A DNA stretch of 63,940 bases, filler included, from Welwitschia mirabilis (taxonomy: Eukaryota), in the NCBI GenBank assembly GCA_051453625.1. It is 7 parts of one record of this genome, joined end to end, with 100 filler letters (N's around TTAATTAATTAA, not from the genome) between each part and the next. Parts side by side here need not be neighbours in the genome. Positions count along the whole stretch, not along the records: positions 1 to 22,844 come from JBOZIK010000001.1; positions 22,945 to 28,319 come from JBOZIK010000001.1; 5 more parts are not named here. One strand, given 5' to 3'. Shown here one piece after another: positions 1 through 63,940 of this stretch (its first letter is position 1; the number at the start of each line of letters is the position of its first letter). The notes under the pieces were generated by a model, which saw only the letters and a list, made by a program, of their open reading frames with translations, was not told the DNA's origin and made no database searches. Made by a program: the position numbers and the translations under genes.

Positions 1-361
1 AAATCTTTTGAAAAAGGCTTCTTAAACTTAACTCTAAGATTTTAGGCTCTTATGAGGGATTGTTTTGAGCAAAATTTTAGCTTTATCTCGTAATGTGATG
101 GGAAAAATGATCATCTAGGTTCTATTAGTTATGCGCCTTTTACCATTTCCGGAAGTAAGAATGAGTTTTTTAATTTTAGCAATGTGTTGTAGGGGGTCTT
201 CATCAGGTTCTTCTCGAAAGGTAGTATAAGCATTTAAGTTTTTAAGTTCCAATCGTTACCAAGAGGTAAGTCGAAAGGGTTTTGAATTTCAAGTTATTTG
301 CTATGAGATCTCTCAAAGTTAAATGAGGAGTAGGAGTAATGGTTCTAACGACAGGGGGTGC

Positions 362-2365
362 CCCCGGCAAGATACGTTGTTTTTGATGAGAGGTGGNNNN
401 NNNNNNNNNNNNNNNNNNNNNNNNNNNNNNNNNNNNNNNNNNNNNNNNNNNNNNNNNNNNNNNNNNNNNNNNNNNNNNNNNNNNNNNNNNNNNNNNNNNN
501 NNNNNNNNNNNNNNNNNNNNNNNNNNNNNNNNNNNNNNNNNNNNNNNNNNNNNNNNNNNNNNNNNNNNNNNNNNNNNNNNNNNNNNNNNNNNNNNNNNNN
601 NNNNNNNNNNNNNNNNNNNNNNNNNNNNNNNNNNNNNNNNNNNNNNNNNNNNNNNNNNNNNNNNNNNNNNNNNNNNNNNNNNNNNNNNNNNNNNNNNNNN
701 NNNNNNNNNNNNNNNNNNNNNNNNNNNNNNNNNNNNNNNNNNNNNNNNNNNNNNNNNNNNNNNNNNNNNNNNNNNNNNNNNNNNNNNNNNNNNNNNNNNN
801 NNNNNNNNNNNNNNNNNNNNNNNNNNNNNNNNNNNNNNNNNNNNNNNNNNNNNNNNNNNNNNNNNNNNNNNNNNNNNNNNNNNNNNNNNNNNNNNNNNNN
901 NNNNNNNNNNNNNNNNNNNNNNNNNNNNNNNNNNNNNNNNNNNNNNNNNNNNNNNNNNNNNNNNNNNNNNNNNNNNNNNNNNNNNNNNNNNNNNNNNNNN
1001 NNNNNNNNNNNNNNNNNTAAATTGCAATGCATAAAATTGAAATAACGATGCAAAAATAATCTATAAAAAGAAATAACGATGCACCTAATATAATCAAGCT
1101 CAACCTTAATAAAGGCTGCCCTCATAATATATATAATAGAAGAAACCTATCATGAATCTTAAACAACATAAACTATGAGGTAAAGATTCCTGCATATATT
1201 AAACAAAAAGGATAATTCATATTAAAAGCATAAAAGCATCTGCATTACNNNNNNNNNNNNNNNNNNNNNNNNNNNNNNNNNNNNNNNNNNNNNNNNNNNN
1301 NNNNNNNNNNNNNNNNNNNNTCTCCTGTCATGAGAATGTTAGGTACTATCTAAGATAATTAGGAATTAAGGGGGAGACCTTTATTTATAGACAGAAAAGG
1401 AAAGGGAACTAACAGAAAAGCATAGGAAAAACTCTAGCTAACATGCAAGGGAAAGTCGTAATAAAGAGGCGATAACTCGAAAAAACATTCAGTAAAACTA
1501 TGAGAAAACAATATCATCTTGATTATCGTCTGGATGAAGGAGGAGACGACGAGGACTGATAATTGGAACTCTGAGCCTGCTCTAGTTTAACTGCTGATGA
1601 TCTACTTATGAAGTGTTATCGACTAGTTTGGAGATGTCATCCACTTGTGACATCTGGACAATGATCTAGACGATGATGTCTAGTAGATTAGATCTCAGTT
1701 TGACTGCAAGTTATTTGTATGTAAACTCTATTATTGCTCAACTGAATTTGTCATCCTAACTGTCATCCAGACGACGATAGAAACAACAGTCGTTTCTTGA
1801 TCTTTAGTCAGTCCAATTGCTTTGTCATCTGCACGAANNNNNNNNNNNNNNNNNNNNNNNNNNNNNNNNNNNNNNNNNNNNNNNNNNNNNNNNNNNNNNN
1901 NNNNNNNNNNNNNNNNNNNNNNNNNNNNNNNNNNNNNAGAAACAACAGTCGTTTCTTGATCTTTAGTCAGTCCAATTGCTTTGTCATCTGCAAGAATCAT
2001 GATCCGAAATAGTATTTGTCTGTATCTACATGAAATGCTTGTGTTTTATTTGGTATTTGCATGTTTTCGTCTTGTGCTCCTTGATTCTCGATTGTCATAA
2101 GAACTAATCATTTATTTGTTATTTTATCTATAAAACAACTCAGAATACCCTATCAAATACATATAAGTTGGCAACGCAATAACTAGCAAAAGCTAATTTT
2201 CNNNNNNNNNNNNNNNNNNNNNNNNNNNNNNNNNNNNNNNNNNNNNNNNNNNNNNNNNNNNNNNNNNNNNNNNNNNNNNNNNNNNNNNNNNNNNNNNNNN
2301 NGTTATTTTATCTATAAAACAACTCAGAATACCCTATCAAATACATATAAGTTGGAAACGCAATA
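362..2365 (-). mobile_element. Putative 5' LTR (~384-2365) plus PBS-like motif of an Athila-like Ty3/gypsy element; internal region runs off the left end of the window
   Basis: On the minus strand an LTR-like end ...CTCTCATCA (384) is followed by AAAACAACGTATCTTGCCGGGGG, resembling a decayed Athila PBS (TGGCGCCGTTGCCGGGG). A TATA-like CTATAAATAA lies near 1381-1390 on minus. The outer end is loosely similar to 60688-60993. About half of the interval is N. Confidence 0.45.
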
Positions 2366-3299
2366 ACTAGCAAAAGCTAATTTTCTATTATGAATAATTA
2401 AAAGGGCATAGTTTTCAACATTTTTTACTTTTTCTAGATGCATTCAGCTACAAACTCACTATGTTGATAATATGAGGATTGTTCTAGGACCAAATAGAGG
2501 ATTTTAGAGCATTTTCCATTCCTCAGTAATCCAAATTAAGGTAAGATATGAGCACATTCTAATAAGATTNNNNNNNNNNNNNNNNNNNNNNNNNNNNNNN
2601 NNNNNNNNNNNNNNNNNNNNNNNNNNNNNNNNNNNNNNNNNNNNNNNNNNNNNNNNNNNNNNNNNNNNNNNNNNNNNNNNNNNNNNNNNNNNNNNNNNNN
2701 NNNNNNNNNNNNNNNNNNNNNNNNNNNNNNNNNNNNNNNNNNNNNNNNNNNNNNNNNNNNNNNNNNNNNNNNNNNNNNNNNNNNNNNNNNNNNNNNNNNN
2801 NNNNNNNNNNNNNNNNNNNNNNNNNNNNNNNNNNNNNNNNNNNNNNNNNNNNNNNNNNNNNNNNNNNNNNNNNNNNNNNNNNNNNNNNNNNNNNNNNNNN
2901 NNNNNNNNNNNNNNNNNNNNNNNNNNNNNNNNNNNNNNNNNNNNNNNNNNNNNNNNNNNNNNNNNNNNNNNNNNNNNNNNNNNNNNNNNNNNNNNNNNNN
3001 NNNNNNNNNNNNNNNNNNNNNNNNNNNNNNNNNNNNNNNNNNNNNNNNNNNNNNNNNNNNNNNNNNNNNNNNNNNNNNNNNNNNNNNNNNNNNNNNNNNN
3101 NNNNNNNNNNNNNNNNNNNNNNNNNNNNNNNNNNNNNNNNNNNNNNNNNNNNNNNNNNNNNNNNNNNATTCTCATCATTTGTATTACTAATTTTATTCTT
3201 ATTTAACATACCAAAAATAATGATGTGCCTTTATTTCCAAATGAAGTAATATTTAATTTTAATATTCCTTTGTTTTCTTTACCAATTTATAACATTTGG

Positions 3300-5132
3300 A
3301 TTATACCTCATACTAGGCTGTGTCATGCATCAAGATTATAGGTCTAATTGATAAGTGAAATAATATTTTATTGATGCACCTGTGAGAGACAAATAATGCT
3401 AAAAATGTAAAGAATATAATCTTTAAAATATTAGACATGATTAAGAAGGAGATTAAGACATTAAATAAACATGTGACATTTGGTATTATGTCGAATATAA
3501 CTCCTTGGGTTGTTGCTAGAATCGATACTAATTGGACAATCTTTAAGATATGGAGAAATCTAAAAGAAGTATACAATGTTAGAATTAGGTCAATTTTTAT
3601 ACAATTAGAGAATCTAAGTCAAAATGCTCTTGAAAGAATGTGATTTCAAAAAATACTTATTAAGGTCACTTCCTTTAGAATGTGATGTGAATAAAACATC
3701 CATTGTAGTAAAAGAGTGTGATAAGAGTCACTGTGAGCATAAAGTCTCTTTGAAATTTGAAACTTTCATTAGCTATTTGAACATGATGCTTATGTTCAAG
3801 AGAAGAATCTAAAGAAGCAGAGATTTAAGGATAGGTGCCTTAACTATGGTCATGTAGGACATGCTATTATTAAATGTAAGGAACCATGTAACAAATAGTG
3901 AAAAAATAAATAAAACAAAATATTATGAAAATAAGAAANNNNNNNNNNNNNNNNNNNAAGAGGATAACGTAAGGGGTTCCATTCCCAATAAAGGAAAAAA
4001 TCATGTCTTGTAAATTTACATTTTGACAGTATGAATGTAATAAAAAATGACGATCTTGTTAATTATTACATGCACTAGTACCTTAACTCTAATAGTATTA
4101 AGTATGTGTGTAATAATTGAACTCTTTTAAAATAATATTAAAGCAGCACAAGGTGTGTTGAAACATGTCAGAAAGGACGGAGTTAATATGTTTGAAGATG
4201 TTGGTGACACTACATTAAGTTATTAAAAATAATCCATCATGATCATGATGCTTACTCTTCTTTATAATTCAAACATAATTTACTCTTGCTGTCTATTTTA
4301 TAGTGCAATTATGATGTTCTCTTTATGAAAGATGGTTAGCATGTTGAAGTGATGTCCAATGGTACCATAAAGTTGATTACATCATGAATTGATGGTATGT
4401 ACTATTTTGAGTTAGATAGAATATTAGTAACTGATATTAAGATGAATATTATTTACATCATAGACTTGGCCACATTAATATAAGAATCATGATATATTTG
4501 GAACTTACACCATACACACTTTCATAATGGTAAAATATTTTGGCAAATTAAGATTATTTAAATGTCAAACAAATTGTGGTCATAAAATTAAACCTTGTTG
4601 ATAGAAAGCCCATGAAACCACTCAAATATGAGCATTTGAATATTGATTCCTTTGGTTAAACTCCATCGTATGGTAATCATTCATTTTATATCTTGTTTAT
4701 AGATAATTTCATATGGTATAGTTGTGTATTTTGTGGATGGCATAAGAATGATGCACCAAGTAAATTTCAATAGTTTAGGAAATATCCTCAAAACAAGGTG
4801 GGACATAAACTAATTTAGTTGCATGTTGATAATAGAAGAGAATATATTGGTCAATAGTTCTAGGAGTTTCTCTAAAAGAAAGATGTAGAACTACAAATAA
4901 TGAAAACATATTCCCCATGTCAAAATGGCATTGCTAAATGTAGAAATCATGTTCTTAAGGAAATGACTCATTGTTTTTTATTTCAAGATCGCAATAATGC
5001 AGATTTGTGAGTATAGGCCCTTTATACCACATAGATAGTTTGTTCCTAATCGGCTCTCCACAACAAACCTCTAAGTCTATAGTCTATTAGCATTAGGGCA
5101 TGGAACAAATCCTAATTTAAGCATGCTTGAAG
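3300..5132 (+). mobile_element. Degenerate Ty1/copia internal fragment (gag zinc knuckle, integrase), truncated by a later insertion at 5133
   Basis: Decayed zinc knuckle CLNYGHVGHAIIKC (~3837-3878). Integrase motifs HVDNRREY (~4822; cf. RTDNGGEY), TYSPCQNGIAKCRNH (~4906-4950; cf. PYTPQQNGVAERKNR) and GTNPNLSMLE (~5102-5131; cf. KPNLSHLRVFG), cut off exactly at the next LTR. Confidence 0.75.
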
Positions 5133-7762
5133 TGAAGAGAATTAAATTATATGTCATTGAGGTCACAATGCCAACAAAATAAACATTAAAATTCTTAGAT
5201 CAATTCTTGGTTTAATTATTATCACTTTAAAATTGTTGTTAACAGATTGATGATTGTAAAGCTAATATGCCATTCCAAAAGCATGGTTTAGATGTGTTTG
5301 TATAAAATGGAGTTTCAACCAAATGAACTATTACTTTACATATTCTTGATTTGGTTATTTTGTAAAACGGCTTTCAATACTTTCTCCATGTTCTTTGTTG
5401 TGTATAGTCTGTAGTGCAATCATAGTCTAGTCCTTGTGAAGTTACGAGTTCATGATTCCCTAAGCAACATCTCAGCTAAAAAATGTCAATTTGCAATGTT
5501 TTTGATAAATTTTGTAATAACATGTGTTCTTAAATTCTGGATATTTACATCTGTCAAATTGTTGAAACTGAAATTTTTGTAATCATGGGTTATGCAAAGT
5601 CTTGAAAATGTTTTTTTGGAAGCTCTATTCCTTTCTTTTGAAATTGATTATTATGAGTATAAAGCCTGTCTATTCTCAAAATGTTGATTCCTTTTTTTTT
5701 TGTTAAGGCCATGGAAATGTGACCAACTCATTTACTGCAGTTACAAGTTTCAGAGACATTATGATGCAAAAAAATGGGACCAGTCTTTACTACTTTGAAA
5801 AAGGTCCTTAATGAAGGAGGAAGCATTTTTCTAAAATTTCTCAGTAGTCTTATTAAAAATATTTTTAGCTTATAAATGCGTCACAAATTTCCAGTGGATT
5901 CAGTGCATCAATGTGTTTATAAGCATAAACGTTCAGGCATTTGTGTGGGAGAGATGTTACCACATGTAGAAATCAAGATTGATAAACATCATGAAACTAC
6001 TTTGAATGGGGAGAACACATGTGACAGGAAAGGACCATCTGTCATGCAAAAAAAAAAAAAAAGGAAGGAAAAAAAAAAGAAAATCCTACAATTGAGTTCT
6101 ACGAAAAATGATCTAATTGTTCACTCCTTCTTCCACTCGTCTATTTTGATTTGATTATTCACTCTTTTCTTCCACTCGTCTGTTGTGCTGCGTACATGCA
6201 GAACCCCTTATCTGTTCTCTGTGTGTATTTTTGTTTTCTTTTAAAAGTGGGAATCATTAAAGATCTCTGATTTTATCAAAAACACTGTAGATTTCAACTT
6301 CTTCTCCAAAAGGCTAGGGAGCTGAGAGATCTTCCTCTATCATCGGTTCTGCCAGGCTTTAGCCATCGGAAAGCAGCAGAGGCAAGAGTAGAGTACAGAG
6401 GCGGTGGCCATGGAGTGAGCAAGGCATTTGTCGACTGCAGCAAATGCTTCATTTTCTCAAATCAGAGCTCAGGAAAAGCCTTGTTATTCCCTTGCTTTTC
6501 TGGGAATTCACCAATCAGATTATCATAGTGGATGAATATTTCGTTGGTATTTCCCAGTAAAACCATACAGTATTCTTCAGAGCCGAGACTGAATTTAGGG
6601 AAGACGTTGATGCTTAGGCATTGTAGTGTTACTGGGATAAGAAAGATAACCCAATCCAACATAAATGATTGCAGAATCCGTTAAAGAAATGGGTACACTC
6701 GCGATGCTGTTAAAACCCTAAAAAGACTCACATTTAGTTACCCAAAACCAATTCTAATGATGAAATTCTTCACGCAAATACTGATGCCAAATTTGGATAA
6801 CAGAAATCGCCTTCAAAAGATTCTGATTTTGGACACCAGAAAGTGCTAGCCAAGGATGGCAGAGTCGTCTCCAATGCCCAATAGGAGTTCTGTTAATTTT
6901 TCCATGATGATAGCAATTCAAAGGGCCATCCTCTCCCACTTTTAGCATATCAAATCATGCTTATTTTGGCTTTATTTTAATTATGATAAAGGCTTTAGAG
7001 GAGAGATGCTGCAGAGTGATGGTTATTCAATTAGCAGAAGACTTGCCCCATTCTTATTCCTTAGTTCTTGTTCTCAATATTACAGTTATCAAAGCCACTG
7101 AAGTAGAAAAGATAGAGAACACAAAGTGTCCAAAATAAGAATTTGCATTTTTCAATTTGGAGGCTCTATACTAAAACAAGTTCAAGTATTTACTTGATGA
7201 TTATTCCATTCCCATTTTATATTTTTTGATTAAATCTATTTATGTGAAGATGGATTTTTCTCAATACTTAAAAGAAATTTTACCGACCTTAACATTGTAT
7301 ATGAATATTATAAGAATTTGGATCATTAGTATCTTATATGTAGCATGGCATTTTGTCATCATTTGGCAAATATGTCAATTTTTCATTTAAATTATTATAG
7401 TACTATGTGTGTAAAACATTATTTTATTTTTTAGCATAGATAAAATCATTTATGAAAACATTTTGGGCTAAAAAAATATTGAGAAATTTTATAGCTTTCC
7501 TTATTATCATGCACCTAATTTCTCATTAGTTTTATTTCGAAAATCTCATTTAAAAAACATATTTTTTAAGTAAATTATGAGAATATTCCATTAAAGATTA
7601 ATTTGAGTCCTTTTGAAGGACAATATAAAAGGAATTTTTATTTTACTTATAAAGAAGTTTTATATCTTTTAATATTTATCTGCATTTCTTTAAAAGAAGT
7701 GTATTTTTTTTTTTTAATTTGTACATCATAATTTTTATATATGTTAAATCCTAGGAACTTCA
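5133..7762 (+). repeat. 5' LTR (~2.6 kb) of the copia element
   Basis: Starts TGAAGAGAATTAAATTATATGTCATTGAGG, versus TGAAGAAAAATTAATTATATCTCATTGAGA right after the PPT at 12371. Ends ...ACTTCA three nt before the PBS. Confidence 0.75.
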
Positions 7763-7765
7763 GTT

Positions 7766-7777
7766 TGGTATCAAAGC
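7766..7777 (+). other. Primer-binding site (tRNA-iMet type)
   Basis: TGGTATCAAAGC, one mismatch to the canonical TGGTATCAGAGC, upstream of gag. Confidence 0.85.
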
Positions 7778-8083
7778 TCCTATATAGTTCTTAGCAATTT
7801 CTAATTCTTAGTAAAAATCCCATTTAGATCTTCTTCTAAGTCTTGTTCAATTCTTGTTCTAATTCCTTTCAATTTTGTTTCCCTAATTCCTATTGTCCAA
7901 AATCCTACCTTTCTCTTGTCTAAGTCTTGATTTAGTTTTCATTAGGCCTTCATAAATCCCATTTTTATCAAATTCCAGACTTCTAATTATTGGAACAAAA
8001 TTGTTGTCAAAATCTTGTTTTTAGCCTCTTCTTGATAAACTTGTAATTCTTGTTCTATTATCAAATCATTACATCCTGAAATC

Positions 8084-11000
8084 ATGGATAAGGAAAAGGT
8101 ACCTCAGTTTGATATTGATTCCTTTAAAGTATGGAAGAGGAGAATGGAGACCTACCTCAAATGCAATGGGCCTTGTGATTATACTAAAAAGGATTTTCCC
8201 TATGCAAGACTTAAGAATGATCTTAAAGACTATGATGAATGTAGAAATGAATATTGTAGGGCTATGACAATCATTCATTCAAGTATTCATAAGAGTGAGT
8301 TTTAAAAAATTAGAAAATTCAAATTAACCTATACATTATGGAGAGGGTTAGATAAGTATATTAAGGACATGAAAACATGAATACTATTAAATTACAAAAT
8401 ATGAGTACACAATTAGACAACATGAATAAGAAAGATAATGAGAGTGTAAAATCTTACATTCAAAGCATCAAAGACCTAGTAAAAAAGATGAAAGATTTAA
8501 AATATGAAGTTAAAAACAATAATTTTGCCCTCAAAATCTTAAGATCCCTTACAAAAGAATTCAAGCCCATAGCTATCACCCTCCATAATGTCTTAGATTT
8601 AATAATCCTCTCTTTATAAGAACTATCTGGTAGGCTTATCCATCATGAGATCATCCTTAAGAAACGCAAGGAGGGAAATACTACTGCTTTGAAAGCATTC
8701 CACTATGGTAGAAGTAGAGGTGGTTATAGAGAAATAGGATAATATAATGAAACAAGAAGAGGCAGAGGCCAAAGTAGAGGCCAAGGAAGAGTATAACAAA
8801 TTAGCCAAAGTAGTGGAAGAGGTAATTTCTAAAATTCCCCATCATACTCCAATTGGAAAGAAACTAGGGAATGCCATTATTGCCACAAAATAGGTCATCT
8901 TATCAAAGATTGTAGGAAAAAGAGATGCAGTACAAGGAAAGCCAACATAGCAAAACAAGTTGAATCCTCTAAGAAAACTAGGTTAGAAAGAAAAGTGAAT
9001 TCAAATAAAAGGAAGAAATTGAAATAGGAGGACATGTGACAAAAAAACAATTAGAATTAACATTATCCTTCAACAAATCGACCTCCCAGTACATTGATAG
9101 TGGATACTCAAAACACATTACATATCAAAGAACTTGTTTCAAAATTTTATTAAAGAAGATCATAAAGTAGCAAGATTTTGGAGAAGAAGCCTTATAAGAA
9201 ATCAAAGTTCATGGCAGCCTTCTTGCTAAAAATTACAATGGTGGAAATTTTACCATTCATGGTGTTTTCTATGTTCTTGATGCCCATTACAATATTATTA
9301 GTTTAGGACAATTAATTAGAAATGGTTTCAAAGCTAAGTTCAAGAATGAGAAGTGCATCTTGCTAAAATAAAAGCAAATTCTAGAGATCCTCAACATAGG
9401 AAACAATATATATTAAATCACATTTGAGAAAGATTTAGTTTCTAGAGAAGCAAAATTTTGGACATAACATAGAAAACTAGGTCACATCTCATCTGAACAG
9501 ATGAAGGAAATAATTCAAGACAACCTTGTTAGGAATTAATCCAATCTCCAAATAGAACCATTGATTCATGAAAGGAACGCATTCAAGGCAAGCAAACAAG
9601 GGTCTAATTTCCCAGAGTTTCAACTAGCTCATCTCAAAAATTATCGTTAAGGCATTTAGATATTTGTGGATCCTTTAACCCTTTAAGTCTAAGTGGTTGT
9701 AAGTATTTTATTACATCTATTGATGCTTTTTCAAGATTATTTTATTTTATTTCTTGAAATTTAAATCTCAAACCTTATAGTCTTTTAAAGTTTTTCAAAG
9801 ATTGATTGAAAGAGAAACAAGTGCTAAGATCAAGTGCTTAGGAATTGATAGAGAAACTTATGCTCCATGATAAAATGGAGTTATGCAAATGAAAAATCAT
9901 TTTCTAGTGGACATGACAAGGAAAATGTTAATTCAAGCTAATCTTAATAAAACCTTTTGGGCTAAAGTAATCAACAATGTAAACTACCTCTAAGATTGCA
10001 TGGTGATAAGGCATGTTGACCATTACACTTCATATGAGCAATGGTATGGAATTAAATTTAGTTTATCTCATTTCTAAATTCTTAAATCTAAGTATCTTGT
10101 TAAAATTACAAAACTAGAGTAAGGTAAATTGGATTCTAGTTTCAAGCCATGTGTATTTCTTAGACATTCTAGTTAAAGAAAGGTATACAGAAGTTATAGT
10201 CCTAATTCAATAAAAATTTTAAAATTCATTAATGTAGAGCTTGTTCCTTTTGAAACATTAAATTCTGACTCTAATTCCAATAACAATGTTTTTCTTTCTT
10301 GTGCTTCCAATTCCAAAGATTCTAATAATGATGATAATGACATAAAAGATTTCAAGTCCTATCCACATCCTAATTCTAATTTATCGTCTATTAAAAATAC
10401 AAATTTTAAATCTAATCAAGTTTCTATTTGATCTAAAATAACTCAAGAAATATTTTTGAATTGTTGGATTAAAATATTGATACTCAATCAAAACATAAAA
10501 AGCTAACCTCTTATCATGATAAATTCAACAACATAAAAAGTAAAGATGCACCTGTAAGAAGTAGAAACCATAAAATCTTAATACCACTGTTGAAGAAAAG
10601 GTATGCAATGATTTTTCAAAGGATTATCTAGATTTAAGTTGTGAATTTTTGAACAAGGATGTTGTTAAACATCCTTATTGGATTAAAGGCTATGGAAGAA
10701 GAAATTTCTCAAATAGAGAAGAACAAGACATGGGTTATTGTTCCTAGGCCTAAAAATAAAGGTTTCATTCCCATCAAATGTATCTATAAAACTAAATACA
10801 ATTATAATGATACAATTAATAAATGTAAGCATCGTCTTGTTATTCTTGGATATATATATATGAAGTAGGCATAGATTATGATGAGACTTATGATCCTATT
10901 ACTCATCTTGAATCTATAAGGGCCTTTCTTGCTTACGCTTTCAAGGATTAGATGATTATTTCACAAATGGATGTTAAATATGCCTTTCCAAATGGGGTCC

Positions 11001-12140
11001 TTGAAGAAGAGGTGTACATCTCACAGCCTCATGGTTTTGTGAAATAAATTATAAAAGAACACATTTATCTATTGAAAAATCATTATATGATTTAAAACAA
11101 GCCTTAAGGGTTTAATTTTCAAGATTAGATTGTTATTTATGAAATCATGGTTATAAGAAATATCATGTTAAAAATACCTTGTATAAGAAAATAAAGTACA
11201 TTCCATTTTTATCTTAATTTATGTTGATGACATTATCTTTGATGACATAGATAAGAAGCTTGTTGATGAATTTAGGAAGATATGAAAAGAAAGTTTGAGA
11301 TGAAAAATCTTGGCAAACATCCTTGCTATGTTGGAATCCAAATCAACATTCTTCAAGGGGTACTTTCTTAATTTAAGGCAAATATGCTTTATTTATGTTA
11401 AAGAAATTGAATATCCATGAAAGTAAATTCGTCTTGATTCCCAGGCCAACCAATCCCTAACTCATAAGCAACATGGAGGGAGATGAGGTTGATGAACATT
11501 ATTATAGACCTATGATTAGAAGTCTAATGTATCTAACTATAACAAGACCTTTCAGTATGTAGTTAGTCTTACATCTTGTCTTATGACATCTTCTAGAAAG
11601 CCTCATCTTCATGCTGTGAAAATAATCTTGCATTATATGGAAGGCACCCTCAATGAGTTGCCTTATGAGGCTAATGAAAACATTCAAATTGTTAGATATG
11701 TTAATGCAAATTATGCATATAGTCTTGATGATAAAAAGATTACCACAAGTTTTGTAATGCTTCTTGTAGAAGCCTTTTCTCATGGATAAGCAAAAATGAA
11801 TCTTGTGTGACTCTTTCTACCATTAAAACCAAATATGTGATAATTCATTTAGTAAGCCAATAATTAATATGGTTTCCTAAGTTATTTGAAGATTTCACTA
11901 CTCTTATTGATAAGAAAATTCATCTCTTGTTTGATAGTTCATCTGCAATTGCAATTTCAAAAAATCCAATTATGCATGCAAGGATTAAACACATTAATAT
12001 AAAGTTCCATTTTATTCAAAATCTTATTGAATATGGACTTCTAATTCTTTGTTCTTATCCTTTGAAATTGTGGTTGGCAGATTTCTTCATGAATGACCTT
12101 TATAAGGAAAGATTCCAAGATTTGAGGAGAGACTCCAAAT
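8084..12140 (+). pseudogene. Disrupted copia gag-pol polyprotein
   Basis: gag N-terminus VPQFDIDSFKVWKRRMETYL, KILRSL, knuckle CHYCHKIGHLIKDC (~8873-8913), protease YIDSG (~9090), integrase HLDICG (~9653), RT AMEEEISQIEKNKTW / QMDVK / YVDDI (~11220), RNase H DSSSAIAISKNPIMHARIKHINIKFHFI. Many stops and frameshifts. Confidence 0.92.
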
Positions 12141-12359
12141 ACTTGACATTAAGTTCAAGGAAGAGAATTAAAAGCAAAACACCAAGATTAGTTGATGTTG
12201 TCCCAACCATAAAATGACAACAAATCATTCTAGCTCTTGGTCACATTCTTGTTTATGCTTCTTATGTAATTGTAAGTATGAAATTGTGTGATTTGAATTC
12301 TCTAATTCCTAATGTAATTCCAAATATGCATATGTGTTGTGCATTGTGATGTTAATGTT

Positions 12360-12368
12360 AAGGGAGAG
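12360..12368 (+). other. Polypurine tract
   Basis: AAGGGAGAG two nt before the TG that begins the LTR-homologous block at 12371. Confidence 0.7.
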
Positions 12369-12370
12369 TT

Positions 12371-13245
12371 TGAAGAAAAATTAATTATATCTCATTGAGA
12401 TCACAATGCTAACAAAATAAGCACTCAAATCCTTAGATCAATTCTTGGTTTAATTATTATCCCTTTAAAATTGTTGTTAATGAATTAATTATTGTAAAGC
12501 CAATAAGCCATTCCAAGAGAATGGTTTAGGTATTTTGACATAAGATGGAGTTTCAAACAAATAACTATTACTTTACATGTTCTTTATTTAATTATTTTGT
12601 GAAAATGCTTTGAATACTTTCTCCATACTCTGTGTTGTGTATGGGTTGTATATTAATTTCAGTATAATTCTTGTGAGGTTATAAGTTCATGATTTTCTAG
12701 GCAACATCTTAACTAAAGATATCGATTTGTGATGTTTTTGACAAATTCTAGAGTTAATATTTGTTCTTAAATTCTTGATAATTAAATTCATCAAATTCTT
12801 AAAACAAAATTTGTGTATGCATGGGTCATGCAAAGTCCTAAAAATGTTGTTTAGAAGCTTTATGCCTTCCTTTGCAAATAGATTACTTTGATAACATTCC
12901 TTAATTGAATGTCAAAACATGGTTGTTCTCCAAACACTAATTTTTTGGTTTTTTCTTTTGGCCTGGGAAATGTTTCCTTAAAACTTCTCAAAAGTGTTAG
13001 TGAAATATTTCCAGTAAACAAAACATTGTTAGCTTATAAAACCATTAAAAATATCCAGTGGATTTTGTGCCTCATTGTGTTTATAAGCATAAAAATTCAG
13101 GCATTTGTGTAGGACAGATGTAACCAAAGATCATTAAATTACTTTGAATAGGAAAAGAGATTTAATAGATAAGGGTCACATGTCATGCAAAAAATACTGC
13201 AATTGAAGTCCACTGAAACTTATCTAACTATTCACTCCTTTCTTC
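12371..13245 (+). repeat. 3' LTR, left part (homologous to ~5133-6172)
   Basis: Colinear similarity, e.g. CTTAGATCAATTCTTGGTTTAATTATTATC is shared. Similarity stops at the MULE TSD. Confidence 0.85.
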
Positions 13246-13350
13246 AGACTTGGCTCACTTGTGGCCTATTTCTCATTAAATGACCAAGTCCTCCTTAATC
13301 ATGGTTAGCTGGTAACATGGTGTGTGCCATGTTATGTTCATAAACATAAT
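13246..13350 (+). repeat. Left terminal inverted repeat of the MULE
   Basis: AGACTTGGCTCACTTGTGGCCTATTTCTCATTAAATGACCAAGTCCTCCTTAATCATGGTTAGC...GTTATGTTCATAAA is the reverse complement (with transitions and one small indel) of ~24415-24523. Confidence 0.85.
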
Positions 13351-14019
13351 GACCATGGCCATCATGCAATAGCCAAAACAACATTTATCTTCTAAACTAT
13401 TCTCAGTTTATGCACGTTTTGGTTAGCATTTGTTGTAAGGAAGGAGATTACATGTTGCTGTGGTCTTTGTCTCTAGTGTGAAGGAGGAGAAGAGGGAAGG
13501 AGAGGCCTGGGAGTGGAATCTGTTGGATTTGAAGATGTGCTAGAATGTTATTCCAGCTTTTGTACCTCTTACAGATTTTCACAATTGTCTAGATGTCATC
13601 GAACAGGTCCTTGGGCAAAATAATGGCTAAAAAAAAAAAAAGAATGATTTCGCTGGATGATAAGAGTTTGAAAAAAGATTTTCATTATGCAATGGTATAG
13701 AAGAAGTGGAAAAAGAGAAATAGCAAGAAGACAAGAAAGATTTCAAAAAAGAAGAGCAAGAATACGATGAGTCAAAGTATCACCTGACAAGGAGGAGATT
13801 ATTAGAGAGGATGAAAGAGAGGATGAAAATAGAGTGGAGAATGACAAAGTAGAGGAGGTGAATGTGTTTGAAAATGATTTCTTAAACGAGGAATATTCTT
13901 TGAATACATTGTTGCAATCAGAATATTTTCACTGCTGTTCTATGTGCTGCTTCATCGATCACCGAGAATCCAAATGAAAAGGTAAAGATCCTTCACTTTA
14001 TTATCACTTCAAGGAATTT

Positions 14020-16016
14020 GGACAAAGATATTGTTATGGGGGCTGCTCTTGTAAATGGTTATGTCAAGTGCGGCAATATTGATGTTGAATTTCGTCTGTT
14101 TGATTCAATGCCAGAATGAAATAAATATATTTGGACAATAATTCTTTCTAGCTTTGCTTAGTTTGGAAGATTGGAAGAAGCAGGTCTCTTTTTTGATCAA
14201 ATGCCTAAAAAGATCCCAGATTCTTGGTGTACAATGGTTTTAGGTTATGCCCGGATAAGAGACATAGAAACAGCAGAAGTTCTTTATAAAAGAACACCTA
14301 ATAAATGTCTTGTGTCTCAGAATGTGATGATTATAGCTTATGCATAGAATGGTAGAAATGACTCTGCAAGAAAAATCTTTGATCAAACGGGTAAAAGAGA
14401 ATTGGTTTCTTAGTCTTCCATGATCGCAGGGTATGCTCAACAAGATTAAGAAGCAAAATCTCTGAAGCTGTTTGTTGATATGCAGAGAGAAAACATAAAG
14501 ACCTACTCAACCCACCTATGTTAGTATTATTAATGCTTGTGCCCATATGGGTGTCTTGGAAGACGACAAACAGATACAAGAACATAGCATTAAGACAGGA
14601 TTCCTATTCGATCAATTTGTTGGTAATACCCTAGTTACAATGTATGCAAAGTGCAACCATGTTGAGGTTATCTCCAGGGGTTTTGATTACCTGTCTGAAA
14701 AGAATTTAGTCCCCTTGAATGTTGTCATTTTTGGATATACTCTGAATTCAAAAATTAATAATGCCTACAAAATTTTTGATATGATGGGTGAAAGGAATTT
14801 GGTTTCATGAACGGCCATGATTGGTGGATATGTCCAAAATGAGGACAGTCAAGAAACCCTAAGACTTATATTGAAATTCTTAGGTAAGGGATCAGGCCTA
14901 ATGAATCTACCTTTTCTTCCATCCTCACTGCATGTGCCCACCTTGGGGCTCTGAATCAAGGTGAACAAGTGGAGGAAACAGTGATCAAAGTAGGCTTAAA
15001 AGATGCTCTATGTGTGGGAAATTCTCTTAGTCACTGTGTATGCAAAATGTGGAGGCAATGAAGCTTTGAAGGTATTCAACCAAATGCCCTACAAAATGTG
15101 ATTTCATGGAATACCATAATAGGAAGGTTAGCCCAACATTGTCAGAGTAACAAGGCCCTTGAATTCTTTGAGAGGATGAAGTTATCTGGAGTCACACCCA
15201 ATGCCATGACTTTTGTTTCAGTTCTTTCTGCTTGCAAATACGCAGGATTGGTCGAAAAGGATAAATACTATTTTGAATCCATGATCCGGGATTATCAGAT
15301 GGTTCCTGTGAGAAACACGATGCCTACATGATGGATTTTTTGGGTCATTCCGGAGTAGTGGATGAGGTAAAAGAATTCATCAACAGTATACCTATTTAAC
15401 CAGATGCAGTTGTCTAGGGTGCTTTGCTAGATGCATGTAGAATATGCCCAAATGCCGAATTAGCAACATATGCAGCTAAAAAGATTTTTGAATTGGAACC
15501 TGATAATTCTAGCAACTATACTTTACTGTCCAACATTTATGCTTCAATGGGCATGTGGAATGATGCTCAGAAGGTGAGAAAGATTATGATTGATAGAAAG
15601 GTGAACAAGGAATCAGGTTGCAGCTGGATTTAACTTAAAAGCAAGCGGCGGACTTTTACAAGAAAAAGCAGGAACCATTCTCTTTTGAACAAGACATATG
15701 CGAAATTAAACAAGCCTTTTTGACAAACGAGAACATTGGTTATATGCCTAATACAAAATTTATCATGCATGATGTTGAGGAAGTGTAGAAGGAATACATT
15801 CCTTCTTAACATAGCGTGAACATCTAGCTCTTGCTTATGGACTCATTAGTATTCCTGTTGGTGCACTGATTCATGTCATGAAGAATCTTCGTGTGTGTGG
15901 TGATTGTCATGCTGCTGTCAAGTTCATAAGGCATCACTCAAGAGACTATTTTGAAAGATCCTATTCGTTTTTACTATTTCATTAATGGATACCATTCTTG
16001 TAAGGATTATTGATGA
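14020..16016 (+). pseudogene. PLS-class pentatricopeptide repeat pseudogene with E/E+ and DYW deaminase domains (organellar C-to-U editing-factor family)
   Basis: PPR motifs AALVNGYVKCGNID..RLFDSMPE, FVGNTLVTMYAKC, ISWNTIIG, GVTPNAMTFVSVLSAC. E domain LLDACRI..FELEPDNSSNYTLLSNIYAS. PG-box equivalent KESGCSWI. DYW domain GYMPNTKFIMHDVEE, frameshifted [21 protein letters not shown], ending SCKDY* (TGG->TGA) then TGA. No introns evident; many stops and frameshifts. Confidence 0.95.
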
Positions 16017-16949
16017 GGCTAATACACACAAGTGCAGAAGAGGTTCATGTTATTGTTTGAATCTAATTATGTCAGGGTAACTCCATTCCATGTAATGGTT
16101 GTAGTTCAATGATGTTTGTCTCTGGATGTGGATTCCTAAGTGTTAAATAGAGATAAATAATAATCTCATACATGACTGACATATTTAATCAAATTTTCAA
16201 ATACTGCAATAATTCATGCACTCCTTTTAATATCTCAATTTTTGGCCAGAATAGAATAAGTTAACCCACAAGTGTCTATATTTGCAGAGCCTACTTTTTA
16301 TAATTTTTTCTATGTCGGAAGCAACTCATAAAGATTGGCTTCTCCACAAGTGATGAATCAAAAACTAGATAACCCATATCTTCATCTTGGCTTAAGATCA
16401 TCATGCCTCTCATTTGAGCTTTACAAATTGTCTGAGCACAATCAGTTCTCTAACTATCAGATCCACCTCATTGGACATTAAAGCATTAAGTTTGAATGAC
16501 ATACATTGGTAGACAAAATATACCAAGTCTAGAAATCCTCCAATCACCCTCTTAAGGACTGTCCCATACAATTCACTCAAGGGCTTCCTGACTTACAGCA
16601 TTAACAGGCATCTGATAGCTTCAGTCACCCATAAAAATAATCGAGCTGATGATAGTCATGTGGATTATATAACCTTACAAGAAGCTCATTCCTTTACTCA
16701 TCAAAGTGTCATTTGACATCTACGGAGATGGAGAACTTAAAAGATCTGTGATGGGTCATCTTAAAAAGGGCAAGAAAGGGCAAGAGGAAGGTACTAAGCT
16801 AAACTTAATTAGTTGATAATTCAAAAAACAAACTTGATGCACTGTGGTACTTATATGTTGTATTTGGCATTTAATATTGTTATCCTGTTAAGAACAACAA
16901 ATCATGGATACTGCCTACAGCTTATAGACTTTGGCATCTATTCACACTT

Positions 16950-19900
16950 TCAAGTGCCAATAAGATGTGGACAATTGGTCCCTTGGCAAGGAGGCCAAGG
17001 CTATGTACAGCCCAAGATATTCGCTCAGTTAGATGGGCATGAGATGCCTGTACACTTTATCACTCTATTTGTTTTTAGGATGAAGTACACTCTTAATAAC
17101 TGGCCTGGCTTCTAAAAGCTCACTGAAAGATTTTACTACAGCATCCCATGTGCCTCTTTACTATTGTGGGTTTATCTATTAAGGGCAAATGCACCAGCTT
17201 GACTAAAATTCTTCCACTTACCATGTTGATATATAGAGAAATAATAGTGACACATGCTTCTTGAGTAATGCCTTCAAAAGCACATTGCTGTGCTTTGTTT
17301 GACAAACTTAACTCGTGAAAAAGATTGGGTAACACCTTGGGTTCTCTAATACACAGACAAACAAACCAACATTCATGAACCTACAAAAGCTATAGTTATG
17401 TAAAAAACCTAAGCAGTACCCACACAAGGCATCTGCAAGGCTTGGTGATCTAATCAAAATCTGAACCTTACTCTGTTGGTCAAACCTCTGCTGCATGTGC
17501 TCATATACAAACATGCAAGTGCAAACACAAAGGAGGGTCTCTATTATATGAGAAGAATCAAGGTAACATAAATTCTAAAATAAGAACTTTGAGTTCTGCC
17601 TAGGGTAGTTTGGTTTGTTTTTCTGATAAGCTGCAGACATCCATCAGTAAATTGCTAAAATAGTTGTGTGTTGGATGCCATGAACTTCTTATACATTCTT
17701 CACACCATGAAATGTCATTATCATAACCAATGAATAGGGAATAGGTTAAAAAAATTCAGAAGTTCATCCTAAAAATATGCTTTTTTTTTATACATCTTCA
17801 GATTTCTGAACCTATGGTGGAGTCCACGAGTGGATGAAAGTTGAGATTTTAAACAGGAAAAGTACTACTCATACCAATTTTTACTTTTCTTCATTATTTC
17901 ATTACTAGAACAATCTCCAATGGGAGGAGCACTAAAGATCTTGTGATAGAAACATGATGTTGGATTGCATACAATATCATAGATAATCTTCCAGGAGTCT
18001 CCCTTAACTCATGTCTTAAATCTAGATGCTCAAACACACCCAAGAAGTCCGTCATAGGAATAGATCAGCCTATAGGCTTCTCTACAAAGCATGAATAAGG
18101 GGCACATGCTGTGTCTGTGCAAGATGAGAATGGGCAACTCTGAGATTTTCTTTAATGCAAGCCCTTTGCTTACCAGTTAATGGTTGTTTCGTTTCCACTG
18201 AAATTGCACCCAAATGATTGGGTAACTACAAACAATGCAAATAAGGGCAAATGATACTATAGAGTAAACCATCAAAGACAACAATAATCTCCTCCTTATT
18301 CTTTCTACCACTTGCCATTCGATAATCCATAGCAAGAGAAAGGATAGGTATCTAGAGGTTAAATAATTAGGATCCACAAGATACACTATACAATGGATGG
18401 TGAAAAATGCAATGTAGGCTATACAGCTATGATAAGTTGCTTGAAATTTTGTCCAATAAATGAAATATGTTTTGTAATCAAACTGTCTTGAAACACTTCA
18501 TCAGGATGAGTTTGCATTACATTGTTTGATATGCATATCATAGAGAACATTGCTTTGCAAACCCTTGATCTTGTATAGTCGACACTAAAGGGTAAAATTT
18601 AAATTAAAGATAGAATTAAATCAAGTGAAAATAGCATTTGTAATCCATGGTCTTGAATTTCAAAGATACACAAAAATAATACAATTCTTAGAAACTCGCA
18701 TGTGCTTGCATTATTTAATAAATCTAACAGGACTACAATCTAAATTATTTTGCCTACATCGTGACTTATACTACTAGAATTTAGCTCTAGATTTAATAAG
18801 TACAGTGCTGTAATGTGAATTGCAAAAATGAACATTAACTCCTTCGCGTCCATCCTTGGAATTACAATCAAGATACAACGTCAAAGCAAATTCTTTTTAA
18901 TATTTGTAAGATAGGTTAAATTCGACAAATAGCGTGATTATAGAATGGTATCAAATTATGCAATGGCAGTAGGGGATGCAAGGAAATGAAGGAAAGATCA
19001 AGCCTAGTCAAAGCAACATGCAAGACTTGAATCACATGTCTAATTAAAGCAACATGCAAGACTTGAATTACATGCCCACTCAGACAATAGAAGTTGATGG
19101 CTTTATTTTGTGCATGAACCACTTGCCTCTATCCTTGTTTCTTTCTTATCTAGAATCAGCTGATGTAGCTTACAATCTAAAGGTGAAAACTTCTAGTGGT
19201 TCAAAGGTCTTCAAAGCCATTTTTTACTGCCACGAAGATTTCTACTACATGCAAAGACTGTCTTCTTTACTTTATAGTATTCTCTTTTAGGAAGACAATC
19301 ATTTCCTTTGCTTGGGCCCTTTGATACTTATTTTGTAGAATACATCCATTTCTTTATCACTGATTTCTTAGTTAGTAGCAATTTCTCTTCTCAAAACCTC
19401 TTACCAAGATTTGTAAACCATGTTAATATTAATTGCATAATCTTCATAGGATTTAACCTATGTAGTGCCTTTTTGATAGGGCTGAGTTATTGATCTAAAC
19501 CAGCTTCTAGTCGTTCATCCTTAATAGAAGATGTATTCTCTGTAGGTAAATTTCTATCTTGCAACTTAACACCATTAATAGAAGATAAGTTTGATTTTGA
19601 GCCTAAAGCATCTTCATTTTGAACAATCATACTGTTATCACTAGACTCAAGAGATCTTTGAAAGAGAGAAATGTTACCAAAGAGATCACAGAAATATTTT
19701 CCTAAAGATCTTCATCACATACATTCTTGTTCATGTTTAAACTTTCATGTGCCTCCATTACTTCATCAGGAACATTATAGAATAATGTTTTTTCATGTTA
19801 GTTATTTTCTAAGAAAGATGACAACCAAACATTAGATGACTTAGGCTTTAGAAGGGGCCCTTCTTGAATTTGAACATCAACTTTTCTTAGATCCATTAAA

Positions 19901-20400
19901 ACTTGCATTGCTAATGATGTAAAAGTGACTTTTTACAAGATTTAATTCCTCTATATTCCATGTTGAATGGCTTAATGTTTTGAGAATTAACACCTTCATG
20001 TTTAGCTCTATTAGGATCAACACTTTTATAGTATAACAATGTCTTTGCATCTCATCAAAACTTTTAGATGTAGAATGCTAATCTATGTGCCTTTTTTCTT
20101 TTCATACATTCAACATTCTTCCGTAAACACTCTCCACCCAATCTCTATATTCCATGACTTAATCGTGCAATAAGATCCATCTTCCAATGCCTTCTTTATA
20201 TGAAATCATTCACCATTCAAGTCATCTCACTAAGAACCACATCCCAGTGCAACATTCATCTCTTAGGTTCCTCCTAATTTTTTTAAAGTTTTGATGATAT
20301 AATTCAAACCGCATGCATTATTAGCACTTTTCAATTGCTTTTGATGCATCTGATGATTATGCTTTATCATTCGCAAACAAGGAGATACAGAAGAGGATTT
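16950..20400 (-). pseudogene. Decayed EAF1-like (NuA4 scaffold; HSA + SANT/Myb) gene fragment with introns
   Basis: Manual minus-strand translation. HSA motif EEPKR*MLHWDVVLSEMT*MVNDFI*RRHWKM (~20150-20275; cf. [23 protein letters not shown]). HEKTLFYNVPDEVMEAH (~19745-19800; cf. EENLFYAVPPGAMETY). SANT-like HEL/GDSWKIIYD..FYHKIF (~17915-18070). An AG/GT-bounded 159-nt open exon at 17380-17222 (NLFHEL..AFEGIT). Reference motifs are from memory and unverified. Confidence 0.62.
19009..19076. repeat. Short tandem duplication (2 x ~36 bp)
   Basis: AAAGCAACATGCAAGACTTGAAT(C/T)ACATG occurs twice. Confidence 0.85.
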
Positions 20401-22844
20401 ATTTCCTATGGTAATTGAATGATCAATTTCTTTTATCATTGAAACCCTTCAGGGCACTTTAAGATTGACATGACATAAAATCTACATTTGGAGATATAGA
20501 TCTACATAGCATAAATATGAATTTTGAGCATTCAACCTTTGCCTATCATTGCTTTAAAGACTTAAATGCATAGATGAATGCATGTCTTTTATCAGGGTTG
20601 AGAATAAGAGAAAGTATCTAAACTAGTAGAGGCAGGAAACATTTATTATTGAGCAAACACCATTACTATAGAGTAACTCACACTCTGATTTCTTATCCCA
20701 CATTGTAAAGGAAATGGATTAATCATTATTGTCTTATTTTAGAAATACGAAATATAAAAAATCTAGCTAGCCAAGAAGAATGAGTTACAGTTAAACCAAT
20801 TTAAATGCCTAATTCATAGATGTCTAGACCTTCATGTGTTATGTTACTAATGCCTTTGAAGCTTGAATTTACTTTAATCTGATCTATAAAAGATTACAAC
20901 AATACTAAACAACTTAAAATATATAAAATATTATAGCAACTTAAGCAAAATTAAGCTTTTTCATGAGTCTGAAGCATTCCCATCTATTGTAATTTTAAAT
21001 TAGAAAATTTTAACAAATGAAAAAAAGATGCAGGCCCTCCTTTTTTATTTGTCTTGGGACCAGCATTAGGGTGTATTCCAACATCATGTAATTATACATT
21101 CTAATGGTAGAGTTACCTACATTAATACTTAATTTTAGAGATATACATGGTAATATGTTAGAAAAAAAAATATTTATCTAAATTATTTAAAAATTTATAC
21201 CTTACCTTCTCAGAAGTTATAGGCTGTAGACTATAGCTGCTATTAGAAAGTAAATAGGCTTAAAATATATTAAATATTATAGCAAAATAACAAACAATCA
21301 TATTGTTAACATTACATTTAGGAAATCAATATGAGATATTCAAAATGTTTTCTAATATAGATAAACAAAATTAACAAGCACAAAAATGGCAAGCCTCATT
21401 CAATAATAGGTAAATCAGAGTCATCCAAATGAATACTAATATTTTTACTAAATGAATTAGATTGCCTTCTTCTCTTTTTTGGACTAATAAAACTCCTCAA
21501 GAATTTTTTTTGAGTATATCTATCCATCTACTGTAGAAAATGTAAGGGAAGAAAGCATTTCATTAACTATCTTTTTAATATAGATAATGACATCAACATC
21601 TTGTAGAAACATATATTAAAGTTTGAACTTTTTTTTCACAACCTATATTGTATTACTTAAAGGTCTTCGATTTTTTTGTTTTGACTAGAGTCTTTAGGAC
21701 CAGAATTCATATCAATTTTTTATTCTTTCACATCAGCTTCCAAGATTATAAGCTGAGATAGATCAACCACTACTTCATGGAAAATTGAAAAATCTTTGTC
21801 CAGTTTTAAATCATCTATGCTTATTTTAGTTATCTAAAATATGCGTTTCCTTGCAAACTCTAAACCTCTTGTTAGAATCATTATTTTAATTATGTGCTTG
21901 CATATGTGACCTGTTTTGAATCATTGACATTTACACTTAATTGCATACAAGTATGCCTTCATTATATGGTATATTACCTCACGTGTATTGGGTTTCTGAC
22001 TTCGAACATAATAGCCATCCTCACATATATTATCAAGCAAGCAATCTTTATTGGTAATGGGAATAGCCTTGTCCAATAAAGCTTTGTTATCTTTTTGTAA
22101 TTGATAATTTACAATAAATTTAGCACCTTAAGTCTTACTGTTGCGGTGTGTATTTNNNNNNNNNNNNNNNNNNNNNNNNNNNNNNNNNNNNNNNNNNNNN
22201 NNNNNNNNNNNNNNNNNNNNNNNNNNNNNNNNNNNNNNNNNNNNNNNNNNNNNNNTTATCAAATACACTTAAGTTGGCGGCGCAACACTTACTTTATTTT
22301 AAAAATGTATTTATGGTTGAGAGAGATATTAAACTAGTCAACTCTCTTAGTGAAACATGCTTTTTGTCACTGAGAAACTTGTACTTTAGTAAACCATGGT
22401 AAGATTCAATTGCGTTATTTGTATGTTGTTGTGCATGTGGAACATCATGATATACCTTTACCCACATATCTAAAAGGATAAATAATTTTAAAAATAAGAA
22501 GNNNNNNNNNNNNNNNNNNNNNNNNNNNNNNNNNNNNNNNNNNNNNNNNNNNNNNNNNNNNNNNNNNNNNNNNNNNNNNNNNNNNNNNNNNNNNNNNNNN
22601 NTTGTATGTTGTTATGCATGTGGAACATCATGATATACCTTTATCCACATATCTAAAAGGATAAATAATTTTAAAAATAAGAAGTTACATAAATTTATTA
22701 TTTTGGTTAATAATTATTTTATATGCTAAATAAACTTTCAAATACTCAACTTACTTTGTTTATCAGTGGATAGACAATTTTTTTCTAAATAACTAACAAA
22801 TAAACTTTGATGTACAAAGTCATATACAAATTTTAATATCTCCA

Positions 22845-22944
22845 NNNNNNNNNNNNNNNNNNNNNNNNNNNNNNNNNNNNNNNNNNNNTTAATTAATTAA
22901 NNNNNNNNNNNNNNNNNNNNNNNNNNNNNNNNNNNNNNNNNNNN
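22845..22944. other. Artificial contig/scaffold linker N44-TTAATTAATTAA-N44 (also at 28320, 49595, 52614, 60994, 62635)
   Basis: Six identical 100-nt blocks; the 12-mer puts stop codons in all six frames. Confidence 0.95.
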
Positions 22945-24414
22945 TTATAATGATCTTTCTTGATTCACATGACTCTCCTGATGTCTTATACCTTTCCATA
23001 TGTAAGTTCCTGAATAAATGATGTAAACCATCCATCATACCCTTTTTTTGGGGCATTTTCAAGACTTCACTTGCCATAAATTTATTGTAAGTCTGGTTAC
23101 ATACAAATTTCTCAAAGGATTAACATTTTGTAATATAAAACTGAAACAAGTCAAAAGCTACAAGGTTTTCAAGTTTTCTGACTATGTATTAACAATTGAA
23201 AAAAGAAAAACATAAAGGCTCTCATAATTTTATTTTGACCATGATTTTGTATTAAATTAAAAGGTAAGGCATTTAAAGCACCTCAACTACCATGATCTCT
23301 ATACCTGAAATGTACATAATAGCTTTTATAATAAACAAGGAATTCCTATCTTTTGCTTCCTCTTTCATTTTAATAGGATGAATTAAAACTAACTTTTATT
23401 GATTTTTAAGAAAACAAGTGCACTAGCTTGGAACAAGAATAGAAGCTTTTCTAAAATGATTGCAATGTACTGCAAATTTTATAGTTTTAAGTAAAAGTTA
23501 TCATGTGCAATTGTAATTCAGTGATCTTAGTGCGAGAGTTCTAAAAATTTTCTTCCAGTGTTTGTTCCTTCTTTATTTTTTATGGCATTTCTACTTCTTT
23601 AAGAATATGTCCCATCATTTTGGGTTACTAACCCTTTCTATAATAGGATTTCTGTGAATGAATTTGAATAAGTCCTTAAGAAGTTTTCTCTGTATCTACG
23701 CTTCTCATTTTTAAATTTAGACGAATTCGAAACAAGCATATGACAATAGATTAAGCAAGTACTCTAGTTGGCTGGTAGATAACATTAAAAAAATTATTTT
23801 AACCTATACTTATCATTCTATTTTCTGTTCATTTTCATTAAATCTTTTGCAAAACTAATCAAGATATGATATAAACAATGTCATACTGAAACATAAATCA
23901 ATAGAAAGCATTTTGCGAAAACATCTCTAAAACTATCAAACTAGGTTAGAGCTTCCACTTTGGAATTTGAGCTTCTGGAGGGAAATGGCAATCTCAAAAA
24001 ACCACATTTTGTTATACTCCAGGAAATCCATGGCATCAAGTAAAGGAACATGAACTCGAAATTTCTAAAGCCTCAAATCTACAGCATCAAGCATAGGCAA
24101 AAATGGGTGTCAAGGTAGAAATGTGCCAAAACCCTCCTATTTTGCTCTTCAGAAAAAATGTGAATGCATGTCAGAACATTCTTTTATTGCAATTCTTCAA
24201 CACCTTTCATAAAACTATAGAGGATATAGCCATCTAAAAGCCTCTAGCCCAAGATCCTTCTTGATGAACAACTTTCATTCGATACATCTAATAGCCTTTA
24301 CTTTAAGTTTTCTAGTGTACAACAGTATACGCACCTTCTAAAGAAAATTATGATGCACCATTTCATTAAATTACTTTGCAGCTTTACTTAAAAATAACTT
24401 TTTAAATATTGCAT

Positions 24415-24523
24415 CACATTTATGAACATAACATAACATACGCCATATCAGTGGCTGACCATGATTAAGAAGGACTTGGTCCATCTCATTTATTAAGAAA
24501 TAGACTGCAAGTAAGTTAAGTTC
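24415..24523 (-). repeat. Right terminal inverted repeat of the MULE
   Basis: Plus strand reads TTTATGAACATAAC...GCTGACCATGATTAAGAAGGACTTGGTC...CATTTATTAAGAAATAGACTGCAAGTAAGTTAAGTTC, followed directly by the TSD. Confidence 0.85.
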
Positions 24524-26100
24524 CCTTTCTTCCATTCATCTATTGCACCAAGTCCCTGTAGAAATCCTCCCCTATTTCTCTCGATGTTTCCTCCCCTTCA
24601 AAAATGGAAATCATAAAAAGATCTCCTCTTTCATCAAAAAATGACAAATTTCAACATTTTTCCCAATAGGCCAGGAAGCTAATAGATCTCCCTCTATTGT
24701 TGATTCCACTAGGCTTTAACCATTAAAAGGTAGCAGAAGCAGAAGTAGAGGAGAAAGGCAGTGGCCATGGCTCGATTTAGATCTCTGAGGAAGTCTTGTT
24801 ATTTTGTTTTTTTTCTAGGAANNNNNNNNNNNNNNNNNNNNNNNNNNNNNNNNNNNNNNNNNNNNNNNNNNNNNNNNNNNNNNNNNNNNNNNNNNNNNNN
24901 NNNNNNNNNNNNNNNNNNNNNNNNNNNNNNNNNNNNNNNNNNNNNNNNNNNNNNNNNNNNNNNNNNNNNNNNNNNNNNNNNNNNNNNNNNNNNNNNNNNN
25001 NNNNNNNNNNNNNNNNNNNNNNNNNNNNNNNNNNNNNNNNNNNNNNNNNNNNNNNNNNNNNNNNNNNNNNNNNNNNNNNNNNNNNNNNNNNNNNNNNNNN
25101 NNNNNNNNNNNNNNNNNNNNNNNNNNNNNNNNNNNNNNNNNNNNNNNNNNNNNNNNNNNNNNNNNNNNNNNNNNNNNNNNNNNNNNNNNNNNNNNNNNNN
25201 NNNNNNNNNNNNNNNNNNNNNNNNNNNNNNNNNNNNNNNNNNNNNNNNNNNNNNNNNNNNNNNNNNNNNNNNNNNNNNNNNNNNNNNNNNNNNNNNNNNN
25301 NNNNNNNNNNNNNNNNNNNNNNNNNNNNNNNNNNNNNNNNNNAAAAGTGGATGAAGTTGAATAGTTCTCTCATTTCTTTGGACTAGAGGTGAACTTTGCC
25401 TTAGTATTTTCTAATAGAACTATAAAGTAATTTTCAAAGCTAAGAGCAAACTTAGGGTAGAGGTTGATGACTTGACATTGTAGTCTTACTAGGATGAGAA
25501 AGATAATTAAACCCAACATAAATGGTTGCAGAATCTATTACAGGGATGGACATGCTTACTATGTTTTCAAGAACCTAAAAAGATTCACATTCGATTATCA
25601 AAACTGATTCTTATGATGAGATTTTCACTTAAATGCTAATGCAAATTTTTGAGAAATTACCTTCAAAGACACTAATGTTGGCTAGTGGAAAGTACCAGCC
25701 AAGGATATGAGAGTCATCTCTGATGTCAAATAGGATTTCTGTTAAATTTTTCTATGATGATAGCAATTCAAGGATCATTGTCTGCCACTTTTAGCATATC
25801 AAATCATGCTTATTTTTAATTTATTTTAATGATGATAATCTATGATAAAACGAAGGTTCTTTATAAACCATATTTAAGGGCTTTAGAGGAGAAATGATAC
25901 AACATAGTGATTATTTAATTGAGTGACTCCTCTTTTAAATGACTCTCCTTGTTTCCATTTCTTATGTTCTTGCTCTTATTATTAGAGTTATAAAAGCAAC
26001 TAAAGCAGAAATAGATGACACAGAGGGCGTCAAATAAAAATTTACATTTTTCAAAGCATCTATTTCCAAACCAATTCCTCTGTGTTCCTATTATTATAAG
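24524..26100 (+). repeat. 3' LTR, right part (homologous to ~6164-7180)
   Basis: Shared blocks such as ATGATGATAGCAATTCAA and CCACTTTTAGCATATCAAATCATGCTTATTTT, in the same order as in the 5' LTR. Includes a ~520-nt N gap. Confidence 0.85.
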
Positions 26101-26105
26101 CTTTT

Positions 26106-28319
26106 TGTTAAGATGTGGCTCAAATCTGAGCATACATATCTATGTACTTCATGTATGATGTGGCATCTAAGCCCCTTGGATTATCATCCAAGCCCATAGT
26201 TTCTTACTCAAAACGTTGGACATATTGTGCTATATATATGAAGCAGCCTTAGCTTTCAAAGATTAAGGGATGCAAAAATATTTTGCTAAGCTTCCATCTT
26301 ATCAAGTGGTATCAGAGAACTTGTTTGATCTTGTCTTCTGTGCTACCGTCGCTACCCCTTCTCTGTGCTATTATGCTGGCTTTTACTCCTGCATCTCCAT
26401 GCAGCACCGTGTCTTCGCTTCGTCTCTGTTCTAGCTGCCTCATCACTACGTTGTCACCTCCTATCAGTGCGATTATTATGCATTCGTGGTGCTTCCATGC
26501 CTTTAACATTTTCTTGCACCTCTCAGCATGTCCTTTCGTATGCTTCTCGGCATGTTTCCATCCAAACGCTGACATCTATGTGCTTTCTAATCTGTTCAGT
26601 GCCTTTCTCAGCCTACTCTTTGCTTTTAGAAGCATTGTGCCATTTGGATCTAATCTTGGCATCTTTGCCCTTCCTCCATTGTCGCTTCTTCAAAGTGTCC
26701 ACTGTTATTCCTGCTACACGTTATTCAATAGACCTACCTCTCATTTTTTGCCTCGTGTTTATACTCTATGCATAACATTGTCAATGCACTTAGTAACATT
26801 AATCCGAGAAATCATAGAGTCTGAGTGGTTTTGCAGCTAAAACTCCGTCTACATCTTTATCCCTATATGTATCTCTGTTCAAACGTTCTTTAGTTTTTAA
26901 ACTGCCTCTGCATTAAAGCTCACCTGTCTGGCTCATACATAATAGCGTTTTTGAGCAATGCATAATTTGCTAGACAATGCCTGCTTGTAAGCTGGTTGCT
27001 AGTCACCCTTTACTATGTGGAGACTGCTGATCCCTGCATTCTTAGTCAGCGCCTGTTTCTTCACATAACAACTATTTGTTTTTTTTTGCTTTACTTTCGC
27101 AGTGCTTAGTATCTTAACCTCTTATCAAGTGCCTTCTTACATAGTTTTTTTTGGAGTTGTTTCTTAGATGTGGTGCCTTTTTTTTCTTTTTTCTAGTAAT
27201 ACTATTGTTTACTATAGTATTACTTATTTACAAATAATATTGGCCTTTATTTACAAAGCTCACAGATCAATTATTTATGTATTATTAGGTTAGGATGCCT
27301 TATAACAGAGTTGGGGAACTAAGCACACCTCTACTGTGTTGGTTTTTTTTTTTTTTTGTTTTTTTTTGTTATTCTTATTTGGACACCTAGAGTCTATGTT
27401 AGTTTTCATAACTCCTCTATTTTAGGATGGCCACCGTGACAAAGTTTGACATTGAAAAATTCGATGGTAAACTGAGTTTTTCTATTTAGCATGTTTAGAT
27501 AAGGGTCGTTCTCACTCAAAATGGCTTGAAGAAGGCCTTAGATGAAAAAGCAAAAAAACTCAATGCCATGTCCGATGAGCAATGGAAAGAGTTAGACGAA
27601 AAGGCCTTAACAACAATCCAATTATGTTTATCCAAGGAGGTCCTCTATGAGGTCATCAGTGGGATCACTGTTACTAGTTTATGGCTGAAACTGGAAGCAC
27701 TGTACATGACGAAGAGAGTTGCCAACAAGCTTCGACTCAAGGAACATTTGTTCACCATTCACATGTCTGAAGATACTCTTGTTCAAGCACATCTAAATAA
27801 TTTTAATTTAATTATAATGGATCTTGAAAATCTTGATGTGCATATTGAAGATGAAGATAAAGCTATGTTATTAATTGTCTCTCTACCTCCTTCCTATAGG
27901 CATTTTAAAGAAATTATATTGTATGGTGGTCTAGATACCTTATCTTTTGAAGATGTTAAAGCCCATCTTTTGTTCAAAGAAAAGTTTGATTCAGAGTTTT
28001 ACTCTAAAGACAAGGATGAAGGTCTAATAATTAGAGGTCTAAGTCATGATCATGTACATACTAAGAACTATAGTAAGTCCAAGTTAAAGTCAAGAGGACG
28101 TAAGTCCAATAGTAAAACCTGTCGGTATTGTAAAAAACTTGGACATGAGCTTCCTGAATGTTATAAATTAAAAAATAAACAGGACAGGAAAGTAAATAGG
28201 AAATAACCTCATCAGTTCACAGAGGCAAGCATAATTGAAACTAATACTAAAGGTGATGTATTATTATCTCAGTCTTCTACTGATGATAGATGTTCATCGG
28301 ATTGGATTCTTGATTCAGG
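26106..28319 (+). mobile_element. 5' portion of a Tnt1/Tork-like Ty1/copia element (short ~200-bp LTR, PBS, long leader, gag, start of protease)
   Basis: TGTTAAG...CTTATCA (26106-26304), PBS TGGTATCAGAG (26307-26317), gag and DWILDSG just before the linker gap. Confidence 0.85.
27427..28319 (+). pseudogene. Copia Gag (UBN2-type, CCHC knuckle) and start of aspartic protease
   Basis: MATVTKFDIEKFDGKLSF.. with two early stops, a 226-aa open stretch (DEKALTTIQLCLS, IEDEDKAMLLIVSLPPSY, CRYCKKLGHELPEC), then WILDSG. Confidence 0.9.
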
Positions 28320-29479
28320 NNNNNNNNNNNNNNNNNNNNNNNNNNNNNNNNNNNNNNNNNNNNTTAATTAATTAANNNNNNNNNNNNNNNNNNNNNNNNN
28401 NNNNNNNNNNNNNNNNNNNATTTTCCTTCAAACTGAAGTTCATATATGTGTAAATGTCTTAAGATTGGGTGAATCCAATCTTACCACTATAAAATTTCTA
28501 AGTCAAAAGACTAGTCATGGAAATAAATATATAAGTCATGTTTGAAAGATAATCAAACAATGTCATAATAGTCTTTAAAGGAAAATGCTAAGAGAAAATT
28601 TAGAAGGTTGCTCATATATTTCCAACCTTTTCTTGTTAACTTTCTAAATTTCTTTAGTGGTCAAGTTAGAATTTCAACAAAGCCATTAGAATGTACTTTC
28701 TCATAAGGTAAGGACCTAAACATAGAATTTATTACTTAAAAACCAAAGTTAAAAATCATAAAAATATAAAAGCAAAAAGAAAACACCAAAGCAAGTAAAT
28801 GTTATTCAAATCCTAAAATCTATTTAATATTTTTATTGAAAAAAAAAAGGAAATAATTTTTTTTAATTGCATTCTTTTAGAGAAATAAGGCCCAAACCAA
28901 ATGTTTACCAATTGATAAAACATAAAACGTATACTATTATTTTTAAGTAAAATCAATTGGAGGAAGAGAGAGATATCAAATAAAATTTTATAAAAACTTG
29001 AAAGCACATGAATTTTGAAAGTCAAAAAGGAGATTAATGTTGATTCTAGTAAAATATTTTCATTGATTATAAGAGTTTTTTTTAATTATTATAAAGAAAA
29101 ATATGTTCTAGTTTGCTAGGAAGGTTTTTCAAATTTAAATTCAAATTAAGATTTTGATTTCTAGTCCATATAGCAGACAATATCCCCTAAGGTGTAAGTT
29201 TTTATTTTATCAGTTGGAATTAATTATAATCTAAGAGTTTTTTTTTCTCTTTTTCATTTTCATCTAAAAAGTCATGCTCAAAGTTGAATGTATTAATGGC
29301 TTCTAAATTTTTAATCTTAAGTAGATAAACATCAAGTGTAGGCTCATATAATATCGATCCTATTTCTTTAAGGGAATGATGTTGAAGAAACAAAGTTGAT
29401 TTGATTTTGCTTTATATGTCCATTTCATTAATTAAGTCTTTTTAAATTACATGAAAAACTCTAATGATAAATGTTTTAT

Positions 29480-32125
29480 TTCCTAGGTAATGCTTCATCA
29501 TTTCAGTCCTAGTATCAATAATGTAGTGGGCCGTTGCATAAAAGATTTATCCTAGAAGTAATGGGTATCCTCTGTTGTATTCGACCTTTATGATAATTAC
29601 ATCTATTGGGTAGGAAGCCTCTTTAATTTAGATCACTAAATCTTTAACGATCCTTAAGGGTTTCTTAACTTAAGTGTTTACTAACTTTAAGAGAATCTGA
29701 GTAGGCTCTATTCTACCTTCTAAGCCAAGTATCTTACAAATTTGTAATGGCATGATATTAACTCTCACTCGAATGTCTATTAAAGCTTTCATAATCTTTT
29801 TATTTTTCTCTAATATGACATTCACCATTGATACCCCTGAATCTTTAAATTTTGAAGATTTTTATAACACTAAATTCATAAGGGACTGAGGTAAAAAGAC
29901 TTTTCTAGGAATAACTTATTTTTGTTTTCTTCTCATTAAATCTTTTCCATAGCTTTGAGTACCCTGGATTTTGTTGTAAAAGTTTTTAAAATGGTAAGTT
30001 TATGCTCATATTTTTTTATTAAGGCTTTAAGATGTTCATTAAAATATAAATTAGTGTTAAACCTATCAAGCCAAGGGGTAGTTAGTTACTTTTCTAATTT
30101 GTGAATTTTTCTTTTTATTTTTTACTAAGAAAAGGAAAGTTATAATCTTCTGATATTTCAATGTCTTCTTCTATAATCTTCTGATATTTCAATGTCTTCT
30201 TCTTCCTTATCATTTCTAGTGTCATTTTTGAAGAGTGAATTACTATAAAAAAAAACTATTTATATGTGGAAGCCTANNNNNNNNNNNNNNNNNNNNNNNN
30301 NNNNNNNNNNNNNNNNNNNNNNNNNNNNNNNNNNNNNNNNNNNNNNNNNNNNNNNNNNNNNNNNNNNNNNNNNNNNNNNNNNNNNNNNNNNNNNNNNNNN
30401 NNNNNNNNNNNNNNNNNNNNNNNNNNNNNNNNNNNNNNNNNNNNNNNNNNNNNNNNNNNNNNNNNNNNNNNNNNNNNNNNNNNNNNNNNNNNNNNNNNNN
30501 NNNNNNNNNNNNNNNNNNNNNNNNNNNNNNNNNNNNNNNNNNNNNNNNNNNNNNNNNNNNNNNNNNNNNNNNNNNNNNNNNNNNNNNNNNNNNNNNNNNN
30601 NNNNNNNNTACTATAAAAAAAAACTATTTATATGTGGAAGCCTATTTCTCATTTGGTTGTTATTGAAAATTTATTACTTCCTTTTTTCTTTTTCTAATGG
30701 TTTCTTTACTCATGAATCTTTTAATGAAAGACTCCGGGACTTGATCCCAAATTTTTAAAATTTTGTGGGATATAGTTTTAAACCAATTTTTATCTCTTTC
30801 TTTTAATGTCATGGAAAAGATTACCATGTATGTTCTATCACTAATCCTCTTCTTTCTATTTTAGGAGGTAATAATTAATTATTCTATGTCCATAATGTAT
30901 TGGAGGGGATCCTCATCATATTTACCAATAAATATTGAATAGGTATTTAGGTTCTTTAGCTCAACATCATTTCTAGGGGTAGAATAAAAGAAGTTTGAAT
31001 CTCTCATTTCTATTTGCTAGTAATTCTCTCAGAGTAAGGTTTGCATTAGGACTAGGAGTTTAAAAACCTACAACTTACTTTTATTTTGGGCAATGCTTGA
31101 CATTGCAAATTATTTTCTTCTATAGGATTTTCTTTAGTGGATTCTAATTTAGAAAGAATAAATTTAGAAGGAAGATCATATGCAGTTGGAAATTGTTTTT
31201 CCGATTCATTTTTTATGTCTAATAGTCCTTTTCTAATGTTTTTTTAATCAGTAGCCTTTCACTTTGACATTTCTTTTCTAAATTAATCATATCACAACAT
31301 CCTACAAATAGACAATAATAAAAAAAATAAAAAACAATAAATTATCATCTTAATTGTCATGAAGATGATAGAAGGGATGACACACATAAAAAAGTAAAAA
31401 ATAAAAGTATAATAAAATAAAAATCAAAAGTTTAAAAAAACACATAGACTATTATCTTCTAAATCATCCAGATGATAAAGGAGATGATAAGGATTAATTA
31501 TTATTATGCTAATAGAAAACCAAAATGTAAAAGCAAAAACTAAAATCATAATCTGTCATCCTATCTATCTTGGGGATGACAGAGTGGATGATGGTTATTT
31601 TACTATGCAAATCTAAACTGAAAAATTACAAATAGAAAACAAAACTATGATTCCTAATTAAAATACAATATTGCCATAGATAAATAACTGAATAAAATCT
31701 GCTATACTTACCTGAATAAGGATAATCCTCATGCTCCTCAGTAGCCTTCCTTGGTAATAACACTAATTTATTACAGTGTATATTTTTTTATACACACACT
31801 AGTATGAATGGGAGTAATCCAAATGTTGTATATCATTAAAGACTTATGAGAGGAGAATAAGAATGGATTTTTACAAATAATATCGTAATCGAAAATAAAT
31901 AATAATGCAGGAAATAAAGATGAAATGAAAATGCAAATGCAACTAAATCTAAATGCAATGCAAAATAAAACTAAACTACTTTCTTTTAGCCTTAATAATG
32001 GATTTTCTTAAGATCTATATCACCAATGAAATTGTCACCAAATCAAGGGCAATATAAACCATAAGGAAAATCTAACAAAATAATATGCATGAATGAAAAT
32101 AAAATTTTATTTTAAAAAGGAACCA
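29480..32125 (-). mobile_element. Degenerate Athila-like Ty3/gypsy 5' region (LTR end, PBS, gag/protease remnants)
   Basis: Minus-strand KDSGVSMVNVIL, DIRVRVNIMPLQICKILG, IEPTQILLKLVN and PLLLG*IFYATAHYIID match the Athila protease region (KDPGSF.., DLGASVNLMP.., PLILGRPFLATA). Decayed PBS TTAGTGTTATTACCAAGGA at ~31748-31767. The LTR part 31770-32125 is the reverse complement of ~51190-51500. Confidence 0.7.
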
Positions 32126-32448
32126 ACTAATAGGATTGAGAACCCTAGATGGGGGTGAATAGGATTTTTTAAAAATATACAACACTATATTCTAAATGAA
32201 TTCAATATTAAAACAAAAAGACTTGCACATAGTAATTAACTAATTCAAAATGTACATAAAACAGTAAAATAACCGAAGTAAAGAAATAATAACTAGAAGC
32301 ACAAAAGCACCAAATGGATGCACGTAGGGTTTATAGTGGTTCAGAAACTCCCCTACTTCACTCTCGACAATCATCTTATCCCCAAGCTAGATCCAAATCT
32401 TCGTTACTCTACTAGGTATTCCAAGTTTACCTGTAACCTTTATAAATA

Positions 32449-32576
32449 GACTTTTTTAGGCTTAGTCTTAACTTTTAAGTGGACTTTTCAAGGCTTAGTC
32501 TTAACCTTTGAATAGAATTTTCAAGGCTTAGTATTAACCTTTGAGCAAACTTTTCAAGGCTTAGTCTCAACCTTTC
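32449..32576. repeat. ~33-35-bp tandem array inside the SIRE LTR (also at ~38428-38556 and, inverted, at ~46377-46470)
   Basis: Four copies of (G)ACTTTTCAAGGCTTAGTCT(C/T)AACCTTT. Confidence 0.85.
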
Positions 32577-34477
32577 ATAACATAAAGTAGTGATGTAATG
32601 ATGCTAAATATGCATAGATATCACTCATTCTTGATGTAGTGGAGCTTTTCTCCTATAGATGTAAAATAGATGAAGCATAAGATCTAACCTTGAATGTAGA
32701 GATGATACAGATGATAGATCTTCCCTAGTCAAAAGTACAAATGTCAAGATACAATAATGAATATTACAAGATTACAGTTCTCATTCCTTAGATCTAACAG
32801 ATTAACATAACTAAAAATGATTACAAAGGATTCTATAGTTATCTATCTCTTAGCTATTTATATTAAAAGGCTTTTAGGATTTATTACATTTGAGATGCAC
32901 TTCTAGAAAATAACCACCTAATGGCTACATAGCAGATACATAATGACTAGAAAATTTTACTTCTATTTCATCCGATCGACTCCTCAGAAGTCTGGTCAAC
33001 CTCATCTAGTGTCTTGACTTACATCGGTCACCTGAGTGAGAATTTTAGTTGCCTGAATTTCTTATGGCTTCATCTTTGGTTGAATCCATCTAGNNNNNNN
33101 NNNNNNNNNNNNNNNNNNNNNNNNNNNNNNNNNNNNNNNNNNNNNNNNNNNNNNNNNNNNNNNNNNNNNNNNNNNNNNNNNNNNNNNNNNNNNTCTTGAC
33201 TTACATAGGTCACCTGAGTGAGAATTTTAGTTGCCTTAATTTCTTATGGCTTCATATTTGGTTGAATCCATCTAGATTCAGTCGACCCTAGTCCAGTCGC
33301 CTATAACAAAATCTAGTTACTTTCTTATCCTAATAAAATTTATTTTAGTTTCTAGCATCAGGTCCAATCGACCCCTTCAGGTGTCTAGTCGACCCCATGA
33401 TGATCAGCTTAGAAGTATCAATTGCACACTACTTAGGTTTGGTTGACCCCATCATACGTCCAGTCGAATCCTTGATAATCAGTTTAGGAGTACTATTCCT
33501 TGGTTCACACATCCGATTAACCCCATCATGGGTCTAGTCGACCCCTTGTCATTTATTCCAAGGATACTATTTATCAGGTCCTCAACTCCGATCGATTCCA
33601 TAAGGATTTAACTAACCTCTTACCATTTGGTTTAGGGAAACTAGTTCTCAAGGTTACAGATTCGGTTGATCCCATCAAAAATTTGGTCGACCCCTTTAGA
33701 TGTAGTTCATTTAGTCTGTCTGCTTTATGTGTGGTTAACCCCTTAAGAGAGTATAAAAACTAATAAGTTTCTAGTGTTAGAATTCAATGGTTTTGGTTTC
33801 TTCTTTCAACCTATAAGTAATTAACATCTTTTACACAAAATACATAAAATTTGCTATACAGAAACCATTAGTATGACATCAATTAGTAAAACATATTTTA
33901 ATAATTACCTCCTTTGATATTAATGGCAAACAATACTTAGTTGTAAAGATTTAGGATTTAAAAAAACTCCCTATTACAAAATGCCTATTACAAAGTAATA
34001 CACTTTTTGAAATAAGTTAAGACATTTTAAACAATCAAATTTTATGCTTGGAATGGAAGAAATTTAATATGCACATTTGAAAGGTTAAAGGCACAACTTG
34101 ATAAAAAGCATAATGTAATCATGTAAATCATTTAATACTTTAATCAGATATCACATATTAGAATTTAGTTCCAACATTAAAAGACTTTAAATTTTTTAAG
34201 TTAAACATATATGATACCAATAGAGAAATATTTTAAGCAGGTATGATTTGCATAAGCACAAAGAGATTTGAGATACTAATCGAAAACAATTTAGAGCATA
34301 ATAAAAATGTGCATATGGATTTTACTAAAAATATGCAAAAAATTACAAACTAAAAGTGCTCATCAAGAGCATACATCTGAAAGAACATGAAAAATACTAA
34401 ATAACTAATTCTCCCCATTTTGACATCAATGACAAAGAAGAGATTACAATAACAAAGCAAAACATAATTTGAAAATT

Positions 34478-35413
34478 CTAATCAGACTCCTCCTCCTCCT
34501 CCTCCTCTTCTTCTTCTTCTTTAGAATCTTTCTTTGAATCTTCTTTCTCACCTCCTTTGTATAATGAGTTGGTGGCCTCTGCTAAGGTATCAGCAATATC
34601 ATATCTAGCTGCTATGAGTTCTTTCTTCATGTGTCTGGTATGGGAATTAATCCATCTCAGATATAAAAGAGTCTCATCAGAAGAGGCTTTTCTTGGAGAG
34701 GAAGAATTTAAGGATTTCTTAGAGGGGATAAAGATATAAAGATATACATATGGGATAAGGTTGCATACCCAATGGGTGTTATAGTCTAGAGTATTTCTAG
34801 TTTCGAATGAAAAATAACATGAAAATGACAACACAAGCTTGTGATAAGCACAGAGTAGGGTAATGCCCTATTCCTATGGTACTTTAGCTGTGAGAACACA
34901 TTCTTCAGTATAATGATAGGAGCATTAATAGAATGCTCAGTCCTTACTAAATACATTAGATAGGCTTTATGGTAGGAGGCCTCATCATGATGCCACCTAA
35001 AGGTAAGAAGTTATAGGTGAAAATCAAGTGAAGAAAATGATATTTTGGTGTTAGTAATGAAGTAGAAAGGGTGTGCTTCCAAGAGTGCACCTTACCACAG
35101 ATTACCCTAGTAATAGTAGGCTTATCTTTTATAGTGTCTCAAAGTGGTCAAAACTCTTCATAGTCACCACTAAGAAGATTAGTCAACTTAGAAATGAGAT
35201 TTTCTATTACTCTTAGTTGCTTTTCCAAAATGAGGTTTTTAAGGGTTCTAGAGCCATGATCATAAGAAGCATTACAGCAAAACATACTAGTGAGAAATGG
35301 ATAAGGAGACCCAGAAACATCTAAAAAGTAATAAAGATCCTGATTTCTTAGAAGCTGAATGACTTCCCTAAGCTCTCTAAGCTCTGATGTTGCTACAAAC
35401 CGCTCTTAGCACA
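34478..35413 (-). pseudogene. Env-like / extra ORF of the SIRE-like element, disrupted, ending in a poly-Glu tail
   Basis: Lies between pol and the multi-PPT/3' LTR. Translation HFLHLIFTYNFLPLGG/HDEASYHKAYLMYLVRTEHSINAPIIILKNV, and a C-terminal coiled-coil-like stretch plus EEEEEEEEEESD. Confidence 0.65.
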
Positions 35414-36191
35414 NNNNNNNNNNNNNNNNNNNNNNNNNNNNNNNNNNNNNNNNNNNNNNNNNNNNNNNNNNNNNNNNNNNNNNNNNNNNNNNNNNNNNNN
35501 NNNNNNNNNNNNNNNNNNNNNNNNNNNNNNNNNNNNNNNNNNNNNNNNNNNNNNNNNNNNNNNNNNNNNNNNNNNNNNNNNNNNNNNNNNNNNNNNNNNN
35601 NNNNNNNNNNNNNNNNNNNNNNNNNNNNNNNNNNNNNNNNNNNNNNNNNNNNNNNNNNNNNNNNNNNNNNNNNNNNNNNNNNNNNNNNNNNNNNNNNNNN
35701 NNNNNNNNNNNNNNNNNNNNNNNNNNNNNNNNNNNNNNNNNNNNNNNNNNNNNNNNNNNNNNNNNNNNNNNNNNNNNNNNNNNNNNNNNNNNNNNNNNNN
35801 NNNNNNNNNNNNNNNNNNNNNNNNNNNNNNNNNNNNNNNNNNNNNNNNNNNNNNNNNNNNNNNNNNNNNNNNNNNNNNNNNNNNNNNNNNNNNNNNNNNN
35901 NNNNNNNNNNNNNNNNNNNNNNNNNNNNNNNNNNNNNNNNNNNNNNNNNNNNNNNNNNNNNNNNNNNNNNNNNNNNNNNNNNNNNNNNNNNNNNNNNNNN
36001 NNNNNNNNNNNNNNNNNNNNNNNNNNNNNNNNNNNNNNNNNNNNNNNNNNNNNNNNNNNNNNNNNNNNNNNNNNNNNNNNNNNNNNNNNNNNNNNNNNNN
36101 NNNNNNNNNNNNNNNNNNNNNNNNNNNNNNNNNNNNNNNNNNNNNNNNNNNNNNNNNNNNNNNNNNNNNNNNNNNNNNNNNNNNNNNNNNN

Positions 36192-38038
36192 GAATTAACT
36201 AATACTCAATAAATTATATTTCAAACCATTTACATAAAGCCCATTACTAAGTTTAAGTAACTTACCTCCCTTGATGCATCTTGTACCTTCTATCTTTTCC
36301 TTTTCGTTATTTTCAAAAATGACTTCTCCTCTATTAATAGTCCTTAGGTGATAAAAGCTTAATCGTTTTCCAGACATATGCCTTGAGCATCCACTGTCTA
36401 GATACCAACTATTTGTACTTAATCTTTTGAGAGCTATCTATGTTAGAAAAGTTTTAAGATTATTAGCTTTAACCCGCTTAGTCTTGTTAGGCTTAGGTGG
36501 TAAACTTCTCTTAGGAATAAATTTAAATGATAATATATTTGCAAAATCTGACAAAAGCATTAATTATCTAATTTTACAAAAAGCTTTAAATGACTAAATT
36601 TACCATAAAAGTTATATGAAAGTTTAGAAGCATACTTACTTTTCTAGTTTACCTATTTTTATAATCTTTGTGAAGTAAATCCAATACCTGATTTGTCTCC
36701 AATAGGTTTTCACACTTCAAGAATCTATTCCAATTTAAAAGAATCACCAAAAAATTTATCTACAAAAAAAGAAAAATTAATGTTGTTAGATTTTAGCACA
36801 TTATATTTTATTTTGAATTCCGCCTTCTCTTTGGTGAGAGTCTACACTACTCTGTTTAGATCATTTATCCTCTTAGATAGCTTTTTACATTCATCATATA
36901 ATTCTTAATATGTATCTTCTAACTTATCTATTTCTTTATTGATTATGTTTAAATCATCAGGATCTGATGTGCTAGGAACATCTTTGACGGATGGTAGAAT
37001 AGCCATAAAAGACAACCTTCTGCCTCTATTTGATTCTTGATCTGACTAGCTTTTATCATCATCATCATTGTTTCATGTGCCAATAAAAGAGGGATTTTTC
37101 AATTTCTTCTTATCTTTCCTTATGTTGGGGTACTCATTTGTCATATAACCAAATCCTTTGCATAAGTAGCATTGAATCTCTTTACTATTCTCTTGCTCTT
37201 TCCTATGTTTCAAATGACTCCTTTTTGAATTTCTATTTGATTATTCTTCATTTTTCTTCCTATGAAACTTTTTGAACCATCTGGCTAGAAGAGCCACTTT
37301 ATCATCATTCAAATACTCATGTGATATTTCAGATATATACTCTTCTTGCACACATTTTAAAGTAATACCTTTCTTCTTATCTTTAACAAATTTAAGCTCA
37401 TAGGTATGCAAATTACCTTGTAGTTCTTCTAGTGCAATTTCATTTATGTTTTTACTCTCCTTGATGGCTATGAACTTTGGTTTAAATCTCTTAGGTAGGG
37501 GTCTTAAGACTTTTCTCACCGTCTTTCCTTCATTTAAAAATTCTCCAAAGCTTGCCATAGAGTTTACAATATCAGTGAGTCTAAAAAAGAATTCTTATAA
37601 GGTCTCTTCTTTATTCATATGGATATTTTCAAATTTTGAAATAAGCATCTAAAGTTTTACTTGCTTTATGGTTGAGGTTTCTTTGTGTGCTACTTCAAGA
37701 ATATTTGAATTTTTCTTAGCATGATTACAGTGTACCATGCATTTAAACTCATCTGCATAGACTACACAAAATATGGCATTAAGATCATGAACATCTATAG
37801 TGGTTTTTGACTTGTTGGTGGAGGTCCATTGATCTTAGTCTTTGGGAACTAGAATAGTATTATCATTGACATTAGTTTGAGTTAACATAGGCATAGTGTA
37901 ACCTTTGTAAATAACTTCCTCTATATCAACATTTAAATATCTAAGAAATATTCTCATTCTAGCTTTCTAGTAAGCATAGTTTAACCCATCAAACATAAGT
38001 GGATAACTGATGTAGAAATCATTAGATGAATTACCCAT
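36192..38038 (-). pseudogene. SIRE-like gag-protease, disrupted
   Basis: VRKVLRPLPKRFKPKFIAIKE, LEELQGNLHTYE, zinc knuckle IQCYLCKGFGYMTNE, WYLDSGCSRHM, VNGLKYNLLSIS. Confidence 0.9.
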
Positions 38039-39629
38039 TTTAGGGTTCTACAATCAATATTATTAAAATCTAAAGAAGACTTCAACAAAGCTCTAATATA
38101 ATTGATAGGATCAAGAACCTTAGAGGGAGGGGTAAATAGGTTCTTTTAACAATACACAACATTATATTCTAAATGAATCCAATATTAAAACAAAAATACT
38201 TATACAAAGTAATTAATTAATCCAAAACATGCATCAAAAAGAAAAATAACAGAACTAAAGATATAATACTAAAAGCACAAAATTACCAAATGAATACATG
38301 TACGATTTATAGTGATTTAGGAAACCCCCTACTCCACTNNNNNNNNNNGATTAGCTTATTCCAAGCTAGATTTGGATTTTCATTACTTCACCAGATATTC
38401 CAGGTTTACCTATGACCTTTACAAATGGACTTTTTTAGGCTTAGTCTCAATCTTTGAATGGATCTTTCAAGGCTTAGTCTTAATCTTTGAGCAAAATTTT
38501 TAAGGCTTAGCCTCAACCTTTGATCGAACTTTTCAAGGCTTAGTCTCAACCTTTCACAATACAAAGTAGTAATATAATGATGCCAAATATGCATGGATAT
38601 CATTCATTCTTGATGCAATGGATTTGATGGAGCTTTTCTCCTATAGATGTAAAATGGATGAAGCACAAGATTTGATCTTGAATGTAAAGATGATATAGAT
38701 GATAGATCTTTCCTGGTTAGAAGTATAGATGTCAAGATACAATAATGAATATCATAAGATTATAGTCCTCATTACTTAGATCTAATAGATTAACATAATT
38801 GAAAATAATTCTAGAGGATTCTATGGTCATCTATCTCTTGGCTGTTTATACTGGAAGGCTTTTAGAGTTTATTACATTTAAAATGTACTTCCAACGACTA
38901 TAAATGGTTAGAAAATGGTTATCCAATGGCTATAAAATGGATACATAATGACTATAAAATTTTACTTTCATTTCGTCTAGTCGACCTCTTAAAAGTCCAG
39001 TTGACCCCATCTAGTGTCATGACTTACACAAGTTACCCAAGTGAGAATTTTGATTGTCACAATATCTTATGGCTTCATGTCTGATCAATTCCATCTAGGT
39101 TTGATTAACCCTAGTCCGATCGCCCACAACAAAATCCAGTCACCCACTTGTCATGACAAAATTCTTTTTAGTTTTCAGCATCAAGTTCGGTTAAGCTCTT
39201 AAGGTGCCTGGTCGACCCCATGATGATTGACTTAGGAGTATTAATTGCATAGTTCTTAGGTTTGGTTGATTGGTTGACCCTTTATAATTAGTTCAGGAGT
39301 ACTATTCCTTGGTTCACAAATCTGATTGACTCCATTATGGGTCTATTCGATCCCTTTTCATTTAGTTCAAGGATACTTTTTTTTAGGTCCTCAAATCCGA
39401 TCGAATCCATAAGAATTTAATTAACCCCTTTTCATTCAGTCTAAGAATAGTGGTTCTCGAGGTTATAGGTTTGGTTGATCCCATTAGAAATCTAGTTGAC
39501 CCCTCTAGATGTAGTTTATTTAGTCTATTTTATTTAGGTGTGGTCGAGTTCTTAACAGTCCAATTGACCCCTTAAGAGGGCATAAGAATTAACAAGTTCT
39601 TAAAAGTCCGATTGACCCCTTAAGGATGG

Positions 39630-40326
39630 CCTTATTTATAGGGTTAAGAAATAAAACTAACACATAAAAGGTGCTGTAAAATGTGCTTATTTACAAAAAA
39701 TAAATGAATGAAATGGACAAAGGTTTGCTGTGAGTTATAGTAATTGTCCTGGCTTTTATCTAGATGACCAAGGAAATGATGGCTCTTTACAAAAGGATGA
39801 CTTAGCAATTCCATTTTTAGTCCATGTCAACATCTAATGTGGTATTTCTAGTGTTGTCATCCTGCCTATCATGGAGAGGACACAAGGGATGACATTCTTC
39901 TTTATCCTTTTGAGTGAGGAGAAGATAGCCTTTTCCATCAATAATCTTTCTTTAAAGATATATGGATCAGAATGTGTCTTAAATGCCTCAAATCATGCCC
40001 AGAATTACACATTTATGAGATCTTCTATCAATTCTCCAAAATCCTCAGAATTGCATCTAAACCTGTGTAAATGTCCTATAAAATAGCTCATAAAAATCCA
40101 TAAAATACACACAAATAGCCAGTGCATTAAGCATCTTATTAATAAGTTTTTAGAATGATCTAATGTTGATATGTTTATTTTCTTGAGCATGCTAATACAT
40201 CTAGTGTGCATTGTATTTATAATCCTATTACTAAGAAAGTGAAAGAGTTATGGGATGTAGTATTCTAAAATATAATGATTGATCTTAAAGGTATAACAAT
40301 ACTAGAAATATGCTTAATTTGAGATG
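39630..40326 (-). repeat. Continuation of the Athila-like LTR beyond the SIRE insertion
   Basis: Reverse-complement similarity to ~50400-51000 (e.g. TTATCTAGATGACCAAGGAAATGATGGCTC vs ATCCTCTGGATGACATGGAGGATGATAGCTC). Confidence 0.6.
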
Positions 40327-41399
40327 NNNNNNNNNNNNNNNNNNNNNNNNNNNNNNNNNNNNNNNNNNNNNNNNNNNNNNNNNNNNNNNNNNNNNNNNNN
40401 NNNNNNNNNNNNNNNNNNNNNNNNNNNNNNNNNNNNNNNNNNNNNNNNNNNNNNNNNNNNNNNNNNNNNNNNNNNNNNNNNNNNNNNNNNNNNNNNNNNN
40501 NNNNNNNNNNNNNNNNNNNNNNNNNNNNNNNNNNNNNNNNNNNNNNNNNNNNNNNNNNNNNNNNNNNNNNNNNNNNNNNNNNNNNNNNNNNNNNNNNNNN
40601 NNNNNNNNNNNNNNNNNNNNNNNNNNNNNNNNNNNNNNNNNNNNNNNNNNNNNNNNNNNNNNNNNNNNNNNNNNNNNNNNNNNNNNNNNNNNNNNNNNNN
40701 NNNNNNNNNNNNNNNNNNNNNNNNNNNNNNNNNNNNNNNNNNNNNNNNNNNNNNNNNNNNNNNNNNNNNNNNNNNNNNNNNNNNNNNNNNNNNNNNNNNN
40801 NNNNNNNNNNNNNNNNNNNNNNNNNNNNNNNNNNNNNNNNNNNNNNNNNNNNNNNNNNNNNNNNNNNNNNNNNNNNNNNNNNNNNNNNNNNNNNNNNNNN
40901 NNNNNNNNNNNNNNNNNNNNNNNNNNNNNNNNNNNNNNNNNNNNNNNNNNNNNNNNNNNNNNNNNNNNNNNNNNNNNNNNNNNNNNNNNNNNNNNNNNNN
41001 NNNNNNNNNNNNNNNNNNNNNNNNNNNNNNNNNNNNNNNNNNNNNNNNNNNNNNNNNNNNNNNNNNNNNNNNNNNNNNNNNNNNNNNNNNNNNNNNNNNN
41101 NNNNNNNNNNNNNNNNNNNNNNNNNNNNNNNNNNNNNNNNNNNNNNNNNNNNNNNNNNNNNNNNNNNNNNNNNNNNNNNNNNNNNNNNNNNNNNNNNNNN
41201 NNNNNNNNNNNNNNNNNNNNNNNNNNNNNNNNNNNNNNNNNNNNNNNNNNNNNNNNNNNNNNNNNNNNNNNNNNNNNNNNNNNNNNNNNNNNNNNNNAAC
41301 GAATTCACACCAAGATTTTGTAGGAAGTAATGTAGAATTTGCACATTAGTAATAAGGTAAAAAATGATGAAATGTGTACCAAATGTATGTTAATAAGGT

Positions 41400-42940
41400 T
41401 TCATGAAAAACAATGATAGTATATTTTCATGTACTTATAAGTATTATGAGAACGTACCATGTATGATTTAGGAAGAATTAACTTATTCCAAGTTAAGGTA
41501 AGTAATGAAAAGCAAATATAAGATGGTGTTAAAAAGAGGAGTTTGGAAGATTATTTCATGTCCTATAGATGTTTAAAACATGATGGTTTCAAGATAGATA
41601 TTTATAATCAACATAAGAAATAAGAAAATTATTAAAAAAACATAAAGTTAAGAATTGTTGTCAAAGGTTTTTCATGAGTTAAAAGAGCTAACTATGAGAA
41701 AATCTTTACCCCCATTGATGGGATAAAAACATTCTATATTCTATTATATATCATGATACGAAGTAGGTGGAACTGATGTCAAATTAATGTAAAATATACC
41801 TTATTGTATGAGACCCTAGATTCTATAATTTATATGGGGTAATTGGAAGGTTTTAAAGTTAGTTCTATGTAGGAAAATTGATTAAATCATTACATGGATT
41901 GAAATAGTCACCTTGGATCTAGTACTAGGTGCTAAGTAAATTCCTATTGGATAATGATTTTTAAAACTTACTCCACAATGTGAATTATTTTCTAAAGATT
42001 CATGAAACAGAGCGTGTACTCTATATGTCCTTTTATGAGAATGATGTGGTAATAAACTACAAAAGGAGGGATGTTTTATTAAGCTTCAAAACTCTTTCAG
42101 AGTAAAACTTTGAACTATCACATATAAGTAAAGCACATCATTTCTTAGAATAAAGATCATTTTAGAAAAAGGAAATGGTTCAAGTATCTTAATAAAAATT
42201 GTAAAATGAAATACTTGAAATGTATTAACTTGAACACATTAAATATGACATAGTTCCATTGAACCTCACATGCACAATATATGAATCTTACTATATAAAA
42301 ACTAATGCTAATAAATGTTATAGAATTATTAAAAAAATAATGCTTAAGTAAAACTAGGATAGACATTGAGATGATAGTAAATCTTCTCTTATTGTTCTTA
42401 ATGAAACTAAATAAGTACCACATAGGAATTATTCCCTAGGTTCTTTAGTACCTTAAGAAGATAAGAGATTTTGGCTTAACTTTTCATCATTCTAATAATT
42501 AGTGTATTATCTACACTAAGTCTTATTAAGGTGATGGCATAGTTTCAAGAAAGTCCAAGACCACTTATGTAATCTATAAAGAAAAGCGTATCATTTCATG
42601 AATAAGCATATTCTTTAAATGGAGCTATAATGTAAGATCTTAGTATTTAAAGTCTACTTACAAAAATTAACATTGATGTGTATAAGCATACTTTTTATTC
42701 TAATGGTAAAGATATAAGTAAAGTCAAAAAGAATATTGCCAATAGTAGGAAGTCTAGTCATTTTAAAGTCCCCATTTTTACTATATGGGATAACTATGGT
42801 ACTAAGATATTTTACATCCCCTAAATTATGTCCAAATCAAATCTTGCTGATGGATTTATAAAACTATTGAATATAAAGAAATTTAATAATTTATTTTACT
42901 ATTGAATTCTCCACCCCATTATTTTAGAAAGTGGTAATGT
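41400..42940 (+). mobile_element. Highly degenerate Ty1/copia RT-RNase H remnant
   Basis: RIVVKGFS*VKRANYEKIFTPI (cf. RLVAKGFTQ.EGIDYEETFSPV), QINVK, SLHGLK*SP, QNLADGF. Purine tract near 42925 followed by TGTTA. Confidence 0.7.
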
Positions 42941-45072
42941 TAAAACTAGTAGCTAATAATAATAAGATTTGTTATTATATAATAATGTAATAGTATAACT
43001 TATGTACATAACCTTTCAAATGGCACAAGTAACCATAAGTTTAATTAAATTTTAAATTATTATTATTTATTATAATTATCAACTTTTCAAAGATAAGCCT
43101 CATATTTTATGCTTAAACAACATAAAGTGATATAAGATGGACTATGTTCAACTTGAAAAGAATAAACCCCATTATATCTATATATGGAATTAATTTCAAA
43201 ATAATTATAATCCTAGTAAAAATCCTTCATGTAGACTTAACCCTCACATAAAAGAAGTAGTAATGAAGAAAATCCTTAAGCTATCAGATGTTGGCATTAT
43301 CTATCTAATATATGATATTACACAAATGATCCTTATAAAATATGAAATTATTATATTTAAAAATGAAAATAATGATTTGATTTTAACTAGAGTACAAATA
43401 GGATAGAAAGACAAATTAACTGTAGCAAAGTTAATACTATGACTAATAAGGATCAATTTCCTTTTCTCTTATTTTGTCTAAATCTTAGAAACTCTTGTAG
43501 GTCATGAGTACTATTGTTTCTTGAATAGACATTCAATATAAATCTAGATAGAATCTAGCCATAATGTTAAGAAAAAATAATACTTGCATGTCCTTTTGGA
43601 ATCTTTACCTATAAAGAATGTTGTTTGGTTTGTATAATGCCTAATCTACCTTAAAACAATGCATTATGAATATTTTCTATGATGTGATTAAAGAATACAT
43701 TAAAGTTTTAATAAATAACTTCTATTTTTATTGAAACTTATAATTACTATCTACATCATTTAGAATCTACTATTGTATATTGTGAGGATCAATATCTTAT
43801 TTCTAGCTTTAGGAACTCTAATTTCATGATAATAAAAGCCATGATTTTAGAATGCATAATTTTTAAGAATAGGATAGAAATAAACCTTGTTAAAATTTAA
43901 CTTATTACTCATCTTTCCTTTTCTAGAAGTGTTATAGATATTGGAAATTTTCTTGAACACATTGGTTATTATGAAATACTAATTCAAGGTATTCATTTAG
44001 GACTTCTTCGAAATTTCAAAATCCTAGACTAATCTTCTCAGTTCTCACTGAGGATGTTTTTCATGAATGAATTCCTAAATGTAATAGTACCTTTAAGGCA
44101 TTAAAGTTTTTTCTAAACCTATCCCCTATCTTACAATGTTCTAATTGGTTTCCTCCTTTTGAATTTTTTCGTAATGAAATTTATTATGCTATAAGATCAA
44201 CCTAGGATTAAAAAAAGATAGGAAATTGTTATTCTATATATTATGTAAGTGAAATATTATAAGGTTATTAAGTGAATTATACAAAAACTAAAAAGAGATG
44301 ATATTAATAATAGTTCTTACCTTGAAAATTTTCAGATCATATCTTATAGATGAAAATTAATTCTCTTTATCAATCAGTTACTCTTAAATACTTTTTAGCT
44401 AAGAAATAATTTAAATCTTTGATGAATAAGATAAATATTACATTTACAATAATTTTATCTTAAAAACAAAGAATTTTATTATTCAAAAAAAAAAAGATAA
44501 ATAAGAAGTACAAAATGTAGTAGTTGATCACTTATCTTGAATTACACATTATTCTTTGTCTCCTTTAGATTCAATACCCATAAATAACTCATTTCTTGAT
44601 TAATATCCTTTAGCTTTGTAAACAAAACTTTTTTATGCTAGTATAGATAATTATCATATTACTCATAAATATTATGATAAATAAAATAATCAAGTGAAGC
44701 TAAATTTTTACATGAAGTAAATTAGTACTTTTGACATGATTCTTATCTCTTTAAATATATTTCAATCAAATCATTCATAGGTTTATTTCATAATATACAA
44801 CTTTAAATATGTTAAAATTTGCACATTATGAAGCGTATGGGTCACTTTTTATTTAAAAGACTTCTCATAAAATCATTCAATCTAGACTCTATTAGCCAAC
44901 TACTTTTTCCTAGACTCTATTAGCCAACTGCTTTTAAAGATGCATATGAATATTACAAAGTTTATAAATGTGAATTCTTAGGTTGCATGCAAAATAAAGA
45001 TATGATGTCTCTTTTTCCTTTTCTTGAATTTGAACCATTTAATATTTTAAAGAATATATTTTATTAGGTTAT

Positions 45073-45137
<65 letters not shown>
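45073..45137. repeat. (CT)n microsatellite
   Basis: Direct read; runs into an N gap. Confidence 0.97.
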
Positions 45138-45237
45138 NNNNNNNNNNNNNNNNNNNNNNNNNNNNNNNNNNNNNNNNNNNNNNNNNNNNNNNNNNNNNNN
45201 NNNNNNNNNNNNNNNNNNNNNNNNNNNNNNNNNNNNN

Positions 45238-45309
<72 letters not shown>
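45238..45309. repeat. (GT)n microsatellite
   Basis: Direct read; follows the N gap. Confidence 0.97.
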
Positions 45310-45312
<3 letters not shown>

Positions 45313-45446
45313 CTACATTGCTAAGTGGCATGAAATTATCCTAATTAAAATATATGATGCTAGAGTTGTTATGAAGAAATAGATTTTTACAATAGAATAA
45401 TAAACAAATTTATGAGAAAATATGAAATAATTTATAAATTTATAAC

Positions 45447-48400
45447 TAGTAGATTACATTTGCCAATTGATGTCAAACTAATTTCTCTTGTGTACTACAA
45501 AAATGTTACATCTTGTGTGAAGATGATATTAAGTTTTACAGGTTAAAGAATTGGATCAAAATGCACCAGAAAAACTACTGAGTTATATTAACCTCTAGTG
45601 AGGATTGACTGGATCCTAAAGGAATCGACCGCACCTAAATCACACAAAAAAAATGAACTAAACCCATAGGGATCAACCAGATTCTGAAGGAGTTGACTGA
45701 TCTATGATCATAAGAGCTAGTATTTCTGAACTGAATAAAAAGGGGTTGATCGGATTTTCATGGGATTGACTGGATTTAAGGAACTGACAGGAAATAGTCC
45801 TAGATTGAGAGGAAAAAGGTTAACTGGATTTTTATGGAGTTGACTAATCCTAAGAATTTGACAGTTCATAGTTCTAGACTGAGAGGCAAGGGGTCGACTG
45901 GACCCAGGATGGGGTTGACTGAGCTCTCATAGAGTCAATCGGATTTTTGTGAGGTTGACCGGATGACACAACAAAGTAAAATTTATAAATATTATGTATC
46001 CATTACTTAACCATCACCTAGTTATTTTCTAGCCATTTATAGCCATTGGAGGCACAATTCATTTACAATAAATCCTAGTAACCCTCCACTATAAATAGCT
46101 CTGTTATTGATGACCTAGAGATCTTTTGGCACTATTATAATTTAGCATAATTATTGTGGATCTAAAAGATTAGACTATATTTTCATTATTATATTATTAT
46201 ATTAATTCATAATCTAATTGAGGAGATCTATCTTTGGTAAAAGAGCTTTGCTCAGAATCAGATCTAAAATCTTTATCATTGTAATCTATTGGAGAAGAGC
46301 TCCATTCATTATACTGCTATCAAACGTGTGATATCTGAGCAATCAAGGCATCATCACATCACATCCATTACTTTCAAAGGTTAAGACTTAGCCTACAAAA
46401 GTTTGTTGTTAAAGGTTAAGACTTAGCCTGAAAAATTCCATGGATAAGGTTGAGACTTAACCTATAAAAGTCTGCTTGTAAGGGTTATAAGTGAACTTGG
46501 CAAAACCTGTAGAGTAACAGAGATCTGAGATCAAGCTTGGGAGAAGCTGATTATTAAAAGTAGAGTAGGGGAGTTCTTGAACCACTATAAATCCTGCATA
46601 TATCAAAATTGGTAGTTTATGTTTTTCTATCTTTTGATTTCATTACAATCAGTCTTCCATTCTTGTTTGTACATTCTTGATTCCATTACTTCTTTATGTA
46701 AATTGTTCATATATAGATTTAATTTTATTTTAGGTGTAAGTATTTGAAAGAACCTATTCACCCCTCCACCCCCTAGGCTTATTGATTTTATCAATTGGTA
46801 TTAGAGCCTAGATTGGTCTTTAAGAGATTTTGTATAGATCTAGACTTAAGAACCATAAAAATGATTTAACTTGGCTGATGGATTTCAACCAGTCATCCAC
46901 CCATGTTCGATGGTTTAAACTATGCTTATTGGAAAGCTAGGATGAGAATTTTTCTTAGATTCCTAGATGCCAATATAGAGGAATTCATATACAAAGGTCA
47001 TGCCATGCCTATGATAACTCAAACAGATGCAAATGACAACACTATCTTAGTCCCCAAATCTAGAGACCAATAGATTCTCACAGATAAAATAAAAGCTACT
47101 ATTGATACCCCTACTCTTAATGCTATTTTCTGTGTAGTATGTGCAAATGAATTTAAAAGAATTATGAACTATAATCATGCAAATAAAGCTTGGGATATTT
47201 TAGAAGTCATCCACCATTAAACAAGTAAAACTAAAAATGCTTATTTCTAGATTTAAAGATAATCATATGGATAATGAATAAACCTTATAAGAAATTTTTG
47301 CTAGGATTATAGATATAATAAACCCAATGGTAAGTCTTGGAGAATGCATGGAAGAAATGAAGATGATAAGGAAAGTATTGAGATCCCTACCCAAGAGATT
47401 TGAATTAAAGTTAACAGCCATTGAAGAAAGCAAAAACATCAGTGCAATGGTGTTAGAAGAACTTTGAGGTAATCTTCAAACCTATGAACTTAAGTTTACT
47501 AAAGATAAAAGAAAAGGTATTACTTTAAAATGTGTGTAAGAGGATTATAGATCTGACAAGTCAGATGAAAAACTTGATGACGATGAAGTGGCTCTTCTAG
47601 CTAGGCATTTCAAAAAGTTTCTTCACAGCAAAAAGAAAGGAGAATCAAGTAGGAATTCAAAGAGAAGTAACCCAAAATAAATAAAAGAGCAATAAAAGAA
47701 AAAGGAAATCCAATGCTACTCATGTAAAGGATTTGAACATATGGCCAATGAATGTCCCAACACAAAGAGAGAAAATAGGAAGTCTAGAAACTCTTCATTT
47801 ATCGTAACTTAGGATAATGAAAATGATGAAGATGAGGAGAACTACTCAGATCATGGTTCAAATAGAGATAGGAAGTTATCTTTCATGGCTCTGGTTACAT
47901 CACTCAAAAATGTGTCTAGTACTTCAATGCTAGATGACTTGGATATTGTTAATGAAGAGGAAGATGAGTTAGAAGATACTTGCCAAGAGTTGTATGAAGA
48001 ATGTGAGAAGCTCACCAAGAAAATAAATGAGTTGAATAAAATGGTGAAGACCATTACAAAAGAAAAGAAGGAAGTAGAAGAGAAGTTCAAGGTGCTCAAA
48101 TCTGACAACATCACGTTAATTACTAAGGTAAATGATCTTTCGTTTATTGTAAATAAGTTTTTTGGTAGTTTATCTAAATCGGAACAAGTGCTTGAAATAT
48201 GAAAACCAAATGGAGATAAATTAAGGATTAGTTTTGGAGCATAAATATTACAAAAATAGGTAAATCAAATAAATATGTTTGTTCCTAATCTATTGTGAAA
48301 TTTTTTATAGTCGATTTGGTCATTCTAAATCTTTTTGCAAAGTTAGACATTTGATGCTTTTTTCTGAAAATGTGAACTCATTGTATTTTAAGTTTATTCC

Positions 48401-49594
48401 AAAAAAAATTTTATCACTTAAGTTAAATAAAACTAAGTGTATTAAAGCTANNNNNNNNNNNNNNNNNNNNNNNNNNNNNNNNNNNNNNNNNNNNNNNNNN
48501 NNNNNNNNNNNNNNNNNNNNNNNNNNNNNNNNNNNNNNNNNNNNNNNNNNCTCAGGTAAATGATCTTTCATTTTTTATAAATAAGTCTTCTGTTAGTTTA
48601 TCTAAATTGGAACAGATGTTTGGAATACAAAAGTAAAATGGAGACAAATCGGGTATTGGTTTTAGAGCATAAATATCATAAAAACAAGTAAAGCAAATAA
48701 GTAAGTATGTGCATAATATCTTGTGCAAATTTTATGGTAGATTAGATCATTCTAAACCTTTTTATAAAATTAGATAGTTGATGCTTTTTTCTGAAAATGT
48801 GAACTCATTATCATTTAAATTTATTCCTAAGAAAAATACACTACCTAAGTCAAATAAAACTAAGTGGGTTAAAGCTAATGATCTCCAAAGCTTTGTGGCA
48901 CAAATAGACTGTAGAAGATCACATTTGAATAGTTGGTATCTAGATAGTGGTTGTTCAATATATATAACAGGAGATAAATTAAGCTTTAAAAACTTAAAGA
49001 GCACAAACGGAGGAGAATTCATTTTTGAAAACAACCAAATAGCAAAATAGAAGTTACAGGAAGCATCAAATGAGGTAAGTTATCTAACCTCGATAATGTA
49101 CTTTATGTGAATGGTTTACATCACAATTTACTAAGTGTTAGTCAACTTTGTGATAAAGGGTATAGAATAATCTTTGATAAATCTAAATGCATAGTTGAGA
49201 ATGAGAAAACAAATGTAGTTATTTTTAGTGCCAAACATATTGATAATGCTTATAGATTAGATGTTAAAACTCTTAATCAATAAATTCATGTAAATTAAAA
49301 TTTTAGAAAAGATTTTGATAAAACTAAATGTTATTCTGTCAAATCTATTAAAACCTTCAATTCTTGTAATTAATTTAACTTTCATGGAAGTGATTTGGAG
49401 GTCATTACACTATCCCTTAGCTAATTGTAGGGCAATTGACTAGATCTATAATTCAGTCAATCGTATGTGGTCAGTCAACCGGCCTAAAAGCCCAGTCGCC
49501 CAGATGCCTTCCAGTACTATAAACTCGCATCTCGATGGGTTGACCGGATATTTAAGAGGTCGACTGAACTTGCAGATTATAATGAGGAATTATA
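45447..49594 (+). mobile_element. Second SIRE-like copia copy (5' LTR ~45447-46793, PBS 46796-46807, disrupted gag-protease ~46861-49280)
   Basis: LTR is homologous in inverted orientation to 32128-33904. PBS TGGTATTAGAGC. HPPMFDGLNYAYWKARMRIFL, IQCYSCKGFEHMANEC, WYLDSGCS, VNGLHHNLLSVSQLCDKG. Confidence 0.9.
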
Positions 49595-50389
49595 NNNNNN
49601 NNNNNNNNNNNNNNNNNNNNNNNNNNNNNNNNNNNNNNTTAATTAATTAANNNNNNNNNNNNNNNNNNNNNNNNNNNNNNNNNNNNNNNNNNNNTATTTT
49701 ATTTTTTGAAATTTTGATGTTTATTTTGAGATATTAGTAGGTGACTTCATTTTTGAGTAATTCTTTGGTCTGATCATTCATTATTTAAAACATTTCTTTT
49801 AAGCATCATCAGAACCACTGCCTTATCGTTTTTCATACATCAATTCATGCATTTTCACATCAAGTGATGTTATGATTTATTTCATGAGAGTCTACTAGGT
49901 TAAAATGACAGATAGGTAGATCATCTTTTGCTTGTATTATCTTATGACCACTTTTTTGTTTTCTTTTATGGTTTGGTTAGTTATTTCAAAGTCATTACCA
50001 TATTTTCTTATCATCATGTTTTTGTTATTTGGTTTTTAATAGAAGTATATTTATTACTTAGTTGAGTTTTCTTACTAAATTTTGTGATGTTTATTTTTCA
50101 ATTTTGTGATGTTTATTTTTGTGATGAAAACCTTTAATTGTCTACTCTTCTTCTTTACTTATTGAAATATTTCATTGATTTATATTTTTCCAATCTAACA
50201 TTACTAAACTTTGTACCTCATTTAGAAAGTTGTCCTCTTTCATCTATTTTCTTTGCTCTATTTTCTAATATGGGATGTATTATTTTTCTTTGGGAGGCAA
50301 GGACTCAGTTTTATGACTCATTTTGAAAAAAAAATATCTTTTAAATATAAATTTTCATACACATTATGCATTACTTATGATGTGTTTTA

Positions 50390-52800
50390 TAAGTCTATTT
50401 TATAATTTTCAGATTTATCTTTTGAAGAAAAAATTGGCTTGCAATTGTGTTTTTCCATCTAGTTTTTGTCTAGGAACTATGTTATACTATCAGTTTGTGG
50501 TTATTTGATTGAGTTTTATGAGCTATTTTATAGGACATTTATATAGGTTTAGGTGCAATTCTGAGGATTTTAAAGAACTAATATAAGATGTTTGAAATGT
50601 GAAATTAGTACTTAGGTTTAATGCATTTAAGACACATTTTGATACATAGAGCATTAGAAGAAGAATATTGATAGAAATGCTAGTTTATCCTTTTCAAAAT
50701 GATCAGAGAAAACCATCGTCCCATCATTTATGTCCATGATAGGTAGGATGATGACCTTGTTAGCTACTAATATGGATAGCTGAATCACTGTTGAGTCACC
50801 ATTCTGAGTTATCTTTTATATGAGCTATCATCCTCCATGTCATCCAGAGGATAATAAGGATGACACTGACATGTAATCAACTTTGACACCTAATCCTTGA
50901 GCGTTTTATTCATTTCTTATTTGTAAAAGAGTACATTTTTGGAGTGCCTTCTTTTATTATTTTCTATTATATCTTGTTATAAATAAGTCCACCTTTAACT
51001 CTCCTTTACATCTTTATTACATCAAAAGTTCTTGTGATAAGAGATCAAAGGATGGGAGAACCATCTTAAGTATTTATAATAAAACATTTCTTTGATGGAG
51101 AACTATACATCCTTTATTAAAGCCCAACTATTTTGTAACCGAGATGTTATTACTTCTTTAATATAAAACTCTATTTTTCTTTTATACATATTAGTTTCTC
51201 AGATGATCCTTATGGTTTATGTTGCCCTTGATCTGGTGACAATTTCTAGGGTAATATAGATCATCAAAGGTAGCCTTTATCAAGGTTAAAGGAAGTAGTT
51301 TAGTTTTATCTTGCATTTGAATTTAGATTAGTTTCACTTATGCATTTCCATTTCATCTTTAATTTTTTGCATTGTTCTTTATTTCTAGTTCTCATTTTCT
51401 TTGCAAAAAGCAATCGAAATTGCATATCATAGTCTTTAACAAGAATATGACATTTGGGTTAACTCCCACTCATACTAGTGTATTGTATTATGTGAGAAAT
51501 CTATCTTATTTTATGAATGATAGAATCTCTTTGAATGAAAACACTTGTAAAAATACCAATAACAACACTTACTATCCCTCTATCCTTTAAAATCAAGTAT
51601 TTACTACCAAACACATTAAAGTAACTAATAATAGGCTTTGTTCCACTTCATAATTCATAAGTAGTTCTACTTGTTTTTGATTGTAAGAAGACTTTTTTAT
51701 TTATGTAGCATGTAGTGTTTATCACTTTAACTCAAAAATGTTATGGTAGATCTTGCTTGTCTAGCATTATTCTTATCATCTTAATGAAAAATATACTCTT
51801 TAATTTAACAACTCTATTTTATTGAGTAGTTATAGGAGCTAATAGTTGATAGACTATTCCATTTGAGTTCTAATATATTTTAAATTTTTATTTACAAATT
51901 ATCCTTCTCTACCTATTTTAATCATTTTAATAGTACATTTTAAATTCTTTTACATACTTTAAGAAACATGTCAAGTGATCATCCTTAGTAAAAAAATTGA
52001 AATTTAACTATATCTCAAAAAATCATCCACCATCATAAGAAAATATTTTTTCTCTCTAATGCTTCTATTTTGTATTGATTCTACTAAATCCATGTGAATT
52101 TAGTCTAATAGAATAATAAAATATATATTCATTCTACTTNNNNNNNNNNNNNNNNNNNNNNNNNNNNNNNNNNNNNNNNNNNNNNNNNNNNNNNNNNNNN
52201 NNNNNNNNNNNNNNNNNNNNNNNNNNNNNNNNNNNNNNNTACATATTAGTTTCTCAGATGATCCTTATGGTTTATGTTGCCCTTGATCTGGTGACAATTT
52301 CTTGGGTGATATAGATCATCAAGGGTAGCTTTTGTTAAGGATGAAAGAAAGTAGTCTAGAAACATTTGGATTTGCATTTAGATTAAACTGCATTTTTATA
52401 TTGCATATTTATTTTCCTGCATTATTCTTTATTTTGGGATCCCATTTTCTTTGGAAAAAGAAATTCAAGTCTTATCTCATAGGCTTTAACAAGAATACAA
52501 CATTCAAGTTAACTCCCACTCATATAGTGTGTTGTATTGTGTGAGAAATCTATTTTATTTAATGAATGACAGAATCTCTTTGAATATAAACACTTCCATA
52601 AATATACACGACANNNNNNNNNNNNNNNNNNNNNNNNNNNNNNNNNNNNNNNNNNNNTTAATTAATTAANNNNNNNNNNNNNNNNNNNNNNNNNNNNNNN
52701 NNNNNNNNNNNNNATACTAGTGTGATGTATTGTGTAAGATATCTATTTTAGTTATAAATGATAGGATCTCTTTGAATGTAAAAACTTGCATAAATACACA
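50390..52800 (+). repeat. Athila-like LTR (~50390-51560) plus partial further copies (52240-52613, 52714-52800)
   Basis: ACATATTAGTTTCTCAGATGATCCTTATGGTTTATGTTGCCCTTGATCTGGTGACAATTTC occurs at ~51186 and ~52241. TAGTG..GTATT.TGT.AGA.ATCTAT....ATGA.AG.ATCTCTTTGAAT occurs three times. Same family as 31770-32125. Confidence 0.65.
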
Positions 52801-53611
52801 CCGCAACATAGGCGCAGGCACTAAGCAGGCAAGCAGGCAAAGGAGAAGACATGTAAGCATGTAGGCTTAGATAGATGAACACAAATCTAGTAGTAAGAAT
52901 GAAGAAATCATTACCCATGATAGATGCTAGAGGTACAAGTAAAAAAGGTAGAGAACAACACCTAGAGCATAGGTGGTAACTGCAGTAGTAGGCATGCTAT
53001 TACAGGAAGGAGTAAGTAACATAAACTAGCACAGTTAGCATAGTGGTGAAGTAGAGTTGATGCAAAGGTATAGTAAAAGAGTTGTGAGGAGTAGTTGCAC
53101 ATATCATTAGAGAGTAAAGCCCAAGCCATAGGCAATGCAAGTGAAGGAATCACAAAAAGCAATAAAGAAGGTAGTAAGAGCTAGGAAGAATTGCAAACAC
53201 AGAGTCTGATAACTACAGTCTAATGAGAAAAACTCTATAACAAGATTAGCAGCTTCATGAAAAAAGCTCAAAAGAAGGCCAAATAAGCTTCAAGGTTCCA
53301 AGAAGAAATGGAGGTCATAAGAAGCTCTAAGGATCTCAATAATGGTTACAAAGATTTAGTAACCCTGGTCTAGAAGCTATGATGCCATTTATTAGGAAAC
53401 GTGAATACCAAAAAATGGAGAGGTATAAGATTTTCAAATCAAAATTTTATTTTTTCTCTATCTTATTTAATAAAGAGCTTCCTTAAATAGGTAAGCACAT
53501 CACTATAGTTTTTACATATCTATAGGCATGGGATCCTAGTATATACTAGCCTTAGCATCATAATCATATCATTATGTTTAGAACCTAAAGATTACAAAAT
53601 GTAGGATATAA

Positions 53612-56600
53612 TACATCCCCATACTTAAAAAGAATTCACTCTTGGGAATCAAAGTACATAATGATTTGAGAGTCTAAGATTACATATTATGGGATTTAAA
53701 AAGGCTTGGGTATTAATTTTTTATTGATTTTTCTAGCTCCTAAGTACCTTCATTAGGACTATGATTAATCCATGTTATCTTTACTTTATGGATCTCCTTA
53801 TTCTACAAAGTGATAGTTCACTAATACAATATTACTTTTAGCCCCTCTATAGTTGAACAATTGAGTTCTACCTAAATATGAGACCAAATTTAACACATAA
53901 AAAGGATTTACAATACACTTTCTTAGCATATTTACATAAAAAAAATTATGCATGTACAAAAATTAGGAAGGTAGAGCAAGTTTGTATGCAACAGGTCTAA
54001 TACTTCTTAATATCTAAAATGGTCTAATATATTTGATGGCTAGTTTTAATTTCTTAACTTCTCACATAACTTATTTCATTGGTGACATCTTAAAAAAGAC
54101 ATGATCACCTACTTAGAATTTAAGATCTCTTCTTTGATGATTTGCATACATCTTTTGTCTATATTCTATTTTCTTTAATTATTATTAATGTCTCTCGTGT
54201 TATTTTTCTATTTCTTGTAATATTTTTTGTCCATCATTAATCTTTTCTTAGGTTCTATCCACATAGTGGATGCTCTATATTTCCTACCATATAGAGCTTT
54301 AAAATCCATTTAAATGAAACTTTGATAACTATTATTATATGCAAATTCCACTAATAATAAGTATTCTTCCCAACTCTTAGGCTCATCAAGAACACATGCT
54401 CTAAAAAGATCTTCTAGGATTTGATTGACTCTTTCTACCTATCCATTTATTTGAAGATGAAATGTTGTGCTCATATTTAGCTTGGTTCCTAAATATAATT
54501 ATAGTTCTTGTCAAAATTTAGATGTAATTTTTTTAATCTATATCATAAATAATTACTATGTATACATCATGCAAAAAAATAATATTTTGAGTGTATACTT
54601 TAGCTACATCTTTAGTACTATAAGTAAACTTTACTAAAATGAAGTGTGCTAACTTAGTTGCTCTATCAATTATAACCATGATCAATTTGTTACCTCTTAG
54701 GGTTCTTAGAAATCCAAATATAAAATCCATACCAATCACATCCCATTTATATTTTGGAATATTATAAGGATAGAGTAGTCCTATTAGATTGCTATGTTCT
54801 AGCTTGACTTGTTAACAAGTTGGGTACCTTGATACAAATTCTATTATATCCTTTTTCATCCCTAATCACCAAAATTTTTGTTTCATGTTTTGATACATTT
54901 TTACTTCTCCAAGATGACCTGATATTGGTGGATTATAAAATTTAAACATTAGCTGTTATTTGATATCATTTACATTAGGAATCAAGAATATTTTCTTGAA
55001 TTTACTTTTGCATTAATACTAAAGTCTCTTGAATCTATTAATTCTTATAACTAATCCTTTAATTTTTTATCATTTTCATCTTTTTTTTGTCCCTCTACAA
55101 TAATAGTAGGTATTTAACTTTGAGTTTTTATAATTATTTTAAAATAGTCATGTTTGCTAAGAGCATCTATAACTTTATTTCCTTTGCCTTTATGGTATAA
55201 AATTATAAAATCAAAATCACATAGAAATTTCATCCATTTTCTTTACCTAAGGTTTAAGTTCAGTTAGGTAAAAATGTATTTTAAACTCTTATGATTGATC
55301 CAAACTTGAAATTTGGCATCATAAGGATAATAATTTCATAACTTTAAAATAAATATTATTATATGTAATTCAAAAGCATGGATAGGGCAGTTCTCTCATG
55401 TGTCTTAAGTTTTTTTATTCATAGGATATTACTCTTTTATCTAAGAATAGCTCTAAGATCTTCTCCTAATGCATCAGTGTAAATTAAAAAGAACTTAAAA
55501 TCATTTGAAATTGCTAAAACTAGACCATTAGTTAAATATTCTTTAATGCGAACAAAGGACTTGACATTTTCTATCCATTGAAAGTTTATATTTTTTCCAG
55601 TTAAAGATGAATTGATGATAGTACCTAGTAAGACAAAGTAAGATTCTAACTTTAATAATAGTTAAATGTGCTAGCCATTCTATAATTTTCTTAACTTTAT
55701 TTAAATTAACTAAAATACTTTCCTAAATACTACATGACCCAAGAACTAAATGGATTTATTCTAGACATAATATTTTTTCATGCTAGCATATAGTTGGTGA
55801 TTTCTTAAAGTGTCTAAGACTATTCTCAAGTGTTTCTTATGTTCCTCATAAGACTTAAAATAAATAAGAATGTCATTAATAAATACAATTACAAAGGAAT
55901 AAAGACATTCTTAAAGATGTAACTCTTAAGGCTCATGAATATTATAGGGGCATTGGTTAAATCCAAAGATATGATCATGAACTTATAATACCCATAGCGA
56001 GTTCTAAAAGCTATTTTATGAATACCTTCTTCTTTAATTTGAACTTGATGATATCCAAATTTTAAATCAACTTTGGAAAATACCTTATCTTTTTTGCGTT
56101 GGTTAAAGAGGTTATCTATTCTCACTAATGGATATTTGTTCTTAATTATAACTTTATTTAACTATTGTAATCAATGCATATCTAATTGTTTCATCTTTTT
56201 CCTTTATAAACAACATTGGTACACCTCATGGTGATATATTAGGATGAATAAAATCTTTCTGTAGAAGTTCTTTAAGATGAATTTTTAATTATTTCATTCT
56301 ATAAGAGAGATTCTATATAATGTTTTGGAAATATATTAAGTTCCTAGAATCAAATTAACAGTAAACTTAAGTTCTTAAATAGGTTATATTTCTGGTAATT
56401 CTTTTGTAAATACATTAAAATAATCTTTAATTATTGGTATATTCCACATTAAAGTTACTTCTTTCTTTATGTTAGCTAATTTTAGACAAAGGATCTAAAT
56501 CAATGATCCCTTTTAAAATTCCCTCTTCATATGCTTAACTTTAATTAAGTTATTCATAGCTAACTTAGATTAATCTTAAAATGTTATTCTTTATTCATGA

Positions 56601-58130
56601 TTTATCATTTTTACTTGATACTTCTCACAATTTATAACTGCCTTATTCTATATCAACTAATACATGCTCGAAATAACATCATATTTTCCTAGATTAATAA
56701 TAATTGGTTGAATTTGGAAATATTTTCCACTTATAAATAACATATAATTTTGAACCTATTGATTAACCTTAGCTATGGACCTCTTTGTAAGCTCTATAAA
56801 TCCCTCAATTGAATTACAATATAATTTCTCTTAGAATATCTTTAGGGGCTATATGGTAATGAGTTGCTTAATAATTAAATAAAATAATTACTTTTGTATT
56901 ATTAAGTCAAGATTTATCTTTTATGAATAAGCTTTGAAATTGTACCACTTATTTATCTATTGCTATTTAAATTCATCTAATTGGTTATTGAATGGTATGT
57001 AATCCTTGAGGGTTTTTTTTATTGTTATCTAAGATAGCTCTTAGTAAGTAATGGATAACATTTAACCTTATGGTTTTCTTTATAATTAAAGCATTGAAAT
57101 CCATTGTTAAACTGACCTTGATAATGAATTTGGCTAGGATTCTACTTAAAATTAGATCTTTATGGTTGATTTTTTATAAGATTCTAACTTGGAAAATTCC
57201 AACTTCTCTTGAATGGTGCATGCTTATTTTCATTGAAATTCCTATTTCTATTGTTCTTACTAAAAACAGTACTCCTATTGAAATTCTAATTCTTATTGTG
57301 ATGAGATACATGGAGTTGATTTCCCTTAAAGCTAGAACCCTTAAAAGGAATTCATTTTTTATTTTCTTATTGTCTTTGCTAACTTTATTTTACTATTTTT
57401 TCTTCCTTTATAACCTTAGCTAAAGTTCTAGGTTAAAACATATATACTTTAGTAGGAATAAAAGAAAGTAAACTATCAATAGAGAGATTTGCTTTGGCTT
57501 CTTTATCAAAATTCATATATGATACATATCTTAATAATTCTGCAAATTTACATTCATGAGAAGCTATGGTCACATTATGAGCTTGTTTGGTATCTTAGAA
57601 TTCATTAACCTTTTGGCGAATGAAGATCTTAGTAATATACTTTTCTTAAATATGTGCTCAAACTCTCTCCATGAAAAGTTCCACGTCATTCAACTTTCTC
57701 ATCTCCATTTCTTACCATAAGTTAGGTTATCCTTATAACATATAGGTAACTAAAGAAGCCTTTTCATATTCATCACATCTTAAGGTTCTTATAACATTTT
57801 CAACATCACTTAGTTATGCTTATGCTTTTGATGGATCTGAACCTCCTATAAACTTTGGTATATTTAACTTAATAAATATTTAAATTAAATTCCTCATACC
57901 TACATCCTTATTAGGTTGATTGGTACCATTTTTTATTTATGAGTTTTGACCTTGATTTACTGTTTGTAATAGAAACTGCATGAATTCACTCAGTAATACT
58001 TTTAGATTAATGGTAATGAGAGGTTGATTTTTACAATTATGTTGCCGATTAGTCTTTAAGTTATCTTGATGTTAATTAGTTGGTGCAATTGAATTGGCCT
58101 TAAGACTTGGTTAACAATGATAATCCATCT
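53612..58130 (-). mobile_element. Degenerate chromovirus (Tekay/Del-like) Ty3/gypsy internal region
   Basis: RT RIDNLFNQ..FSKVDLKFGYHQVQIKEEGIHKIAFRTRYGYYKF. Integrase IGMDFIFG..IMVIIDRATKLAHFI and TTFHLQING*VERVNQILEDL. Chromodomain-like tail at ~53700-53830. PPT-like TATGGGGATG at ~53614-53623. Domain order is RT-RH-IN. Confidence 0.9.
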
Positions 58131-58479
58131 AGAAGGAGTGGAAAATATTATTATATTTAATTGACAATAGGATAAACATTGTATTAAAAGTTAAATTTCA
58201 TATGTTCTTAATAAATATTATGTTATAAGCATTAAGTAATTAATTTTTACTAAATGATTAAGTTAATTCATCTCCCTTGCTCACAAAGGGATTCATTCTA
58301 TTAGACTCATAAGTTAGGGGTTATAATTAAAAAAACATAAGGGAAATATAATTGATTATGTAACTAATATAAATTATTCAAAGTTTAGTTTTTTTTTAAA
58401 TGGTATATATACTTATGATGTACTTATTTATGTTTTTTTAAATGATCAATTTTTATAAACTATCATATGATATTACAGA

Positions 58480-59110
58480 TATCATGAATAAAGATCATTA
58501 TCCATATTTATAAGGTAATAAATTTTTTAAAGATATGATTAAGACTTAATTATCTACTTAAGATTTCTTAGGAGTTAGAGTTACCATTGATATAATTAAA
58601 TTAATGATTATTTAGACATTAGGATTGTCATATGTGTAATCAACTTTATGATTAACTAATTATTATCATTTTCATAGATATAATTATTTAGTAGCTAAGA
58701 TTATCATAAGTATAATTAGCTATATGGTTGTTAGGATTAGCATAGATGTAATTTGCTTAATCATTTATGGTTTAAGACCATCATGGATATAACTAAATTT
58801 ATGATTATTTAAGGATTAAGGTTATTAAAAATATTATTCATGTTTAGTTAGGAAATCAAGATTACTTAAATATAACTAACTTTAAGATGATTCACACAAT
58901 AAGATTATAATGGATATAATTAACTTCATAATTATTGGATAATTAATGTAATTATAAATAAAATTATTTCTATAATTATTTATGACTTAGAATGCTTATG
59001 AGATAATTAATTTCATAGTTACTTTAGGGATAAGGATTATTATGAATATAATTAATTTTTCTAGTTAATTAATAATTAAGTTTATAATGGATATAATTAA
59101 ATTTATTTTC
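58480..59110. repeat. Degenerate AT-rich tandem array (period roughly 50 bp), probably in the chromovirus leader
   Basis: Recurrent GATATAATTAA(A/C)TT..ATGATTATT...ATTAAG(A/G)TT motif at ~58590, 58785, 58912, 59002, 59045 and 59090. Confidence 0.55.
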
Positions 59111-59139
59111 AAGTAATTAACATAGACATGATTTAAGTT

Positions 59140-60687
59140 AACTATTGAAAAATCTAGTTTTCATAATTTTACTTATCAAATATTTTTTGTCATTGTGTAG
59201 ATAGGTCATTATAAGAACATTAGATCTTAATAAACACTAGATCATGATGAATCTTTAGAGACAACATCTCACAAAGAGGATCATATGGTAAAACTGCAAG
59301 ATCAATTACTTGAAGATGCTTGAAATATTAAAGATGTCTAAGAAATTAAAGACAGCTTAGATGCACTAAAATCAAGTCATAAGCTAAGATGACTAAGTTG
59401 AAAATTGAACCTAATACAGATGAAGACGTCTACATATTTGATGATGTTTATATAAGCTAAAATAAGTAATAGATTTAATTTTATTTTTGACTAATATCTT
59501 GGATTTTAGAAGAGCTATGAACTTGTACATTATGGATTCATAATTATAGAGGCCTAATGATATTATAAAGAAAAATTAATTAAAATCTAGGCAAGTTAAC
59601 TAAAGAGGTACACAAGTAAAAAGATGTTTGACTAGTAGTAGACATATAGAAAAGTGAAGATGTCTCAGAGTAAAGCTTACATCAATTAAATCTAAAGTTA
59701 GCATCTGACATGTGACATTTCCTATTCATTGTGTAGTAGTTACAATGGAAAACAGCTATCTTTTAAGCTCAAATGGCTAGATCTTCCTTGACCGTATAAA
59801 GCCTTAATATTACAAAACAAAGAAGGACTTTTTTAGAATAACAACAAATACTCAGCTTTAAATCTTGATACAGAATAATCAAATCAAGAATAATGAATGC
59901 ATGAGTGAAAGTAACTTCTCATGAAGAATCAAATTATCATTAACAAAAAGCTTGTATGCTTTTATCTTTTGATCTTAAAGCTACATTGTTATTATCTTCA
60001 TTCATACTTATGATGACCAACAACATCTTAAAGAGCTTAAATCTATAGTATTTTTAGGCTTGTTGTTGTTTTATTTTTATGGTTTATATTATGGACTATC
60101 ATATTATTAAATTTTATTATAAGTTCATTCTTAAATATCAAACACCTTGTAAGGCAATTCTTATATGGATGTGTATTTGAAATTATGCTTTTAGGTACTT
60201 AATTGATGTAGGGTTACTAGTGAACTAGAAAACCATTATTTCCTTACAAGGGAGAGAGTGTTACTTTGTGAGGAGATTCTCACGATTGTAAAGGTTCTTT
60301 GTTTGCTTGTGAACATCACTATCCCCTTGAGGATAAGAGAGTGTTGTCTTGATAGGAAACTCTTATTTGTTTTAAGATTGGTGTTGCATTAGAAAACCAC
60401 TATTTTCTTATAGATCAAAAATATCTAGAGGTGTTTTCTTATTATGCATTTTCATTTAGTAATTTAACTTAAAATTTTATTTTATCAAAATCATTCACCA
60501 TCCCCTCTGAGTTTAATGATTTTTAAGTGATATCAGAGTGGGTTCTTATAAAAAGAAATAACTTCCTTGAGTGAACAATGGAATGGATGCCATCTGTTAG
60601 ACCTTTATTCTTTGATGGATTAAACTATGTTCATTAGATAATGAGGATGTGATTATACTTCTAGTATTTTGAGTTCTAGATATGTCT
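59140..60687 (+). mobile_element. LTR, PBS and first gag codons of another SIRE-like copia element
   Basis: ATTCACCATCCCCTCT near the LTR end (as in the other SIRE LTRs), PBS TGATATCAGAGT at 60528-60539, gag start VRPLFFDGLNYVH*IMRM. Left boundary uncertain. Confidence 0.7.
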
Positions 60688-60993
60688 ATTATGACGTCAA
60701 TTTGTAGGAATTTGATGGTGTATTTTAAGTGCTTTCACAGGACATTTACACAAGTTTGGATGCAATACTGATGATTATAGAGATCTAATAGAATGATTAA
60801 TAAAACATGTGATTCTTAGCATATTTGGGTGATTTCTCGGCCTTATTCTGACACTACATATTTGAAAGAAGACTTCATGATGCAAAATACTAATTTACCT
60901 TTGAGATTGAAGATAAGAAAAACTATCATCCCAATAATAGGCAGGACGATGACATTGTTAACATGGACAAAAGCTGTGAGGCTAATAGCAAGA
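60688..60993 (+). repeat. Start of an LTR related to the 384-2365 LTR, interrupting the SIRE-like gag
   Basis: TATTATGACGTCAATTTGTAGGAATTTGATGGTGTATTTTAAGTG resembles the reverse complement of ~2310-2365; gag similarity ends here. Confidence 0.4.
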
Positions 60994-63940
60994 NNNNNNN
61001 NNNNNNNNNNNNNNNNNNNNNNNNNNNNNNNNNNNNNTTAATTAATTAANNNNNNNNNNNNNNNNNNNNNNNNNNNNNNNNNNNNNNNNNNNNCTTATTC
61101 TTGGCCAAAATTTTCCTACTGTCAGCCAAAATTTTCTTGGAAAATTTTGGTCAAGAATAAGCATTGACATTTGGTCAATGGTCAACATTTAGGCAAATAT
61201 ATTTTTCTTAATGCTTGTAGCCTCATCCGAAAGGTGAAAAAGTTTGATAAATCTCGGCCAACCTATGAATATATATATGTATTATATATCTAAGCTAGTA
61301 GCATCCTTACCACTATATTAGTAAAGAATGATTAGAGAGAAATGTGTTACACAAATTAACGACTTAAAATTAACTGAACCGCCAATCATTGGTATAACCC
61401 TAACTGCTATTCTTGTTGTGCTAACCAAAACCTCATTGAAAAGAAAGTTGGTATGCACATTTTAATTATCCACGTATCTTGTAAGCATTCATTNNNNNNN
61501 NNNNNNNNNNNNNNAACACTTGGGTCTCACTTCCATAACTCCAATGAGTGTTGATGAGTTAGTCACTACAGATCGATAATGTCATGTGTTGATTTTCATC
61601 AGGGGAGTTACGTTGAAAGAGTGTTAACAATATTACATGCATGTCGCCTCTTCTCTCAAGTGAATTCTCAAAACTTCACCTAGTAGTGAGTTCTTAATCT
61701 GAAACATCAACAATTCTGGCTTCTTCCGTGACTGTTTTCTTGAGCGTTTCCCCTATGTGTTTCTTTATCTACTTCCTACTATGCATTTTTCTTCCACCGC
61801 TCGCATTTCACTCTTGTTATGCGATCCTTTACTTCTCAGGTGCTTTTCCTGTGTGCATCTCCATCCTCCTTCATTGGCACATCATCCTCCTACAGCGCAC
61901 CTCCTCCTATGTAGTGCGCTTTCAACTCCAGCGCACCTCCTTTCTACTGTGTGCATTTCCTCCTACTACGTAGGATTATCCTATTCGCTTGAGAAGGCAT
62001 CTCCTCTCCACCACAGGCAGCAGCACAGAAATGTCATGTAACGATGATGGCAATGGAGAGAGAGTAATGGGCATGAATAGAAGGAATTGTAGCACTGCAA
62101 AAAGGGGCAAGAAAGTAAAACGTTCCTTGTATCTAATTATTTGCAATATAATTTACTTGGAAATAAATTTAAGATGTGAACACACGGACAAAATTACCAT
62201 TTTAGATGAATCACTTGCTGAAGAAACTGCAGAGTATAGGAGGCAATGGTTACAATGCAACCAAGTAGTCAATCCCATTAATGTTGTTGGCTTAGTTTAT
62301 GGAGGAGACATTATCAATCTTAAGTCCATTATTAAAATGTTGCAATGCCATAGGAAAAGCTTGTTTCTTTAAATTGTACATCAAACTGTATCTCTTCCAT
62401 TTCCCCTTAACATAGTCCTCTCTTTTTCATTTTAATGCAACTCAAAACATAAAAGAGAAATATTTGAGAAAGAATAAATACTAGTCTACAAGCGTGACTT
62501 TCTTGATAGCAATGCTTATGCATGTTCATCCGCTACGCATCTTTGCGAGGTACAACAAGTTTTTCTCTCTCCCTATAATGCAACTATGCAACTCCATTTA
62601 TGTATTATTTCTTCTCTGCCCTGCATTGATATGGNNNNNNNNNNNNNNNNNNNNNNNNNNNNNNNNNNNNNNNNNNNNTTAATTAATTAANNNNNNNNNN
62701 NNNNNNNNNNNNNNNNNNNNNNNNNNNNNNNNNNCAAATCTCAAAATTGTCATATGGCATAATGAGATAAATTCTTCAATTCCAATGAATAAAATAATGA
62801 GTATGCTATGAATCAAGTACCCTGCATGTACTTATTCACATGTTCATTTATTTCATAATGCATAAAATCTATCAATCACATATCATAAGGAATAAAACAT
62901 TTATTCATAATATAGTACACCTATCACATTTACCAAGAATTTAAATGAGTAAATAAGATGCAAAATACATTACCATGTTCTCTTCAAAATTTTAATTTAT
63001 TAATTTTATCATGTGATTTTAATTCCTTACATAATATATTATCTACTTTTAAATGTTAAGATAGATTTTCTCATAAAAACCTCCTAACATAATTTTTATC
63101 ATTTTCATGATAAATTATGAAAATTAGAAACTAAGGTTAATTTAAAATGCCATATCATTTTGACAAGTCCTTTGAACAAGGATATCTAATTATTTGATTA
63201 AAAGCTTAATATACTTAATATTCAAGTAAGTAAGGTTTACAAAATATGGGATATAATAGTATAATTTTTCAAATCATGTTAGAAGAACATTTTCTTTAGT
63301 GATGCATTTGATCTACCTCTTCATTACCTTTTTTAATGAAACTGCATTAATCTTATTATATTATATTAGACCTAACATGATAACGATGCTCATAAATTTC
63401 TTTTATCTTAAGCTAAACTATCTTATTCATCATGTTATTTTTTCAAATAGATTACAAGCATAAAAGATCCATCTAAAAGTTAATTACTTCTATAATTTTT
63501 GATGTAGTTGGTATATGATCCTTTAGTTTCTTATAGGATTCTATCTCTCGATACAAACTTTAATGCTAGCATCCATCATTAATTAGTTCTTTTTATTTTG
63601 AATGTTGATTATTTCCATGTCTTAGTTTCTAAGAGTTTTGAGGCTTTCATTCCTAGTTCTTTCTTTCAAAACTATAGATGTTACTTATGTTGTCTATAAA
63701 CTTGAATTTGTTAATCTTAATACAAAAAGTATTGCAAATATTGATATGACATTAAGGGCACAATTGTTAAATTTAATTACTATAGCTATTACCTTCAAAT
63801 TATCTGTTATTAAAAGACTTGTGTTATAAAATCTAAAAAGTTCTTACTTTTGTATATGTTTTTTTTTTTTTTTTTTTTTTTTGGTATATATTATTACTTT
63901 TGTATAATTTAGTTTATGTTCTTTAAAATTATGGATTAGT

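Follow-up and report, generated by a model that had tools for sequence, protein, structure and literature searches.

Mutator-like elements (MULEs) are characterized by target site duplications (TSDs) of 9–11 bp in combination with long terminal inverted repeats (TIRs) (PMC3310237). Tomato Pack-MULEs, as far as the available part of that source covers them, are most common at 1.0–1.2 kb with few above 2 kb, and a maize MULE of 10.7 kb is tabulated alongside these data (PMC3310237). We analysed a stretch of 63,940 nt from the Welwitschia mirabilis genome (assembly GCA_051453625.1; in the following called the window) and delineated a MULE with captured host DNA, a known kind of plant transposon, which is inserted in an LTR of a decayed copia retrotransposon (Table 1). 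The interpretation we favor, with a probability of roughly 0.7, is an old MULE insertion in the copia 3′ LTR by a gene-carrying MULE that derives from, or still is, a coding MULE. The locus leaves the knowledge of Mutator elements and gene capture unchanged. It provides an example of a MULE insertion with its controls built in, since the window contains the TSD and the TIRs as well as a paralogous empty site, and it shows an almost complete host gene carried by a MULE.

Table 1 Features of the MULE insertion and its target retrotransposon, in window coordinates.
Feature	Position	Strand	Basis
Sister (5′) LTR, decayed Ty1/copia, with uninterrupted target site (6120–6143 and 6156–6185)	5133–6989	+	Self-BLAST direct repeats, 77–84% identity; sequence; alignment
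Copia internal remnants: gag, CCHC knuckle, Pol_BBD, RVT_2	8365–10865	+	Pfam
Interrupted (3′) LTR, 5′ part	12371–13245	+	Self-BLAST; alignment
Left 9-bp TSD copy, CCTTTCTTC	13237–13245		Sequence
Left TIR	13246–13344	+	TIR alignment; outer 37 nt (13247–13283) multi-copy in the genome
Near full-length, intronless PPR-E-DYW (PLS-class pentatricopeptide) pseudogene	13904–16013	+	Pfam on ORFs; ends ...SCKDY-stop
2.47-kb segment absent where the flanking repeat occurs elsewhere in the genome	18353–20822		Contig joints; sequence
PIEZO-like ORF (tentative)	18602–18739	-	Pfam PF25288, E 2.8e-6, 28.0 bits vs cut-off 29.6
AT-rich (19–27% GC), genome-wide repetitive part	20823–22844		Contig depth; composition
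C-terminal remnant of a MULE/SWIM transposase-type gene: 'HTNNAIESYHGLLK' exon and SWIM zinc finger broken by TGA	21837–22500	-	Pfam; tblastn; family HMM
100-N gap, unsized, flanks without overlap	22156–22255		Flank comparison
100-N gap, an unmerged 83-nt overlap (22419–22501 equals 22602–22684 at 97.6%)	22502–22601		Self-BLAST; flank comparison
Linker gap N44-TTAATTAATTAA-N44, unsized, flanks without overlap; transposase-like homology reaches its edge	22845–22944		Sequence; HMM
Right TIR	24419–24523	-	Sequence; TIR alignment
Right 9-bp TSD copy, CCTTTCTTC	24524–24532		Sequence
Interrupted LTR, 3′ part (includes gap 24822–25342)	24533–25838	+	Self-BLAST; alignment

Between the two direct repeats, Pfam matches to Retrotran_gag_2 (E-value 5.2e-11), zf-CCHC (0.006), Pol_BBD (1.1e-6) and RVT_2 (2.6e-4, below cut-off) lie on the plus strand, identifying the repeats as the LTRs of a copia element. 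With the inserted element and one TSD copy removed, the interrupted LTR (13020–13245 joined to 24533–24821) is colinear with the sister LTR (5856–6510) across the junction, and 405 of 511 paired bases (79%) are identical. This alignment bears out the initial annotation, according to which LTR homology is broken by the element and the sister LTR reads through; the uninterrupted string quoted there was found at 6156–6185. The target motif is present twice in tandem in the sister LTR (6120–6143 and 6160–6185), the first copy giving the slightly better alignment.

The termini were compared by aligning the 200 nt that start at 13246 to the reverse-complemented 200 nt that end at 24523. The local alignment pairs 13248–13344 with 24521–24419, with 78 of 97 paired bases identical and one 6-nt indel, giving a TIR length of 97–103 nt. 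Its score of 84 lies far above the control maxima of 28 (500 shuffles) and 30 (1671 random 200-nt pieces of the window), so that the previously proposed inverted termini of ~105 bp are significant. Repeat search and self-BLAST recover only the TIR core (63 nt, 82.5% and E-value 4e-8 in self-BLAST). The identical 9-bp flanks noted earlier are likewise confirmed: the two TSD copies match in 9/9 positions, and the tenth base outward differs between the sides. On the basis of this TSD and the long TIRs, hAT, PIF or CACTA identity was rejected, and Pfam detected no transposases of these types. Self-BLAST and searches of the window found no additional copy of either TIR core inside it, and a composite, “two-element” transposition was therefore rejected.

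For the genomic distribution of these termini, public contigs were compared over positions 12600–22844, with contig depth taken as the sum across all contigs of at least 90% likeness, a value not equal to copy number. Contigs that begin to match exactly at 13247 and have unlike flanks (flank agreement 0.43–0.45) numbered 17, 14 and 12 in three runs, and loose ends behind 13283 were present in 16, 17, 13 and 8 contigs of four runs. Beyond 13283, contigs of four runs go on with GATGGGCCAAGTC..., close to the right-TIR sequence at the same place. The depth in the terminus bin was 93, 143, 20 and 18 in four runs, compared to 4, 7, 0 and 0.65 in the flank. Since the 37 terminal nucleotides recur many times, each time with different flanks from 13247, they mark a real multi-copy family with a defined terminus. 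The left junction was crossed by one contig only, by 29 nt (under the 31-nt rule), which may derive from the window's own sample. The assignment to the Mutator superfamily is supported by the 9-bp TSD, the ~100-bp TIRs and the multi-copy terminus.

The left part of the element carries host-type DNA, as the initial annotation had supposed. Pfam matches to PPR, E_motif (4.6e-22) or DYW_deaminase (3.1e-13) were obtained in 7 of 97 stop-to-stop ORFs, in frames 2, 2, 0, 2, 2, 1 and 2. PPR array, E motif and DYW deaminase are all present in order, yet in no single open frame; the DYW pieces are split over three frames, with the DYW end and the stop codon retained. Because its domains are distributed across three frames, with several frameshifts and in-frame stops, this PPR-E-DYW gene is a pseudogene, and it is the sole robust host gene in the element. 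The PPR ORFs at this locus therefore represent a transposon-borne pseudogene and not a gene, which is useful for annotating the draft genome.

The expansion of the PPR editing-factor family is usually ascribed to retroposition. For this block, a retrocopy origin was rejected, since no poly(A) run was found downstream of the PPR stop and there are no tandem or flanking repeats. Beside the left TIR, the depth in 13284–13625 is ~2–3x that of the flank, and contigs with ~90–92% identity span 13672–17739 in other runs and may represent the parent locus or further copies of the element. These data hint at a joint repetition of the subterminal DNA with the PPR block, which probably moved with the element. 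That the cargo moved by the element was a complete PPR-E-DYW gene of 2 kb, with the ~91% identical paralogous contigs being further TIR-bounded copies, is a doubtful extension of this idea. If true, Mutator-like elements would constitute a DNA-level route multiplying whole PPR editing-factor genes in this large plant genome.

In the right part, homology to a MULE/SWIM transposase-type protein covers its C-terminal third and runs from 22842 to 21837 on the minus strand. The SWIM domain (PF04434) was matched with an E-value of 5.4e-4 and 19.9 bits (cut-off 19.6), and tblastn with 21 family proteins yielded best E-values of 1e-8 to 2e-9, the remnant being 25–49% identical to every member. A family HMM of 717 positions, built from these 21 SWIM/MULE-domain plant proteins, gave colinear matches at positions 456–504 (5.8e-11), 525–588 (3.1e-5) and 592–608 (0.0036); the coverage extends to 429–608 if one non-significant colinear piece is counted. 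No DDE/RNaseH-like core was detected, HMM positions 1–428 having no match among 3255 six-frame pieces of the window, and a word-indexed homologue search with the 68-aa transposase-like ORF, covering proteins up to 2000 aa, returned no match. The element as assembled is unable to make a transposase. As the homology reaches the unsized linker gap, however, the assembly may just lack the 5′ part. In the representative family protein P0003, matches to the MULE domain (~1 bit under the Pfam cut-off) and the ZSWIM1-3 RNaseH-like domain lie at residues 260–380, upstream of the part matched here. In RefSeq, members of the P0003 family from ferns to angiosperms are annotated as genes labelled “uncharacterized” or “SWIM-type domain”, and isoforms are listed for them.

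These annotations matter for the initial classification of the element as a non-autonomous Pack-MULE. A true Pack-MULE would never have encoded a transposase, and all its coding pieces would be host-captured, with the SWIM/MULE-type fragment stemming from a domesticated SWIM-type gene. Because the P0003 family is annotated as ordinary plant genes, conserved from ferns to angiosperms, the remnant could stem from the capture of part of a domesticated host gene; a DDE core was not detected in the window, the transposase-type sequence is a C-terminal fragment only, and the PPR pseudogene and the PIEZO-like ORF are host-type. However, an identity of 25–49% to all 21 members is far from what a recent capture would leave, the fragment lies in DNA with a summed contig depth 20 to over 1000x that of the flank, and, as its homology enters an unsized gap, a 5′ part may exist outside the assembled sequence. 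Taken together, this identity range and the depth of 100–16,725 are more in keeping with a TE gene than with a host gene captured recently, so that we consider a true Pack-MULE unlikely. The classification was not upheld, as a transposase-type gene is represented inside the element by its C-terminal third, with homology that reaches the linker gap, whereas Pack-MULEs are defined by having no transposase sequence inside; the sequence could be a captured relative or, as we infer, native to the element. The statement that the ORF track does not show the structure of the element was not accurate either, since the track shows part of it, namely the PPR ORF run and the SWIM-type ORF.

The remaining interior sequence is heterogeneous. 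GC content is 33–39% in the left and 19–29% in the right part of the element, and the summed contig depth in 20823–22844 amounts to 100–450, with 942–16725 in the bin 22176–22517, compared to 4–7 in the flank (X1, X5). Of the multi-gene block proposed initially, one robust host gene, the PPR-E-DYW pseudogene, stood; PIEZO is represented by a single sub-threshold ORF for which two further searches gave no support. The 46-aa ORF had no match in a word-indexed homologue search covering proteins up to 2000 aa, a length that plant Piezo proteins exceed. In PDB sequence searches, this ORF and the adjoining 106-aa ORF gave either no hit or ferritin entries at chance level (E above 1). A relaxed Pfam scan of 13 ORFs found nothing beyond PIEZO, and among 69 further short ORFs in 16000–20830 one had any Pfam row (SAB, 0.0075, below cut-off). 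Rows for TMEM131_like_N (0.0018) and DUF4193 (0.0078), also below cut-off, were taken as chance. From the linker to the right TIR, a distance of 1.5 kb, no coding homology was detected, and Rfam gave 0 matches over 12000–26000.

Such a compositional mosaic is also consistent with the insertion of a smaller MULE that was later inflated by the PPR block and/or the segment 18353–20822, through nested transposition, repair-associated filler DNA or gene conversion, in which case a unit of 11 kb would never have transposed. In X1, X8 and X9, contigs join 18340/18352 directly to 20823 and thus represent other copies without the segment, but their joint sides are only 24–39 nt long. Searches for a TIR, TSD or LTR signature bordering the PPR block, or at 18353/20822, found none, the PPR stop is not followed by poly(A), and the elevated depth next to the left TIR together with the ~91% identical contigs over 13672–17739 hints at joint repetition. 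We therefore regard later inflation as quite improbable.

The assembled element comprises 11,278 bases, of which 288 are N and 12 nt belong to the linker. As two of the three internal gaps are unsized, 11.3 kb is a lower bound for the element. Its description as unusually large holds when compared to typical Pack-MULEs with their mode of 1.0–1.2 kb in tomato, but not compared to MULEs generally, given the 10.7-kb maize element in the available part of the same source (PMC3310237). The assembly breaks within the repetitive transposase region. The TTAATTAATTAA linker is a six-frame-stop sequence; among the literature matches listed for it, no title concerned assembly linkers. It is highly improbable that the right-TIR contig (22945–24821) belongs elsewhere and the 11-kb element is a chimera of scaffolding, as the repetitive nature of the region and three gaps in the last 2.4 kb, one of them this linker, might suggest, because the right contig resumes the LTR exactly where the left one stops, in the right order and orientation and with the 9-bp TSD, while the LTR homology goes on in the contig that follows (from 25343), a fit that chance placement would not yield.

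According to the favored reading, an old insertion of a gene-carrying MULE, the element would have entered the 3′ LTR of the decayed copia retrotransposon by cut-and-paste transposition. A MURA-type transposase, acting in trans or once element-encoded, would bind the ~100-bp TIRs, and integration by a 9-bp staggered cut would have led to the duplication of CCTTTCTTC. The right side of the resulting mosaic would represent the AT-rich repetitive MULE backbone, in which a transposase-type gene, directed inward from the right TIR on the minus strand, is retained as its C-terminal third. The more GC-rich left block contains the near-complete intronless PPR-E-DYW gene, now a pseudogene, which would have been acquired from host DNA by a presumed capture mechanism, and further host pieces may be present in it.

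Compared to the Pack-MULEs of rice, maize, tomato and Arabidopsis, as described in the available parts of the respective studies (PMC3310237, PMC5861414), the element shares long TIRs and a 9-bp TSD, a host gene between the TIRs that is located near one of them and reads inward, and the lack of an intact assembled transposase. It differs in its size, ~10x the tomato mode (PMC3310237), in carrying a near-complete gene of 2.1 kb instead of a short fragment, and in its transposase-related sequence, which the scheme of the Jiang group, as far as available, assigns to auto-MULEs. With coding MULEs or auto-MULEs, MuDR-like and related, it has in common a MULE-domain/SWIM-type remnant in an AT-rich backbone, inward from a TIR and degraded by stops; in the available part of that source, degradation and nested insertions are common among such elements (PMC3903597). 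In contrast to them, the DDE core was not found here, and the family HMM is matched at positions 456–608 of 717 only. Regarding MURA, the nearest proteins here are a ZSWIM1-3-like plant family, within a compared set that did not include MURA. Finally, a survey of TE-mediated gene capture in vascular plants including gymnosperms is, in its available part, genome-wide and BLASTN-based, in contrast to the description of a single element given here, and has in common with it host coding sequence that resides in a TE and turned into a pseudogene (PMC13477047).

The interval from 13246 to 24523 is best explained as an old Mutator-like element (MULE) that lies in a copia LTR with a 9-bp duplication and consists of a backbone plus an acquired PPR block, a reading to which we assign a probability of about 0.7. 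Such an element would have inserted into the LTR, generating the duplication, and would combine an AT-rich, repetitive MULE backbone (19-29% GC) carrying a decayed transposase-type gene with an acquired, more GC-rich block (33-39% GC) carrying a PPR-E-DYW gene.

Self-BLAST revealed two direct repeats of ~1.9 kb each in the window. Remnants of copia domains lie between them (see table), which identifies both repeats as LTRs of a Ty1/copia element that is old and decayed. The second LTR is broken between 13245 and 24524. An alignment of the two 200-nt ends of the insert, the right-hand one reverse-complemented, pairs 13248-13344 with 24521-24419 (78 of 97 paired bases identical, one 6-nt indel). 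These terminal inverted repeats (TIRs), noted in the initial annotation, score 84; 500 shuffles reached 28 at most, and 1671 pieces of 200 nt drawn at random from the window reached 30. The target site duplication (TSD), CCTTTCTTC, flanks the insert on both sides with 9 of 9 positions identical; one base further out, the two flanks differ. Joined without the insert and with one TSD copy, the LTR halves are colinear with 5856-6510 of the uninterrupted sister LTR (405 of 511 paired bases identical, no break at the junction), in which the string quoted initially was located at 6156-6185. TIRs, TSD and colinear empty site together confirm the proposed insertion structure. No further copy of the TIR cores was found by a window-wide search including self-BLAST.

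Several other features surround the insertion site. The target motif, present as a single copy in the interrupted LTR, forms a tandem duplication of ~44 nt in the sister LTR at 6113-6187, TTCACTCC(T)TTCTTCCACTCGTCT. The gap at 24822-25342 is sized at 521 N, compared with ~40 nt between the homologous points of the sister LTR; either its size is overestimated or this LTR copy contains a further insertion. Just downstream of the interrupted LTR lies a second, better preserved copia element with a 235-aa open frame (27499-28203, +) strongly matching copia-type gag (Retrotran_gag_2, 3.9e-32). Long direct and inverted repeats elsewhere in the window (72-80% identity; 32130-33735 vs 38105-39544 and 36198-38149 vs 49142-46744) probably represent additional LTRs or nested retroelements.

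Features in and around the Mutator-like element
Feature	Window position	Strand	Evidence
Direct-repeat match	5133-5650 vs 12371-12885		81%, self-BLAST
Direct-repeat match	5856-5962 vs 13020-13126		84%, self-BLAST
Direct-repeat match	6544-6989 vs 25401-25838		77%, self-BLAST
Copia gag remnant	between repeats	+	5.2e-11
CCHC knuckle remnant	between repeats	+	
Pol_BBD remnant	between repeats	+	1.1e-6
RVT_2 remnant	between repeats	+	2.6e-4, under cut-off
PPR repeat ORFs	13904-14116, 14162-14344, 14499-14807, 14888-15058, 15062-15328	+	Pfam
E motif	15418-15630	+	Pfam 4.6e-22
DYW deaminase domain	15815-15982	+	Pfam 3.1e-13
HMM positions 429-453	22741-22842		E 0.81, not significant
HMM positions 456-504			E 5.8e-11
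HMM positions 525-588			E 3.1e-5
HMM positions 592-608			E 0.0036
N44-TTAATTAATTAA-N44 linkers	22845-22944, 28320-28419, 49595-49694, 52614-52713, 60994-61093, 62635-62734		
100-N gaps abutted directly by near-identical 59-84-nt duplications	1838-1937, 2202-2301, 22502-22601, 33094-33193		

Parts of 13000-22155 are contained in 13 public sequencing runs from 4 studies. Logan contigs of the runs X1, X5, X8 and X9 (≥90% likeness) were compared with the window over 12600-22844. In three runs the match begins exactly at 13247, in 17, 14 and 12 contigs, and the sequence before it is unlike among these contigs (agreement 0.43-0.45). Across the four runs, 16, 17, 13 and 8 contigs depart from the window behind 13283 and continue with GATGGGCCAAGTC..., which resembles the corresponding stretch of the element's own right TIR; the left TIR lacks 6 nt there. 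From the shared onset and exit it follows that the outer 37 nt form the conserved end of a family with many copies and that the boundary lies where it had initially been set. A single 1118-nt contig of X1, without differences, spans 12600-13274; it reaches 29 nt past the left junction, short of the tool's 31-nt rule, and X1 may be the sample behind the window assembly. Pieces between 13672 and 17739 are also covered by paralogous contigs with 90-92% identity to the window.

Within 13246-24523, 10 of 97 stop-to-stop ORFs (≥40 aa) yielded any Pfam row at E ≤0.01, and seven of these form a series on the plus strand in the order PPR, E motif, DYW. Their frames are 2,2,0,2,2,1,2, the E+/DYW region itself is split across three frames with stops, and the gene ends in ...SCKDY before a stop at 16011-16013. 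These ORFs make up a nearly complete PLS-class PPR gene without introns, now a pseudogene, which begins ~650 bp inward of the left TIR and reads towards the interior of the element. Neither a poly(A) run downstream of its stop nor a repeat structure around it was found, so nothing points to a retrocopy landing in the element.

On the right, the minus strand reads ...DMWVKVYHDVPHAQQHTNNAIESYHGLLKYKFL... at 22500-22297 and, at 22127-21840, a CxC...CxH motif interrupted by a single TGA; when the stop is read as X, this piece matches Pfam SWIM (E 5.4e-4, 19.9 bits, cut-off 19.6). A full HMMER scan of the 96-aa SWIM piece against 1.84 billion representatives gave four matches. Two were rejected as chance, being multi-stretch matches to long proteins with unrelated Pfam families; the other two align across 80 residues, one being P0003, a 620-aa "uncharacterized protein" of Cryptomeria japonica. 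Residues 260-380 of P0003 match the ZSWIM1-3 RNaseH-like domain just over the cut-off (27.5 vs 27.2 bits) and the MULE domain just under it (26.5 vs 27.6 bits). A search with P0003 gave 21 proteins, P0003 included; they come from ferns, conifers, Ginkgo and angiosperms, and most bear the name "uncharacterized" or "SWIM-type domain-containing". In tblastn only their C-terminal parts match the window, from 22470 to 21549 (-), at 25-49% identity (best E 1e-8 to 2e-9). A 717-position HMM of the 21 proteins, run with filters off, gave colinear matches among 3255 six-frame window pieces and none at positions 1-428. Of a MULE/SWIM transposase-type gene, the element thus contains the C-terminal third; it points inward from the right TIR, and its homology ends at the linker gap at 22845.

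Depth, here a sum over contigs and not copy number, amounts to 4-7 for X1 and X5 in the LTR flank, mostly 2-30 over 13284-20807, 100-450 over 20808-22175 and 942-16,725 in bin 22176-22517; the 2 kb on the right clearly recur across the genome. In the transposase-like exon region, 22257-22287 and 22415-22452 show extreme summed depth in all four runs (bin values 942-16,725) and have loose contig ends on both sides; a highly abundant repeat appears to contain them too. The remnant is of low identity to every relative in the databases and lies in repetitive DNA, which speaks for a gene of the element's own rather than a host gene captured recently, and we therefore consider a true Pack-MULE, with the SWIM piece captured from the host, unlikely.

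The initial annotation further proposed a multi-gene block. Beyond the PPR pseudogene, the only other hit, a 46-aa ORF at 18602-18739 (-) in the middle of the element, matches Pfam PIEZO below the cut-off (E 2.8e-6, 28.0 bits, cut-off 29.6) and gained no support from a homologue search among proteins ≤2000 aa, from PDB sequence searches or from Pfam on 69 more short ORFs. This ORF is possibly a captured exon at most, and the block is weakly supported. Contigs of X1, X8 and X9 join 18340/18352 straight to 20823 and would therefore be other copies of the flanking repeat without 18353-20822, for whose absence the evidence is weak because the joint sides measure only 24-39 nt. That a small MULE was inflated later is more doubtful still than host capture of the SWIM piece.

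As a draft plant scaffold, the window contains 30 runs of N, which fall into 24 separate gaps; PPR-E-DYW genes identify it as coming from a land plant. Six 100-nt linkers, each a six-frame stop linker, lead from contig to contig; among the papers listed for the 12-mer TTAATTAATTAA, none looked obviously relevant. Four 100-N gaps with duplicated flanks (for the gap at 22502-22601, 22419-22501 equals 22602-22684 at 97.6%) look like unmerged contig overlaps of zero or negative length, not missing sequence. The gaps 22156-22255 and 22845-22944 have flanks without overlap and no fixed size. Because transposase-type homology runs into the latter, the missing 5′ two-thirds (DDE core) may have been deleted or may simply be unassembled, so that 11.3 kb is the minimum length and the non-autonomous nature initially ascribed to the element is not demonstrated. 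A scaffolding chimera is highly improbable, since placement of the right contig (22945-24821) is well supported: with it the LTR resumes at precisely the expected base, correctly oriented and bearing the TSD, and carries on into the contig that follows.

Tomato Pack-MULEs peak at 1.0-1.2 kb and rarely exceed 2 kb (PMC3310237), compared with at least 11.3 kb for this Mutator-like element; the same paper tabulates a maize MULE of 10.7 kb. By these figures the element is large among Pack-MULEs but not among MULEs, and "unusually large" applies to the former comparison. A survey of gene capture by TEs, Mutator among them, spans vascular plants, gymnosperms included (PMC13477047). The element's kind is already known, and the element itself is a new member of the MULEs with captured host DNA.
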